Virus record (IMG/VR): IMGVR_UViG_3300005405_000309
DNA length: 64,000 nucleotides
Direction: 5' to 3' (one strand)
DNA from: an uncultured virus (IMG/VR IMGVR_UViG_3300005405_000309)
Lineage: Duplodnaviria > Heunggongvirae > Uroviricota > Caudoviricetes
Shown here: positions 1-64,000 of the stretch, piece by piece
Layout of the letters: each line of letters starts with the position of its first letter
Position numbering within the stretch: position 1 is the stretch's first letter
Notes under the pieces: generated by a model
What the model saw: only the letters and a program-made list of their open reading frames with translations
The model's database searches: none
Told to the model about the DNA's origin: nothing
Program-made: the position numbers and the translations under genes

Positions 1-261
1 GCTTTATACCGCCTGTCTCTTTCGGGTTAGGGAAACCTACAAGTCTTTACGTTTATCAGAATTTAGGGTCGCCTGAGAGCATTATTAATTATCTTGGGCA
101 AAATCAACACTAGAGTTTAACTAAGCCAAAAAATAAAACTTTCTTTCATTAACGGGAGTCCCTAGCTTTTGCGTGCATAGAGACTCCTTGATTATTACTA
201 TAGGCTTCTCTTATCCCGTTCGTACCGAATAACTGATTTTCATCATTTCTTCCTAAGTGTA

Positions 262-507
262 CATGTCAAACTACCTCCACCTTTTCAAGTTTATCATTAA
301 TCCTCTCCATCCGTTCGGCAACTTCACAAATGTGGTAACTGTTAGTCCCGACAAACAGGTGATACTCATCGATAAATTTACAAGTCTTAATAAATACCGT
401 ACCATCTGAATGGATATCTTGATTTGTCCCCCATCGGGAATCGCGAAGAGATCCTCGTATAGGGGGGGCGTGATAAACTTAATATCCTTTTTGATGACAT
501 TTTTCAT
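262..507 (-). pseudogene. Frameshifted small gene (YodL-associated-like domain)
   Basis: The N-terminus FITPPLYEDLFAIPDGGQI continues in another frame as CKFIDEYHLFVGTNSYHICEVAERMER, a pattern I recall from Firmicute mobile-element proteins. Left boundary approximate. Confidence 0.5.
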
Positions 508-535
508 ATCGATTTTCCCCTACCAAAATTAATCA

Positions 536-1174
536 TTAAGCAACCCTCAAATAGTCCCTTATCTCCGGATCATAACTATGCTTATAGTCCCGGAGATTAA
601 AACCACCACTCTTCGTCAAAAATCGCTTACCTAAATATTTCGCAATCAGGTCGCGGTTCTCTTCATATGAAAGACCGAGTGGGGAAAGAAGGTATTGTCC
701 ACCCCACATGAGATCTGCCTCATAATTACTGGCCAACTGAAAGGCCGACAGCATATCAGCCCGAAATCTGTAGGTCCCATCATAGTACCTGTCAATCTGA
801 AACTCATACAACTGCTTAAACTGCCTCTTATTAAGGAATTTATGATATCTAACGTTAATCTGTTGGCGCAGACTCAAAAATTTATGTTTAAGTGCAACTC
901 CTACTGGTTGAGTTTTAACAATCTTAACCGACCGGAAATGATCCTCAGTCCCTTTTTTATTAAAGTACACGATAATGCGCCCTAAATAAACATTGACCAC
1001 ATTGCGCACCTCCAGGAACCTTGTCTCAAAAAAATCACGTTCTAATTTAGTTAACCCAAGTCCCACAATACTAAATTGTAGGCCCTTCCACTGCCCTTTG
1101 CTAAGGAAGACATGATCTCCTAATGCTAACTCAGTGCTTCGCATATCGGTGAACTTCCAACTGATTAATTTCAT
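536..1174 (-). CDS. Hypothetical protein
   Basis: 212-aa ORF with GGAG RBS upstream. Confidence 0.7.
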   Translation of the reverse strand: MKLISWKFTDMRSTELALGDHVFLSKGQWKGLQFSIVGLGLTKLERDFFETRFLEVRNVVNVYLGRIIVYFNKKGTEDHFRSVKIVKTQPVGVALKHKFLSLRQQINVRYHKFLNKRQFKQLYEFQIDRYYDGTYRFRADMLSAFQLASNYEADLMWGGQYLLSPLGLSYEENRDLIAKYLGKRFLTKSGGFNLRDYKHSYDPEIRDYLRVA

Positions 1175-1283
1175 TTAATTTAACTCCTTCCGTCATGCAA
1201 AAGAAGGCATAGCAAAACCACCTAGCACACGGCTAACGATCTGCCCTACCTTCTAATTAAACACATTTAATTTTGATACAAAC

Positions 1284-1744
1284 TCACGAATGAGTGTCGA
1301 AATGACATCTTCTGCAATGGCCCGCTTGCTCCACATCGTAAGAGTAATATCCCGTAGAATATGCGTATGTTTCCCAATCATGTCCTTTGTGTTTACAAAT
1401 CAATTTATTTGCAAATTGAATAAAACCATTAATGTCCTCTTTGACTTTAAATACTACTCTTCCGAAAGCCCTCACTGGAGGACTTTGTAATTTGCTAAGT
1501 TTCTTGCTCTCTACCAATACTGCATCTAGCGAAGAAAGCTCAGGATCTCCCATTAGAAATTCTACGGGATAATCATCGTTTAGTGATTCCCAGTCAAAGG
1601 GAGAATAAATACCAGTACAACCTCCGCACTTAGTACAAATTTTTGTTTCGTTAAAATTGCATGGGTGGGATGGGTCATCTGTGTATGGCACATCCTTACG
1701 TCTCTTCATTCTTATGGGAGAATCTGAACATATGAATTTTATCC
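1284..1744 (-). pseudogene. 3' part of a Cys-rich gene interrupted by the ISL3 element
   Basis: Removing 1745-3820 plus one TSD copy joins ...NYGCRIK (ORF starting 4009) in frame to FICSDSPIRMKRRKD.... Confidence 0.8.
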
Positions 1745-1746
1745 GG

Positions 1747-3099
1747 CTATTCGGATAATCGTGTTGATGATGGTAGCTTTCTCTCTGCTAACATATTTTG
1801 GATGAGAGTTGAAAGATTAGCTCCAAGGTTAATCTCTGGTTCATAAATAAGTATCGGTTCGGCAATCATTTCAGGCAAGAAACCACGGTCGATATTATTA
1901 CTTTTATAGTTGAGTCTTTTCACTTTATGAACTCCTTCAGTGAATAGGATTTTGGTTCTAAGGACATCAAACGAGTAGCCCCTACCGTTCCTATTCATGA
2001 TTTTGATTAAGCCATTAAGCGTCTCAGTATAGGCGTTTGTGGCACGTTTGTTGGGTAAGTCGAAGTAGTTAAATATCTCTTGTTCCCAATTCTTCATTGA
2101 TGTGTTTAAGGGGGCAAAGTGGGGTTCCATAGACGAAGGCATCTGTCCCTTCCACTCCTGATAACGATTGAGTGCCTCATATCTATCCCTGCTAGTGTCG
2201 AAGATATCAAAGAACTCCTCCTTGAGGCTATGAGCCAAACCAAGTTCAGGATAGTTAAGAGTCCATAATTCCAGCTTCAATAGCTGAAATGGCTTAAGTT
2301 TTGATTTTCGTCTAAGGAGGGTGAATCGGTCATGCATTAGTGCTTTACGCTGTTTATCGGTAAGTGTTCGGCGTATCTCTTTGCGAATCTTCTCTAAAGC
2401 CTCATTAGCCCCTTTTATGACGTGAAACTTGTCTATTACTATCTTGGCATGGGGGAGGGCTAACTTAGCTGAATCACGGTACGTAGGCCACATATCCATG
2501 CATACGATTTCTACATTTTCTTTATTGGGCAACTGTTTCAGGTAATCAATGACTGTCGGCTTATTACGGTTCTTAAGTATCTCAACGATTGTCTTTTCTT
2601 TAACGTTGGATATCACACACCGATAGTTGTGTAATAGGTGAGCTTCATCTATTCCAAGCCACTGGGGAGTAGCAAACTGGGTATGTTTTTCAAGCTCTCT
2701 CGCGTAGTCCTTGAAGACATTGCGAATCGTCTTTTCATCAAGCCCTATTTCTTCACTGAGGCTCGTAAATGTACGTTTAAGGGAGTGTTTCTCAATGTAT
2801 TCCAGCAACCTTTTAGTCATTGAACGACTTTCATCAACAAACGTTAACGGCTCCATGAAGGTCCTGGTACATTCCTTACAACGGTAACGCCTACGATGCA
2901 GGTGGATGCCTACGCGTTTGCCATGGGAGGGTGTATCCATGAATAACTGTTCCTTGCCCCCATACCCTTGTAGATTGGCTACACAGCCACACTGGGGGCA
3001 GTAAGAAGGCGGAGAAGCCATCTCCGCACTAATGTGATAGTCGTTATCTGTTTCATCAACCCTAAGTACGCTTAGTTCTTCGATGTTGAGTATGTTCAT
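1747..3099 (-). CDS. ISL3-family DDE transposase
   Basis: CPQCG..CKEC zinc finger, GIDE, CMDMW, IDKFH and NAYTETLN motifs. The stop codon lies inside the right IR. Start placed at MNILN, as in the other two copies. Confidence 0.95.
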   Translation of the reverse strand: MNILNIEELSVLRVDETDNDYHISAEMASPPSYCPQCGCVANLQGYGGKEQLFMDTPSHGKRVGIHLHRRRYRCKECTRTFMEPLTFVDESRSMTKRLLEYIEKHSLKRTFTSLSEEIGLDEKTIRNVFKDYARELEKHTQFATPQWLGIDEAHLLHNYRCVISNVKEKTIVEILKNRNKPTVIDYLKQLPNKENVEIVCMDMWPTYRDSAKLALPHAKIVIDKFHVIKGANEALEKIRKEIRRTLTDKQRKALMHDRFTLLRRKSKLKPFQLLKLELWTLNYPELGLAHSLKEEFFDIFDTSRDRYEALNRYQEWKGQMPSSMEPHFAPLNTSMKNWEQEIFNYFDLPNKRATNAYTETLNGLIKIMNRNGRGYSFDVLRTKILFTEGVHKVKRLNYKSNNIDRGFLPEMIAEPILIYEPEINLGANLSTLIQNMLAERKLPSSTRLSE

Positions 3100-3123
3100 G
3101 ATTGGCTCCAATCGGTTGTAGTG

Positions 3124-3378
3124 TTAATTTGAAAGATTGTAATTAATCCTTACTACGAAAGAGATTTCAAGTTGTTCGAGATTGATTCCCAAATTAGCTT
3201 TTGCTTCGTTTATGAACCATAAACAAAGTTCTTTTTCAGTTGAGAATTTTTGCTGTATTTTTTTTTGAGATACAATGTCGGCCATCTTTTGGAGATTGTT
3301 TTTCTGCTCTTGAGTAAATCCGTTATCCTCGAAAAGAAACACATCACCACTTATTGTTAACTTTATTATCGACCGCAA
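3124..3378 (-). CDS. ISL3 passenger, hypothetical protein
   Basis: AGGAGG RBS before a TTG start at 3378. Confidence 0.65.
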   Translation of the reverse strand: MRSIIKLTISGDVFLFEDNGFTQEQKNNLQKMADIVSQKKIQQKFSTEKELCLWFINEAKANLGINLEQLEISFVVRINYNLSN

Positions 3379-3440
3379 TGTAACTCCTCCTTTCCTGGGA
3401 CTCCTAGGAATATCAATGGTTCTTGGGGTTGTGAACCTTC

Positions 3441-3680
3441 TCAATTCACAAACGCTACTGATGGAAACGCCCATCCTTCTTCATCCTCTTCAATAAGGTA
3501 TGCGTCTCCATTTTTGCTTTTCTCCTTAATAGTTACCTCTGTACCTAAATGAACGTCCATTTCAACAGGTATAGGTGGGTCTGTCATTATGTCATAGAGG
3601 TCATCCTCTCCACCAACACCAAATTGTTCAGCTAACTCCTCATAAGTTTTAAGCATTACCTTTTGCCCATTTTCAAACAT
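3441..3680 (-). CDS. ISL3 passenger, small acidic protein (paralog of 48480-48722)
   Basis: MFENGQK... is near-identical to the ORF at 48480; RBS present. Confidence 0.85.
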   Translation of the reverse strand: MFENGQKVMLKTYEELAEQFGVGGEDDLYDIMTDPPIPVEMDVHLGTEVTIKEKSKNGDAYLIEEDEEGWAFPSVAFVN

Positions 3681-3820
3681 TTTAATTCCCCCTAATTCTT
3701 AGCTTTCCTAATGATAAATATAACACAACAAAGGAGGTATATCAACACGATAATCCGATTTACACTATACAGATACACTTAACGTATTATATCAATATCA
3801 ACATGATAATCCGAATACCC

Positions 3821-4009
3821 TTTTATCCGACACCCATAATTGTGTACTAATCGTGATATCCTTTTTGGCGTTCTTGTTAATACTAAAAAACAATCACTAA
3901 GATCGCAAGGAAGACGACCATCTCGGCAATAACGCCTTAAATCGCATTTTTTCATTTCTAAGATCTCTCCCCACGTTACATACTTAAAGAGAGCTTGGCA
4001 TTTTTCCAA
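3821..4009 (-). pseudogene. 5' part of the gene interrupted by ISL3
   Basis: ORF runs into the left IR at the TSD. Confidence 0.7.
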
Positions 4010-4509
4010 ATAAACTTAGGGCATCTTTCTCTATATCGCCTGTTAAATAAAGCAGAAATTCTTGAAGGTGAACAACCGCAACGACGAGCAAATTCAGATT
4101 GCGACATTGGAGTTCTTTTCAGTGCAGCCTTAAGGCGATCAATATATTCTGGGCAGGAGGTCTCCTTAATCCATTGCTCCAACTCGTCTATTTCGGGATA
4201 CCCAAGAAAGACTAAGAGATTTTCCTTTGCAGGATCATCTTCCCATTCATACACGCCATCAATTGTTTCTTTCGTTTGATCATCTATGATTTCGCTAATC
4301 CTATTAGCAACGTGTTCCTCTTCCCAGCTTTTTTCATTGGCCGTCTCAGAAATAAACCCAATAGCTGTTGTGTTATTTTCTGAAATAATCAGAGGAATCA
4401 TCGTTTTTAAGTCCGGCAGCATATTCAAGAGCGTTTGGACTTGCCTCTTTGTTAGACCTTCTTCGAGCGGTACTTGGTATGCTACAACATCAAAAATTAA
4501 TTCTTCCAT
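3976..4509 (-). CDS. Protein with C-terminal XRE-type HTH
   Basis: MSQSEFARRCGCSPSRISALFN. Confidence 0.7.
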   Translation of the reverse strand: MEELIFDVVAYQVPLEEGLTKRQVQTLLNMLPDLKTMIPLIISENNTTAIGFISETANEKSWEEEHVANRISEIIDDQTKETIDGVYEWEDDPAKENLLVFLGYPEIDELEQWIKETSCPEYIDRLKAALKRTPMSQSEFARRCGCSPSRISALFNRRYRERCPKFIWKNAKLSLSM

Positions 4510-4511
4510 AA

Positions 4512-5174
4512 TCAAAACTCCCTTCCCATACTGATTAATTCAAATTCGACGCCCCATACCCAAGGGTTACTGATCCATCTATGCCCTCGCTTGGCACGGA
4601 TACTATTCCATAAGTCTCTAAATTGCCCTATATGATTTACCACTATAGCACAATGAACCGTTCCATCATGATGCGGCCTGTGCTTGAATATGGTTTTAAT
4701 TCCTTCAGCTATGGCATCCTCTTCACGGATGTCCTGTAAACGTTCAGCTCTTACAGACTTCACTTTGAGAAATAATCTAGCAGCTGCTCTCGGCATACAA
4801 GTTGACGACTTCCATTGATAAGGAAAACCGCTCATAATATAATCCTGCCGGTAGCGTTCACTTTCGGGATCCGCATTTGCTTTGTATGAATACTTTTTCC
4901 CATCGATAACATGTTCCGGAACAAATTCGTACCAGGCTTCCCGAATCCACAAGATGTCTCCTGGTTGATATGGGCATTTCAATTCACGGCACCCTTTTAG
5001 TTTCCCGGGTAATGCATCGTTTTGCATTTCTACCAGTCGTCTACCGTATTTGTTATCAAACCATTCAATATCAGTGTTCTCGTACTTCTTCTTGATCACA
5101 AGTCGGATCATTGTCTGGTTCCCTGACGAGATATTGTTAACGACTACAGTAGCACACGGTAATCCCTTCTCCAT
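4512..5174 (-). CDS. Phage-type ASCH/PUA-like domain protein
   Basis: CPYQPGDILWIRE..MPRAAARLFLKV..ERLQDI.EEDAIAEG..NPWVW pattern. Confidence 0.7.
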   Translation of the reverse strand: MEKGLPCATVVVNNISSGNQTMIRLVIKKKYENTDIEWFDNKYGRRLVEMQNDALPGKLKGCRELKCPYQPGDILWIREAWYEFVPEHVIDGKKYSYKANADPESERYRQDYIMSGFPYQWKSSTCMPRAAARLFLKVKSVRAERLQDIREEDAIAEGIKTIFKHRPHHDGTVHCAIVVNHIGQFRDLWNSIRAKRGHRWISNPWVWGVEFELISMGREF

Positions 5175-5201
5175 AAAATAGTCCCCTCTCTTACCATAAC
5201 C

Positions 5202-5414
5202 TTATAGACATGAATCAATATGAAAGCCTTCATGATATGAAACCGACCTATAGCGCAAAGGCTCTCCGCAGTAGCCACAATGCACGACTTCCTCTCCTTC
5301 AGGATAGGACTCATATGCTTTTTTACGCTCACTTTCTAGGAACTCCTGAGTACCATCCGGATCTTCCATCATACTTTCGTTATACTGCTCTTGATACCTG
5401 TCAAGATTATTCAT
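5202..5414 (-). CDS. Small hypothetical protein (CxxC)
   Basis: RBS-like sequence before MNNLD; HCGYCG. Confidence 0.55.
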   Translation of the reverse strand: MNNLDRYQEQYNESMMEDPDGTQEFLESERKKAYESYPEGEEVVHCGYCGEPLRYRSVSYHEGFHIDSCL

Positions 5415-5523
5415 CTCCAGATACGCCTCCTTGTTTTTAATACAGAAACGTGGCCAAACTTGCACAAAGCAAATCAAGCCACGCTCCCACCACTTTCATA
5501 AATGTCTAACTAAATACTCAACC

Positions 5524-5871
5524 TCAATGTGTTTTAAAAAATCTTCTTAATGCCCGATTCTGCCGATTCCATCGATAATACAGATGGTAAGTCAAATTTA
5601 ATTTAACCCAATAATGTTTAAGATACGAGAATTTTACGGGTTCCCCGTCCACTTCTGCCATATGCCACCTTAAATCATTCCACTTCTTTTTTGCAATAGG
5701 CAGCATGTACTTTTTGACTGCATCTTTTTCATAAGCTTTCTCTTCTGAACCAACATCAAGCCACTCAGTCCACATCTCAGTAATAACATAGTAGAGCCTT
5801 TTTTGATGGTCAATAGCATAAATTAACCAATCTTCACAAAATACGTACTTAAGGTCTTTCGGTTTTTTCAT
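5524..5871 (-). CDS. Hypothetical protein
   Basis: 115-aa ORF with ATGA overlap with the upstream gene. Confidence 0.7.
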   Translation of the reverse strand: MKKPKDLKYVFCEDWLIYAIDHQKRLYYVITEMWTEWLDVGSEEKAYEKDAVKKYMLPIAKKKWNDLRWHMAEVDGEPVKFSYLKHYWVKLNLTYHLYYRWNRQNRALRRFFKTH

Positions 5872-6767
5872 ACCTTTTCACCATCTTCCTGTCCTACAGC
5901 AGGTCCGCTATACTTTCCGAAAACGCAGAGACAACCCTCTTCATCTTTTTCGACAATGACAATGTAATTATTCTCAAAGGCAGTCTCAATCAAAGAAGTG
6001 CATTGAGTTGGTTTCTGGTAAAGGATCGCGTTACCAATATCATCGCTAAAACAATCGTCTCCACTCTCTTCTCGTAGATACTCTTCGTGTCCAAACTCAT
6101 TTTCCATTGCAATCGCATAATAAGTTTTAATGGGCCCTATAATTTCTTTTTTATACGAATTATGCAAGCAAACCGGACAAGTAAAGTCTGTATCATCTTC
6201 AGCTTCATTGCTTTCTAAACAATCGATTTTTCCACCAAAATCAAATAATGTTGCTCTATTCCACGCCAGTGCTGTCGCAACTCCATTACACAAAGAGCAT
6301 CTATATTTTTTATCACTGCCCGTCATATCGTAATGATCTACTACTCTGACACTTGCTGTATCAACTACCCCCGCCTGATCTAGTGCCATCTTGATTTCAT
6401 CAATTACCCCTTTTGGATGACAGCAACTTTTATCTGGATAAAGAATATCAAGATACTCTAGTGCACTTCTGCAAGCTCGTATTAGCTTTGGCTCTGCTTT
6501 AGCAAGTTGAGCACTATCAATTCGCTTAGCTGAAGGCATGTTATGCTCAGCATAAGCCTTTTGGAAATCATCGTGATTATAATCTAATAAAGAGTACACA
6601 TCGATGCCCAGTTCGTTTATTTGTTTCAAAGTAAGTTGGGTAAAAGCTGCACCCATCAGCATGTAAATTGCTCCGCTCTTAGATTGATAAATATTGAAAT
6701 GACTATGAACTACAGTGTTACCACTTACCTTATATGAGAAGTAATTTACCTTGTCTTTTTTAGTCAT
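5868..6767 (-). CDS. Hypothetical protein with Cys pairs
   Basis: 299-aa ORF, GGAG RBS. Confidence 0.7.
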   Translation of the reverse strand: MTKKDKVNYFSYKVSGNTVVHSHFNIYQSKSGAIYMLMGAAFTQLTLKQINELGIDVYSLLDYNHDDFQKAYAEHNMPSAKRIDSAQLAKAEPKLIRACRSALEYLDILYPDKSCCHPKGVIDEIKMALDQAGVVDTASVRVVDHYDMTGSDKKYRCSLCNGVATALAWNRATLFDFGGKIDCLESNEAEDDTDFTCPVCLHNSYKKEIIGPIKTYYAIAMENEFGHEEYLREESGDDCFSDDIGNAILYQKPTQCTSLIETAFENNYIVIVEKDEEGCLCVFGKYSGPAVGQEDGEKV

Positions 6768-6782
6768 CTTTATTCTCTCCTT

Positions 6783-7016
6783 CTAAATCAATTCATTCGA
6801 CTCTATTTCTTGCACAAATAAATAATCTAGTGCGTTATTAAGTGCCTTATGATCACCGAAGTCCGTGGGCATTTCGCAATCCTCATTTAAATCGATACGA
6901 CCGTTCTTTAAAAGCGTTCGAATATCCTTTGCAAACTTCCTTTTGTCTGTGTAAACACCAACTAAACTCATTGATCCGCTTGATTTCCATATGTCGCAAG
7001 TAAACATAGTTAGCAT
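6783..7016 (-). CDS. Hypothetical protein, first gene after leader A
   Basis: GAGG RBS. Confidence 0.65.
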   Translation of the reverse strand: MLTMFTCDIWKSSGSMSLVGVYTDKRKFAKDIRTLLKNGRIDLNEDCEMPTDFGDHKALNNALDYLFVQEIESNELI

Positions 7017-7049
7017 CTAAAAGCCATCCTCTCGTATAAATTTAATTAT

Positions 7050-7260
7050 AAAAAAAGAGGCCCTATGTCTGCTTGCCTAAAAATGGCAATAAAAACATAA
7101 GGTCTCTTGTTATTTTTTTGAAATTCAGGGTTTCTCAGAAATAATCCAGAGAAAGGATGTAAGGGAACCGAAGTCATCCGATTCGTAAACTCTCGTTCGC
7201 ACCAATCCTAATAGCACGAAGAAACAATTTCGCAAAGGCGAAGGGAAATAGTAATAAATA
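7050..7260 (-). ncRNA. Conserved structured leader/attenuator, copy A
   Basis: TGgTATACT -10 at 7268-7276, shared hairpin core, terminator with U-tract at 7050-7056. Confidence 0.75.
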
Positions 7261-7327
7261 TGTGCTTAGTATACCACATGAAATGTCTAAAGAAAATACG
7301 TATTAAGCTCCCGGCTGGCTTTTGGTT

Positions 7328-7819
7328 TTATACTGCTACTTTTAAAGTCAGATTAATTAATTCCTCTAGCTGTTCAGCTCTTAACTCGTTAGCACGTGCG
7401 AATAGGTTCTGTATTTCTTTCTGACAGTTCTTGTACTGTGGTAATTTCTTAACTTGATTATGTCCCCATTCAAGCAATTCCTTTTGAGCGTTTCTGAGGT
7501 CTTTACGGCTTTTATGGTCGGCTGTGGTGTTATAGTCCGGCACATTGATTCCTAATCGTATATATTCGGCGTGGGTTAGCTTACAGTATGTTATAAAATC
7601 TTCTTCACTCATTCTGAAGTCTGAGATAGGATCTAATATTCTCTCAACCTTTTCACCAAGTGCTATTTCTTCTTCGATAAGTTTAGTATAGAAAAGGTTC
7701 TCTCTCAGGATCTTTACCTTAGCTTGTTTTTCAAGCTTCTTGATTGTTTCGTGCATTGCCTTAGCTTCCATGTATTTAATTTGTGCGGGAGCGAATAATT
7801 TTTTCATATTTGTTTTCAC
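7328..7819 (-). CDS. Hypothetical protein
   Basis: 163-aa ORF. Confidence 0.7.
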   Translation of the reverse strand: MKTNMKKLFAPAQIKYMEAKAMHETIKKLEKQAKVKILRENLFYTKLIEEEIALGEKVERILDPISDFRMSEEDFITYCKLTHAEYIRLGINVPDYNTTADHKSRKDLRNAQKELLEWGHNQVKKLPQYKNCQKEIQNLFARANELRAEQLEELINLTLKVAV

Positions 7820-8344
7820 CTCAACTCATTTCTTCTGGATTTCACAACGAAATACCAGTATCCAGCAATCTTCTTTTTGTCATTCTTTTGAATTTGTTAT
7901 AAAACAATTTCCCTTTGATTTTCTGATTAACATAAAAGTGATTACATTGTGTAATTTTTATAACCCATACCTTTGCAGGGTTATATATATCAGTTACCTC
8001 AAGTATTTTCATTTTATCCTTCCTCTCATAGGGAGTATCGTTTTCACCCAAACTCTTTTATAATAATATTAATACGCCTCCACAATTCGCCAGGCAACCT
8101 CTATAAACTTAGCTGAACTTATATAGGTTGACTATTACACCATACCCTATAACTCTCTGCCTGTATCGCTTCTTCTGCTTGATCTAAAAGGTGATTTTTT
8201 CTCTGGGTCTCTTTTGGTGTAAGAATTTCTTTGTCTAATAATTTATTCAACTCAACATAATCTTTGTCCGACATAGCAAATTCCCCCTTGTTTATAAATA
8301 AGCCGAAGCCTACACGAGTAAACGCATAGACCCCTTACAACTCC

Positions 8345-8689
8345 TTACGCATCTATCTTAAAAGTTAAGACAGAATTGCCCCTATGATTTTGCAAATCGC
8401 CTGCATCTAAATCCCTTTCTACCAGGTTATTACCTAGGGCCCGCTCAATAGCTTGATGTAACCTAACGTTGAAATCGCCATATCCAAGCCCCGGCATTTT
8501 TTCTTTAATGTTTCGAGCAAGGACAGGATCTTTTGCAGTTTTTTCAATTAGAAAGTTCATAACCTCATCGCCATCAAACATTTCAAAGCAGTCGTCAAAA
8601 ACCCGTCCAAAGGTAAGATTCTTATTAATCATGTTCGCTGCAATACTAGCCCTCTGTCTTGCTGTTTTTGCTTTGGTTGCTAAACTCAT
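8345..8689 (-). CDS. Hypothetical protein
   Basis: GAGGGG RBS. Confidence 0.7.
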   Translation of the reverse strand: MSLATKAKTARQRASIAANMINKNLTFGRVFDDCFEMFDGDEVMNFLIEKTAKDPVLARNIKEKMPGLGYGDFNVRLHQAIERALGNNLVERDLDAGDLQNHRGNSVLTFKIDA

Positions 8690-8705
8690 TTAATAATCCC
8701 CCTCA

Positions 8706-9623
8706 TTAGTAATTAAATGCCCACTTCCCCCGCTCAGTCGAGACGAAATCCTTGCATTTTTGCAATGTTTGACGAACCTTAGCCTGCCAAGTAGTATTGG
8801 TAGCACACTTAGCATGCCCTTCGATCTCCCTGTAAAGATTGTTCAGGTTTGCTTTTCCGCCCAATGCCTCCATTGCAGCATGCACGACATCGTGCCAGGT
8901 CAATGTTGCTCGGGTTCGCAAATCCACATCAACTTGCTTCACTACTCGAACCGGCACGACATATCCTGAATTTCTTTTAAAAATAAGCACGTATTCATGA
9001 GTAATAGGAATAAATTTTCCACTATACTTTGTCTGCGAAGAAACACAGTTATGCTGCGTCTTAATAATGACTTGCTCCGGGCTCCCAATCCAAGACATAT
9101 CTTTCATCATACTGAACAATTTCCCTTTTTGCTTATAATCGCCGACTAAAATAGCCATCCTTCCACCTTGTCGCAGAGACGAAAAAAGCTTGGCCTGGAC
9201 TTTGTCACTTTTACGAATAAACTCAGCCCAGCTCCCACAACGACTTAAATCTCTGGGATCAGGCGCATCCCCCCACATATTACCCGAGTATTCGATCATG
9301 GTATGATACGGCGGGTGCCAAAAGATAAAGTCGGCTGATTCTGGCACCTCATCATTCAGCGCGTCCCAACCACCGAACTTAGGGTTTAGATCGAGCGCAT
9401 AATGATTAATGCCAAGTTCCTTCGAAACATCGACAAAGGTTCCCGATCCAACCATAGGATCAAACGCCTTCTTTGGGGAATACCATTCAAGAAGGTCTTT
9501 GATTAATAAGCCAGAACAGTTTCCTCTCCATCGATTATCGCCGTACTTCCCTCTTTCGGGATAACTTACCACCGTCGTTAAATGAGGCTTGGATGATACA
9601 AGCTTAAGTGCTTCATTCGCCAT
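8706..9623 (-). CDS. Orphan amino (N6A/N4C) DNA methyltransferase with C-terminal winged-helix-like domain
   Basis: DPMVGSGT (SAM-binding) and HPPY (catalytic) motifs. Confidence 0.8.
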   Translation of the reverse strand: MANEALKLVSSKPHLTTVVSYPERGKYGDNRWRGNCSGLLIKDLLEWYSPKKAFDPMVGSGTFVDVSKELGINHYALDLNPKFGGWDALNDEVPESADFIFWHPPYHTMIEYSGNMWGDAPDPRDLSRCGSWAEFIRKSDKVQAKLFSSLRQGGRMAILVGDYKQKGKLFSMMKDMSWIGSPEQVIIKTQHNCVSSQTKYSGKFIPITHEYVLIFKRNSGYVVPVRVVKQVDVDLRTRATLTWHDVVHAAMEALGGKANLNNLYREIEGHAKCATNTTWQAKVRQTLQKCKDFVSTERGKWAFNY

Positions 9624-9733
9624 GTCTATTTCTCCCTTCTAAATAGCAGGAGTCTATACGAAAATACGTACAGACTCCTTAAATATGTTACCCCATTATC
9701 ACGTTACAAAAAATCGAAGATGATCTTAAATCT

Positions 9734-9943
9734 CTATTTCACAGACAATTTTAAGCCGTGCTTTAAATATTTAATTACCTTCACTATCTCTTTACGCAAA
9801 ATTTCCGAACCTATTGCGAAGTGAATACTCTCTAAAATAGTTAATGCCGACTCCATATCTTTAACTATCTCATCAGGTACCCGATACTCTTCTGCTATTG
9901 TCCTTACAGCAATACCGTTATCCAACACGAACACTCCCTCCAT
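9734..9943 (-). CDS. Small hypothetical protein
   Basis: ORF co-oriented in the operon; start uncertain. Confidence 0.5.
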   Translation of the reverse strand: MEGVFVLDNGIAVRTIAEEYRVPDEIVKDMESALTILESIHFAIGSEILRKEIVKVIKYLKHGLKLSVK

Positions 9944-10014
9944 CCTTGAATAACACTAACGAACTATCGTTTTAATAACTTCTTCATGGCTTCAATCTGA
10001 AGCTTGCCACAACA

Positions 10015-10257
10015 TTAATCGTTAGCAACAGCCCCAGTAAGCGATAGACTTGAACTAAGTGCCTCCTCAAGAATCTTTAAAACGCGCTGTATTCGCACCA
10101 CATTCATTCCTCCAGGACCATAAATCGTAAGATCTTCGTTAAACTCCTTCTCCCCTTGCAATAACGATAGAGCCTGGGAACATGCATCCATAAGAATTGT
10201 CAAAGGCTCAGCATGAGCAATAACACCTTGCTCGATCCGTTCTAGTGGATTTTGCAT
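10015..10257 (-). CDS. Hypothetical protein
   Basis: GGAGG RBS. Confidence 0.65.
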   Translation of the reverse strand: MQNPLERIEQGVIAHAEPLTILMDACSQALSLLQGEKEFNEDLTIYGPGGMNVVRIQRVLKILEEALSSSLSLTGAVAND

Positions 10258-10763
10258 AAGTTTACCCCTCCCCTATGCTGATTTTCTTCATTTTTTTCAA
10301 TTGCTTGTATTCCCCATCCAAAATGGCCATTCCTCAATAAAAAATTGATGAACTCATGTACCGACAAAATCGTTCCTCCTGCTAATCTAACGGTGCAAAA
10401 CCCTAAAACGTAGTTTAATTCTCTCGCAAACGGCTCCTCATAGAGAGTTACAAGATTCGAAAGATAATTTTCTTCTTCTAAATGTTTAAACGCCAATATA
10501 ACTAACCCAAATCTCTTAATGTCATCTTTTATGGTTTGAATCAAATTATTTTCGTCAACGATCCCACTGTAAAAAAATCGATTCCCCTCGAACAAGTAAT
10601 AACGTTCACCCTTACTATATACGTCGATAAGTTCACCGTGAATATTCTCCTTATAGACACTCGATGTTTTGTAAGCCTCTACATGATCCTCTGTTGCTCT
10701 CATAATACCCATATAGTTCGTAAGAACCGGTTTGATCAAATCTGCAAATAACATGTTCGACAC
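10242..10763 (-). CDS. Hypothetical protein
   Basis: AGGAG RBS. Confidence 0.7.
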   Translation of the reverse strand: MSNMLFADLIKPVLTNYMGIMRATEDHVEAYKTSSVYKENIHGELIDVYSKGERYYLFEGNRFFYSGIVDENNLIQTIKDDIKRFGLVILAFKHLEEENYLSNLVTLYEEPFARELNYVLGFCTVRLAGGTILSVHEFINFLLRNGHFGWGIQAIEKNEENQHRGGVNLCKIH

Positions 10764-10793
10764 TCCTTATTCCTTTAAATTAGCTTATTTTAT

Positions 10794-11432
10794 CTAGTGG
10801 CGCAGTACGGTGGAATACCCACATCTGGACAATTCCGCGCCACTATTACCAATCTCAACCATATGCGCTCTCAGCCAGATAAACCATTCTTTATTCGACC
10901 GGTCTCTTGGAAACATACCATGTGTATCGGACGCTTCCCGATACATAGGTAACTCCCCTGTGAGATTCGCTCTAAGTAAGTATAGCCACATTGGGTCGTA
11001 TGCGATTGACAGTTTGTCAGCATAACATAATCGACTAGGCAACTTGCCCTGACACTCAGAGTATCGTCTACTGTGATAAAGGCAAAGATCACCATATGTC
11101 ACGCCAAAGAATTTACGAGCTATCTTACCAGCTAACTCAGGGTGCATACTTCCTTCCTCATCGTCCATATCAGCGCACCCAAAGTAGCCCCAATCATGGA
11201 TAAATATGCATAGCACTTCTCTGTAATTTGGTAAGCCATATAAATGTACCCATGCAAACAATACTGTCAAAGGGTGCCAGATCACACTATGCACACCAAA
11301 AATTAAGCTTTTCGTCCCAACCTTCACAGTGATCCTCCTTTCACCTCGCTCCTTATCGAGCTGCAGGCAACGTTTCTGAAAGAGAGAAAAAAGAATATCC
11401 TCTTCTCCCTTTGACAACTCCGCAACTTTCAA
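10794..11432 (-). CDS. HD-like phage protein
   Basis: GVH..WHP, IHDWGY, HSR and YADK motifs. True start may be downstream (VKVGTKS). Confidence 0.55.
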   Translation of the reverse strand: MKVAELSKGEEDILFSLFQKRCLQLDKERGERRITVKVGTKSLIFGVHSVIWHPLTVLFAWVHLYGLPNYREVLCIFIHDWGYFGCADMDDEEGSMHPELAGKIARKFFGVTYGDLCLYHSRRYSECQGKLPSRLCYADKLSIAYDPMWLYLLRANLTGELPMYREASDTHGMFPRDRSNKEWFIWLRAHMVEIGNSGAELSRCGYSTVLRH

Positions 11433-11481
11433 TCTGCGAAGTTCTTAAAGAAATAAGAAAATACTTCACAGACCAATATAT

Positions 11482-11740
11482 AAAAAAAAGAAACCCGTCT
11501 ATCAATCTCATGATTTCAGGGTTTCTCTTGCATAATCAATATTTAAAAATGTCAAAAAACCGTCCGCAACCTTTTTGGGGTTATATCGAACAGATTACAA
11601 TTAACTACGGGTGTTTTCGCTAAAACGAAAACAATATGTCCGCGAATTCGAAGTGATCCGAACCCTAAACTCTCATTCGCACCAATCCAGTAGCACGAAG
11701 AAACACTATCGCAAATGCGAAGGGAAAAAGTAATAATTAT
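11482..11740 (-). ncRNA. Conserved structured leader/attenuator, copy B
   Basis: TGcTATACT at 11747-11755, shared core 11645-11735, terminator 11482-11528. Confidence 0.75.
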
Positions 11741-11842
11741 GCTTTCAGTATAGCACTGTGAACTCAAAAAGAAAAGAGTTAGAACATAGTTGTCCCAACC
11801 CTTTCCTATTAATCTTCAGTGATACTTTCAAATATGTCAAAA

Positions 11843-12232
11843 CTATAATCTTTCAAATGGGGCACCATAACCATATTTTACGATAACCATACTACTTTCA
11901 ATTTTCATAATAACTTTCATAGGGAATCTTTCGTCCATATCAGGGATATGAGATTCTATAGCTGCTTGTAACAAAATTTCTTTTGGCTCATAGTCGGTAG
12001 ACAAAGTAATTTGTTCGCAAGTTTCCATATTTTCCATGATTATATTGAATAGGGCTTGTGCAAAGGCATCTACTGAACTTTTGTCTAGGGCTTCAATGCT
12101 ATCGCTTTCAGTTCTGAAAACGTTTACGTTCATACCATGTTCTCTTGTAGGCTTTTGTAACAAGAATTCTGACCACCAAGAGACAGCTTTTTTCACAACT
12201 TCGAATTGATTCGTGGATTTCATATGCCACAA
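11843..12232 (-). CDS. Hypothetical protein
   Basis: 129 aa; AVSWW and STDYEP..L..A pattern typical of phage-like proteins. Confidence 0.7.
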   Translation of the reverse strand: MWHMKSTNQFEVVKKAVSWWSEFLLQKPTREHGMNVNVFRTESDSIEALDKSSVDAFAQALFNIIMENMETCEQITLSTDYEPKEILLQAAIESHIPDMDERFPMKVIMKIESSMVIVKYGYGAPFERL

Positions 12233-12600
12233 TCCCCCTTTTAGAAAACCGTTTTAATATCAATTAAAACATTTTGCTAGGAAAAATCAGCACCATAATT
12301 CAGTTTCATCCATAATGTTTTTGTTTCTATTCTGTATACTTCAACACCGGGTTCCAGAAGCCCCTGTATATTATTGCTCTTTCTTTTGCCCATCACACCA
12401 TGGGCAGGATTCCGGTGGGCAGGCTTTTAAAATGACATCCCTTTCGTCTAGGACACTCTTCCCATCTTTCCCCAACGTATCCCAATGGCAACCCAGTTCC
12501 ATTCCACCCCACGGACTAATAACCTTATAGTGCTGTTGGCTATCACTAGACATACTCTTCTCTCCTTTTTTACGTAAGGAAGACAAAGACATTGTCCTCA

Positions 12601-13875
12601 TTACGCACTCTTTCTCTGTTGTTTCTTTTTCCTTTTTTCTAGTGGTAAAAGAGTAGGTTCCGACTGTTTAAGTATGGCTTCCCTTGTGATGACGCACTCT
12701 TCAACATCGGACCGTGACGGTAAATCATACATAACATTAAGCATAGTTTCCTCCATAATTGCTCGAAGTCCCCTGGCCCCCGTATTCCGTCGTATTGCTT
12801 CGGCCGCTATGGCAAGCAAAGCATCTTCTTTGAACGTAAGCATGACTCCATCAAGTTCCATCAGTTTCTGATATTGCTTAACGAGAGCATTTTTAGGTTC
12901 TGTTAAAATGCGAACTAGATCAACTACATTCAAAGTATCTAAGGTAACGATCACCGGCACACGCCCTATGAACTCTGGAATTAACCCAAATTTCACTAAA
13001 TCGCCTGGTAAGACTTGTTTTAGAACGTTATCTTTACTAAATGCTTTTTTCGTCTGAATATCTGCTCCAAACCCCATCAGCTTTTTCCCGTCGCGGTTTT
13101 GAATAATCCGTTCGATGCCATCAAATGCTCCACCAACAATAAAGAGAATATTGGTCGTATCTAGTTGGATAAATTCCTGGTTCGGATGCTTACGACCACC
13201 TTGGGGCGGTACATTAGCAACCGTTCCTTCGATAAGCTTTAAGAGCGCCTGCTGCACCCCTTCGCCTGAAACATCCCTTGTAAGAGAAGGGTTTTCTGAT
13301 TTTTTCGCGCACTTATCAATTTCATCAATATAGATAATGCCTCGTTCAGCCTTTTCCACGTTATAGTCAGCAGCCTGTAGTAGTTTCAGCAAAATATTTT
13401 CTACATCTTCCCCCACGTAACCCGCTTCAGTTAACGATGTGGCATCAGCTACTGCAAAGGGCACATCAAGAACTTTCGCTAAGGTAGATGCAAGTAGGGT
13501 TTTCCCCGTCCCTGTCGATCCCAGCATTAGAATGTTTGATTTTTGTAACTCTATTCCATCATTTCCAGTTGTGGCATGAATTCGTTTGTGATGATTATAT
13601 ACGGCTACAGCCAGAGCCTTTTTAGCTTGGTCCTGGCCAATAACATATTGATCAAGAATTGCTCGAATCTCCTGCGGTTTTAATCTATTGGCAATTATGG
13701 AACCATTTTCTGCAGAGTCATGTCCTAATTCCTCTAACTTCTCATTGATAATTTCATTACATAAATCGATACAATCGTTGCAGATATACACCCCTGGTCC
13801 CGCTATTAACTTTTGTACTTCCCCAGAGTCTTTACCACAGAAGCTGCATTTTAAATTATTGTCTTTTTTAACCAT
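12601..13875 (-). CDS. clpX: ATP-dependent Clp protease ATP-binding subunit ClpX
   Basis: CSFCGK..CNDC zinc domain, GSTGTGKT Walker A, IDEIDK Walker [20 protein letters not shown] and MGF loop. RBS supports MVKKD at 13875. Confidence 0.97.
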
Positions 13876-13939
13876 ACATCCACTCTCCCTATAACATCTA
13901 AAGTATTCTTTTAATCCATGCGCTATTATCGACTTTACG

Positions 13940-14332
13940 TTAGATAAACTTCTGAGTCTCAATAAATCGTTCGATCATTGTTACAGATTCCTCACCTACT
14001 GTACAAACTAAATAATTACTCGTCCACAATGTCGGAATCCGGCTTTTAATCCATGAAAACTCTTGTCTCAGTACCCGAGACGTTTGACCCTTAAGTTGGC
14101 GCACTAACCGGTGGATGCCATATTGCGGATCTATCTCTAATAGGAGGTGCACTTGATCGGGCAATATCTCCAATTTAATAATTTCCGCTGCATGAAGTAC
14201 GGCGACCTCTTTTATCAACTCCTCCAACCGTCGTTCAGCTCCATCCACTAGTACGTTACGCCGAAGCTTCGAACACCATATGACGCGATACCTACAAGAA
14301 TAAGTCACTCCGCCATTAATTTTATATTTCAT
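13940..14332 (-). CDS. tnpA: IS200/IS605 TnpA-like Y1 transposase with substituted catalytic residues
   Basis: Fold motifs [25 protein letters not shown] and LWTSNY. HUH reads DQVH; the catalytic Tyr position reads IERFIETQ. Confidence 0.85.
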
Positions 14333-14631
14333 GATAACACTATATAGCAAAGGCCTGTATAGTTCAATCATTTATATAACTTTTTATACCAAAAAACGAG
14401 GAGAGAACAGAAAACCCGGGCCTTCGAGCTATTCGAATTCTATGGTGGAAGGGAAAGTTGCTGATCCATATATGGTAATTATAGTCAATGAAAATAAACA
14501 CACGTTTTTACATGTGTATAAGTTCATCGGTTTAAGGACGTTCCCAGAAGCAGTCTATCGTCAGGCGGGGGAAGACTACACATCGGCTTAAAAAGAGAGA
14601 GGCCCCGAAGGACCTCCGCACGATTCGCAAA

Positions 14632-15081
14632 CTACTCAACATAAACTGTAAAAATTTTTTTACCCCTTGAGTCAATCCAGACCTTTGCCGATGTCTCAAA
14701 TAATTTTGCTACTTCTGCGGCAATGCTCTCTTGGTATGTTCTATTTGTGATTGCGTCCCATTTGAAGCCCATTTTTGTTAATTGCTCAATAACTTTGTAA
14801 CGTATAGCTTTTGCCCATGCGATTTGATTTTCTGACCCTGTCAATTCAGGCAGTACAATTCCAGCCTCATTAAGCTTTGTGTTAACTTTTTCGACTAGTT
14901 GAGCTTGCTCCGCTTCCCGTTTAAGTTGTTGGGCCTTCTTCCAGCATTCTGTACAAAGCCCGTCACGTCCCTCCATATAACTCTCCCAGCTATCTGCTTC
15001 CGTACGATTATGACAGGTCTTAGTCATTGTATATTCTGTTTCACATTGTGTACAATGTAAGCTTACGCTTGCTTTTGCCAT
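14632..15081 (-). CDS. Hypothetical phage-like protein
   Basis: CxxC pairs and LPELTGSENQIAWA motif; GGAGG RBS before MAKAS. Confidence 0.7.
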   Translation of the reverse strand: MAKASVSLHCTQCETEYTMTKTCHNRTEADSWESYMEGRDGLCTECWKKAQQLKREAEQAQLVEKVNTKLNEAGIVLPELTGSENQIAWAKAIRYKVIEQLTKMGFKWDAITNRTYQESIAAEVAKLFETSAKVWIDSRGKKIFTVYVE

Positions 15082-15149
15082 TCTATTTTCCTCCTTTTTA
15101 GCGGGATGAGACCACTTATCCCGTATTAACACCGGAATTAATGAGCTGA

Positions 15150-15398
15150 TTAAGCTGAAATTTTCACGCTATCGCTTACGTCACTATAGTGGTCATCGAG
15201 AATAGACCATGGGTTTTCCCAATCGCAGGCCAGGGATTCATCATCGGCGTCGGGGTGGGATACTTTCCAAATGATCCGATATACATTTCCCTCGGCATCT
15301 TTTGCAGATGCCTCGTACCATTCCGTTAATTCGCATACCCCAGCTTGCACAAAACCACCTTGCGCGTAGGCATCTTGGGTTAATGAAATCTTTGCCAT
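15150..15398 (-). CDS. Hypothetical phage-like protein
   Basis: GGAGG RBS; ACDWENP motif. Confidence 0.7.
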   Translation of the reverse strand: MAKISLTQDAYAQGGFVQAGVCELTEWYEASAKDAEGNVYRIIWKVSHPDADDESLACDWENPWSILDDHYSDVSDSVKISA

Positions 15399-15566
15399 TT
15401 TAAAACCTCCACATTGGTGTAATATAATATCACCTTCTTGATATTATATTACATCTTAACGAAAAGGCCGTCAACACCTTTGTGTAAATTATTTATAGGA
15501 AATAAAAAATAATTTACACCTTCGCGATATTATGCTAATGTACAATTAAGAGAGGAAGGTAATAGA

Positions 15567-15785
15567 ATGATTAGTTATGAGCCATTGCGGATACTGATGG
15601 TAAAACGGTCTTTAAAAAAGATGGATATCGTAGAAATGGCGAAGCTATCTCCGACCACAGCTAAAAAAATGTGGGACGACGAGTATGTTGCGCTGTCCGT
15701 GATCGATAGGCTATGTGCTGTTTTAGATTGCCAGCCGGGTGATTTGATAGAGTATCGACCGTCGCAAAAAAGCGCCGGCAAGTAA
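15567..15785 (+). CDS. Cro/C1-type HTH regulator (YozG-like)
   Basis: MISYEPL...IDRLCAVLDCQPGDLIEY; divergent from 15398. Confidence 0.9.
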   Translation: MISYEPLRILMVKRSLKKMDIVEMAKLSPTTAKKMWDDEYVALSVIDRLCAVLDCQPGDLIEYRPSQKSAGK

Positions 15786-15811
15786 CCGACGCTTAAGTAC
15801 ATAGATTATTA

Positions 15812-16513
15812 TTAAGGCCATATTGTCTCTTCTGGTACGACCCAGATATCCACACCACCGTGAGGATTACGTACCTTCTTAGCAGCAGGGACGAAGGTGG
15901 GGAAGTTTGCTAATATATCTTGAGCACGGGATTGACTTCTTCCATGTTTATGTGCCCATTCTTTTGCCGTGATGTATCCCTCTGGGATATCCAAGAGAGG
16001 CCTATCTCTTTTTACGTCTTGGGCTGCTTTGGCTGCGGCTAACCGTAACGCTTTGATGTGTTTGGTTTGGCACTCAGGGCATCGTTTTTGGCGATCGGTT
16101 TTAGCGGCAAAGCTGATACCGCAGTCTTTACAGATTCTTGGTATATGTTGTTCCTCATTATTGATTGGCTCATCCGGTTCGTCTTGTGAATCTGATTTGT
16201 ATTGCGCATCATCCACGACTGTTGCTTGGGGGACTTTTTCAGGGGAGGCTTGTTCTGCGGTATCGGTTTCGATGAGACGTAAAAATATATTTGGCAATGC
16301 ACTAAATCTCTTTTGAGCTACAGCTTTAAGCTGCCCGGTATTAATACATAACTGGTCGTAATCCATGGTTCTTACGGCCCGTTCAAGATTACGAATGAGT
16401 TCCATAGTTTCATTTTCCCATGACTTAGACCAATTTATCATAACAGCTCTTTTTAATTCGGCAGATTTCGCTCGGTCAAGGAGCTGTGATATAGATCTAT
16501 GTTTCTTTTTCAC
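15812..16513 (-). CDS. Hypothetical protein with Zn ribbon
   Basis: CKDCG..CPEC; GGAGG RBS. Confidence 0.7.
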   Translation of the reverse strand: MKKKHRSISQLLDRAKSAELKRAVMINWSKSWENETMELIRNLERAVRTMDYDQLCINTGQLKAVAQKRFSALPNIFLRLIETDTAEQASPEKVPQATVVDDAQYKSDSQDEPDEPINNEEQHIPRICKDCGISFAAKTDRQKRCPECQTKHIKALRLAAAKAAQDVKRDRPLLDIPEGYITAKEWAHKHGRSQSRAQDILANFPTFVPAAKKVRNPHGGVDIWVVPEETIWP

Positions 16514-16689
16514 TATTTTCCTCCTTATTAGTCTTGATATTTATCATTATTTAGATTATATTATAGTCAAGATCTTCCTTCAAGAAAATGTCGCTGTTAA
16601 GGCGTGGATTAAAATGAAAACAAATTTATAGCAAAAAGGAGAGGCGAACCCTCTCCTTTTTACTATAATACAAAAACCAAATCGAAATT

Positions 16690-17230
16690 CTGCTCATTGA
16701 GTGGTTTTCGAGGCACTTTTTCGATTTTAAGATTCCACGAACCGGTTGGTGTTAGGTCTACCTCGGCTTCGTGAAGAACTTCAATTCTTGATGCTTCAAA
16801 GCCAAATTCCTCGTTAATAAGAATTTTCGATTGTTCGTCGGACAGAACCGTGCTACTATCAAAATGCCCTATAAGAGATTCGGCGGCTTTTCCAACTTCC
16901 TATAATCTTCCTCTGACATATGAGTGCCGGTTGGGTAAGCCTTTTTTTGCGGGACTACATTCCCCTTGCTTTTCATCGTTTGTTGGTAAAGCCATTCAAT
17001 CCCCTTCATGGTGTGCTTTTTCTAGAATTCTGCGATTTCTTCTGCTTTACCATTCGTTTCGGAAAAGATCGGGCAGTTAAGATAGACATATTCGATACGC
17101 TCATAGCATTCCAGTGTGGTTGTTAGGTCCACCAGTTTGTCAAATTCATCCTCCTACATTGATTGATTTCCGCCTTTACCTGTCCGCTCGTTTCGCGCTC
17201 CCAAGAGCTCTATCAAGGCGTTGAGATATG
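16690..17230 (-). pseudogene. Degraded gene with several frameshifts and stops
   Basis: Protein-like fragments in different frames (DEFDKLVD..YERIEYVY; LSDEQSKILINEEFGFE). Boundaries approximate. Confidence 0.4.
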
Positions 17231-17240
17231 GACCTGTGTT

Positions 17241-17573
17241 TCAAGCTGACTCCTCCTGTAGTTCAACAATTGCACCCCGGGATTCTAAATCTTCTAACTG
17301 ACATAAAACCATTGGTAAACACTCCAAAAATGATCCATCTTCAAAAACCATCTTGACACCATACACTGTAGTAAAGCCCTCTTCCGCTGAGCGTATTGTT
17401 GTAACATACTTGTATGGGTATCGTTTTAATATTTTGTTTCTCGCCTTAATTTCTTGCTCTATATACATTTCTTGTTGGCGTGTCGATATTTTAGGATTTG
17501 CACTCCATGTTGACCTGGAGTTAAATTTATCAAGATTTATAGATGCTTTGCAATAATCATCAGCCATTGACAT
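17241..17573 (-). CDS. Hypothetical protein
   Basis: GAGGGG RBS. Confidence 0.65.
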   Translation of the reverse strand: MSMADDYCKASINLDKFNSRSTWSANPKISTRQQEMYIEQEIKARNKILKRYPYKYVTTIRSAEEGFTTVYGVKMVFEDGSFLECLPMVLCQLEDLESRGAIVELQEESA

Positions 17574-17590
17574 CTTAATCCCCTCTTTCT

Positions 17591-18454
17591 TTATCCCTCA
17601 TTGATCCCATAGCTTTCTTCACGCGCGATCTCCGAAACCATACGCTGTAGTTTACGAGGGTCAATCCCATGCTGTGTCTCAATATAAGGAGTCCATTTAT
17701 CAATAAGAGCCCAAGATGATTCGTCTTCCTTTTCCCATGCAAGATCTGAATCTCCGTGATAATAGTTGTAAGCCTCTAAAGCTTCCGGAGGAATTACGGT
17801 TTCAGTTAACTCTTTTTGCCGAGCCTCTTTTCGAGCTTGATTGAGTGCCGATTTTTCCTCCTGCTCTTTTTTGATCTGTTCAACCTTTTCTTTGGCAATA
17901 GACACAACATAGATCCGGGCAAACGATCCTAAAGCACCTGGGCGAATCGCGCTTGCAACACCAATATGATTGATCTTGTCCCAAGGTAATTCAACACCAT
18001 CGACTGAGTATTTTAAATTGGGATAGCCATCAAAATCACCCTTATCCTCGACATCAACCTCGATATGTCCGGCTGGAATCCTTTTCCGTAATTTGGCAGC
18101 TTCCGCTTTCATAGCCTCTAGTAAGGGATTGTCCACAGCTTCCCGTTCAGCTTGATACGCAGCAGCTCGGGCATTATACCTTGCCTGTTGTTCGGCTTGC
18201 AACTTGTTATACTCATCCACTAGTGCGGCTAAATCGGGGCGGCTGTCGTATCTTATGCCGACAGGCTTACCAATGGTTGCAACATGTTCAAACCAAACAA
18301 GTTTTTGGCTGTTAATTTCCTTTGGCTTACCGCCAGTTAGTTTAAGCCCAGCAACAGGTCCGCAGTCCTTGTCGGCATCATAGCTTATGCTTATGCCAAA
18401 AGCTTCACCAGTTTCATCCCATTTGTAGTATTCCTTGACGACTTCATTTGCCAT
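17591..18454 (-). CDS. Hypothetical protein
   Basis: 287 aa, GAGGAG RBS, TTGACA promoter upstream. Confidence 0.75.
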   Translation of the reverse strand: MANEVVKEYYKWDETGEAFGISISYDADKDCGPVAGLKLTGGKPKEINSQKLVWFEHVATIGKPVGIRYDSRPDLAALVDEYNKLQAEQQARYNARAAAYQAEREAVDNPLLEAMKAEAAKLRKRIPAGHIEVDVEDKGDFDGYPNLKYSVDGVELPWDKINHIGVASAIRPGALGSFARIYVVSIAKEKVEQIKKEQEEKSALNQARKEARQKELTETVIPPEALEAYNYYHGDSDLAWEKEDESSWALIDKWTPYIETQHGIDPRKLQRMVSEIAREESYGINEG

Positions 18455-18523
18455 TTTATATTCTCCTCTCGCCCCGCCCCATCCAGGCTGTCGGGTTCAT
18501 GTAATCTCTTGCTGTTAATACTA

Positions 18524-18565
18524 TTAACAGCGTATCGTACAATTTGTCAAGCGATAACGCTGTTA
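18524..18565 (-). promoter_or_regulatory. Promoter with inverted-repeat operator
   Basis: TTAACAGCG...CGCTGTTAA brackets a minus-strand TTGACA. Confidence 0.5.
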
Positions 18566-18834
18566 AGTAAACCTTTTGCTTTTTGTTTGGGTATATACAG
18601 TACTTATACGTTTAAGCATTAATTTGCCCACCTATATAGAGGATGGGAGACTTCTTGTAAGACTATGTTAAAACGGGCCATACCAATTTCATGGCTTATT
18701 ACCACTCCTCCTAACAAAAATTACAGAAGTGAAACTCTTGTAATCCAGATATGTTCTTATACATAGTGTTCTTTGCTCCATCTTTGGAGCAATTGAACCC
18801 CCTCTGTCCGAGAAATATCTGAAAAGATATTTTC

Positions 18835-19475
18835 GGCTATCCGGATTATATGGTGGAAAGGTAGTATTCAATTACCAGTAATCTCAAGTGACCATTTGTT
18901 AATTACATCATGACCTAATTCTTGTTCATCACAACGAACTGCTAAAAATTGAATCCCTTTTTCTGTATAATAAATCAAATAAGGATGTTCAACTTCATCA
19001 CGATTTAGGAAACCTAAAAAACTCAGCCAAACCTCATCTATGTAATGGAATATCCAATCGAAGAATAACTCCGCTTCGCCCCTATCCCGATAAATTGAGC
19101 GAACACATAATGACCAATAGGATAAACGTTCATTATAAATTAGAGAAGAGAAATGTCCTAAAACACCAGTGTCATCAGAAAACGAATTAAGCATTGTATC
19201 CCATTTCTCTTTCAAGAAGAAGTCATGAGACGGTAATGTTGAACATTTCTTATTTACTCCTATCATATACTCAAGCACATCTATAACATCATTAGGAGTA
19301 TCCTTTTTTAAATTGAATCGAATGTTTAATTCTGCAAAATCACCCATATTCACACCAGCCTTATATTCACATATCGGGTATTCGGATTTTATACTTCCAC
19401 CATAAAATCCGATTTAGCAATTATAATCTATATGATGCCTTAAGAGTATAATTCCACCACATAATCCGCAGAGCC
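18835..19475. mobile_element. Non-autonomous ISL3-type cassette with one passenger gene
   Basis: IRs GGCTATCCGGATTATATGGTGG and CCACCACATAATCCGCAGAGCC. TSD ATATTTTC at 18827-18834 and 19476-19483. Confidence 0.9.
18868..19353 (-). CDS. Cassette passenger, phage-like hypothetical protein
   Basis: 161-aa ORF filling the cassette. Confidence 0.75.
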   Translation of the reverse strand: MNMGDFAELNIRFNLKKDTPNDVIDVLEYMIGVNKKCSTLPSHDFFLKEKWDTMLNSFSDDTGVLGHFSSLIYNERLSYWSLCVRSIYRDRGEAELFFDWIFHYIDEVWLSFLGFLNRDEVEHPYLIYYTEKGIQFLAVRCDEQELGHDVINKWSLEITGN

Positions 19476-19511
19476 ATATTTTCATAAAAGAGGGGGCAAC
19501 AACAATAATAT

Positions 19512-19961
19512 TCAATTAACTCTTTTGTTCCCAAGGTATTCCTCCCTTAGGAGTTCTTCGATGGACATTCTTTCAGGTACCTCTTTTTGATATCGCAGAG
19601 CATCTTTCGCCAGCTGATCCACGAGCTCATCCACACTTATTTCAAAATCAAGGCTATGAGATACCTCACCACAATTACACTTCATAACAGGTACATCTGT
19701 TATAACGAGGGTGTGTTTCCGATCAACTAGCTCGAGCGGAAACTCCCAGTTCGTCGTACTAGGGGACATAACCTGACTACAATTCCCACAAATCTCCGTT
19801 TGAGGTGTAGGCTTATATGCTTCAACTGCTCGTCTAATAACTTCAGATTTGCCCACGCCTTCAATACTTGCCTTCATTTGTATCATTGCAACCTCTCCTT
19901 TGGTCAATCTTAAATTTGGTCTTTCTGTTCTTTTCCTATCAGAAAAAGGTCTAGCACACAA
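19512..19961 (-). CDS. RHH/CopG plus YgiT(MqsA)-type zinc-finger protein, putative antitoxin
   Basis: KSEVIRRAV; CGNC...ITDVPVMKCNCGE. Confidence 0.7.
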   Translation of the reverse strand: MCARPFSDRKRTERPNLRLTKGEVAMIQMKASIEGVGKSEVIRRAVEAYKPTPQTEICGNCSQVMSPSTTNWEFPLELVDRKHTLVITDVPVMKCNCGEVSHSLDFEISVDELVDQLAKDALRYQKEVPERMSIEELLREEYLGNKRVN

Positions 19962-20033
19962 TTTATTGCACCTACCCTACTTGTTTTTCTTAATTATAAC
20001 AGATTCAAGTAGTTTTTGTACGTACAAAAACAG

Positions 20034-20468
20034 TTATTTGCAAAAACATTTACGTTCCTGGTAATTATTACCCCACTTATATTCTTTAGATCGAGGATCA
20101 TACACAGTGGTTACTTTCCACAAATCAGACCCGGGGTTCTTTATAAGTATAACGTGAATTGGTCTGTACTTTTTCTCTCCCGCCTTAACATGCCCTACAA
20201 GCTCCAATTTTTCTATTCCATATGAGTTTTTGTAATACCAAAAGGGCCATGCCTCATCACAAACAAGCATGCGAATCGTTGCCCCAGAAATGCAGCGATC
20301 AGTTTGTCGGGTATCTCCATGATATGAGATCCGTAGGTTGCTTTCTCCTCTTTCGAGTGATTCTCTTAGCTCGGCGAGGACTTTCTCTCCAATCTCTACA
20401 TACCTTTCTTGTTGGGCTTTCCAACTTGCGGCTTGATGCGCACACCTTTCTGGATTCTGACAACTCAT
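20034..20468 (-). CDS. DUF4258-like protein, putative toxin
   Basis: RPIHVI...VTTVYDP...W pattern, upstream of the YgiT-type gene. Confidence 0.6.
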   Translation of the reverse strand: MSCQNPERCAHQAASWKAQQERYVEIGEKVLAELRESLERGESNLRISYHGDTRQTDRCISGATIRMLVCDEAWPFWYYKNSYGIEKLELVGHVKAGEKKYRPIHVILIKNPGSDLWKVTTVYDPRSKEYKWGNNYQERKCFCK

Positions 20469-20510
20469 TTCAAACCTCTCCTTTTTTAACTTCGATGGCC
20501 TTGGCTTCAA

Positions 20511-20663
20511 CTAACTGGCAATCTTTAAATTTTTATATTTCAACGCGACAACGATACTATTTGCCTCATCTATGTCTTTTTTTCTTGTGTACAGCACATT
20601 CCGTAACCATATCTCGATATTTTCATCATTGAACTTCAACACAACAAGGTTATTATCACTCAT
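20511..20663 (-). CDS. 50-aa hypothetical protein (not in ORF track)
   Basis: AGGAGG RBS; MSDNNLVVLKFNDENIEIW... Confidence 0.5.
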   Translation of the reverse strand: MSDNNLVVLKFNDENIEIWLRNVLYTRKKDIDEANSIVVALKYKNLKIAS

Positions 20664-20796
20664 AAAAAAATTACCTCCTTTTTATTGAATAAGTACAAGA
20701 AATATAAAGAGCCCAGTACCCGTCGATTCGAACAGGTCTGCGCTCTTTTCTTGTCCCTACCATTCATTTAATTATACTTTGCGTGAGTACAATTTC

Positions 20797-21012
20797 CTAC
20801 ACTACCTTTTTTCTGTGGTTTCGCCTTAATAGTTGTTCCAAGTTCTCCATCTCAGAATAAGTTACGTCTTTTCCCGTAACGATTACGACGTTATCGATGT
20901 CAGCGATGCTCTCTATCTGTTCTTGTGTCAACTCAAAATCCTTGTGCTGCTGCATCATTTGCCCTGGTTGTTTAACCATAATTTTTTCTCCTATCCCCCG
21001 ACGCCTTTTCAC
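20797..21012 (-). CDS. Small hypothetical protein after leader C
   Basis: GGAG RBS before MVKQP (the likelier start). Confidence 0.5.
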   Translation of the reverse strand: MKRRRGIGEKIMVKQPGQMMQQHKDFELTQEQIESIADIDNVVIVTGKDVTYSEMENLEQLLRRNHRKKVV

Positions 21013-21041
21013 GTCTGCAGGTTAATCCTTATTTACACATT

Positions 21042-21295
21042 AAAAAAAGAAACACCAAAAACAAGATGGCCTATAAGCAATCCTGTTAAATGTTTCTTAA
21101 TCTCCTGCATTGTCTCGCATCAATCCGTTAACGCGAAACCTAAGGTATAGCGAATTCGAAGAAATCCGAATCCTTAATTACTCGTTCGTGCCTCAAAGTT
21201 TTTAATCTTTAAATAAGCACGAAGAAAACTCCAGTCCGCACCAATCAAATAGCACGGAAGTGATTTCGCAAAAGCGAAGAAATAGTAATATATAT
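21042..21295 (-). ncRNA. Conserved structured leader/attenuator, copy C (divergent, extra hairpin)
   Basis: TGgTATAAT at 21302-21310, core hairpins with compensatory changes, terminator U-tract at 21042-21048. Confidence 0.7.
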
Positions 21296-21507
21296 ACCCT
21301 TATTATACCACCCTACCTATATTATTTCCATAAATAAAAATGATCGATCCCCGAGAAACCAGGGAGCGGTTTAGTTGCGTTGATAATATAATATAATCTT
21401 GTAATTCACTTGAATTGTAGCGCCCCTTCATAAATGTTGAGGAGGCGCTATGAGAAGGAATCAGCAATTTTTCCAATACTAAGTATTGAGGCAATCGAGT
21501 AAAGCTG

Positions 21508-22056
21508 CTATTGAATCTGCACGGGTCTTTCAATATCCGTATTCTCTAATAAATTAAATTTGTCTACCCGTTGCCCATTTTCGTTTACGTAATAACGGTT
21601 TCTATAAATCGTTTTATAATCAATATCGTTAATACTGGATGTCGCTACTTTTCTATAATCTCTCGTGCGACAATTCCTTAATAGAACTTGATCTTTATCT
21701 ATCGCCTTAATAATGAAGTATAAACCGTTATTCAAAACAACCGCATAGTTTTTTCGGTTAAAGAGTATCAATGGCACTACTATTGCCCCAATTATCTCCA
21801 ATGCCGTTATCGCTAGGGCGGCCACTAAAAGTATTCTCACGTTCAATGGGTCTAGTGCCGACTCACCCACAGCGAGGTAAACCCAAATCATAGTGATTAC
21901 ATATATCATTACAAAGATTTCTAATTGAAACCTTGTTCGATCTGGTGTCAAAATCTTTTCTAGTTTTGACATCAATGCATACTTAACAATATGAACGAGA
22001 ATCCCCGTAGAAAAAATGATCGAAATTGCCTTTATCATAAAATTGATATCAAACAT
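21508..22056 (-). CDS. Membrane protein
   Basis: Three hydrophobic segments. Confidence 0.7.
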   Translation of the reverse strand: MFDINFMIKAISIIFSTGILVHIVKYALMSKLEKILTPDRTRFQLEIFVMIYVITMIWVYLAVGESALDPLNVRILLVAALAITALEIIGAIVVPLILFNRKNYAVVLNNGLYFIIKAIDKDQVLLRNCRTRDYRKVATSSINDIDYKTIYRNRYYVNENGQRVDKFNLLENTDIERPVQIQ

Positions 22057-22205
22057 GAAAGTTCCCCCCTTCTTTTATTACTCATTAATTTTCGCCACCT
22101 CAATGTACTTATTGCCCGTCAGTATACTTATTTCATCCTACCATAATACATTATAGTTGCTAAGTAGCAATTGTGCGATATTTAACACAGATACGCTCTC
22201 CCCAC

Positions 22206-23747
22206 TTAAAACTCAAAAGCCAACTGAGATGACTTCTTCAAGAACGGCACCACGTTACTTTTAACCGCTCCAAAAGCCAACCTTATCTGTCTTGCCAGGG
22301 CCTGAGCCATAGTAACCGGAACACCGTTGCCTACCATCTGTTGTTTTTCACTGAGCGGCCCATAGAATACAAAATCATCAGGCACATCGAACAACCTTGC
22401 TGCTTCACGTACCGATAGTATGCGATTCTCCTCGGGATGAAGCAGCATTGCCTTGCGTATATTGGGCAAGGTTATCGACGGCTCGTCCCATTTCAACCGC
22501 CTTAGATAACTGGAATGATGGTCTGAATCCATTAATTCAGGAACATCGCGCCAATTACCGCCTTCTGTAATTTGCTCCATACGCGCTACCGTAGATTCTT
22601 TAGCTTTGGTAAAGTCCAGTTGATTTGCAATCCTATTATGAAGTCCACTAAACGCATCACGCACTGTTCTTGCCGCTGATCTTATGGCCGGTGGAAGCTC
22701 AATCCTCCCGATCTTACTTCCAATTACAAACGCACGTTTACGAGCCTGAGCACTCCCGTAATCTGTTGCTGTGAGAACACCTGACGTAATTTCAAAGTCC
22801 CCCAGTACTTGCTCAATCTCACGCAGAAATACGCCATCATCTCCTGCCGTGAGAAACTGTGGAACGTTTTCTATCAGAAAGACTTTTGTCGCTGGATTAC
22901 TTTGAACGACTCTAATAAATTCCTTCACTAGCCAATTCTTCGGGTTGTTTAAGTAATTCGTTAGCCGGTTAGCATTACTTAATCCTTGGCAGAGAAGACC
23001 GCCAATAATAATTGGCACTTCCGGGATCTCTTTGAAATTCAATACATCTTTGCATTCAACGTGATTACCGAGATTTCGTCGGTATGTTTCGCTGGCCCAA
23101 TGGTTAATTTCGACAGCTTTTACAATGTCGAATCCCTCGTTTATAAAGCCTAGGTCCATTAATCCCGCGCCAGAAAATAAACTGAGCACTTTGAGCGGTA
23201 TCTTTGTTTGCTTAAGTGCTGTTCGTACCATCGAAGATTGTGGATGATACGCCGCTTCATCAAACAAAGAGTCAACGAATCGATACTCGGATCCAACCGC
23301 TTGCTGAAGTTCCTTAACCGACATGACAACTTTCGCTGTCTGGCGTACAGAAAGCAGCTGGCGTATATCCCGAACATTGCTTTCTACCTTTATATCCTGC
23401 TGAAGTTCATCTGCCTTAACGGTTTCTGCTGTTTCATCATGTACAAATCCCTGGACCGTAACTCGATCATTAAAAATCGTGATTTGAAGGTATTCGCAAC
23501 CTTCAAAAGCGGAGAATGCTGACTTTCTACGGATATCGATGAGCGGGATAGCATTTCCGTTGCGAACCTCGCGAACCGAAACGGTATTCCCTTCATCTGC
23601 CGGCAGAATAATCATCTTCTTATTGACGATATCCACCAAATACCGATAATGCGTTCCAGGCTTGAAGACCGTCCCTATTAGTTCTTTATCATGCAAAAAG
23701 AGCCTTGGCACATTTTTACCAAGACGCTGTTTAATAAAATTCAACAT
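22206..23747 (-). CDS. C5-cytosine DNA methyltransferase with long N-terminal extension
   Basis: LFSGAG, GGLLCQG, ENV, QARKR and QMVGNGV motifs. Confidence 0.9.
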   Translation of the reverse strand: MLNFIKQRLGKNVPRLFLHDKELIGTVFKPGTHYRYLVDIVNKKMIILPADEGNTVSVREVRNGNAIPLIDIRRKSAFSAFEGCEYLQITIFNDRVTVQGFVHDETAETVKADELQQDIKVESNVRDIRQLLSVRQTAKVVMSVKELQQAVGSEYRFVDSLFDEAAYHPQSSMVRTALKQTKIPLKVLSLFSGAGLMDLGFINEGFDIVKAVEINHWASETYRRNLGNHVECKDVLNFKEIPEVPIIIGGLLCQGLSNANRLTNYLNNPKNWLVKEFIRVVQSNPATKVFLIENVPQFLTAGDDGVFLREIEQVLGDFEITSGVLTATDYGSAQARKRAFVIGSKIGRIELPPAIRSAARTVRDAFSGLHNRIANQLDFTKAKESTVARMEQITEGGNWRDVPELMDSDHHSSYLRRLKWDEPSITLPNIRKAMLLHPEENRILSVREAARLFDVPDDFVFYGPLSEKQQMVGNGVPVTMAQALARQIRLAFGAVKSNVVPFLKKSSQLAFEF

Positions 23748-23761
23748 ATCCAGTGCCCTCC

Positions 23762-24061
23762 TTATCCAGCGTGAGTTAAATTACAACATTGAACGCCCGA
23801 AGTTTTTCTAATGTCAAAAATCTCCGTCAACCCATAAACATAATTTCTTGGCGTACGATAATAGCTATAATCCACCTGACTACTTGGATAAGCACCTTGA
23901 CACAAAACAGCACCTTGAATATAGATTTTCCCGCTATGGCTACTTTGAAAAACACCTTGTAAAACGCCCACATCACCGATTACGAATGTTATGTGGTCCC
24001 CTTGCAATAGTTCTATATCATGCTTTTGACGGGTTTCCCAATCTATAAATTTTACCAACAC
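23762..24061 (-). CDS. Hypothetical protein
   Basis: GGAG RBS. Confidence 0.6.
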   Translation of the reverse strand: MLVKFIDWETRQKHDIELLQGDHITFVIGDVGVLQGVFQSSHSGKIYIQGAVLCQGAYPSSQVDYSYYRTPRNYVYGLTEIFDIRKTSGVQCCNLTHAG

Positions 24062-24164
24062 GAATATTCTCTCCTTTTGCGCTCCCTACAGGGAAGAGCG
24101 CTAATTTAATAGTCACTCCCCCTGAGGAGTCGAAAAGAATTTGGTATTCAATTACTCGCGTTTA

Positions 24165-26180
24165 CTAATCACTAAGCATTTCATTAAACATATCTTCTGA
24201 GATAATTGGTACCTCTTTACTAAGAGCATCCTTGTGTTTATTCGTTCCTTCGGCATCTGGTCCCATGAGTAAATAGTTAGTTTTCTTACTGATCGTACCC
24301 GTCACCTTTCCGCCCAATGATTCGATTAATGATTTGAAGTAAGTTCTATCCTTCGAGAGTTCTCCAGTAATGACAAATACCTTACCCCCGAACGTATCCC
24401 CTTTGACCTCTAGCGTTTCGCTTTTCATCGTTAATCCAAGGGCCTGAAGTTCATATAGAGTAGCTATATTTACGTCACTTGAGAAAAAATTAACCAAACT
24501 GTTAGTCATTTCTTCGCCAAATCCTTTCAATGACATAATCTTTGCCCTAAAATAGTCTGGGTTTTGAGCGGTTTCCAATATTTCATCCATGTTTTTAAAT
24601 CGTTTCGCCAATTCCTTAGAATTAGTCTCTCCAATATGGAATATGGACAGAGCATTGAGAACCTTATTTAATGGTGCAGTCTTCGATGCCTCAATCTCGG
24701 TCATCATATTGATGAATTTCTTCTTACCATAACCTTCAAGTGCTACGATTTCCGCTTCTCGTTGATCAAGCAGATAGATATCTGAAAACGTTTGAACAAA
24801 CCCTTTCTCGATAAACGTCTTAATTGATTCCTTCCCCAGTCCCTCAATGTTCATAGCCGGCTTACTGGCAAAGTGAATCACCTTGGCTTCAAGTTGAGGC
24901 CTGCAGTTAAGACCGGTGCAATAAAGCAATTTTCCATCAAACTCTGTCTTTGAGCCACATTCAGGGCAAGTACTTGGAGCGGTAACAATAACCTCATTTC
25001 CCGTGCGATCTTCCTCAGCCACACCGCAAATATGCGGTATCACATCCCCCGCTTTTTCTACAATGCCCGTATCCCCCTCGCGAATATCTCGCTCGGCTAA
25101 AAGGATATAGTTATGCAAAGTTGCCCGTGTTATCGTCGTTTCAATCATTACCGGTTTTAAGTTAGCAACTGGTGTGATTAGGCCCGTCTTTCCGACTTGA
25201 TGAACGATTTTTAAAATTTTCGTCGGTGTTTTGAGGCTTGTAAATTTGTAGGCTGTTGACCATCTTGGGAATTTGGTATTATACCCTAGACGTTCACGCT
25301 CTGCTATATCGTTAAACTTTAATACAATTCCATCGATCGCATGGTCGAGCGTCCCGCGTACCTTATCATTAAATTCGGAACAATACTTAACCAACGCAGC
25401 CACGCCGTCCGTCGTATTGTCAAACTTCTCATAAGGACCAATCTCGAAACCCTGCTGTTGTAAAAAGACTAGCTGTTCCTCATCGGTTTCAAAAGACATG
25501 CCTTCTGCTGAAAGTAGAGCAAAAACAATACTCTTTAGACCTCTCTCTTTAGCCACCTTGCTGTCTAAAAGCCGAACTGTGCCGGCTGCCAAGTTCCTTG
25601 AAGACTTAAAAAGCTTATCTTCAGGTACTCCGGATTTCCGCAACTCATCATTTATTCGCTCAAATTTCTTGAAAGGAATAACAAACTCAGCCCGAACTTC
25701 TAATCGGCTCTTAAACGGTATAACTTGGGGAATATTCTTAACCGTCTTGACATTGTGAGTCACATCCTGCCCCTCGTCATTCTGCCCTCTCGTCGAAGCC
25801 AAGGAAAGTCGCCCATTAAGATAAAGCATATAAATTGTAAGCCCATCTTCTTTACGTTGGGCCAGTATATCACTCTTAGACTTAGTAGAAAACGCAACAA
25901 TTTCTTCGCTCGTATAAACTTTATCCTCTGATCCAAGAAAGATATCATCGCCGTATTTGACGTCCGTTAGGCCCCCAACTTTCTCCGCATAGATCCTTTG
26001 GGTTGGTGAATTTGGATCGTAAAATTCGGGATTTTCCTTTTCTATGGTTTCGAGTTCCCGATAGAGTTGATCATATTTCAGATCACTCATAATAGGTTCT
26101 CCTTTGTCATAAGCAATATCAGCTTTGATTAATAACTCTCTCAACTCCAGGATTCTATCTTCCACAAATAATGATGTCAT
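24165..26180 (-). CDS. ligA: NAD-dependent DNA ligase
   Basis: KEDG, STRG, RNLAAG, DGIVLK, AGDVIP, Zn finger, HhH and BRCT domains. Confidence 0.97.
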   Translation of the reverse strand: MTSLFVEDRILELRELLIKADIAYDKGEPIMSDLKYDQLYRELETIEKENPEFYDPNSPTQRIYAEKVGGLTDVKYGDDIFLGSEDKVYTSEEIVAFSTKSKSDILAQRKEDGLTIYMLYLNGRLSLASTRGQNDEGQDVTHNVKTVKNIPQVIPFKSRLEVRAEFVIPFKKFERINDELRKSGVPEDKLFKSSRNLAAGTVRLLDSKVAKERGLKSIVFALLSAEGMSFETDEEQLVFLQQQGFEIGPYEKFDNTTDGVAALVKYCSEFNDKVRGTLDHAIDGIVLKFNDIAERERLGYNTKFPRWSTAYKFTSLKTPTKILKIVHQVGKTGLITPVANLKPVMIETTITRATLHNYILLAERDIREGDTGIVEKAGDVIPHICGVAEEDRTGNEVIVTAPSTCPECGSKTEFDGKLLYCTGLNCRPQLEAKVIHFASKPAMNIEGLGKESIKTFIEKGFVQTFSDIYLLDQREAEIVALEGYGKKKFINMMTEIEASKTAPLNKVLNALSIFHIGETNSKELAKRFKNMDEILETAQNPDYFRAKIMSLKGFGEEMTNSLVNFFSSDVNIATLYELQALGLTMKSETLEVKGDTFGGKVFVITGELSKDRTYFKSLIESLGGKVTGTISKKTNYLLMGPDAEGTNKHKDALSKEVPIISEDMFNEMLSD

Positions 26181-26281
26181 AATTTATTCCTCTTTCTTAA
26201 CGTAAGGTCTATTTAACCCCAACTATATAGTGTCCACTCCCAGCCATAGATGAGCCCCTTCTCTTTCACGCTAGAGAGTCA

Positions 26282-27478
26282 TTAAGCACTCGCCAACCCA
26301 TTCCACTTGCATAAATACCAATTGGTATCGTTAATTACTGTATTGCCTGATCGATTTTTTTTAATGGATCGCCTTTCTTGCTTTTCACTAATAAACGCAT
26401 TAGGCATAGGATTATATTCCTTAACATCAATGCGCCTGATTGTCACCGTTTTGCTGGTGGCTTTTGTGATTTGATATGCTCTGCTTATTTTATCGCTGCC
26501 TATATAATGGCCGACAACAATGTCATCCACTTTAAATGGATTCTCGAATGTATCTTTTTCTTCTACCCATCCGTCAGGAATTTTGACATCCTTAATTTCG
26601 GAATATGGGTGTTTTATAACTAAGGAATATTGAGTTATCGTTTCAACCGTTTTAGGATTTGCTTTCCTTACTAAATCCCAACCGCCCCTAATCTTGACAT
26701 AGTATCCAGGCTTAATATTACTATTATCGTACTGGATACCGCCTAATTCATCTAATTTATTATTGAAAAAGGCTAGTTTGTCCATTTTATACTCCATTTG
26801 TTCAAGTAATTCCATAAGTATCTCGTAATTGGGATTTTCGGAATTATTATTTCGGGCTTCGAGTTCAACAATTCTTTTTTGCAATTTCTTAATTGAAGCG
26901 TTCATTTCTCTAATACGATTGTCTAAATAAACCTTATCTTTAAGTTGTTGCATAGAAGCGGTTTCGTTGGCCGTTATAGCTTTTTGCTGAAAATACTCCG
27001 ATTTCCTATATTCTTCAAAACCCTTTTCAAAACGTTCAACAATTCTATTTCGGTAGTTTGTGAACGCTCTGCCGCCAGAACTATTAACATTAGGTTGTGT
27101 TAAAAATGCAATATCGCCACGATGGCTATTAAATGCAGATTGTAATTGTTCCCCTCTAGTGGCCGCATTATGGGCATACTGGATATATCGTTCAGCTCTA
27201 TCTACTGCTCTTTCCTCCTTACGCTCTAACTGTTCTTCATATGAAAGACGTTGACCAATTTTTTCGCCTTCAGTAAAACCTAATTTTTTTGCAGTCTCAA
27301 TTGCGTTATAGTGGTTATTAGTACTTTTCGATACCCATGCTCCTGCCAACTTTTTAAAAAGATATGCTCTTTTTAAATCCTTTTTTTGAGATTCTGCTAA
27401 TGCCTTGTATTCTTGTTTGGTAAAATGTAATTCGATTTTATTCGTTTCAAGATTAAGATGATAAGTTTTTTCACTCAT
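26282..27478 (-). CDS. DUF3560-like plasmid protein
   Basis: ERKEERAVDRAERY...FLTQP...KSEYFQQKA pattern. Confidence 0.6.
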   Translation of the reverse strand: MSEKTYHLNLETNKIELHFTKQEYKALAESQKKDLKRAYLFKKLAGAWVSKSTNNHYNAIETAKKLGFTEGEKIGQRLSYEEQLERKEERAVDRAERYIQYAHNAATRGEQLQSAFNSHRGDIAFLTQPNVNSSGGRAFTNYRNRIVERFEKGFEEYRKSEYFQQKAITANETASMQQLKDKVYLDNRIREMNASIKKLQKRIVELEARNNNSENPNYEILMELLEQMEYKMDKLAFFNNKLDELGGIQYDNSNIKPGYYVKIRGGWDLVRKANPKTVETITQYSLVIKHPYSEIKDVKIPDGWVEEKDTFENPFKVDDIVVGHYIGSDKISRAYQITKATSKTVTIRRIDVKEYNPMPNAFISEKQERRSIKKNRSGNTVINDTNWYLCKWNGLASA

Positions 27479-27511
27479 TTTTATAGTCCTCCTATTGATT
27501 TATAAATAATT

Positions 27512-28447
27512 TTAGAATGCAAAGTCCATCTGCACTCCTGACATAGGTTCAAATTTTAATAAAGACTGCCCCATCGATGAGTCCATTTTAATATCATCTT
27601 CATCTTCCTCTACCTGGGACAGCTTTTTCAGCACATCCGCCTCCATCCAACCCTGCCCCATAATATTACGAGCGAAGACGTTGGAAAACGTTTGAAATTC
27701 CCTTTGCATCTTTGGAATAACTAGACGCTTTCCATCACGTTCAATCTCAACCCATGAGTCGCCAAAAATCTGTTCTATTCGGATGGGTATCCAGGTGCGA
27801 ACCGTTTCATCGAGCCGAAACACGAGCACAGGATCGCTAATCAGATCACCGTTCTGTTCGCAATAATGACCGACCACGATAGATGGCCCGTTTCGCTCAA
27901 TCACCAGATCCATGTACGAAGCCTGATGAAGTTTTAAATAGACTGACAACCATTTTGGATCGTTAAACGCTTCCAGCAATCCGTGTTTATTAAGAAGTTT
28001 TTCAATCGCTACTTGAAACTTTGGGAGTCTGATCTCCGCTCGTTGCTCTGCAGTCGCAGGAAAAGGCAGCGCTTTTCCCATGAGTATAGCCTTCGTTTTC
28101 CATTCCCCGTTCTCTAATTCAGAAACTAAGGCTTCAGCCTTCGTTAAGAATAAATCATAATTTTTAGCACTGAAAAATGGCTTATTCTCAAATGAAAGAT
28201 ACGTTGGATATGTGACCTCATCTACCTTACAATTCGTCGTTCCCCAAGATGGGTTAAAGGGAAACCATTGAAAACCAAACCAATAATTAGGCTCTTTACT
28301 AATCTCAATATCATCGACGTGGCGTTTCACTACAAGTCGTTCTTCTCTCTTTTGGAACACATAGATCACATTTTGGCTATTGCGAAAGGTTTCAAGAACA
28401 TCGTTTTTAGCTAGTAGGTCCTCCACAATTCTTTGTAAAGATAACAT
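27512..28447 (-). CDS. Protein with DUF6908/DUF1249-like domain
   Basis: YMDLVIE..VGHYCEQNGDLISDP..NIMGQGW. Confidence 0.6.
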   Translation of the reverse strand: MLSLQRIVEDLLAKNDVLETFRNSQNVIYVFQKREERLVVKRHVDDIEISKEPNYWFGFQWFPFNPSWGTTNCKVDEVTYPTYLSFENKPFFSAKNYDLFLTKAEALVSELENGEWKTKAILMGKALPFPATAEQRAEIRLPKFQVAIEKLLNKHGLLEAFNDPKWLSVYLKLHQASYMDLVIERNGPSIVVGHYCEQNGDLISDPVLVFRLDETVRTWIPIRIEQIFGDSWVEIERDGKRLVIPKMQREFQTFSNVFARNIMGQGWMEADVLKKLSQVEEDEDDIKMDSSMGQSLLKFEPMSGVQMDFAF

Positions 28448-28528
28448 AAAATCATGCTCCTCTCATCAGTCATACAGGCGCAGGAATGGCCTTTTACCTT
28501 CCCTGCGCCTGTAAATATCTCTTACTGA

Positions 28529-28834
28529 TTAAGCTAAACGCGCTACAATGTATTTACCGGCACTCCTTTGATAAACACGAAAGCAAATCGTCGATTGTTC
28601 AAACTCGTAACGATCACCGGTTCTCCCCTTAACAAAGTGAACACCCATTCCAATTTGGATACTATCAGTTTCGTACATAGTTCTAGTTACTAATTCTAAC
28701 TTTTCTAGTTCCAACTTACTCCACCGATAAGGATCCTTAGAAGCAGCTGAAATCGCAGCTCTCTTAGATTCTGCAGTATAGCAAAACTCCTTGTCGTTGC
28801 ATGACTCATATTTTATCTTTTTAGCCGTAGCCAT
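28529..28834 (-). CDS. Hypothetical protein
   Basis: AGGAGG RBS. Confidence 0.7.
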   Translation of the reverse strand: MATAKKIKYESCNDKEFCYTAESKRAAISAASKDPYRWSKLELEKLELVTRTMYETDSIQIGMGVHFVKGRTGDRYEFEQSTICFRVYQRSAGKYIVARLA

Positions 28835-28908
28835 ATGTCATTCCTCCTTTAATTTCGCAACCTATTATTTGAAGACCATATACTTAAGAGCACTTCTCCT
28901 TATCTAGT

Positions 28909-29144
28909 CTAATCCACCTCACGATTGCCCTCACGATTGCCTGCAAAGCAAGTTTTTACAATCATCGAATACGCAGGATCTTCTAAAACTTGATCTGCGT
29001 AATCACCTATGCTCTGATTAAATTTTTCCCAAATGTAACTATCATTTAACATTAGCACTACAACAATCTCAACCTGCTCCTCAATAAGTCTTGCATGCCG
29101 GGTTGCGTACTTTTGTACTTCCCCCCGAATAGCTAACTTTAAGA
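28909..29144 (-). pseudogene. Headless gene fragment cut at an ISL3-type end; paralogous to part of 40166-40792
   Basis: LAIRGEV..EQVEIVV..LNDSYIWEKF resembles EAIRLEV..EQIEFIV..LNDNYVWEKF. Confidence 0.6.
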
Positions 29145-29166
29145 GGCTCTTCGGATTATATGGCGG
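29145..29166. repeat. Orphan ISL3-type terminal IR
   Basis: GGCTCTTCGGATTATATGGCGG; no partner end found. Confidence 0.8.
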
Positions 29167-29181
29167 TATGACAAATATTTA

Positions 29182-29355
29182 CTAATTATCATAAACAGTC
29201 ATTTTAACTTCATGATATACCCAAAAAGATTTCTCACAAGATTGACAGACAACTTCTTTAGATGGGATGTTTATACTATTGATTGAAACCGTCACCTGAA
29301 TAGTTGTTTTTTGTTCATGGTTGCAATGGTAACATTGAACATATTTTTCAAACAT
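29182..29355 (-). CDS. 57-aa Zn-ribbon protein (not in ORF track)
   Basis: AGGAG RBS; CYHC...CQSC. Confidence 0.6.
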   Translation of the reverse strand: MFEKYVQCYHCNHEQKTTIQVTVSINSINIPSKEVVCQSCEKSFWVYHEVKMTVYDN

Positions 29356-29368
29356 AATTTAATTCTCC

Positions 29369-29764
29369 TTAATCGATTTCTTTTAACAATGACATTGTAT
29401 TATGACCTTGGCCACCGTTTAATCTGTAAACCATCATAGCGCAATCTTCTGCAAAACATAAATAATCTCGTTTTTCATTGAATGAATTATACATAGTATA
29501 GGTATTATCATTAATTCTCCATGTAGAATCAATAGAATAACCTTTACTATTTACAGTTTTTGTTATTAGATTTGCATATTTTTTGGCAATGGCGAAATAA
29601 TCTCCTACAATAGAATTTCCATTGTCATAAATAATCTTCATTTGATCATAGATTTGTTTAGCTTGTTCAATTGGTGATTCATAATCAGTTACAACAAAAC
29701 CATTTTCGGTTTTGTTGATTTCGTACCCACTCCATTCGCCACGCTTTTCGTATGTTTTAGTCAT
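29369..29764 (-). CDS. Hypothetical protein
   Basis: AGGAG RBS. Confidence 0.65.
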   Translation of the reverse strand: MTKTYEKRGEWSGYEINKTENGFVVTDYESPIEQAKQIYDQMKIIYDNGNSIVGDYFAIAKKYANLITKTVNSKGYSIDSTWRINDNTYTMYNSFNEKRDYLCFAEDCAMMVYRLNGGQGHNTMSLLKEID

Positions 29765-29882
29765 TCTTCATTCTCCTTCTCTACAAATTAGATACTTGAC
29801 TCTAAACTAAGTCACTCATCGAATACGTAGCCGGAAACCCCTAGCCTCAGCTATGGGGAGGAAGGCGTCTCCGGCGTACCCC

Positions 29883-31109
29883 CTATCTTTGCACTTGCAT
29901 TAATAATGGGTTAGCCTTCTCAACTAACGTTAACTTTTTACAAGATACTCCAGCGGATAGTTTAACTCCGTCTAATCGTCGAATATCAAAACTACCGGTG
30001 GCTCTTCGACCAAAAATGAAACACTCTTGATTTTGGTACAGAACTTTATCAAACAACTGAAACCCTTTGACATAGCGTGGTGATTTGTTTGCTTTACGAA
30101 TACCACCTTTTAGAATCGTGTTTCTGTGAAGTTGTCTATTCTGTCCGCGAACCTGCTTGATAAGATACGTTTTACTAGAAATCGCTAAGGGATTTCCACT
30201 GATACAACGGGCATCTACGCTGTGTTCTTTTGGTAAACCATAAGCAATTCTTGTGTTTTTAGTAAGATAACCATACGCCAAACTTACTGCTGGATACGCT
30301 TCTTTTAAACGGTTATAGAAACTCCATCGCATAATTCCCATAAAAGCAGCATCTTTGAAAGATTGGCCTTTTTTTAAGTTTAATACAAGTTTCCCACAAT
30401 GATAGTTCTTATGACATTCCTCACAAAGAGTAATTAAGTTGCTAGGTGAATCGCCACCAACCTTTCTGCTTTCGATATGATGAACATTCAATATCTTATT
30501 TTTACAGTCTTTTTTGCCGTGGCATTTATGACCATCCCTAAATAACACATACTCTCTAACATTCCAGAAATCCAATTGTTTACCTTGCTGATAATCTGTG
30601 CCGTTAATATCCGGATGCTTGATTTTCTGGATATCAAAACTGGCCACCTCTACGATTGTCTTCGACACTGGAAGAATAGTGTAGATTAACTTAACGACCT
30701 TCAAGTGAGTTTCGATTTTATTAATGATTGACGGTGCTAACCATCCTGTCTTCTTGCCCTTTACCCTATTAAGGAATCGTGCTCGACGGTATCTAGTCTT
30801 GCGATTCCTTCTAGTTCGCCTATTTTGCCTGCGAGTTGATAACAAGTCCACAATATCTGTTCTGAGTTTAACATCTGCCTCAATTAAAACTTTAATGCGA
30901 GTCGTGGCGGATATTCCCATTGTTTTACTACCCGCGTCAACCCCTAAACTAATCTCTTGTTTTGTTTCCCCCGTTGCTACCATGAGTTGAATAGTAAAGG
31001 GCGTTCTCCTAAATACCTTTGCTTTTCCAGCTTTTAACAATAGTTTTGCTTTCCTCGGCGTTGTCGGCATTAATGCCTGATTCCTATGATTAATAACGAA
31101 TACTCGCAA
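29883..31109 (-). CDS. iscB: RNA-guided endonuclease IscB
   Basis: ALMP N-terminus, RuvC-I GVDAG, Arg-rich bridge helix, RuvC-II VEVASFD, HNH (HHI..NLITLCEECH), RuvC-III HSVDA. Confidence 0.95.
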   Translation of the reverse strand: MRVFVINHRNQALMPTTPRKAKLLLKAGKAKVFRRTPFTIQLMVATGETKQEISLGVDAGSKTMGISATTRIKVLIEADVKLRTDIVDLLSTRRQNRRTRRNRKTRYRRARFLNRVKGKKTGWLAPSIINKIETHLKVVKLIYTILPVSKTIVEVASFDIQKIKHPDINGTDYQQGKQLDFWNVREYVLFRDGHKCHGKKDCKNKILNVHHIESRKVGGDSPSNLITLCEECHKNYHCGKLVLNLKKGQSFKDAAFMGIMRWSFYNRLKEAYPAVSLAYGYLTKNTRIAYGLPKEHSVDARCISGNPLAISSKTYLIKQVRGQNRQLHRNTILKGGIRKANKSPRYVKGFQLFDKVLYQNQECFIFGRRATGSFDIRRLDGVKLSAGVSCKKLTLVEKANPLLMQVQR

Positions 31110-31114
31110 GTTCC

Positions 31115-31336
31115 GTCCCTCCTTTCGGAAGTTAGTTGTCCATCGCCAATGTTGTAAAGGCTTGTTATGTCTACAGCACCGTTCCTACCCTCAGAACTTT
31201 TAACCATAGACGACAGTTGCTACAAACTTGGACTCGCATTTGTAGGTGTCTTGACCTATACAACGTAGTCAGTTAAGACTTAGGCTAGTCAATCAGGCTT
31301 TGTTAAGCCCCTAGCTTTAGCTATGGGGTTATTGAC
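31115..31336 (-). ncRNA. omegaRNA (HEARO-like) scaffold
   Basis: Non-coding stretch upstream of iscB with GACTAGCC, CTACGTT and AACATTGGCGATGG elements. Confidence 0.8.
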
Positions 31337-31347
31337 GATTAATACTG

Positions 31348-31845
31348 CTAAAATCCTATAACGAGTTGCCCATTCGCCTCTGGTACAAAAATTGTATGCG
31401 TCTTCTTTTCAAAGGTATCAACGGACTTGCTACTCGTTATAGGTACACTTACTGAATGTTTCTCTAAGAGTTTCATAGCTAGCGCTAACTCTAACTTTTT
31501 TTGCTCTGCATCTAATTCGGCATAAATCGTCGGTGCTTGCAAAGTAACATAACGGGCCATGTCCTGGTTGATTTCCGTATAATCACCCCGCAACCAATGT
31601 CTCCAGTACACCGTTTCAGGATTATTAAGATCAAAATGCTCTACGAATTCTCGGAAACTTAGTCCACTATAATAACCGCGGAAACCAAAAATATCATAGT
31701 GTGCTATAAAATCACAGTGTACATGCAAGTGGTTATAAAGTGACTTCGTGATTAAACCACTGTCCCGCTTATCTATCACCTTTTTGAAATGCTTGAAGAC
31801 CTTCTCCTGCTCTTTACCAGATAGGTATTGAGTATCGGGATACAT
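31348..31845 (-). CDS. Hypothetical plasmid protein
   Basis: LYNHL..CDFIAHYDIFGF motif; GGAGG RBS. Confidence 0.75.
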   Translation of the reverse strand: MYPDTQYLSGKEQEKVFKHFKKVIDKRDSGLITKSLYNHLHVHCDFIAHYDIFGFRGYYSGLSFREFVEHFDLNNPETVYWRHWLRGDYTEINQDMARYVTLQAPTIYAELDAEQKKLELALAMKLLEKHSVSVPITSSKSVDTFEKKTHTIFVPEANGQLVIGF

Positions 31846-31860
31846 GACAATTCCTCCTTG

Positions 31861-32175
31861 TTATTCTTCAACTTCCTCTAACACTTCGGCTACCCCCAAG
31901 ATCATGCCCACTTCAACCAAGAAGGTCCGGCAGGCTCCCCATAACAGTGATAATGCACTTTCCTCAAGAATCTCCTCTTCAGGGGATCGTCGAATCCGCT
32001 CAGTCGGGAAGTCTACGACATTCCCTCTCAATTGTCTGCGAGTTGTTTTTGCATGACTATGACAAGTCACTCTAGCGTTACCACGGTTATCCTTGGCAAT
32101 AACAACTTCTCGCGTATTTGGGTTAGACTTCATCATCCCAACCACATTCTGCCATTGTCTTTCAGTTAAAATCAT
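31861..32175 (-). CDS. Hypothetical protein, first gene after leader D
   Basis: GGAGG RBS before MILTE. Confidence 0.65.
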   Translation of the reverse strand: MILTERQWQNVVGMMKSNPNTREVVIAKDNRGNARVTCHSHAKTTRRQLRGNVVDFPTERIRRSPEEEILEESALSLLWGACRTFLVEVGMILGVAEVLEEVEE

Positions 32176-32287
32176 TAAAAATTCCCTCCTAATAATTCGA
32201 GGCAAAGACAGCTCTCCCCAGCAAAGTGCCAGGAGGGAGCGGCACTTTGCCTTTTATCATTTCTTAAATCAACTTGTTACTTATTAT

Positions 32288-32497
32288 AAAAAAGAGGCCT
32301 CATGTTATTTCGCCGAAAAATGGCAATAAAAACATAAGGCCTCTTGTAATTTTTAAATTTCTGGCACCCCTGAACTAATCCAGAGACAGACGGTAATAAC
32401 GAACCGAAGTCATCCGATTCTTAAACTCTCGTTCGCGCCAATCCATTAGCACGAAGAAACACTATCGCAAAATGCGAAAAAAAATAGTAATTAATAT
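32288..32497 (-). ncRNA. Conserved structured leader/attenuator, copy D
   Basis: TGgTATAAT at 32504-32512, shared core, terminator 32288-32345. Confidence 0.75.
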
Positions 32498-32736
32498 ACT
32501 TGTATTATACCATGCAAGCATAGAAAAAACCACGAGTCCCCCTACACATCATTAATGAATTTTAGCTTTGTCCTTTATGATTGCTGCAATTATTTTACTT
32601 ACCCCCTTAAATTAGATCCCTCGTTCGTATTCGTAATTGGGATATTATTTTATACGAGGAGAAGGGTTAGTGTTGTAATGATTATAAAGCAAAGACTCTC
32701 AACAAATTCTTGTGACATATAAAGACACCCTTCAAT

Positions 32737-35433
32737 TCATTTTACCAATTGCTGATACTTTTCCATCAAGTCAGCAACCCTTTCAGCTTCGGACGAAAAG
32801 CCTTTACCACCATAAACGTTTACAACTATTCTATCAAGAGAATTATGTGCTTTTACGAGTTCTTGAGGCATTGTAAGGGTATCGTATAAATCGGCAAGGG
32901 AGCTGTCAGGGTATAACGCCCTTGCGTCCAAGATTCCTTGTGCGGCCTTTTCAATATCTTCTTTTTGCTTTTCAGAAGGATTTGGCCAGGGGAAATTGTT
33001 ATAAACTATACTTGCAGAATACTGATAATCACTTTTCATTCTGCCGCAAATTGCACGCATCCACCCCATGTGGACTCTTGATATGAGTACACCAAAATGA
33101 TAAAGGGTTGCATTTGGTATTATTAATAAACTTCCATTGGCAATAATATCTGAAGCAATAAGTGATATTGGCATGAATTTTCTATTTTCCGATGACACCT
33201 TTGGTATCGCAAGATAAGTGGCATCAGGTTGGCGAATTTCCCCAAACAATTGCGGTGTATCAGCAAGTTTATTTGTTGCAGTTCTCTTACTAGAATTTCT
33301 AAATTCTTTCGTTTTACCTATTCTCTCCATAGTAAGTTTTGACTTTTGAATATCCTTTGGAGAGATGTTTTTAAGCCACAGACACCAACGAATTGAGTTA
33401 TTAATCAATTCCTCTCCACCAACGTATTTTTTTATAAAAAGCTTAGTAATTGGTTCCTGTTGTATAAAGAGTTCCTTTTCTTCCTCTGATAGGATCAGAA
33501 ACCCATTATCGATTGGCATACTACCATAATTCATCTGTGGAACCGCACATATTGGTGTAGACCTTTTGGTAATAAATATATTACGTGCATCAACCAAATA
33601 TGGGTTAATATTATTTGCAATAATTTCTGTACCATCGCTTTCAAATATTATCTTTTTCCTAATTGAAGTAGCACCACTGAATCCAATAATAACGCAATGA
33701 ACTGCTGCCTTTCCTTTTGCTTCATTATTCCATTTAAATGTGCGATAAGTAAAGATTATATAAATGCCGTACTGTTTTATCAAAGGTTCCCATAGCACCG
33801 CAACTTGTTCTCCCTGAGTAATACTATTCGTAGAGACAAATGCAACTTTTATATTAGTGTTTTGAATATATTCCGCAGCCTTTTTATACCAAGCCGTAAC
33901 ATAATCTAATACATTACAACCTATGTATCCTTTGAAAATCTGTTGAATATCCGCTTTCTGTTCAGATGTTTGTTCTTTTTTTCCTACAAAAGGAGGATTA
34001 CCTAAAATATAATTCAATTCATTTTTCGAAATGACGCTATTCCAATCAGTAGTTAAAGCGTTGCCATGTACAATTGTTGCCGAATGTTTTAGTGGTAAAC
34101 GCGCAAAATACAGTCCAAAATGTTCCGCAACAAGTGTATTCATCTGATGATCGATAAGCCACATTCCAGCCTGTGCAATCTGGCTTGGAAATTCTTCATA
34201 TTCTATACCATAAAACTGATTAACATCTACTTGACAATATGGTGATATATCCATCACCATCTGTCCGCCAGACTCAATGAGCATTTTCAATACTTCAAGC
34301 TCTAAACGACGAAGTTCCCGATATGTGATGATGAGAAAATTTCCGCAACCACATGCTGGATCTAAGAATTTGAGCTTACTGAGTTTTACATGGAATTGTT
34401 GGAGCTGTTTACTGTTTCCCTTAACGTGCTCAAATTCTTCCCATAATTCATCCATAAAGAGTGGCTTAATGACTTTCATAATATTATCTTCGCTTGTGTA
34501 GTGGGCTCCCAATTCTCTGCGTTCTTGCGGGTTCATAACTCCTTGGAACATCGCTCCGAAAATAGCTGGAGAAATGTAACCCCAATAGAGTGTACAACAT
34601 TCGAGAAGTATTTTTCTCATCTTGTTATCGAAATCCGCAAAAGGCAGTCTTTCCTCAAACAACTTTCCATTAATATATGCAAAGCGCTTAAGTTCGTCAG
34701 ATAACATCATTTGCTTGGCACGTAGTTCTGGTGGCATATCAAGCACCTCAAACAAACGGGCAATTCGAGACGATAAATCTGACCCATCTTCCTTTGATTT
34801 TGAGATATAATCGAAAAATATGTTCTTTTCAAAGATACTTGTATCATCAGCAAACATACAGAATAATAGTCTTACTAAATAGACCTCAAGCTGATGTCCT
34901 TCATAACCGTGAGATTTCAAAATGTCGTGGAGCTTTGCCATCTTTACGGCGGCCTTAATATCTACTTCTTTGTCTGTTGGTAATTCAGCAGATGTTTTAT
35001 ATCCTGCTAAGTCTGAAAATAGCTTTACATTTTTGTGAAGCTGCGAGGTTTTGAAATTCCATACTTGTCCAGTGGTATCACGGTATAGTCTTATATTTCT
35101 AAAGTCACAAACCATTATGTATTCAGGCAGATCCTCATCTTCAAGATGAAATGCATAGTCTTTTGCCTGGTTATAGGCTTTGTCCAGACTTTTCCCAATA
35201 GACTTCATCTCAATTAATATTACGCCCTTCCACAAGAGATCTATGTAACCATTCCTATGTTTACCCATATGAACCTTTGTCTCAAAGGTCGCAACACGCT
35301 TACGGTCAACCCCAAAAATACTAAAAAAATCGTTTAAAAAACTCTGTGCTTCAGAATCTTCACCAGTTACATCCTTCCATTTCTTAGAGAAGCTCAATGC
35401 TCTAGCTGTAATATCGTTCCAACTTAATGCCAT
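32737..35433 (-). CDS. MmeI-like type IIL restriction-modification enzyme
   Basis: YIDLLWKGVILIEMKS nuclease motif, GAHYTS, LDPACGCGNF, GNPPF and YNNFPWP. Confidence 0.92.
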   Translation of the reverse strand: MALSWNDITARALSFSKKWKDVTGEDSEAQSFLNDFFSIFGVDRKRVATFETKVHMGKHRNGYIDLLWKGVILIEMKSIGKSLDKAYNQAKDYAFHLEDEDLPEYIMVCDFRNIRLYRDTTGQVWNFKTSQLHKNVKLFSDLAGYKTSAELPTDKEVDIKAAVKMAKLHDILKSHGYEGHQLEVYLVRLLFCMFADDTSIFEKNIFFDYISKSKEDGSDLSSRIARLFEVLDMPPELRAKQMMLSDELKRFAYINGKLFEERLPFADFDNKMRKILLECCTLYWGYISPAIFGAMFQGVMNPQERRELGAHYTSEDNIMKVIKPLFMDELWEEFEHVKGNSKQLQQFHVKLSKLKFLDPACGCGNFLIITYRELRRLELEVLKMLIESGGQMVMDISPYCQVDVNQFYGIEYEEFPSQIAQAGMWLIDHQMNTLVAEHFGLYFARLPLKHSATIVHGNALTTDWNSVISKNELNYILGNPPFVGKKEQTSEQKADIQQIFKGYIGCNVLDYVTAWYKKAAEYIQNTNIKVAFVSTNSITQGEQVAVLWEPLIKQYGIYIIFTYRTFKWNNEAKGKAAVHCVIIGFSGATSIRKKIIFESDGTEIIANNINPYLVDARNIFITKRSTPICAVPQMNYGSMPIDNGFLILSEEEKELFIQQEPITKLFIKKYVGGEELINNSIRWCLWLKNISPKDIQKSKLTMERIGKTKEFRNSSKRTATNKLADTPQLFGEIRQPDATYLAIPKVSSENRKFMPISLIASDIIANGSLLIIPNATLYHFGVLISRVHMGWMRAICGRMKSDYQYSASIVYNNFPWPNPSEKQKEDIEKAAQGILDARALYPDSSLADLYDTLTMPQELVKAHNSLDRIVVNVYGGKGFSSEAERVADLMEKYQQLVK

Positions 35434-35544
35434 TATTTCTATCCCCTCGAATTAAGCATCTTACTGCTAAGAATTCCACATCTTTCTTTCGTATCCCTCC
35501 TTAATAGCAAAATAATTCTAGAAAGAACATAAGATACCAGAGCA

Positions 35545-35934
35545 TTGATTAGAGAAGAGGTTAATGTTGTTATGAGATATAAAGTAAAAGGCTTTAACCG
35601 AAAAAATTTGATATCCTATGTAGCGAAACCCCATTATCCTCTATCGTCATTTGGTTTTTTGGAAATACCGGCACTCGGTAATCAATTCGGATTAACATTA
35701 TATTTACCGTCTCTTAGCAAAGATTATTTTTTATATTTTAAAATAAACAAGACCCATGCTACTCTTAATGTTTATAAAGAGGAAATGGAACTCCCTTTTG
35801 AAATTCCTCATTATGTCGCCAATCCCCAGCAAGAGAAATTATTATTACAAAACAAAGAGCGTATTACAAAGTGGGTATCCCAATGGTTGCTGTACCGCTC
35901 TCTTCCACTCCATCGTGACTTAATATGGAATTGA
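35545..35934 (+). CDS. Hypothetical protein
   Basis: Plus-strand ORF in an otherwise empty gap. Confidence 0.55.
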   Translation: MIREEVNVVMRYKVKGFNRKNLISYVAKPHYPLSSFGFLEIPALGNQFGLTLYLPSLSKDYFLYFKINKTHATLNVYKEEMELPFEIPHYVANPQQEKLLLQNKERITKWVSQWLLYRSLPLHRDLIWN

Positions 35935-36020
35935 CCTCTCATCGTAGTTTGACTATAGAGAGACCAGCGGCAGTTGTGCCTATGGTCTCTCTGATCTTTG
36001 TTTACTCTATACTCATTCTT

Positions 36021-36230
36021 CTACCCTATGGTTCTGAACGAAAGTTGATACCATCCTTTGTCATAATCCCAAAATATCTTCTCTCTCCTTACGTTATACC
36101 TCGCCATCACATCATCCATTACATTATCTAATTCCCAAGCAAAATTAGGATATCTCAAAAAATGATAATTGCCCTCAATATATATGTCGGGACTTTGCAA
36201 TAGATTTAAATCCGAATGCTTGCAACGCAA
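36021..36230 (-). CDS. Small hypothetical protein
   Basis: GGAGG RBS. Confidence 0.55.
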   Translation of the reverse strand: MRCKHSDLNLLQSPDIYIEGNYHFLRYPNFAWELDNVMDDVMARYNVRREKIFWDYDKGWYQLSFRTIG

Positions 36231-36280
36231 ATAATAGAACCTCCTTTGGCATTAAAGTATTCACTCTATGATTTTCTAGG

Positions 36281-37492
36281 CTAAAACAACAACGAACCGG
36301 CCTCTGGAAATCGAAGATAGGCTTGCTTCAAAAACCAATACGATTGATCAGAAATTAAGAACCTCCGGTCCAAATTACTCGCCGCTTTACCTGTGGTACC
36401 AGTTCCAGCGAAAAGATCTGCTACCAAATCTCCAGCATCCGTTAAAAACTTAATAAACCATTCGGGTACCGCAATTGGCATTCTTGCATTGTGTATTTTA
36501 TCTTTAGAAATACCCTGGGCATAGCAAGCTTTCACGAAGTCCCGATCATCTTTACAATAAGGAAACGTCAGGATATTTCCGGGGATAGCACCACCATTAT
36601 CCACCTTAAACGCTGGCGCGATACTTAGATTCGGGCGCTTTTGTCGCTCAAAATTACCAGTCTTGTCTGCCTGTTTCTTTGCCCTGATATAGCTATCAGA
36701 ATAGGGCTTTAAGACATTTCGATTATCCGCCTTCGGAAATGGCGTCTTGGAAAACCAATAGATCTCCTCCACAGCATTCCTCACCCTCACCCTATCTTTC
36801 GTCACCCAAGGCGTTTTAGGGGGTTTATTCCCATCCCAATAGAATTTTCCAGCCACATGAAAGCCGATCCGGTCTTCCAGTGCTATCACCAGACGCTCAA
36901 AATGAGTTGAGAGCACTGGTGCACCCTTCAGGTAAGTCGGGCCTATGTTCAATATAAAGCTACCGTCATTAGCAAGAGTACGAAAGATTTGCTCGGCCAT
37001 AGGCAAAAACCAAGAGACGTATTCTTGTGATTTTACGTTGCCATAATCTAGCGGTGTATTGAGCGGATATGGAGGGCTCGTAAAATGTAGGTTAACTGCT
37101 CCATCCCCAATAGCCCTTGCAACCGTTTGAAATGCTCCAAGAAAACAATCGCCCTTAGGAGTGTAGAATACATGGATCATCACTCCTGGGCGACAGTTTC
37201 TTAGATACTCTTTACCTTTCTCACTAAGTGCCCAAACACCACGTTTCGGAGTTTCTACAAGGCCCTTGTGCTTCAAACTCTCCTTCAACCAGCGTAGATG
37301 TCGATGGAAAGTGTAAAAATTGTTCTTCTCGTCTTTCGCATTGATTTCATCAGGCGTTAATCCCATGCTAAGACCAACTTTTTTATAAATTTCCTTGGGT
37401 TTCGCCTGTCCTCCCGCTTCCTCGATCGAATTAAGGAGCGGAAAGGTGAATTGTATCTGTTTCGGATATCGTTTCGTATTCACCCCAGACAC
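36281..37492 (-). CDS. Beta-class N4C/N6A DNA methyltransferase with Mrr-N-like winged helix
   Basis: N-terminal LRW..LKHKGLVETPKRGVWALSEKG; TSPPY; DLFAGTGTTG. Confidence 0.88.
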   Translation of the reverse strand: MSGVNTKRYPKQIQFTFPLLNSIEEAGGQAKPKEIYKKVGLSMGLTPDEINAKDEKNNFYTFHRHLRWLKESLKHKGLVETPKRGVWALSEKGKEYLRNCRPGVMIHVFYTPKGDCFLGAFQTVARAIGDGAVNLHFTSPPYPLNTPLDYGNVKSQEYVSWFLPMAEQIFRTLANDGSFILNIGPTYLKGAPVLSTHFERLVIALEDRIGFHVAGKFYWDGNKPPKTPWVTKDRVRVRNAVEEIYWFSKTPFPKADNRNVLKPYSDSYIRAKKQADKTGNFERQKRPNLSIAPAFKVDNGGAIPGNILTFPYCKDDRDFVKACYAQGISKDKIHNARMPIAVPEWFIKFLTDAGDLVADLFAGTGTTGKAASNLDRRFLISDQSYWFLKQAYLRFPEAGSLLF

Positions 37493-37495
37493 CCC

Positions 37496-37861
37496 CTATA
37501 ACTTAATTTTTTGCTTAGTGACCACATCAACAACCACAGTGCCGATCCCAAACGCAGCACGCATCTCTGCTAACTCTTCTTCACTGTACTTATGATTGTC
37601 CATTCGTTTTTTATAGGTATCCAAGAATTCTTGTGTTTCCTTGTCACTCATTTGGAGACTCTTCTCAGCGTCAAACTGTTTACCGACAAATTGCCAAAAT
37701 TCCAGAACATCTTTTGGAGGGACAGTGTCATTACTCTTCCACCGCACAACCCCATCTTGTATATACACCTCATGTTCGAAATTTTCACTAAGGCGCTCAG
37801 CTTCAGCACGAAATGGATGAGGTAACTCATGGCTTAATCCCTCAATGTATGAATTACTCAA
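37496..37861 (-). CDS. Hypothetical protein
   Basis: EELAEMRAAFG..VVDVVT motif; RBS present. Confidence 0.7.
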   Translation of the reverse strand: MSNSYIEGLSHELPHPFRAEAERLSENFEHEVYIQDGVVRWKSNDTVPPKDVLEFWQFVGKQFDAEKSLQMSDKETQEFLDTYKKRMDNHKYSEEELAEMRAAFGIGTVVVDVVTKQKIKL

Positions 37862-38240
37862 AGTTGTATTTCTCCTCTCAAAATAGTTAATACAAACCCG
37901 CTCCCTCTAGACAAACGACTAAAGGGAGCGATACGTTGACTCTGCCAAAGCAGCAGATTATGTAAATGCAGAAATACTTTTTCGCTTCATATCGAAGACA
38001 GAATTTACTTTGCTTCAATTTCCTCCCATCCGCAATTAATCCTTAATTTTTCGATGTTCACCAATTGATTTCGTTGTTCCCTTATCTCACAAAAATCTTC
38101 CATAGCGTTTTCTTCCTAAGTTATCCAATAAACTCTGTAATAGACTTTTTTTATCTTTGTTTACCTCCTTACAAAATTTGTGATTAGTAGGACTATCAAA
38201 AGACTCTCCTACATTCTTCGTTCCCTTTAGGACCGCATTA

Positions 38241-38843
38241 CTAGCCTTGGAACAACCGAACCAAGATATTATTGATCTTCAGTGCTTCCTCAATATTCTC
38301 AGAAAGGGTTTTCCCAAGGTAAAGCAACTGCCGATTCCCATCAATAACTTCAATATGGAAATAATACCCTTCAGAATCACCTTTTACCAAGAAAACACTG
38401 ATCCAACGGTAGTCTGGAAATACTTCATCACCTTTTGATTCGTCGTTTGAAGAGATATTAAAGTAATCCAACAGTTCCATAACCTCTTGCTCATTCAACG
38501 CTTGTTTGATATCTTGGAAAACCTCCCCCACGGTTCGCTTACGTTCTAACTTCACATAGCGCAGATCTTCTGGATCAGGCAGATAGATTTCAATTTCTAT
38601 TCTCTCCATAGGCTCTAATTGGCGCACTATATAAAACCGCTTTGCATCTGGTGATGTATAGTAAGGACGAGATTTATCAGTCCCGTCTTTCCCGCCTTCT
38701 ATAACCACATCGTGTCCATTACCTTGAATTGTAAGCGTCTGCCTATCATCCGTTAGATAACCAATATATTGCTTTTTTGCTTCGACGATGGCAACTTCAT
38801 TTTCTGTTAAAGTATCCCGCGAATAAACAAGTAATTTTTTCAT
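38241..38843 (-). CDS. Hypothetical protein
   Basis: AGGAGG RBS. Confidence 0.75.
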   Translation of the reverse strand: MKKLLVYSRDTLTENEVAIVEAKKQYIGYLTDDRQTLTIQGNGHDVVIEGGKDGTDKSRPYYTSPDAKRFYIVRQLEPMERIEIEIYLPDPEDLRYVKLERKRTVGEVFQDIKQALNEQEVMELLDYFNISSNDESKGDEVFPDYRWISVFLVKGDSEGYYFHIEVIDGNRQLLYLGKTLSENIEEALKINNILVRLFQG

Positions 38844-38895
38844 AAGTAAAATTCCTCCTTATTTACATGGGTCTTTCTCCCGTAAATGATTTAGG

Positions 38896-39597
38896 TTAAA
38901 ACACAAGCGAAAGTTGCCCGCTTTCATGATCCACAAGCGGAACGGGCATAGTATCCACTTGTACAGTTGCTTGATCTTTCTCAGTCGTAGTATCAAATCC
39001 TTCTACAACAAGCTCCTCAACACCAGCATTATCCCAATGCCTAGCGGAAAGCTCATCCGCAAACTCTATTGACGATTCCTTAAAAAGAGTTGCTCCTAAC
39101 GAACTCCACTCCGGTCCGTCTTTTTCGGTAACCCTCACGTCTCGTACTGTTCCTGCTTTAGCAAAACGATCTTCTCTCCACTTCCCGTTAATAAGCGTAT
39201 ATTCAAATGCGGGATCAGCATACTGCTTCCCTCCGCTTTGATGCAAAAACCCAATCTGGATCGAAATCCCTTGGCGCTGGATTAACAACTCCGGTTCACC
39301 TGGAAGAGATAAACGCATCCTTAATGCACCGGTCTTCTGATAAAAAGACTTCCATTGCCCATGTGCATGAAGAATGTCTTTGATAACATCCATCAAATTT
39401 ACGTTAGGCTTTTGTTCATCTAGTTTCCGGTGCTTAGCTTCCGCACGGAGGCGTTGTAATCCTGACTTGCGCTTTTCGTTTTCCAAACAGTAGCGGAGCG
39501 TATCATCTGACAAACGCGGGATTGCAGATATATAATTCAGGTCGCCACAGCTGCAGTTAAGTATTCGCGTTGCTTCCGGAAACGGATAGTCACTCAT
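38896..39597 (-). CDS. Hypothetical protein ending QLSLVF
   Basis: GAGGAG RBS. Confidence 0.75.
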   Translation of the reverse strand: MSDYPFPEATRILNCSCGDLNYISAIPRLSDDTLRYCLENEKRKSGLQRLRAEAKHRKLDEQKPNVNLMDVIKDILHAHGQWKSFYQKTGALRMRLSLPGEPELLIQRQGISIQIGFLHQSGGKQYADPAFEYTLINGKWREDRFAKAGTVRDVRVTEKDGPEWSSLGATLFKESSIEFADELSARHWDNAGVEELVVEGFDTTTEKDQATVQVDTMPVPLVDHESGQLSLVF

Positions 39598-39667
39598 AAA
39601 TTATTCTCCTCTCGCAGGTATTAAAAAGGAGAGAGAAAACCCATAGTGTTTCCCTCTCTCCTCAACA

Positions 39668-40096
39668 TTAAGCTACTATTTCGATTCCGTAACAAAAGAC
39701 AGCGTAAGCGCTTCGTTCCTGAGCCTCAAACCGCGATACCCCGACTTCATAGTGGTTTAACCCCTTGAGGGCTTCAATTGGCACCAGGCGCCTTAGCTCA
39801 TCTTCCCTTTGCTCCATCTGTTTTTTGCCCGGTTTACGTGCAAAGTCTGACAACCCAAACTTCTTATATCGTACACGGCAAGGAATTACAAGCACTCCAT
39901 TTGTGATATCAACCTCAGCGGCCGTCTTTTCGATTGTTATTCGATTAATTGTAAATGTCCCCTGCAGACCAGCATCTAAAATACTACGCAATTCAGTCTG
40001 CACCGTCGCCTCTTCTACTTTGATATCATCAACCGACAATTTTTCGCTATACCTACGAAGAGTTTTATTCGTCAATGCGTGTTGTCGAGCATACAA
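39668..40096 (-). CDS. Hypothetical protein
   Basis: ORF in the operon; RBS suggests a start near 40119. Confidence 0.6.
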   Translation of the reverse strand: MYARQHALTNKTLRRYSEKLSVDDIKVEEATVQTELRSILDAGLQGTFTINRITIEKTAAEVDITNGVLVIPCRVRYKKFGLSDFARKPGKKQMEQREDELRRLVPIEALKGLNHYEVGVSRFEAQERSAYAVFCYGIEIVA

Positions 40097-40165
40097 TTCT
40101 TTAACTTTATCTTTTAAAATGTTAAATCCCCCTCGATTTTTAAATATATCAGGCTACCTAAATAC

Positions 40166-40792
40166 TCAACGATTTTGAACGCTCTTGCGGAAATCATGAA
40201 GCAGATATGCAACGCCTTGGGAATGTTTGGTATTGAACCAATGCCAAATCTCATCGCGGCCCGTTCCTGATTTCCATATGTGATAATCCTCTGCTAGAAC
40301 CATTCCAGTATTGTCATCGCAATCGTTATCGAAAGCAACATCCGTCATTTCAAGCCAGATTTTCTCAATTCCTTTGTCTCTCTCAATCGTTAAGGCAAGT
40401 TCGAATAATTCATCCATATTTTGTTCAAATTTTTCCCATACATAGTTATCATTGAGCAAACCTCCCACAATAAATTCAATTTGCTCTAACGTTAAATTGT
40501 GCTGATGCCTTTTGTCGCTGGCTAACACCTCTAACCTAATAGCTTCTTTCATGGTAGCATCTTTGTTTAAAATGGTAACAACCGGGGTTGCTAATTCCCG
40601 TTCATCTTGATTGAGATTAAAGATACCCTTTATATCCTCAATCGCTTTTGATACAACTGCTTCTACTTGAGTCAGTTTCTCCTTAGATAAGCCTTGAAAG
40701 CAAGGATTAATCCTTGTTATTAGCTCGTAATCCTTTTCTGTGTTCGCTATTTTCTTCATGTTTACTGAAAAAAAGTCAATTTCTTCACTCAC
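40166..40792 (-). CDS. Hypothetical protein
   Basis: 208 aa; C-terminal GTGRDEIWHWF motif. Confidence 0.7.
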   Translation of the reverse strand: MSEEIDFFSVNMKKIANTEKDYELITRINPCFQGLSKEKLTQVEAVVSKAIEDIKGIFNLNQDERELATPVVTILNKDATMKEAIRLEVLASDKRHQHNLTLEQIEFIVGGLLNDNYVWEKFEQNMDELFELALTIERDKGIEKIWLEMTDVAFDNDCDDNTGMVLAEDYHIWKSGTGRDEIWHWFNTKHSQGVAYLLHDFRKSVQNR

Positions 40793-40949
40793 CTATTTTC
40801 ACTCCTTACGCCGGAAGGTAGCCCCGGCTTAGCCTTTAGTCATTACTTCTTTGGATAAAATACCAAACTGGAGGTGACGGAATTAACAATACGATTCCGG
40901 TCTCTCCTATACATTATTAACCGCCTCCTAACAAGCCCCGGTACTTCCT

Positions 40950-41324
40950 TCAATAGGGCTTATGATCCTCCCAAATGCAGGCGAAGCCAACCTCTTGCAT
41001 TTTTTCAGCTAATACCTCAGGCTCCACAACTTCTAAATTCTCTAACGTTCCCCATCCCCACAATACAATGTGATCTGGGTGAAAATATGCATCAATGACC
41101 GTCTTTGTCTTCGATTCGCCAGTTTGAGGGTGATAGTCTGGCACATTTGATACAAATTCCATGTGTCTGTCATAAGGCATGTCCATATTACTCCCATCTA
41201 CTTTAAATAACCCTATACACTGGCTAAGTTCATTTCCCCAGCAAATTACTATCGCTGAATCGAATAATCCCTTCCTTATAAAAATAAATAGAAGAAGGCA
41301 ACAAAATTGCCCTCTCCTTAACAA
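40950..41324 (-). CDS. Hypothetical protein, 5' end possibly frameshifted
   Basis: ORF downstream of dnaN. Confidence 0.45.
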   Translation of the reverse strand: MLRRGQFCCLLLFIFIRKGLFDSAIVICWGNELSQCIGLFKVDGSNMDMPYDRHMEFVSNVPDYHPQTGESKTKTVIDAYFHPDHIVLWGWGTLENLEVVEPEVLAEKMQEVGFACIWEDHKPY

Positions 41325-41334
41325 CTACGATTTA

Positions 41335-42489
41335 CTAGGCAGTCTTCCGAACTGGCGCAGCACTCTTTTGTGCTGTATCATCTACCGTCCGTACAGGCAG
41401 CACAATACAGAGATAGGTTGAATCTCCTGCCGGTTTTAATAATGCAGGACTTAATGTCCCACTTGTCTCAAATATAACATCATCCGTATCCAAGACCCGT
41501 AGCACATCTGTAAAATACTGCGGATTAAAACTAATAGACAATTCTTCATCAGTTGCACCGCTCCGCGATATAAGCGATACTCTTTCTTTAACCTTCCCTT
41601 TTTCCCCAGCAGCCGTTAATAAGATGGCATCTCCCTCAACCCCAAATCGTATGAATTTTGAGTCTTTAGATGCCAATAGAGCTGCTCGATCAATTGCCTC
41701 CGTTAGTTCCTTTGCCTTCATTGTTATTTGTTGCTGAGTAGAAGTTGGAATAACACGCTTGTAATCTGGAAAATTCCCTGCTACCAATCGCGTTAGAATT
41801 GAGATATCCCCAAATGAGAACGTCACAAAATTGTCACCAAACCCAATTTCAACAGTTTCAGTATCATCTCGTACTAAACGGAAGACTTCATTGACGGTTT
41901 TTTCTGGTACGACGGCCTTTGCCTCAACCCCATTTGTAATGGCATCAATCTGTTTTATACTCAAGCGGTGAGTATCGGTCGCAACAAGATTCACTTTATC
42001 CTCTTCAACTTGGAATAAGATACCCGTGAAGACTTGTCGAGCCGCATCCGTATCATCTCCTGTTGCAAATGCCACTTGACGGAAAGCACTTCGAAGAACG
42101 TTCCCCTGGATGGTAATAACCTTGGTTTCTTTATTCTCAGGAAGTGGAAATTCGTCAAACGGAAATGTCTTAATACTCGCACTGGATAAGAAGTAATTAA
42201 TCGTTAATTCTTCTCCCTCAAGGACAAGTTCAATATCAATATCGGGTAACTTTTTAACCAACTCACTAAAGAGCTTTGCTGGCACAACAACACCACCAAC
42301 GCCTTCAACGTTTGCAGGTACTCTACACTTGGCTACAACCGTTAGATCTGTGGCGGTAAATGTTAGATGATCATTTTCAGCAACCATCTGAATTCCCGTT
42401 AGAACGGATAATGTAGTTTTTGTTGCCGCTGCCTTAATAACACCATTGATTCCATAAATAAGTTGAGCTTTGTTAATTGTTACTTTCAT
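41335..42489 (-). CDS. dnaN: DNA polymerase III beta sliding clamp
   Basis: ATDL, VATDTHRL, GNFPDYKRVIP, FNPQYF and VLPVR motifs. Confidence 0.96.
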   Translation of the reverse strand: MKVTINKAQLIYGINGVIKAAATKTTLSVLTGIQMVAENDHLTFTATDLTVVAKCRVPANVEGVGGVVVPAKLFSELVKKLPDIDIELVLEGEELTINYFLSSASIKTFPFDEFPLPENKETKVITIQGNVLRSAFRQVAFATGDDTDAARQVFTGILFQVEEDKVNLVATDTHRLSIKQIDAITNGVEAKAVVPEKTVNEVFRLVRDDTETVEIGFGDNFVTFSFGDISILTRLVAGNFPDYKRVIPTSTQQQITMKAKELTEAIDRAALLASKDSKFIRFGVEGDAILLTAAGEKGKVKERVSLISRSGATDEELSISFNPQYFTDVLRVLDTDDVIFETSGTLSPALLKPAGDSTYLCIVLPVRTVDDTAQKSAAPVRKTA

Positions 42490-42526
42490 AATTAAAAGTC
42501 CCCTTTCAAATTGGCGGTTAAACCGC

Positions 42527-43372
42527 TTATTTTTGTATCCCTTTTAAATAATCACTCGTTATGTACTCCGTCCGCACCACTTGATTTCGTGCATTGAAAT
42601 TCGTGTAATGACTCACTGCCACTCCTTCTGATAAGATCGTGTTTAAATATCCCAGTACAACGGTCGTTGCCATTAGATTCGTCTGCATTCGTTGTGGGTA
42701 ATTCACGACCGCCCTTCCACAAGCTTGCGATGGAAAAAAATCAGTCGCATTCCCTAAAACATCTGAGTACACACCACCAACAGGTTCCAAGATCGTACGA
42801 GAGTTATGTCGTACCCCAAGCACAACCTGGCCAGAATACCCACTCTCTCGTTCATCCTCTTCAGATATTTCCTCAGAGATAGGAAGAACTCCATCATTGC
42901 CAGCATCAATATAGATTAAACTAGGCGAATCCATAAAATGGTCATGAAGTAATCGGCGTGTAGCGTTATTGTCCACTGCACCGATTAAAACCTTAATGAC
43001 CTGAACTCCGGGATAGCTATTAAAATCGCTCTTCATAGTAAACAACTGCTTAACTGCGTCCATCGTTTCTAGGTAATTACCAATCTTGCGAATATCCATA
43101 TCATAGACATTCCCATATCGTCGGGCTAAAACATCGACTTTCTTTTTCCCCACATCTGCCTGAATGAAATTTTGGCGCCTCAGATTATGCTCTTCGACAA
43201 CATCACCGTCAGCCAAAGTAAGACAACCTTCAGTATCAAACGCTTTAAACATCCGGGTCAAAGACTGCAGGATATAGCCACCCGTGCCTCCAACCCCTAC
43301 TAATGCGATATCCCAAATGATTCTAGCCTGTGTACTTGATGGAATAACGCGCAACTCAATCGTTTTTGACAT
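42527..43372 (-). CDS. ThiF/E1-like adenylyltransferase (PRTRC-type)
   Basis: VGVGGTGG, DGDVVEEHNLRRQNF, AVDN and candidate Cys in SQACG. Confidence 0.9.
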   Translation of the reverse strand: MSKTIELRVIPSSTQARIIWDIALVGVGGTGGYILQSLTRMFKAFDTEGCLTLADGDVVEEHNLRRQNFIQADVGKKKVDVLARRYGNVYDMDIRKIGNYLETMDAVKQLFTMKSDFNSYPGVQVIKVLIGAVDNNATRRLLHDHFMDSPSLIYIDAGNDGVLPISEEISEEDERESGYSGQVVLGVRHNSRTILEPVGGVYSDVLGNATDFFPSQACGRAVVNYPQRMQTNLMATTVVLGYLNTILSEGVAVSHYTNFNARNQVVRTEYITSDYLKGIQK

Positions 43373-44771
43373 TCACTTCGCCCCCAGATCGTTCAATCCT
43401 CATGTGCCATGTTTTCTTTTCAGCGTCGGTTGGTAAGTGCCTAGGTGCGTAAGAATCGTTACCAACGATATCGAACGGATTAATACGATGAAGATTCCCG
43501 CCACAAGCAATTCGACAGTCAAAACTCTGTCCTTTTTCATCTAACTTGTCCAGGTTTCCCCATACACCAAAAATGCCCGTCGAGACGGTTTCATCAATAT
43601 CGTCCGCTTCACTAAAAAAAGCATCCCATGTATTGTGCGAATGCATTTCTAAGACTTTTGTATATTTTGCCTCTATTAGTAAGTCTTCCGAATGATTTGT
43701 CGGGAAAACTTCATCAATAGTGACTACCTGGTAAGGAACATGCGCAAAATAACGCTGACCATCCCAATATATTCGTGCAAGAGCCTCCACCGGACTTGGC
43801 CCAATTGCAAGTTTAATAAAAAAATCTCTTACGACTCGTATCAAATCCGCAGGGATTTTGGGCATGAAAAGCTTAACGCCCTCTTGAACCTGTTCAGCAT
43901 TCGGATATGCTTCGTCGTTGAGTTTTATTGCAAAAATCCCAACCTTACTAATCCTCACTTCATAAAGTCCATCCTTACCTTGCAGAAGATTGCTTATTGA
44001 AGGCCTATTAAGAAGCGCTTGCCAACTTGAATGCGTCCGGACCCATGACATATCTTTATGCGCTGCCACAGCACCTTTTTTACCACCAAAAACATCTGCA
44101 AGTACCATCCCGTGTGGTCCAAGGGCCTTGATAACTGCTTGCAAAAGGTGATGTTCAATTTCTTCAAGATCATCCAAACTCGAGATCAACGGATCTTCTA
44201 ACTCTGGTATTGAAACATGAACAACTACTCCATCTTCGACGGTATCATCATTATCCTTTGAGTCCTTCTCATTCAACGCGGGATCTTCTTCCTCTTCCTG
44301 AGTGTCATCCGCATCATCCATGACTTCTTGTGATTCCGGTACCGTCGTTTTCTCCTCTTCTTCTAGAGGCGTTACTTCTGTCTCACCCTTAGCCTTTTTC
44401 TTGGCCTTGGGAAGTTTCGGTGGAATATAACTCATCATTGTCCGTTCCTTCGATAACTCCGGAAAGCGTTTTGCCATTTCCTTACGTATCTCTTGCAATG
44501 TCAACGTTCTGTTTTTAATGAGAATGTAATGGGCCGAAAAACAGAATATCTTCATATAGTTTAGGTATTCAGGTGACTTGTCAGATACGGTCTTAGCCTG
44601 ACCAGGTTTAACATTCGTTGCAGCCATGCCGGTCGTTACTTGTGTACTTGCATTTTTTTCTTTGGCATGCTGTACAGCCCCAGCCGTAAGACCAATCGGC
44701 TTCGGCTTTTCTTTCTTATACTGTTCAGCCTCTTCAGTTGGCAAAAGCCCAAATAAATCTAATTGATCCAT
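43356..44771 (-). CDS. JAB/MPN metallopeptidase with N-terminal putative Ubl and acidic region
   Basis: VEALARIYWD and HSHNTWDAFFSEADDIDE (JAMM); internal GGKKG. Confidence 0.85.
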   Translation of the reverse strand: MDQLDLFGLLPTEEAEQYKKEKPKPIGLTAGAVQHAKEKNASTQVTTGMAATNVKPGQAKTVSDKSPEYLNYMKIFCFSAHYILIKNRTLTLQEIRKEMAKRFPELSKERTMMSYIPPKLPKAKKKAKGETEVTPLEEEEKTTVPESQEVMDDADDTQEEEEDPALNEKDSKDNDDTVEDGVVVHVSIPELEDPLISSLDDLEEIEHHLLQAVIKALGPHGMVLADVFGGKKGAVAAHKDMSWVRTHSSWQALLNRPSISNLLQGKDGLYEVRISKVGIFAIKLNDEAYPNAEQVQEGVKLFMPKIPADLIRVVRDFFIKLAIGPSPVEALARIYWDGQRYFAHVPYQVVTIDEVFPTNHSEDLLIEAKYTKVLEMHSHNTWDAFFSEADDIDETVSTGIFGVWGNLDKLDEKGQSFDCRIACGGNLHRINPFDIVGNDSYAPRHLPTDAEKKTWHMRIERSGGEVNVKND

Positions 44772-44796
44772 TCTTCAATTCCTCCTCAAACATTAA

Positions 44797-45474
44797 TTAC
44801 ATCCGTTGCCATAAATCGTCTAATGTTTCCTGTCTCGATACTAAGATATCCTTCGGAAACACGTCTTTCATCTGCATCGTTTCTATCAACTGACGATAAG
44901 ACATATTTAACATCGTTTGTGTGTTAGGACTATAAAGATGTCCATTATCAGGGCATCCAAAAAAGACCGTTGGCAACCCATTAACCTGCCAAAGCTCTTC
45001 GATCTCTGGTACATCATTCCAACAAGCTAGCGCATCGTCATAGACATTACTGTACGGATAACGATAGAGCTGAGTGTTAGGTTGAATAAACAGATCCTTA
45101 ACAGCCACAACATATTTCTTGGAAACCGCCGTCCCATTTAGAACAAACCCAAAGATTAGATCTGGAAATGGGAGATTTTGAATTCGCTGATCAAATAACC
45201 AGGTATCCCTTAACCCACTAGGAACATGAATTAATACCTTCTGCCCCCCATTGCCCGTTGCATGGCGAAGACAATTCTTAGGGAGCCAAGGTCCCTCTCT
45301 CCACACGGTACTCAAGTTAGCCTCAGCAGCATCGATGAGCATGTGCAATTTCTCAGGCAGCACTTCTTTTTCGATAACTCCGCCCTCGTCGTCTACGAAA
45401 TGCACAAACGGGAACTTGTATTTTCTTAAAAGTATGATAGCCGAACCTTTCTCCTCTAAATCCGTTAGTACCAT
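44797..45474 (-). CDS. Prokaryotic E2-like protein (family D / PRTRC B-like)
   Basis: LPFPDLIF..LYRYPYSNVYDDALACW..FF pattern; next to JAB and ThiF. Confidence 0.8.
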   Translation of the reverse strand: MVLTDLEEKGSAIILLRKYKFPFVHFVDDEGGVIEKEVLPEKLHMLIDAAEANLSTVWREGPWLPKNCLRHATGNGGQKVLIHVPSGLRDTWLFDQRIQNLPFPDLIFGFVLNGTAVSKKYVVAVKDLFIQPNTQLYRYPYSNVYDDALACWNDVPEIEELWQVNGLPTVFFGCPDNGHLYSPNTQTMLNMSYRQLIETMQMKDVFPKDILVSRQETLDDLWQRM

Positions 45475-45949
45475 GCTGCTTTAACATCTCCTTCACTTTA
45501 ATAAAATAGTGAATTACATCAACTAGCCCAAGCCAGTCACAACAAGTCTCCTCCTCCCAAATTCGGAAAAAGACAGCGCTCCCTCGAAGATTAATCTCAT
45601 AATTTTCCTCAAAATAATGAGGAAATTGTTCATCCCAACTAATGGATCTCGGCAGTTTCACCGCAAAAATAAAACTTTCATTTCTTTGCCTATTCCTGCG
45701 AATAATTGTAAACCCTAAAAATCTCAGTGTGCTCAAAGTGAATCTTAACGCCTCTTGAAAGTTATCCTCAGCATAGTAATTTCTTACCCCTTTAATTGCT
45801 GGCAACATGTCAATATGGTCATGAAACAGTTCTTGTCGATACCCACTATCTGTGAGAAGTTTCCTTGTAGATAGTTCTAATGTTGCGGCGTTAAATAGCG
45901 TAAAATCTCCCGGTGCAAACAAAAAAGGATCGAGAATATCCATCTCCAT
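45353..45949 (-). CDS. Hypothetical protein, putative paralog of 46311-46841
   Basis: DFTLFNAATLELSTRKLLTDSGY vs DVHLYNLAMSELLLRKTLYKHGY. Confidence 0.65.
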   Translation of the reverse strand: MEMDILDPFLFAPGDFTLFNAATLELSTRKLLTDSGYRQELFHDHIDMLPAIKGVRNYYAEDNFQEALRFTLSTLRFLGFTIIRRNRQRNESFIFAVKLPRSISWDEQFPHYFEENYEINLRGSAVFFRIWEEETCCDWLGLVDVIHYFIKVKEMLKQHGTNGFRGERFGYHTFKKIQVPVCAFRRRRGRSYRKRSAA

Positions 45950-45967
45950 CCACTCCTCTTGTAATAT

Positions 45968-46339
45968 TTAAAAATAGAGCTCCTCATGTCTTACTGCTGG
46001 TACTCGTCGTACTGTTTTTTCATAGTCTATGTCACCAGATTCCTGTTTTAAAAGCGTATGAAGCCATACTTGCTCTTCACCAACGTCTTCAAGCGTTGTA
46101 TCTCCGTCCATGCTTGGTACCGAGCTCAAAAGATAACTAATCCAAGCTAAATCATCAAGACTAAATTTTGTATAATCGACATTTAGAAAAAAGTCGGATT
46201 CTCCAAAATCCGTCGCCTCGATCATCAATCTGTGGAGCGGTATAAACCTTTTCACAAAGACTTCTTGATTTGTCAAAGGTGGAGGATTCTTTAAATAGTC
46301 TTCTAATACCTTAAGCAGTTCGGTCATGTATGAATTCAC
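45968..46339 (-). CDS. Hypothetical protein, paralog of 46857-47216
   Basis: Shared DY..L.W..P..D and VPA.R.EE.YF C-terminus. Confidence 0.7.
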   Translation of the reverse strand: MNSYMTELLKVLEDYLKNPPPLTNQEVFVKRFIPLHRLMIEATDFGESDFFLNVDYTKFSLDDLAWISYLLSSVPSMDGDTTLEDVGEEQVWLHTLLKQESGDIDYEKTVRRVPAVRHEELYF

Positions 46340-46841
46340 GAGCGAACACCTCCCCAGCTATCGATCTCCATGATAAAAAGTTCGATAGTAGTTGAGCCAA
46401 GTCAAGCAGGAGACACCTAATACTACTTTCTCGCTCCCAACAAAGAACCGTTTGACGATCCTTAGTAAAAAAATAGAGAGACGATAGAAAATGAAATTCT
46501 TTATTTAGAATATCCAGCCATACCTTTCTTTGACTGTTCAATCGCTGAGCACTCCACCCGTTAAGTTCTGGGAGAGTAATTTTATATACGACCTTTTTTA
46601 AAGAATGTAAACTCTTATAAGATCGCGCTACAGAATATCCAACGTATTCAAAAACTATCTTGAAGATATCCTCACCGAGATCTATGATATCCCAAGAAGA
46701 GATTTGACAATCACCAAACCATGGGAATTCTAAGGAAGAATTATACCCATGCTTATAAAGTGTTTTTCTAAGAAGCAATTCGCTCATCGCAAGATTATAT
46801 AGGTGAACATCTTCTTGGTCTAGTAAGATTAAGTCATTCAT
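46311..46841 (-). CDS. Hypothetical protein
   Basis: RBS; overlaps the next gene. Confidence 0.7.
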   Translation of the reverse strand: MNDLILLDQEDVHLYNLAMSELLLRKTLYKHGYNSSLEFPWFGDCQISSWDIIDLGEDIFKIVFEYVGYSVARSYKSLHSLKKVVYKITLPELNGWSAQRLNSQRKVWLDILNKEFHFLSSLYFFTKDRQTVLCWERESSIRCLLLDLAQLLSNFLSWRSIAGEVFAREFIHDRTA

Positions 46842-46856
46842 ATTAATTACCTTTCC

Positions 46857-47216
46857 TTAAAAATACACTTCCTCGATTCTAATTGCGGGTACCTCTTCAG
46901 GACTCACCATTGTATCCATTTGATATGCTTTACGGAATACCATATCACGCAACAACATATCCCGAGTTACCTTCTCCGCATCGTATCCATCATCAATCGT
47001 TGGAATCTGATTGATTTCCGAAATAACCCATAACAACTCTTCTTCATTAATCTGGGAGTAATCCAGATAACACGCAAAATCCTTCTCATTGGTCGTCGAT
47101 ATGATCATGTTGAATCCACTCAAGAGCCCTTTGGCATATGCTAGGCGCGATTCGCTTTCTTCATCCGGCGCTCGCATATACCGTTCAATCTCTTGTAGTA
47201 TCAGAGCGCTCATCAT
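46857..47216 (-). CDS. Hypothetical protein
   Basis: GGAGG RBS. Confidence 0.7.
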   Translation of the reverse strand: MMSALILQEIERYMRAPDEESESRLAYAKGLLSGFNMIISTTNEKDFACYLDYSQINEEELLWVISEINQIPTIDDGYDAEKVTRDMLLRDMVFRKAYQMDTMVSPEEVPAIRIEEVYF

Positions 47217-47297
47217 GGGGCATTCCTCCTATCTCAATTTTAAAAGCACCTAGTACTCAAAGTCGCTAAGTGCTTTTTATAACTCCGACAAAAATAA

Positions 47298-47771
47298 TCA
47301 TTTTGGGTTCACCCTGCGATCACGATGACGATACAAGATATTTTTAGCTAAATTACTCTTAGCTGTTACCATGTAGTAATCTTTTCGTGTTACCTCTTCA
47401 ATAAGAACATCAAACTGCTTATCTATATCTTCACGATTATTTTTTAAGAGCTTCCACATATAGGTTGTAAGAATAAAAAAACTAGGTTGCGCTACTTGCT
47501 CTGACAGAATTGATTGGATATTAGATATTTCGTGTTTTCGAGTAAAAGTATTTATCTTTGCGTTAGGAACACTCTCAATTATGTCTCTTTCACAAAAGCC
47601 TACCATCATAGGGTGGACTACCACCAGTACTTTATAATTATCCGTACAACTTTCATCAGTACTAATTATAATACTTGAAAAGGTCTCATTCCCCATTTCT
47701 TTTTCAATTAAAAGCAAATTGGTATCCCCTAAATCCTTGTTAACAAATACCGCTGACTCAAATGAATTCAT
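47298..47771 (-). CDS. Hypothetical protein, first gene after leader E
   Basis: AGGAG RBS. Confidence 0.7.
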   Translation of the reverse strand: MNSFESAVFVNKDLGDTNLLLIEKEMGNETFSSIIISTDESCTDNYKVLVVVHPMMVGFCERDIIESVPNAKINTFTRKHEISNIQSILSEQVAQPSFFILTTYMWKLLKNNREDIDKQFDVLIEEVTRKDYYMVTAKSNLAKNILYRHRDRRVNPK

Positions 47772-47809
47772 GCTCTAGCTCTCCTTTCAATTATATGTTG
47801 ATTTATAAT

Positions 47810-48017
47810 AAAAAAGAGGCTTATGTAAAATCGCCTAAAAATGGCAACGTTTAACATAAGCCTCTTGTATTTTTAAAATTTCAAGAATCCCCGAAATAAT
47901 CCAGAGATAGAAATATTGGTGAATCCGAAGTAATCCGAATTCTAAACTCTCATTCGCACCAATCCAGTAGCACGAAGAAACTCTATCGCAAAATGCGAAG
48001 GAAAATAGTAATAATAT
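47810..48017 (-). ncRNA. Conserved structured leader/attenuator, copy E
   Basis: TGcTATAAT at 48024-48032, shared core, terminator 47810-47866. Confidence 0.75.
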
Positions 48018-48051
48018 AAACTTATTATAGCATGGTTTTTTACGAAAATCT

Positions 48052-48473
48052 AAGGTTTTCTCCAGCCGATTTACGTAATCCCTAAAAATGTTACGAATAG
48101 ATTTTTCATCCAAACCTATTTCATCTGCAAGAAGACTAACGAAAGTACGCTTTAATGATTGCTGTTCTATGTACTCAATGAGCCTTTTAGTGCAGCCACG
48201 TTTATCATCCGTGCCAGGTAAAGGTTCATAGAACGTCTGCCCACATTACCTGCATTTATAACGCAGCCGGTGAACTTCAATTCCAACTCTCTTGCCGTGC
48301 ATGGGTAAATCCAAAATGAGTTGAACACGCTTTGTGTGCTTGTAGAGATTGGCTTTAGCACCACACTGGGTACAGAAAAGAGGTGGTTTAATCGTTTCCA
48401 CCCCCACTTTGTAAGCATCATCAGATTCTTGGATATTTAGGACACTGTATTCGGGTAGATTAAGTATGTTCAT
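48052..48473 (-). pseudogene. ISL3 transposase remnant
   Basis: Homologous to 50440-51525; in-frame TAA after YKCR; truncated after DYVNRLEKT. Confidence 0.9.
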
Positions 48474-48479
48474 TAGGTT

Positions 48480-48722
48480 CTACTCCTTAAACGCTACTAC
48501 TGGAAACGCCCATCCTTCTTCATCTTCTTCAATAAGGTATGAGTCCTCATTATAATTGCTTTTCTCCTTGATGGTTACTTCAGTACCTAAGAAAACATCC
48601 ATTTCAACAGGTATAGGAGGGTCTGTCATTATGTCGTAAAAATTATCTTCCCCACCGACCCCAAATTGTTCGGCTAACTCCTCATAAGTTTTTAACATTA
48701 ACTTTTGACCATTTTCAAACAT
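48480..48722 (-). CDS. ISL3 passenger, paralog of 3441-3680
   Basis: MFENGQK...; GGAGG RBS. Confidence 0.85.
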   Translation of the reverse strand: MFENGQKLMLKTYEELAEQFGVGGEDNFYDIMTDPPIPVEMDVFLGTEVTIKEKSNYNEDSYLIEEDEEGWAFPVVAFKE

Positions 48723-49001
48723 TTTCGTTTCCTCCTAAATATGAAATACTTTCTAAGTGTTAATCTACTTCCCCTACTTGAATATCGCATTTCCCACAAT
48801 ACAGTGCACGTAATAACCATCTATATGGTTCTTGTCAATTCCGTATACTGTTTTTAAATCTTCACCCTTATTATTAACCTTGAGTTTTGCCACAACAGAT
48901 ATTTGCCTATTTATCGTTTCCGCACTTAGGACATTTCAACCTCGTACTATCCATATGAACAATCAACTCCTATTCGAGGATAGCCTTTTGAATACTGGAT
49001 T

Positions 49002-49202
49002 TTATGTGTTTAGGTCAAATGGAGGCAAACACAAAGTGTTTCTAGTATCGGGCAAAATCTTGAATTCTTTATTACATTCACTACAATAAGCATGAGTAAG
49101 AATTTCAAAACCGTCTTCAATAAGGATACTTTGTATACTATTACATTTACACTCAGGACAAATAACAGCTACAGGTTTATATTCCAAAATAAACACCCCC
49201 AT
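49002..49202 (-). CDS. Small Zn-ribbon protein
   Basis: CPEC...CSEC. Confidence 0.55.
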   Translation of the reverse strand: MGVFILEYKPVAVICPECKCNSIQSILIEDGFEILTHAYCSECNKEFKILPDTRNTLCLPPFDLNT

Positions 49203-49398
49203 GAAATTATTTTGCCACTAAACAAAGCAAGTGTCCACCATATAATCCGATCTTACATTGAATGACAATGACATTAAAACTCAATGCTTTCCAATAAAAG
49301 GATAAGTGTGAAAAAATGATTTGCGAACAATTTCACCTTTTTCTTTTTTGGAACGGTTGTTCAAAATTGAAGTTCGCGATTTGAAATAGCCATCCGGA

Positions 49399-50208
49399 TC
49401 ACGGACATTGCATCTCACGGATACTAGCCAGTATCATCTGCAAAAAGATCAATTCTACTCTGCTGAAAAGTCGCACCTCATCTGTCCGAAGTGGTAAGAT
49501 AAAAACATTTAAGACTTTCACTGCCTCTTGTATAGAAGTTGTTTGCAAGCAGAAATGATCAATAATCTCTATTTCCTGAATTGAGCTGAGATAGTCCCGT
49601 AGTTGGCGCTTGTGCGCGACGAGATTCAAATCCTTGAGTTGTAATAATCCTTCGAAATCCTGCACAGCAGCAAGCACATCATGAGGTGGACATTCCATCT
49701 GAAGTAATGTCTCTGTTCGATCAAAAATGGATCTTCTGATATCAGATACTCTTTTTTCGACAGATGAACATATCGCACGGCATTTGTCACCTAGCTTATT
49801 GCACTGCTTAATATCATCATAGTCCGTGGCATACGATAAAGTAATTTCTATCTGTGAGTACAATCTATGCATTTCTTCAATAAATGTATCCATGTGGAGA
49901 ATGAGGTCTTCGCTTGTGGCCAAAGCCTCCAAAGCCTTAATGCCATCGGAAAGAACATTTTTTTCGTAAGGCGTATTGGTTCTCCCTATAGTACGTTCGA
50001 CCCTTCTCCCGGTTAAGTAGTTCTTGTATTCTTGCGGGCTAAGTATACCCGCCAAAAAACCAGCTGCTTCCATTTCTCTAAGCCTGTCGAACGTGTCGGT
50101 ATCGGGCCACCGCTTCTTGAACCTGTAGCCCTCTAACGTCAGTCGCTCTAAACGTTTATAATCAAGGTGAGCTTGGAAGGCCCTAATGAGCCGGGTAACG
50201 ATATTCAT
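49399..50208 (-). CDS. Hypothetical protein
   Basis: 269 aa, AGGAG RBS. Confidence 0.7.
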   Translation of the reverse strand: MNIVTRLIRAFQAHLDYKRLERLTLEGYRFKKRWPDTDTFDRLREMEAAGFLAGILSPQEYKNYLTGRRVERTIGRTNTPYEKNVLSDGIKALEALATSEDLILHMDTFIEEMHRLYSQIEITLSYATDYDDIKQCNKLGDKCRAICSSVEKRVSDIRRSIFDRTETLLQMECPPHDVLAAVQDFEGLLQLKDLNLVAHKRQLRDYLSSIQEIEIIDHFCLQTTSIQEAVKVLNVFILPLRTDEVRLFSRVELIFLQMILASIREMQCP

Positions 50209-50439
50209 GGATTACTCCTTTCCGCCCCAGTTTCCTAATCTGTAACAGGTCTTTGCAATCGTGCTATTTATCAGCTCTCTTGTCTGTAGTACTTGCAATT
50301 ACCTTGAATCTGCAACATGCCAACCCCTTCCCTCCCATCTGCTTTCACAGAATTCTATGGTACTATGGGTTAGTCGGATTTCCTATAATGCATTTGCTTA
50401 CCTTGCTCGTTCCATTGCTTGAGTTCGCATACTGATTCC

Positions 50440-51525
50440 TCAGACATTATAGGACCTCAGCTGTTCTATTAGTATACTTATCATCAAACTCGCCAAGCTC
50501 TGACCCCCCGGAAGAGTCATGTTCTTCAGAGCAGTAAGCAAGTCCTTAAAAGCAAATATTAAGTGCTCAGGAATCTGCTCACGCCACTCTTTAAGGCGAA
50601 TTAGTGCTTCCTGCTGGCTTTGAGTCTCCCATATCCGATAAAACTCTTCCTTAAGCTCATAGGCCAGTCCTAAGTCCTTTAGCGTGCCGGTCCAAGCACT
50701 AAGGATTAATTGTTCTCTGATATCTAGTTTTGCTTTCCGTTTGAGCAAGATATGCCTATCGTGCATAAGAGTTCGCCGTTCCTTGGGAGTCAGCCCTTCT
50801 CGTACAGACTTCCGCACAGTTTCTAACGCTTGGTTAGCCATCTTAACGACGTGGAACTTATCGACCACGACTTGAGCCTGGGGCAATACAAGGCTAACTG
50901 CATCACGATAAGGTCTCCACATATCCATGGCAACGTACCTGATCCGTTGACGGTCAGGTAGACTTTGTAAGTAGGTAATCACTGTCGGTTTGTTGCGATC
51001 CGGAAGAATGTCGATGATGGTGTTATCTTGAATATTAGTTATCACACACCTGGGCTTAATAATGTAAATTTCGTCAATCCCAAGCCATTGAGGAGTTTGA
51101 ACCCGAAATGTTTTCTCTAACCGATTCACATAATCCCTAAAGATATTGCGGATCGTCTTTTCATCCACTCCAATTTCATCGGCAAGACTTACAAAAGTAC
51201 GTTTTAAGGACTGTTTTTCTATGTAGCCTACAAGCCGTTTAGTGCATCCCCGTTTATCGTCTGTGTGAGGCAGAACCTCATAAAAGGTCTGCCCACACTC
51301 ACGGCATTTATATCGCTGACGGTTCACATGGATACCTACACGCTTGCCATGCATGGGTAGATCCATGATGAGTTGCTTATGCTTAGTATGTTTGTAGAGA
51401 TTAGCCTTACAACCACATTGAGTACAACAAAGAGGTGGATTAGCTGTCTCCACCTCGATTCGGTAAGCCTCGTCACTTTCTTGGACGTTTATGACGTTGT
51501 ATTCAGGTAAATTTAGTATATTCAT
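50440..51525 (-). pseudogene. ISL3 transposase, C-terminally truncated
   Basis: GIDE, AMDMW and VDKFH present. Homology ends at TALKN (~50520), before the third catalytic (E) motif. Confidence 0.88.
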
Positions 51526-51539
51526 TATGTCTTACTTCC

Positions 51540-51752
51540 TTATAACTCCATATTTTTCGCTTTATCATCTATGTATTTTTCAAATCCTTTAATTGTTGGC
51601 CTAACATTTTTATCAACACAATCGCTTATATACCTTTTAAAACCCTCTCCTATATTTTCTAGCCAATCGGAACCATATCCTCCTGCATAAGCACTCCGTT
51701 CATACTTTTCAAGCTTATCTAATAACTTTTTGCTCATCACTTTATTTTCCAT
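51540..51752 (-). CDS. Small hypothetical protein (probable ISL3 passenger)
   Basis: Ends 14 bp before the transposase start. Confidence 0.6.
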   Translation of the reverse strand: MENKVMSKKLLDKLEKYERSAYAGGYGSDWLENIGEGFKRYISDCVDKNVRPTIKGFEKYIDDKAKNMEL

Positions 51753-51945
51753 TTACAACTTCAATAGAATCAACCTGCGGAGAACCAACATCCGAAGCAT
51801 TAGCCAATTTATTTTCCTGCTCTACAAATTTATCAATTGCCTTAAGACCAGCTTCATTTTCGTCCTTTGCATTAACTGTAATAGTTCGTTTCACAAAGCG
51901 TGTGCAAAATGACCCAACTTCAACACTATATTTCATGAAAATCAT
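51742..51945 (-). CDS. Small hypothetical protein (probable ISL3 passenger)
   Basis: Overlaps the next gene; RBS present. Confidence 0.6.
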   Translation of the reverse strand: MIFMKYSVEVGSFCTRFVKRTITVNAKDENEAGLKAIDKFVEQENKLANASDVGSPQVDSIEVVNGK

Positions 51946-51960
51946 CTTCCTTTTAAAAAT

Positions 51961-52110
51961 GGCTCAATAGCTTCACTTTCGTTTCGGCTCGTTTGTTCCC
52001 CGCCCTACGCTTAAACCTAATGTTACCATTTCGGCTCCAAGGACTAGGTACAGGCTACTGGTTAGGTATTACCTGATAGGCTTTTCCTACTGTATGTTAA
52101 TAGCTTACTA
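51961..52110 (-). other. Possible group II intron 5' (domain I) fragment
   Basis: Minus strand AGCTATTAACATACAGTAGG..AACCAGTAGCC..CTTGGAGCCGAA..GGTAAC..TTTAAGCGTAGG resembles, from memory, bacterial group II intron D1. No RT gene. Confidence 0.4.
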
Positions 52111-52381
52111 ATGAAAATAGAATTGCTTCAATTTCCAAGAGGAAACATCACGCATTTGCGTGCTGCTTCGCAGCTCGCGCCTGTGAGGCTATTATAGCCC
52201 TTTTTTCCAATCCATTCCACTTGCTGTTTTCATAATATAAATCCTCCATCAATTTATAAGGCTATCCGGATATCAGTCCATGTATGTTGAATTATTTGCG
52301 CTGTAATAGAACCATACATATATCGATGCATATTAGCCTATCCAATATCGACCGTGTGTAGGAATCGAAGTCTAATTTTTC

Positions 52382-53449
52382 TTATTTATATCGTACTACC
52401 CTATTGCGCCCGCCCTCTTTCGCCTGATACAACGCCCTATCCGCTTGATCAATCAGAACGTTCAACTCGCTCTTGCGATCCCATTCCGCCACCCCGATAC
52501 TGATCGTAACCTTTGCTTTAATTTTTTTCTCAGGATCAATAAACTCATAGCCTTCAACCCCTGCTCGTAATCGTTCAGCTGCAATCATTGACATATCTAC
52601 CGAGCTGTCTGGCAATACAATTATAAACTCTTCCCCACCATAACGAATAGGTATATCGTGTTGCCGGATGCTCTTCTTTGCCAATTTAGATACTTCTTTC
52701 AAGACAATATCACCAAAAAGATGTCCGTACTGATCATTAAATTTCTTGAAATGATCCACATCAAACATCACGAGTGATAAAGGATGCCCATTTCGTTTGC
52801 AATGTGACATCTCTTCCGGGCAGCGTTCCGCCATATAAAGCCGGTTAAACATTTTTGTCATGGGATCCGTGTGCGCTTTTTCACCAAGATCAAGAGCCTT
52901 TGCTTGTATTTTGGTATAATTTGAAACATTAATGAAGGCCGTCGTAGCTTGGCTGCTCAGAACGTCAAGAAAGTCTATAGTATCTTCTTCTAGCTCTTTC
53001 GCCTGGTAAATAAGTAAAACACCTAAAACATGTTGATGATTAAAAAGAGGCACGGCACATTGCGTATGTAAAATGGATATCTCTACAAGCGAGTCTGCCG
53101 TCATCACCTCGCCTTTGAGAACTGCTCGCCAAGCCAAAGTATCTTGAAATTTATTTTCAAATATTACTTTTTCTTCTTTGAAATTTTCGAAGCCACGACT
53201 AGCTACCAAACTAAGTCTTGTAGAGTCTTTATTCAGTAGCGCTATAGCTACCCCTGTCGCTTGACAAACAGCTTGTGCCGCTTGAATCACCTGATGTAAA
53301 ACATCTTCTTTACTCTCAGCACTGTTTAATGAGCGAATAATCTCGATGAGTAAAGCGAGTCTGAACGTTTGCTTCTCTAACTCGTTTTCAGCATCAGCAA
53401 GTGATTGTCTCTGTTGTTTAAATTGTTTCCAGAGTGAAAAGAAAAACAT
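52382..53449 (-). CDS. GAF-GGDEF diguanylate cyclase
   Basis: DVDHFKKFNDQYGH, RQHD I-site, RYGGEEF, AKEGGRNR. Confidence 0.93.
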   Translation of the reverse strand: MFFFSLWKQFKQQRQSLADAENELEKQTFRLALLIEIIRSLNSAESKEDVLHQVIQAAQAVCQATGVAIALLNKDSTRLSLVASRGFENFKEEKVIFENKFQDTLAWRAVLKGEVMTADSLVEISILHTQCAVPLFNHQHVLGVLLIYQAKELEEDTIDFLDVLSSQATTAFINVSNYTKIQAKALDLGEKAHTDPMTKMFNRLYMAERCPEEMSHCKRNGHPLSLVMFDVDHFKKFNDQYGHLFGDIVLKEVSKLAKKSIRQHDIPIRYGGEEFIIVLPDSSVDMSMIAAERLRAGVEGYEFIDPEKKIKAKVTISIGVAEWDRKSELNVLIDQADRALYQAKEGGRNRVVRYK

Positions 53450-53453
53450 GAGC

Positions 53454-54200
53454 TCACCCCCTTAAATAATGATACACAGGCATTAATGAAGGGCTAACCT
53501 TATCCCATACTGGACCCACAATTCTATAAGTTGCAAACGATAATAAACAGTAACGACAAACTACTTTATCCAAAAGACTATTCGTACTAATTGAAATAGG
53601 TAAACGAATACGCTTTTTAATAAGAGGATATAAAAGAGGTACCCCATCTGAAATAAGATCTAAAAGCAAATGACTAAAATAGCCGGCACCGAAAACAACT
53701 AATAGCGATATACGCCATGGAAGTAGAAAACTTAATCCCTTTAAGCCTAACAAAGTGTCTAAGCCCCACATGAAAACTCCCATACCCAGTAATGTATGCG
53801 TGATCCCTCGATGTTTGAGAGAAGCGATGATGACCAACGTAGCCCCTAAAATCCCAACAATAAGACTTACCCAAAAAGAATGACGTTGGATTAAGTTCAA
53901 TAAAACAGCGGAGTCTAAAACTCGTCCAAGTACATTAGGAGTGCGCAACACAAAACTTATTACGAGGAGCAGTAATCCACCTAACATCGCGCCAATGCGC
54001 GTCTTCCCGAGCGGTCCGAAAAGTTCTTGATCAATTGTGCTACCTGGTTGATCGATATCAGGTAATATTCCACCAATCAGTGCTAATCCAAGACCCACTC
54101 CCATAACTATTGTTTCTTGCTCATTCATAGGTTGAAGAGTCGCTGGAAGCATATACGACCAAGCGGCCAACGCGCCCGCTAAATGGGTTTTACCCATCAT
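53454..54200 (-). CDS. YdjM-like membrane metal-dependent hydrolase
   Basis: GKTH, LPDID, HRGITH and SHLLLD motifs. Confidence 0.88.
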   Translation of the reverse strand: MMGKTHLAGALAAWSYMLPATLQPMNEQETIVMGVGLGLALIGGILPDIDQPGSTIDQELFGPLGKTRIGAMLGGLLLLVISFVLRTPNVLGRVLDSAVLLNLIQRHSFWVSLIVGILGATLVIIASLKHRGITHTLLGMGVFMWGLDTLLGLKGLSFLLPWRISLLVVFGAGYFSHLLLDLISDGVPLLYPLIKKRIRLPISISTNSLLDKVVCRYCLLSFATYRIVGPVWDKVSPSLMPVYHYLRG

Positions 54201-54363
54201 AACGTCCAGTCTCCTTTTTTTGATTCCCACTCACGCGAACCCACGTAAGTGCTGTTATTTTTTGGGTAATAAACGTCCATGGTTGACATTGCAGCCATTT
54301 CTATCATTCCCGACCCGCGAAAACCCAATAAAACCCCCATAAAAATTAAAAACCACATAAGCT

Positions 54364-54663
54364 TTATCCCCCTTCTTTTGTGTACATAGCCCGATTGATC
54401 GCCATATAAACCAAATCGGGACGGGTTCGATTATCAAACTCTCTGCAGAGTTCATTTAATCCCCTTGCCATCTCTACTTCCAATTGGAAAAACTTCCGGA
54501 TAGGTCGCGGCGGTAAATCTTTTGGAGGCCTCGTCGGGTTCTTTAAATAAGCCTCTACAATTTCATTGAAAACTTTATTATCGCTCTTACCCTCCCTGGA
54601 TGCCGTTTTTTCTAGATAGTTTGATTGTTCTTCTGTAAGGGCTATCAATAGACGAAATCCCAT
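54364..54663 (-). CDS. Tandem ribbon-helix-helix-like protein
   Basis: Two beta-alpha-alpha-like units; abuts the VWA gene. Confidence 0.5.
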   Translation of the reverse strand: MGFRLLIALTEEQSNYLEKTASREGKSDNKVFNEIVEAYLKNPTRPPKDLPPRPIRKFFQLEVEMARGLNELCREFDNRTRPDLVYMAINRAMYTKEGG

Positions 54664-56129
54664 TATTCAAACACTCCCTGATATAAAGATGCAGCATCAC
54701 GCTCTAAACACTGAATTTTTAAGACTTTATCTGATATGTCATCAAGTACTGGTTGATTTTCTTGACTAAACAATACCCCGAAAAGACGAAATCCCAACTT
54801 CTTCTTATCTTCCGTTATCCGGTTTGTGAATTCAACGCTACTTTTAAACTCTCCATCTGTTAAAAGTACCATATCTCCACCCTGGGCTAAATCGTCCTCG
54901 AATATCTCTAATGCATGCACAATCGCCTCGGCATAATAGGTGCCATGTCCAAAATATGCTGTAAGGAGAAGTTGCTTGATGTCCTCATCCCTAGAATCGC
55001 CAGTGAAACGTAAAACCATCCGCTCGCCAATTCCACTGAATAATATTACATGGAAATCCTGCTTACGTGCTTTTGCAATCTCATAAAGTCCTAATGCCAA
55101 AGCCTTTTCATCACGCTCTTTTCCTGGGGTAATCGACTCAGATACATCAATGAGAACAACCATAGAACCGCGTTTCTTCTCCGGTACCTCAGGGGTCTGA
55201 ATCCCCCATAATACCCCTTTCTTATAGCGGTCCATGAATAATTCTTGACCCAAAGAGTGTGCTCCTAACGCCATTTCACTCGGTAAAAGTGCACTTATAT
55301 CGTTACTCATACCGAACTCTATATCATTTTCTATCCCCCGCTCCCGGATTGTTCGGTTCGCGAGGCTCATCATTCGCCCAATCTGATCTGCAAAACCCTG
55401 AATATCGAGTTGCCGATCTAGAAAATGACCTAGGCAGAGGGGATTAGCTTGCCAGCGTGGCCGTTTCTGCCCTAAACTATGCGACAGTCTTTCGGCATCC
55501 AGAACATCCCCCAAAACAGCTGCCACATCCAAATTTATTCGCGCCTCGTCGATGGTTACATTTGCAAGGCCCTGACCTAATCCCTGTTGGTCCTTCGAGC
55601 GTACACCTGACGACTTAGTTTGAATCTGCTCTTCGTATTGTTCTGGAGCTGGCGAGATGCTTACAAATAACCGCTTTATAAACTCCCATAATCGCTTCAT
55701 AAAGCTATCCTTAGTGTGCGTTATCTCAAATCGCTCCTTAGAATGTAGGAGTTCAGTTGCTTCATTATCAGTACCCTGGTTCATCGTTTGGTTACGATAA
55801 AAGGTTGCCCATCGCTCTAGGGCTCTTTGAGTGGCAACATAAGCAAGCCCTGGATTGCTAACTGTCTTCTTGCGTAGCTTATGAAAAAAGGCTGAGCGAA
55901 AAAAAGCATCTAACCAGAGAAAGCGAACCATGTCCTCCATTGTGGCGTTTAATGGCTTGGTTAGGGTAACACCAACAAATAGTAGTAAGGTAAAAAGATC
56001 TTCTGACATTGATCTCATTAAGGGATCTGTCTTTTTCTTATGATGGCCTCTATTTTCCCACAAAGATTCATCTCTTAACCAGCGTTGATGTTCTTGATTA
56101 ATTGGCACATTGCTTAATCGTTGGCTCAA
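54663..56129 (-). CDS. VWA-domain protein (ViaA-like)
   Basis: LLPSE, IDVSES MIDAS, GT and LTDG motifs. Confidence 0.85.
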   Translation of the reverse strand: MSQRLSNVPINQEHQRWLRDESLWENRGHHKKKTDPLMRSMSEDLFTLLLFVGVTLTKPLNATMEDMVRFLWLDAFFRSAFFHKLRKKTVSNPGLAYVATQRALERWATFYRNQTMNQGTDNEATELLHSKERFEITHTKDSFMKRLWEFIKRLFVSISPAPEQYEEQIQTKSSGVRSKDQQGLGQGLANVTIDEARINLDVAAVLGDVLDAERLSHSLGQKRPRWQANPLCLGHFLDRQLDIQGFADQIGRMMSLANRTIRERGIENDIEFGMSNDISALLPSEMALGAHSLGQELFMDRYKKGVLWGIQTPEVPEKKRGSMVVLIDVSESITPGKERDEKALALGLYEIAKARKQDFHVILFSGIGERMVLRFTGDSRDEDIKQLLLTAYFGHGTYYAEAIVHALEIFEDDLAQGGDMVLLTDGEFKSSVEFTNRITEDKKKLGFRLFGVLFSQENQPVLDDISDKVLKIQCLERDAASLYQGVFE

Positions 56130-56374
56130 ATAAAATCATCACCTTGCTGTTTGAATAACACCCTCTGCTCATTTTCGATCTCCATTTTCATATCTTCGTA
56201 TCCATTCCACTCACTCATCGTCACGCATTCAAGCTCATGTGTTGCAAATCGAACTACTGTTAAGGTGAAATCTCCATTGGCCAACGGACGGACAAGGGAC
56301 ACTACGCCTCCTCCATTGGGGGTATCAATACATTGACCTAATTTTGGCAAGAAATTTCCTCTCATCTTCTTCAC
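56126..56374 (-). CDS. Small hypothetical protein
   Basis: Coupled between the ATPase and VWA genes. Confidence 0.55.
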   Translation of the reverse strand: MKKMRGNFLPKLGQCIDTPNGGGVVSLVRPLANGDFTLTVVRFATHELECVTMSEWNGYEDMKMEIENEQRVLFKQQGDDFI

Positions 56375-57549
56375 CCACTCTTTTTTAAACTTTTGAGGTC
56401 GTCTAAATCATCCTCGATCCATGCAATAGCACCTTCAATACGACTTATAAAAATAGTTATAAAGGAGGTTTCCTGCTGGTGTTTAGCCTGCTCCAATAAG
56501 AAATTATCGTCCTTACAATATGACCGAAACAGTTTTAAAAGCCCAAGCCCCTTGCTTATTCTTATCGATGAATTTAATCGTTTGTAATCTTCCAATAATT
56601 GCGCAGCCTCTAATGCGTGCTGTTCTGTTTGCGCCATAGAAGGCCAGATCGTCCGATAGACTAAAAAGCGCATTTTATCAATTTCTTCAGGAATATTCCA
56701 TAACACATGTTGTAATATAAGTAGATCCTCTGACTCAACATTCATGCGCCCTTGGAAATACGCCTCGGCCTTAATAAGCGTAGCCGCTTGGATAAACTTT
56801 CGCGTAGATCGGTCAATGCCCTGAAACTCCAGTTGCTCCCAAAGATGAATTAAAACTTCCCTTGTGGTTCCTAATTCAACACGCTTTACCATATCCTGCG
56901 CAGATTTTAATTCATCCATCGTGATCTTTGTCTCAAATGCATGAATCTCTCCTCGCGCCTCTGCTTCGATCCGGTCTAAAAGCCTGTTGCCATAGTTACT
57001 AATGCTTAACCTCTTTACTGAATACCGCAAGGCAAACCGGTCCCAAAACGCTTCCAATCCATCCCCATTTTTCGGCAGTTCATTCGACGCCCCAATAAGG
57101 CTCATTAGGGGTACTTGGATAGTGGTCCTCCCATTCACAAAACGACGATTCTCCATCATATCAAGATTCATGTTTAATAAACCTGGATTTGTTTTAAAAA
57201 TCTCGTCCAGAAAGACCACGTCGGCCACTGGCATTTTTTGATCAATAACATGTTCAAAACTACCTTCTTCGAAGTATTTCTTTATTGCAACCGGCCCTAC
57301 CAGTTCATCTTCTTTAGTATACTTACCTACTAACCAGTGAAAGAATTGTCCTCCCACCCTGTTGCAGATAGCCGTGATTATTGATGTCTTCCCCTCTCCC
57401 CAAGGTCCGATCAAAGCAACGTGCTGCTTTGAAAGAATGGCAAGGAGGATTCCATGAATAACATCTTCTTGGTCAAAATATTGATCGTTGACTTCTTCTT
57501 CTATCTTACGGAGGAGATGACATATGGAAGTTCGTTCGTTTCTGTCCAC
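56371..57549 (-). CDS. MoxR/RavA-like AAA+ ATPase
   Basis: GPWGEGKT, FLDEIFK, GASNELP and AFWDRF motifs. Confidence 0.9.
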   Translation of the reverse strand: MDRNERTSICHLLRKIEEEVNDQYFDQEDVIHGILLAILSKQHVALIGPWGEGKTSIITAICNRVGGQFFHWLVGKYTKEDELVGPVAIKKYFEEGSFEHVIDQKMPVADVVFLDEIFKTNPGLLNMNLDMMENRRFVNGRTTIQVPLMSLIGASNELPKNGDGLEAFWDRFALRYSVKRLSISNYGNRLLDRIEAEARGEIHAFETKITMDELKSAQDMVKRVELGTTREVLIHLWEQLEFQGIDRSTRKFIQAATLIKAEAYFQGRMNVESEDLLILQHVLWNIPEEIDKMRFLVYRTIWPSMAQTEQHALEAAQLLEDYKRLNSSIRISKGLGLLKLFRSYCKDDNFLLEQAKHQQETSFITIFISRIEGAIAWIEDDLDDLKSLKKSG

Positions 57550-57989
57550 CCAGACACCTTCTTTCAGCCTTAAGTTATGTATTAATTATATATCTATATA
57601 TTAAGAAGTCAACACTTTTGAGTGTTGACTAAAATGTTATTTCTAATTATGATAAGGGTTTTATAATATCCAGATTATATGGTGGAAAACCTTCTGATAA
57701 TTTCTAGTTACAATAATCGTTAAACCTTAAGAGAGGCAACATTAGAGACTAGAAAAAATAGACTGTAAAACCCTCGCCATACCCCACAGAACAAACATGT
57801 TTACACTTACAGCGTTCAAATTTTTCATCGAGAGACCGCATAATGACGAATATCGTCTTTCCCTGTGAGATTTCCCGGAACTAAATTTAGGATACCTTTT
57901 AGAAAAAAACGGCTCTTCGGATTATATGGTGGAATAGGAATATGCCATAATCCAAATTTGGAGATTTGTGTAAATATATAAATTGCCCA

Positions 57990-58307
57990 TTATTGGGTAC
58001 TAATTCCGAATAATCTATTCATACCCTGGCGTGTAACGCGCCAATTCCCTTTTGATTTTCTCGCTTCATTGCTACCGAAACGATTTTCGGACAAATATCG
58101 TTTCAATGTAGGCTCAGTAGCATTTGACCATTTTGTAGCTGCTTCAGGCACTGACATCACATCTGTAAGGGATATGATGTTATCCGGTCCGTAAGCTGTG
58201 CCATCTGGAGAAACTAATACAATCTGACCGTAACTACTAGAAGCGTGTCCCTTGGTTAGCCTCCAACCCTCCCATGGACCAGTGCCTTTCCAAATGTCAC
58301 TCATCAA
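57990..58307 (-). CDS. HTH-domain protein (cassette passenger)
   Basis: VMSVPEAATKW...EARKSKGNWRVTRQGMNRLFG. Confidence 0.75.
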   Translation of the reverse strand: MMSDIWKGTGPWEGWRLTKGHASSSYGQIVLVSPDGTAYGPDNIISLTDVMSVPEAATKWSNATEPTLKRYLSENRFGSNEARKSKGNWRVTRQGMNRLFGISTQ

Positions 58308-59290
58308 TTTTCCTCCTTAAACCTGTCGGGGTAGGCTGCTCTTATGGCTTTTTTGGGGTTCTGAGAATAGTATTTTTGCATTGGAGCAGAGAGTCCGTAT
58401 TTCTGAAAGGTTTCAATTTTGATATTTAAAATATCTGTTTCAGGGTTAAGCCTAAGCTTTTCTTCGACCATCCATTTTATCGCAACAATAGCTCTTTCCT
58501 CGTTCCAATAATTTCTCGAAACTACATTTAGTTCCCAAGGTTTATATTTATCGGGATAAGCATCATCTAGTGCGCTAAAAGGGCTGGATTCATACACTAC
58601 ATCTAACATTCCCTCAAGCCCGTTGTCGATAAAGACTTGCTTTGTAAGTTTATTAATAATATCCTTGTTATTCCACTGTAATCTCTCATTAAGTAGCCAT
58701 TTTGTTGCACTTATGGCTGTATTTTTATTCCAAAATTCCCTTGTTACGCTGCTCAGCTCCCAGGGTAAATATTCTTTAGGATATGCCAAGTCCAACGCCT
58801 CAAATACCCCGTTTACTTTAAATAAAACGGTCCTTAATCCATTATCGCCAAATACTTGTGCTTTCAGATTCTTTTTTATATCATCTCTATTCCATTTTAG
58901 TTTTTCTTCGATCAGCCATTTTGTAGCCTGTATCATCGTATCGTTGTTCCAGAAGCCCATTGGCGTACTTGCCAATTCCCATTCCTTAAATCTCCCAGGA
59001 TAGGCAGCATCGAGCGCCTTGAATGGAGTGTTTTCATAAACGATAGTCAGCATTCCGTAGAGTTTATTATCAATGTATATTTTTCCGGAATGCTTTTTTA
59101 TGAAATCATCATCATTCCAACTTAGAATATTTTCAAACATATAACGAGTAACCGTGATAGCGTTTTCAGGTGCTTCTGGGAGTTGCCAAAACCCTTTAGG
59201 GAATTTTTTTATATCTCTCTTTAGTACTAGCTTATAGATTTCTACAGCTGTTAGTCCAAACACCTTAGTTGCAACACTTAGTTTGGCCAT
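58304..59290 (-). CDS. DUF4046-like repeat protein (cassette passenger)
   Basis: About four repeats of ATKWLIEEKL.W..F..NGL..AYP..WEL. Confidence 0.75.
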   Translation of the reverse strand: MAKLSVATKVFGLTAVEIYKLVLKRDIKKFPKGFWQLPEAPENAITVTRYMFENILSWNDDDFIKKHSGKIYIDNKLYGMLTIVYENTPFKALDAAYPGRFKEWELASTPMGFWNNDTMIQATKWLIEEKLKWNRDDIKKNLKAQVFGDNGLRTVLFKVNGVFEALDLAYPKEYLPWELSSVTREFWNKNTAISATKWLLNERLQWNNKDIINKLTKQVFIDNGLEGMLDVVYESSPFSALDDAYPDKYKPWELNVVSRNYWNEERAIVAIKWMVEEKLRLNPETDILNIKIETFQKYGLSAPMQKYYSQNPKKAIRAAYPDRFKEEN

Positions 59291-59375
59291 GAATAGCCCC
59301 CCTTTTATTCGCCTATTCCTCCGAAAGTACACCTAAACATTAGATGCACTTTCGGGAGAATAATCTCTTTGGTGA

Positions 59376-59552
59376 TCAGTACGCTTTTTCCAGTTCAAGC
59401 ATTTCCTCAAAACTGATTACCTTGTCAAGTTCGGCGAATGCGCTAAAATCTGAACGAACACTTGATTCTCCTGAGTCGATGTATTTTCCATCTTGTTCTA
59501 ATTCGGCTTGAAGCTCGCGCCATTCTTTGTAAAGGTTAGTTAGCTTCATCAT
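59376..59552 (-). CDS. Small hypothetical protein (cassette passenger)
   Basis: AGGAG RBS before MMKLT. Confidence 0.6.
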   Translation of the reverse strand: MMKLTNLYKEWRELQAELEQDGKYIDSGESSVRSDFSAFAELDKVISFEEMLELEKAY

Positions 59553-59626
59553 ATCGTAAAACTCCTTCTTGCCCCGCCTCATATAGGCTGCCGGGTTGTT
59601 CTGCCGTATCAATTGCTGTTAAGATA

Positions 59627-59666
59627 ATTATAAGCGAATTCGCTCATAATATCAAGCGAATTCGCT
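59627..59666 (-). promoter_or_regulatory. Sigma-A promoter with two palindromic operators
   Basis: TTGATA-17 bp-TATAAT; AGCGAATTCGCT at 59633-59644 and 59655-59666. Confidence 0.8.
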
Positions 59667-59728
59667 TATAATTCAAAATTTAAACTGGAAATTAAAATTG
59701 CATTTTCCACCATAAAATCCGGATAGCC

Positions 59729-60202
59729 AAAAAAACTACCATATATAAAAGTAAACAGTGAAAACAAAAAGACGACTAACGTTTTCATAGGCGGTATTAC
59801 AGATGCTACGGTAACGTTCAACTTGTTGAAATATAGCCACCCTATTACGACTAAACTACTTAACGTAAGTATCTTCACGAATGCTCTGAAATTGATAGCT
59901 TGTGGGATTGGCTTAAAAAACACATACGCCAATAGATATATAATGCGATTCCCAGTGGTTATCGGTACATAAGTTAATTCTAAAATATCCTTTTGATTAA
60001 GCCGAACTAGACCGTTAGGTTTAGTTATTAGATAGTCTGAAATAGACAACTCGGAAGAGGTAAACCATTTTTGGAAATCAGGAAAATCGGACATCGCAAC
60101 AAAAAAACTCATTTTCGTATCATTTCTAAGTGTTACATTAACAACGTATTTAAGTTGTTGGTTCATAGAATTAAGGAGATTTTTAAACGATATGGTTTTC
60201 AT
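59729..60202 (-). pseudogene. Membrane-protein gene interrupted by the cassette
   Basis: Reads ..YGSFF into the IR; continues in frame at 57902 as LKGILNLVPG... Confidence 0.75.
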
Positions 60203-60263
60203 TTTGTATACCTCCCCGAAATTTATTCTACATTTTTACATAACTGGTACAACTACTCCTAAA

Positions 60264-62348
60264 TTAGAGCAGATAATCACTGGGTTTTCCGCAAGAACTC
60301 ACAATAACAGACGTTTTAGCACGGGTTAAGGCAACGTAAAACAGAGATCGCTCTTGCAAATCTTGTTCATCTGTCAAAGCTGCACCCATGGGAACGATCC
60401 CTTTATTTACTCCGGCAATGAAGATGTGCTCAAACTCCAGCCCTTTTACACGATGCATCGTGGCGATTCTAAGCCCCTGTTTTGTACGATCATCAGTGTT
60501 TTGGCGTGGTAACCGATATGTTAACACTCCCAAGTTATTAAGTTGTTGTTCATACTCATGTAATTGTTTTGAGGTACGTGCGACTAAGCAAGAATCTTTC
60601 AAGGCCTCTTTAGGCAGCATCATTATACGTTCTGCAATGCCCTCGACCTCTGCATTTGAATTAATATAATTAAGGATTTCCGGCTTAGTCCCTTTTCTAA
60701 GTGCTATCGTTTCACTTGAAGTATCGAAACCATCATCTAGATCATCAACTGGCAACCCTTCTAACAGACGAATTGCAAACTTCCGTATTTCCTCTGGTGT
60801 TCGGTAACTTAATTTAAGCTTGCGACTTCGCCCACGAATGTTTATTCCACAAATTGACAATGATGTTTTGCGTGGATAAATACGTTGGTGAGAATCTCCT
60901 GCGATCATAAGATTATTCTCATGGTCCAAACCCGCCAAAACCGAAAGGAGCTTTAACGCCTGAATTCCCATATCTTGTGCCTCATCAACGACAACGGATC
61001 GATAAGGAGAACTCCATTCTCCCTTTTCGATGAGCTCACGCACTAATCTCATGGCATCAGCCGGTTCGATGTATCTCTCAGTTCGCAGAATTTCTCTATA
61101 AGCTTGAAAAACACTCCACGCCTCTTGTCTAGCTTTCTCATTTAGAGACTTTCCACGTCCAGCCCTTGAAGCACGAAGATAGTCCTCCAACGTTAAAATC
61201 CCTTGGGCAAGTATAATACGGTCCCATTCTTCACTTAAAAATGAATATGTCAACGACTGATGTACGTTAAGAATTGCTTGTTTCCAAAGTTCTTGTTTCT
61301 TATCATTGTCATATAGCAGCTGCAACGTCGGTTCTAATTTATGCAAAACCCCATTCAGCCATTGATCCAGGTTAACAACATCTAGACGTACAAATGCTTC
61401 TGGCTCAGTAATTTCAGACAGTCGCTCTCTAATATCGGACGCTAAGTTACGACTAAATGTCGTAACTAAAACCCGATCGCTTGATTGTGTATATATTCGT
61501 TCCACAAGCACCTTGGCTCTATGCAATATGACCACGGTTTTCCCCGTTCCCGCTTCCCCTAAAACACGCACTGCCCCGCTCCAATTCTTTTCAACTAATA
61601 CTCGCTGACTTGGATGCAAAAAAACCCTCCACGCTTCAAGGGGAGACCTTAAAGCCTCACGAAAGCTATGATCTCCCCCCGAAACAAACGATTGAAGCGA
61701 CAAGGGATTCGTCGCCGCTGCACTATAGTCCTCCGTATCAACGAGAACTGGCAAACTGTCGTATGAGTGTTCGTTCAATAGTGTTTCCATGGGGGTTCCT
61801 GCGGCCAATCGAAGTAAGGACTCGTAAACAGTTTCAGATAAACTGTAATAAACAGAACTTAACTCGTCGGCTGTCGCGACATTTTTGATCCATAGCAACA
61901 AATCTTCGGGAACCCCAAGTTTAAGAAGAAGTCGGTCATCTTGATTCGCAAAGATCCCTTGTTTAAACGGATCGGGCATCGATTCTGTCTTCTGCGCCTC
62001 AGACAACTTTCCAGAAACCTGAATCGCACCGGTATAGGAATTAACGAGGCAACGGTGATCTCGTGCCCACTCATAGGCAGATTGTTGTAATGATACACAT
62101 AACATAAGATATAGGTTTCCTCTGTCCGGCTTTTTGACCACACCATAGATACTCGATGTTATGCAAACCGCTCGATAATTGTTATCTAGACTCTCCGGAA
62201 TCTTTTCATAGATAATCCCTGAAGCAGTTGGTATTTCCCCAAATTTATAAAGAAATTTCTCAACCACCTTTCGCTCTTTTAATGGCATCGTTTGTACTTG
62301 TTGAATAACGGATCTATGAATTAACGTTTGTGGCACAATAGGATTCAT
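60264..62348 (-). CDS. UvrD/Rep-like SF1 helicase
   Basis: FLHPSQ, GEAGTGKT, VDEAQD, GDSHQRIY, HRVKGLEF and YVALTRA motifs. RBS supports MNPIV. Confidence 0.92.
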   Translation of the reverse strand: MNPIVPQTLIHRSVIQQVQTMPLKERKVVEKFLYKFGEIPTASGIIYEKIPESLDNNYRAVCITSSIYGVVKKPDRGNLYLMLCVSLQQSAYEWARDHRCLVNSYTGAIQVSGKLSEAQKTESMPDPFKQGIFANQDDRLLLKLGVPEDLLLWIKNVATADELSSVYYSLSETVYESLLRLAAGTPMETLLNEHSYDSLPVLVDTEDYSAAATNPLSLQSFVSGGDHSFREALRSPLEAWRVFLHPSQRVLVEKNWSGAVRVLGEAGTGKTVVILHRAKVLVERIYTQSSDRVLVTTFSRNLASDIRERLSEITEPEAFVRLDVVNLDQWLNGVLHKLEPTLQLLYDNDKKQELWKQAILNVHQSLTYSFLSEEWDRIILAQGILTLEDYLRASRAGRGKSLNEKARQEAWSVFQAYREILRTERYIEPADAMRLVRELIEKGEWSSPYRSVVVDEAQDMGIQALKLLSVLAGLDHENNLMIAGDSHQRIYPRKTSLSICGINIRGRSRKLKLSYRTPEEIRKFAIRLLEGLPVDDLDDGFDTSSETIALRKGTKPEILNYINSNAEVEGIAERIMMLPKEALKDSCLVARTSKQLHEYEQQLNNLGVLTYRLPRQNTDDRTKQGLRIATMHRVKGLEFEHIFIAGVNKGIVPMGAALTDEQDLQERSLFYVALTRAKTSVIVSSCGKPSDYLL

Positions 62349-62472
62349 AGATTCACCTCCCCAATAATACGACCATGTTAAAACTAGAAACTTGAGGATT
62401 TTATAGAATAATGGACTACTTGAAAATAACATTTTACGCGGACCGCTTGAATAGCAGTTGGCCAAAAAACAC

Positions 62473-63174
62473 TTAATTTGGCACCGAGGCCATTCCTTTG
62501 ATAACGCCTAACATTAAAGGCCCCCACCAGATCACGAGGTACGAAAGAAACACCGTCCCAATCATACCCCATCCTACCCTTCGCTTCATGGGCCCGCCAC
62601 CCGGGAAAAGTAACACCATGGCTCCCAAAATGAGCATGATATACATATAGGGAGATGAAACATTCCTGAAAAAGGTAACGATGGATACCGCTTTCGCTAA
62701 TACAAGCGCCTCAAACTCTTCCATTGAAACAGATCTAATTTTTATGAGTTCTGGGATATCGTCCGATGAGATGCTTGGGAATGAAGGAAGGTCTAGAGCA
62801 TTATTCGGTACCTTAGGAGTAACCAGAGGAGCGGGATTTACGATAGGTGCCGATACAGCGGGAGTTGGTGTAATTATAGGTGTAGATATCGAATCAGTGG
62901 TTGTATCTGGCGTCACGGTGTTATTTGTCTCCGTTGCATTGGTGCTACCTGCAGGTTCCTTTGTTGTTGGAGTAACTTGGGTATCCGCCGTTGAAGATGT
63001 CGTTTCATTGGATGTTGAGCTGGGTGTTTCATTTGTCGTTGAAGTAGTAACCGTTTCTTGCTTTACCGTTGTAAATTCCACAGTCGTGTTAGGTGTTTTT
63101 GTGTCTGCCAAAACAGTACCCGTCCAACATAAGAACATGATAAGAATGGGCAAAAAAACTAACTTTAACCTCAC
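62473..63174 (-). CDS. Exported membrane protein with Thr/Pro-rich linker and pilin (VirB2/TrbC)-like C-terminus
   Basis: Signal peptide, low-complexity linker and two C-terminal TM helices. The pilin call is inference. Confidence 0.5.
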   Translation of the reverse strand: MRLKLVFLPILIMFLCWTGTVLADTKTPNTTVEFTTVKQETVTTSTTNETPSSTSNETTSSTADTQVTPTTKEPAGSTNATETNNTVTPDTTTDSISTPIITPTPAVSAPIVNPAPLVTPKVPNNALDLPSFPSISSDDIPELIKIRSVSMEEFEALVLAKAVSIVTFFRNVSSPYMYIMLILGAMVLLFPGGGPMKRRVGWGMIGTVFLSYLVIWWGPLMLGVIKGMASVPN

Positions 63175-63220
63175 AAGTGAGCCCCCCTTTCAAAATTAAT
63201 GGCACAATGTTCAATTATTA

Positions 63221-64000
63221 TTAAATTCTTGGGGGTGGAACGATCGTAACAGGATTCGTTGCGATACCATTAAGCCGTAGTTCAAAATGTAGATGCGGTC
63301 CTGTGCTACGCCCCTCCGATCCGACAGGAGCGATGGATTGCCCAACAGACACATGTTGTCCTACACGTACATAAGATTGAGACATGTGTCCATAAAACGA
63401 TGTTTGTCCATTGCCATGGTCAATCGTAATGCTTGTCCCATAAATCGAGTCGCTAGAGACTATACTCGTTATCGTCCCGTCCTTTGTGGCAACGATATCT
63501 GCACCTAATGGAGCGGCTATGTCGATACCCGTATGGTAAGAATTCGTTTGCCCAGTAACAGGATGTGTCCTAGTCCCAAATGGATCTGTTATTTGGAAAT
63601 ATCCTGGCACAGGCCATGTGAAACCCTGTGGATTTGTTTCCATCCATCCGGAATATTTACCATAAAAATACATACGCCCTACCACTAAATTCACATATTC
63701 CGAGCTATGGTTATATCCGAAGACAGCCTGTTGTATCCCACTTATTGATCCCATTGCAGCCCCTTGTTGGGACAGCATATTGGCTGCACCCATGATCGAT
63801 TTTTTAACATCCCAAATATCTGTACTCGAGTAGCCTAATTCTCCTCCATAAGCCAACCAGCTGGATGGTAAAAATTGCATAGGTCCTTGCGCCCCGGCAG
63901 AGGACGTATTGCCCATAGGATAAGTAGCAAATGAGGATTCTGTATAACATATCGCCATTAGAAGCGCTTCAAATTGATCAACATCGGTAGCCCCATGAAA
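63221..64000 (-). CDS. Lytic transglycosylase plus M23 peptidase (VirB1-like); 5' end outside the window
   Basis: TES, GAQGPMQF, YNHS; HTGID and STGPHLHFE. Confidence 0.9.
   Translation of the reverse strand, partial: FHGATDVDQFEALLMAICYTESSFATYPMGNTSSAGAQGPMQFLPSSWLAYGGELGYSSTDIWDVKKSIMGAANMLSQQGAAMGSISGIQQAVFGYNHSSEYVNLVVGRMYFYGKYSGWMETNPQGFTWPVPGYFQITDPFGTRTHPVTGQTNSYHTGIDIAAPLGADIVATKDGTITSIVSSDSIYGTSITIDHGNGQTSFYGHMSQSYVRVGQHVSVGQSIAPVGSEGRSTGPHLHFELRLNGIATNPVTIVPPPRI

Follow-up and report, generated by a model that had tools for sequence, protein, structure and literature searches.

A transposase-free cassette with ISL3-type ends carries a three-gene operon within a split membrane-protein gene

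What is the 1.8-kb segment that interrupts a membrane-protein gene in the 64,000-nucleotide stretch of DNA analyzed here (the window, all of that stretch), and can it move? An earlier note, based on the letters alone, took it for a transposase-free insert carrying three genes behind their own promoter, with ends that capture different genes. The comparisons below make it very probable that the segment (57911–59728, 1,818 bp) is a non-autonomous element of the ISL3 family, that is, a mobile insertion cassette (MIC).

The segment is bounded by imperfect inverted repeats of 24 nt, which agree at 21 positions (88%), and a perfect 8-bp duplication, AAAAAAAC, flanks it on both sides (Table 1); repeats and a duplication were already described in the earlier note. 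When up to three mismatches were allowed, the 24-mer end was found five times in the window and in none of 100 shuffles, and its 15-nt core was found seven times against an expectation of zero. Set beside the ends published for ISArsp7 and ISPst2, those of the cassette are of the ISL3 type, in which the inverted repeats are about 24 nt long and start with GGCTCTTCG or GGGTATYCGGA; Table 3 of PMC6305408 lists ends of this kind for ISL3 members (GGCTCTTCG..., GGGTATCCGGAATTT...) along with AT-rich duplications of 8 bp. Judged by their sequence, the cassette ends belong to the ISL3 family. No transposase gene lies between them according to the ORF list and a Pfam scan of the interval, as had also been claimed; what lies there is three ORFs, each with homologues elsewhere. 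Inverted repeats of the IS type with no transposase between them but with varied passenger genes are what the published MIC concept describes (PMC6199540).

Table 1. Features of the cassette, its target gene, and related elements in the window
Feature	Positions	Strand	Basis
Left copy of target-site duplication AAAAAAAC	57903..57910		Sequence; comparison with SbF1 homologue
Right copy of target-site duplication AAAAAAAC	59729..59736		Sequence; comparison with SbF1 homologue
B-type end (IRL type), GGCTCTTCGGATTATATGGTGGAA	57911..57934	+	Repeat search; 23/24 against IRL of autonomous IS in L036
A-type end (IRR type), inward reading GGCTATCCGGATTTTATGGTGGAA	59705..59728	-	Repeat search; conserved subterminal stretch to about 59681
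Sigma-70-type promoter TTGATA-17-TATAAT inside two AAGCGAATTCGCTT palindrome copies (putative operators)	59626..59673	-	11/12 promoter positions; 19-nt arms, 100% complementary
Conserved leader motif CCCGNCAGCC-N7-GGCGGGGC	59571..59595	-	Pattern scan; just upstream of ribosome-binding site
Small ORF, 58 aa, unnamed conserved family	59376..59552	-	54 representatives at E<=1e-3; best 82% identity
16-bp RNA hairpin between small ORF and DUF4046 gene	59321..59355	-	-31.9 kcal/mol, z -5.5, 0/200 shuffles as stable
DUF4046 protein, 328 aa, four helical repeats of about 74 aa	58304..59290	-	Pfam; 114 homologues; AF2 model
HTH_59 gene, 104 aa; start overlaps DUF4046 stop	57990..58304	-	Pfam PF20038; PHROG; homologue at 71% identity
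5' part of split membrane-protein gene, 158 codons	59729..60202	-	ORF list; homologue alignments
3' remnant of split membrane-protein gene	57742..57902	-	tblastn with homologues P0002-P0005
Solo remnant of A-type (IRR-type) end, degenerate tip	57664..57714	+	48 nt, 75% complementary to cassette right end; aligns with other A-ends
Sister cassette, 641 bp, same end family, TSD ATATTTTC, one 161-aa ORF	18835..19475		End scans; phrog_4334, 2.9e-12
C-terminally truncated ISL3 transposase, 361 aa, cognate type	50440..51525	-	DDE_Tnp_ISL3 2.4e-49
Second broken ISL3 copy: end at 49233-49256, two small ORFs, transposase fragments	47835..49256	-	End and ORF scans

Insertion as a unit can be read from the gene that the segment splits. 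Codons 1–158 (60202–59729) resume in frame at 57902, and excising the cassette rejoins the gene codon for codon; all four non-self homologues, which are 198–238 aa long, 65–77% identical, and without the 1.8 kb, read straight through the junction, and in the SbF1 homologue the insertion site is present once, with zero residues gained or lost. Thus, the split proposed in the earlier note is real, and uninterrupted targets, on whose existence that note had made its reading depend, do exist. Viral contigs yielded no relatives of the target gene, and the searches turned up no near-identical replicon with an empty site. There is one complication: after 25 in-frame codons, the 3' remnant has a +2 frameshift at a TCTCTC run near 57830–57835, beyond which it takes a different frame to align the last 30 codons, down to the natural stop (tblastn of the homologues gave identities of 133/182 in one frame and 20/30 in the next). 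The remnant is otherwise free of stops, but because of the frameshift the rejoined gene would still be broken.

The same evidence bears on the idea that each end is a solo end or a MITE insertion in its own right, with resident genes that happen to lie between them, so that the 1.8 kb never moved as one piece. The window is indeed full of solo and degenerate ends (at 14427, 29145, 49233, 52260, and 57664), the last of which, with no partner that could be found, lies 28 nt past the stop codon of the target gene; moreover, a related unit in another replicon (C660, see below) lacks a matching duplication. This idea is nevertheless very improbable in view of the identical 8-mer flanks, of the restoration of both the frame and the homologous residues when the interval and one 8-mer are deleted, and of the four homologues that lack all of the 1.8 kb. 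Inspection by eye of the surroundings of a 287/233-aa gene unit at 15.8–18.6 kb gave no convincing ends.

Ends of this family bound other elements, both in the window and elsewhere. The sister cassette has a second, inner copy of the end at 19395–19418, and its cargo is unrelated to that of the 1,818-bp cassette, in agreement with the earlier note. In three other loci (L036, L016, and L055), ISL3 transposases (DDE_Tnp_ISL3, Zn_ribbon_ISL3, HTH_Tnp_ISL3) are bounded by these end types, and a 2,374-bp IS in L036 is the closest autonomous relative that was found. By our reading, 18 element copies with these ends have identical 8-bp flanks: five with a transposase, four transposase-free with cargo ORFs, and nine of MITE size. 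The cargo bounded by same-family ends is unrelated from one locus to another, with HicA/HicB/XRE genes in L049, an 84-aa ORF in L028, and a TetR regulator, membrane proteins, and a transposase in L016. The end family is spread through the Bacillota (Paenibacillus, Bacillus, Siminovitchia, Anoxybacillus, and a Desulfosporosinus MAG); in SbF1's family, the end core occurs in 1 of 69 genomes, SbF1 itself, and no ISL3 transposase was found in this incomplete MAG. Since ends of this family are thus found on transposase-bearing ISs, on MITE-size elements, and on other transposase-free cargo cassettes, nearly all of these elements having 8-bp duplications, the cassette is explained as a MIC that needs an ISL3 transposase in trans, and it is mobilization in trans that we infer. 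The view of the earlier note that such ends make up a gene-shuffling system holds insofar as they carry varied cargo, although as a concept this had already been published for MICs (PMC6199540).

How does the cassette compare with what is known? As described in PMC6199540, MIC231 and other MICs belong to the IS231/IS4 family and come from the Bacillus cereus group (Chen 1999, De Palmenaer 2004), and a MIC with ISPfr11 termini is reported from Propionibacterium freudenreichii (PMC2909200). In these accounts, the MICs, like the cassette, have two IS-type inverted repeats, no transposase, at least one passenger gene, and a size of 0.7–3 kb; like it too, they have differing passengers yet a conserved stretch beside one end, with a transposase acting in trans. 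They differ in IS family, the cassette having ISL3 ends and 8-bp duplications, with mobilization that would again be in trans, and in the nature of the conserved stretch, which here is a complete regulated promoter and leader at one end with a regulator gene at the other. Passenger genes are also on record for ISL3 elements that are autonomous: ISPst2 carries an ArsR regulator and a permease, and ISPpu12 has two more ORFs beside tnpA and the regulator tnpR (PMC6305408 Table 3, PMC4133298). According to these entries, both share with the cassette the 24-nt ends (GGCTCTTCG... / GGGTATCCGGA...), 8-bp AT-rich duplications, and a small transcriptional regulator among the passengers; unlike the cassette, whose regulator is HTH_59, they encode their own transposase. 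The MITE-size elements from Paenibacillus and metagenomes (L006, L007, L010, L014, L019, L032, L052, and L071) have the same A and B ends, subterminal stretches of ~45 nt, and 8-bp duplications but differ from the cassette in being only 316–596 bp long with apparently little or no cargo, L007 being filled by a 99-aa ORF. The literature searched on "ISL3" together with "mobile insertion cassette", a search with subscription journals and ISfinder/TnPedia outside its scope, describes no ISL3-derived MIC in the portions available, and "ISL3", "miniature inverted-repeat", and "8-bp" were not found together in it.

If a transposase is needed in trans, where might it come from? Within the 64-kb window there is no intact cognate transposase, one with ends of the TATGGTGGAA type. 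Of the two copies that have such ends, one is truncated (over 335 aa it shares 77.6% identity with the L036 transposase, which has 442 aa) and the other is in fragments; the ends of an intact ISL3 copy at 1745–3820 match those of the cassette at only 16 of 24 positions. Hence the possibility that the cassette is a fossil, a past MIC insertion that has become an immobile, dead scar in this host and takes no part in active gene shuffling. Besides the two broken transposases, this explanation can call on the three mismatches in 24 between the ends, the frameshift in the gene remnant, the degenerate solo end 197 bp away, and the fact that neither a second copy nor an empty-site contig was seen in the plasmids, phages, and run contigs searched. 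DNA searches with 57400–60300 gave no matches in plasmids (near mode) or phages (distant mode); one sequencing run, probably the source, has the stretch as a single contig and a second run has only two 151-nt contigs, at 58214–58490, and no contig from the runs bridges an empty site or shows a second site, these being assembled contigs in which rare variants are invisible. However, the 8-bp duplication is still perfect, the remnant is otherwise stop-free and has kept its identity to the homologues in both frames, the cargo still has three open ORFs, their ribosome-binding sites, and a near-consensus promoter, and the transposase search covered 64 kb of a 78.5-kb contig, with about 14.5 kb and the rest of the host genome outside it. 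A fossil is, on balance, rather unlikely. The exact cassette is known as one copy only, and it is from structure that its movement is deduced.

The cargo is a small ORF, a DUF4046 repeat protein, and an HTH protein of the HTH_59 family, and the Pfam matches bear out the description given of it in the earlier note. So does the promoter that was attributed to the cassette, which lies at 59655–59627 on the minus strand. The leader motif has two matches in the window against zero expected, and no significant fold was found in the leader (z +1.1). The small ORF has no Pfam match; the hairpin that follows it is without a U tract, and no terminator was called. The DUF4046 match (E 6e-7, 30.4 bits) exceeds the gathering cut-off of 22.8 for PF13255, the domain carried by its 114 homologues, and the AF2 model (pLDDT 91.4) is all helical. 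Its Atlas neighbors are DUF4046 clusters, and a Foldseek search with the model gave nothing at E<=1e-3. DUF4046 is a plasmid-borne helical repeat family. A likeness between its last repeat and TetR-type HTH domains was considered and rejected, as the best VIA-align Z of 4.7 is below the meaningful level for helical proteins. Relatives of the DUF4046 protein occur in 3 of 112 genomes of SbF1's class, all as short forms; a pattern search of viral contigs gave no match, and the term "DUF4046" was not found in the literature searched. The HTH_59 match (E 5.5e-14, 52.3 bits) also exceeds its cut-off, which is 27, and a PDB sequence search with this protein gave nothing relevant. The closest homologues of the two proteins (82% identity for DUF4046 and 71% for HTH_59) both come from one 8,350-nt contig. 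PADLOC gave no match for any cargo protein or for the target, NCBIfam gave none among the cargo proteins, and Rfam gave only sub-threshold hairpin matches.

There is perhaps an even chance that the HTH_59 protein is a repressor that binds the palindromes and autoregulates the cassette operon. Operator and HTH_59 co-vary: two loci described below, L068 and C660, share operators (AGCGTTATCGCT / AGCGATAACGCT) and have HTH_59 proteins that are 76% identical, and the HTH_59 of the window is 42–44% identical to theirs and its operators differ in the center. A second copy of the promoter in the window, at 18.5 kb, has no HTH_59 gene beside it, which counts against this role. Three loci underlie the proposal. 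A quite different role has to be weighed since HTH_59 also matches PHROG family 2655, "excisionase" (3.4e-7), as does the HTH_59 of C660 (7.5e-16), which has a weak Pfam HTH_17 match as well: an excisionase-like protein could drive movement by site-specific recombination, with the inverted repeats incidental. This is scarcely credible. No integrase or recombinase that could partner an excisionase or recombination directionality factor was found in the cassette or its neighborhood, the 8-bp duplication of an unrelated A-rich site marks DDE transposition and not att-site recombination, and the cassettes with the same ends (the 641-bp one, L049, and L028) have no HTH_59 gene.

Where the operon came from is suggested by two other replicons. 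C660 is a 2,181-bp element that has both of these end types and lies in a circular replicon of 79 kb that is otherwise unrelated; from the A-end through the twin-operator promoter to the leader it is collinear with the cassette, at 70% identity, and it also ends in an HTH_59 gene, with middle genes that differ from those of the cassette and flanks (TTATTTAT vs TATATTTC) that show no target duplication. The same promoter–leader–HTH_59 module is found in the phage-like contig L068, where the operon has, as in the cassette, a small first ORF and HTH_59 as its last gene; it differs in that ISL3 ends are absent for at least 3 kb around, that a DUF4046 gene is missing, and that the first ORF, at 69 aa, has no visible relationship to that of the cassette. 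L068 and C660 were the only real cases among five stretches with the operator–promoter pattern in viral contigs, the other three being rejected as unrelated GC-rich DNA. Twin-operator promoter, leader, and closing HTH_59 gene together constitute a pre-existing module which, since it is present without ends in L068, was acquired from outside at some point. The sequence comparison suggests that one capture of a ready-made module, followed by middle-gene exchange, fits better than repeated capture by the ends. For the family, the ends do carry different genes, as the unrelated cargo described above shows; for the 1,818-bp cassette, whose module is shared with C660 and L068, the claim that they capture them is not supported.

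Another origin, doubtful but of some weight, would involve no transposase-free capture at all: the cassette would have arisen by simple deletion from a single autonomous ISL3 transporter IS, in which the operon already lay between the left end and the transposase gene. Autonomous relatives routinely hold passenger ORFs between IRL and transposase, as in L036 (three small ORFs), in L016 (the TetR regulator and membrane proteins), in window copies with small ORFs (1745–3820, 48.5–49.2 kb, and 51.5–51.9 kb), and in the published ISPst2 and ISPpu12 (PMC6305408 and PMC4133298, in the parts cited above); in addition, about 45 nt inside the A-end are common to the IRR region of full-length copies. 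Against this, no transposase-bearing element with this cargo or promoter module was present among the loci fetched by the end-pattern collection scans, and the end-free module in L068 points to acquisition from outside.

The reading of the segment as a MIC can be put as a sequence of events. An ISL3 DDE transposase supplied in trans would recognize the IRL-type end at 57911 and the IRR-type end at 59728 and would insert the cassette by an 8-bp staggered cut at an A-rich site in codon 158 of a gene for a membrane protein of ~210 aa, so truncating it. The cargo would be of plasmid or phage type, an accessory operon that came ready-made, in the order promoter between AAGCGAATTCGCTT palindromes, leader, 58-aa ORF, hairpin, four-repeat DUF4046 gene, and translationally coupled HTH_59 gene, with the HTH_59 protein binding the palindromes in autoregulation, and it would go back to one ancestral capture, after which the middle genes were exchanged. 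One might go further and speculate, with little confidence, that a sub-lineage of ISL3 cassettes has fixed a self-repressed expression platform (A-end, twin-operator promoter, and leader on one side; HTH_59 repressor gene and B-end on the other) in which the middle genes are swapped by homologous recombination with phage or plasmid modules. If true, accessory genes would pass from one replicon to another, unrelated one by way of a regulated "plug-in" site that can itself transpose, with the logic of an integron but the build of a transposon.

The cassette is a clear further example of an already known kind of mobile element. The locus illustrates how, in uncultured groundwater bacteria, small transposase-free cassettes may carry ready-to-express operons into elements that resemble plasmids or ICEs and how, on landing, they may inactivate resident genes. 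MICs are best documented for IS231, and the locus would extend the concept to a family of ISL3 ends across the Bacillota; it also links DUF4046, HTH_59, and the small 58-aa family to one mobile, probably autoregulated operon, which provides a handle for tests of their function.

The cassette, a 1,818-bp transposase-free element lying inside a membrane-protein gene (the target gene), has the composition described in the earlier note: inverted repeats, a target-site duplication (TSD), and three ORFs behind a near-consensus promoter (see the table), which is flanked by two copies of the palindrome AAGCGAATTCGCTT. The TSD, AAAAAAAC, occupies 57903-57910 and is repeated at 59729-59736. The ends consist of GGCTCTTCGGATTATATGGTGGAA at 57911-57934 and an imperfect inverse at 59705-59728, which agree at 21 of 24 positions. 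The 24-mer end has five matches in the window at ≤3 mismatches and none in 100 dinucleotide-preserving shuffles, while its 15-nt core has seven matches against an expectation of 0.

The target ORF starts at 60202, runs for 158 codons to 59729, and then enters the repeat; as had been claimed, its frame resumes at 57902 downward (LKGILNLVPGNLTGKDDIRHYAVSR, then a stop). A search with the 158-aa part recovered, besides the protein of the window itself, four homologues (198-238 aa, 65-77% identity), all of which cross the junction uninterrupted (...F(L/F)(L/F)KG(A/I)L(D/E)L(V/I)(P/F)G...). The four were then compared by local tblastn with the region minus the insert and minus one duplication copy. 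One of them, P0002, matched the rejoined target at 133 of 182 residues in one frame and, over its last 30 residues, at 20 of 30 in the next, so the 3' remnant has one +2 frameshift but is otherwise undamaged. This frameshift lies in a TCTCTC run near 57830-57835 in one assembly, with which an independent Logan contig, possibly derived from the same data, agrees. In the homologue from SbF1, an incomplete MAG, the site is present once with an equal residue count (YGVFLLKG vs YGSFF|LKG); hence, insertion occurred precisely, with a genuine duplication, and the target gene is intact elsewhere. The alternatives, namely an insert always present at homologous loci or a coincidental duplication without an intact target, are therefore contradicted by the single site and the uninterrupted homologues. 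Searches of plasmid and phage DNA and of sequencing-run contigs revealed neither a second copy of the cassette nor a near-identical replicon with the site unoccupied; we infer its movement from structure alone.

At 57664-57714, 28 nt past the target stop and 197 bp from the cassette, is a solo end of the A type whose tip is degenerate. It forms a 48-nt inverted repeat (75%) with the right end of the cassette and could have been left by a previous insertion at this position. The cassette sits between two gene groups (54364-57549 and 60264-62465), one with a MoxR (bpMoxR domain) and vWA gene pair and two small ORFs, the other with a 733-aa UvrD-type helicase that has an N-terminal extension of ~280 aa and whose best PADLOC matches are GajB-like helicase models. 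These groups may form a neighbourhood of conflict systems; the element they lie on is plasmid- or ICE-like and also carries genes of the NikA-like, DUF6908, and SLT+M23 peptidase types.

Features of the cassette, of ISL3 copies in the window, and of elements bounded by the same ends (L0xx, loci from scans of public collections)
Feature	Location	Strand	Details
58-aa small ORF	59552-59376	minus	ORF call, inside cassette
328-aa DUF4046 protein	59290-58304	minus	ORF call and Pfam, inside cassette
104-aa HTH_59 protein	58304-57990	minus	start codon overlaps stop of preceding DUF4046 gene
Promoter TTGATA-17-TATAAT	59655-59627	minus	11/12 positions
Cassette, 1,818 bp, transposase-free	57911-59728		ORF cargo; 8-bp flanks
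641-bp transposase-free cassette	18835-19475		161-aa ORF matching phrog_4334; TSD ATATTTTC
Intact 454-aa ISL3 transposase	in 2,076-bp IS, 1745-3820		IS ends match cassette's at 16/24 positions
ISL3 transposase fragments	47835-48473		beside TATGGTGGA-type end at 49233-49256
ISL3 transposase, C-terminally truncated	50440-51525		361 aa
1,332-bp transposase-free cassette	L049:305-1636		HicA, HicB, XRE regulator; TSD GAATAAAA
431-bp transposase-free cassette	L028		84-aa ORF; TSD CATTTATT
3,075-bp element	L016, L030, L056, L059		transposase, TetR regulator, and membrane-protein genes; 8-bp flanks
2,625-bp IS	L055		transposase; 8-bp flanks
MITE-size elements, 316-596 bp	L006 (twice), L007, L010, L014, L019, L032, L052, L071		nine copies; 8-bp flanks
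C660 element	L012:4001-6181		A-end, promoter between palindromes AGCGTTATCGCT / AGCGATAACGCT, leader, RBS, 286-aa and 235-aa genes, 62-aa HTH_59, B-end

No intact cognate transposase for the cassette ends was found within the window. The IS at 1745-3820, apparently intact, has a 116-aa ORF and an 80-aa-type small ORF upstream, shares just the first ~13 nt of its ends with those of the cassette, and has a second inner end copy (3737-3762) ~60 nt inside its right end. The region 47835-52300 is a cluster of broken ISL3 copies with a partial end at 52260, in which the fragments and the truncated copy are each preceded by two small ORFs. Solo end-like sequences at 14427-14450 (4 mismatches to the consensus) and 29145-29168 (2 mismatches) have neither a partner end nor a duplication.

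The end pattern was then scanned for in three public collections, which yielded 19 stretches in species-representative genomes, 30 in metagenome contigs, and 6 in viral contigs, with two types of end. The B-end (GGCTCTTCGGATT.TATGGTGGAAT...) precedes the transposase gene in full-length copies and is thus the IRL; the A-end (GG(C/G)TATYCGGATT.TATGGTGGAAA-N10-AATTTCCAG) directly follows the transposase stop codon and is thus the IRR. In the cassette, the B-end is at 57911 and the A-end at 59728. The nearest autonomous element (L036:2406-4779, 2,374 bp) encodes a 442-aa transposase with 77.6% identity to the window's truncated copy, and its ends match those of the cassette at 23/24 and 21/24 positions (manual count). 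The same kind of ends, with 8-bp AT-rich duplications, is listed for ISArsp7 and ISPst2 of the ISL3 family (PMC6305408, Table 3).

Identical 8-bp flanks, read by eye, surround 18 element copies. The number of independent insertions is 16 or fewer, given that one flank is common to L016 and L030 and that the flanks of L056 and L059 are reverse-complementary. Five bounded pairs (the C660 element, L027, L033, L036, and L048) have no duplication. Small passenger ORFs between the IRL and the transposase gene are usual in full-length copies, and passenger-bearing ISL3 elements are described in PMC6305408 (ISPst2) and PMC4133298 (ISPpu12). In the L049 cassette, the genes run away from the B-end, and their orientation is opposite to that in the window's cassette. 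Within the 641-bp cassette, a 43-bp stretch (19376-19418) comprises a truncated end and a full inner end that face each other, and a similar 52-bp end-to-end palindrome stands alone at L033:4971-5022; such stretches are possible minimal elements or transposase-binding duplications.

A mobile insertion cassette (MIC), as defined in PMC6199540, has two IS-type inverted repeats, no transposase, at least one CDS between them, and a length of 0.7-3 kb, and is moved in trans. The MIC231 members described there differ in their passengers but have in common a conserved region adjoining one end. The features of the cassette fit this definition, and it is very probably an ISL3-family MIC carrying a self-contained accessory operon, which is probably autoregulated.

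What this operon encodes was approached through its products, none of which matched any defence model. A conserved, unnamed family (54 representatives) includes the small ORF; between this ORF and the DUF4046 gene is a strong hairpin. The DUF4046 search gave 114 homologues with varying repeat number. None of 50,697 phage records contains the family. Among 72,556 plasmid records, 265 do (205 from Bacillus and 50 from Priestia), often with multiple copies each; in two conjugative plasmids of B. thuringiensis, genes for FtsK/SpoIIIE and replication-relaxation proteins are nearby. In B. thuringiensis plasmid pHS18-4 (L073, locus 2312-5506), an annotated 1,064-aa hypothetical protein consists almost wholly of DUF4046 repeats and adjoins the plasmid's replication initiation gene. 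The AF2 model of the cassette's protein (pLDDT 91.4) has four helical repeats; fold searches with it gave nothing significant, the best score (Z 4.7, to TetR-type HTH domains) being a lead only, and a literature search for the term DUF4046 gave no match. Homologues of the DUF4046 protein (82%) and of HTH_59 (71%) both come from an 8,350-nt contig, so the pair exists elsewhere. In the probable source sample, an 11,217-nt contig (~428x depth) carries a DUF4046 gene that is diverged and probably corresponds to the homologue P0052 (50% identity), together with 26 nt matching the cassette A-end. This sample may therefore contain, at high abundance, a second element with DUF4046 and ends of this family.

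The architecture of the cassette recurs in a 2,181-bp element of C660, a contig of a Desulfosporosinus MAG, whose flanks (TTATTTAT / TATATTTC) are without duplication. This replicon appears circular: two copies of the element lie 79,284 bp apart in a 123,551-bp metagenome contig, and the IMG/VR version is 79,361 bp. Comparison of the window with C660 by blastn and tblastx gave just three shared stretches. The first (59562-59733; 70% identity) comprises the cassette's A-end, promoter, and leader, the latter being CCCGNCAGCC-N7-GGCGGGGC before the RBS in both. The others (17592-18561 and 15809-16620) are the genes for proteins of 287 aa and 233 aa, which have this promoter and leader too. This unit (15809-18561) belongs to no known family and has a twin-operator promoter; ISL3 ends surround it in C660. 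The window's copy lacks recognisable ends, and its two genes are separated by ~1 kb of additional DNA.

The earlier note had proposed looking in phages for the cargo without its repeats. A third copy of the module was found in L068, a phage-like viral contig, beside lysis genes and with no ISL3 end within 3 kb at ≤7 mismatches. It shares operators, promoter, and leader with C660; its ORF is 69 aa long, and its HTH_59 protein has 76% identity to the C660 one. Comparison of the three copies indicates that a regulated promoter with its leader and a terminal HTH_59 are conserved, and that the middle genes are variable. Identical operators (L068, C660) go with 76% HTH_59 identity, and a different operator centre, that of the window's cassette, with 42-44%. 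This joint change suggests HTH_59 as a putative repressor of the operon, a role to which, on three loci, we give an even chance.

How the ends came to hold this operon can be considered in two ways. One is independent capture by the ends, the gene shuffling put forward in the earlier note. Consistent with this, the cargo of the cassette at 18.8 kb is indeed unrelated although its ends are of the same family. However, the cassette's promoter-leader-HTH_59 module was pre-existing, and the A-end/promoter junction is collinear in two otherwise unrelated replicons, which is better explained by a single ancestral capture, after which the middle genes were exchanged. The proposed gene-shuffling system is the already known MIC concept, here in the ISL3 family.
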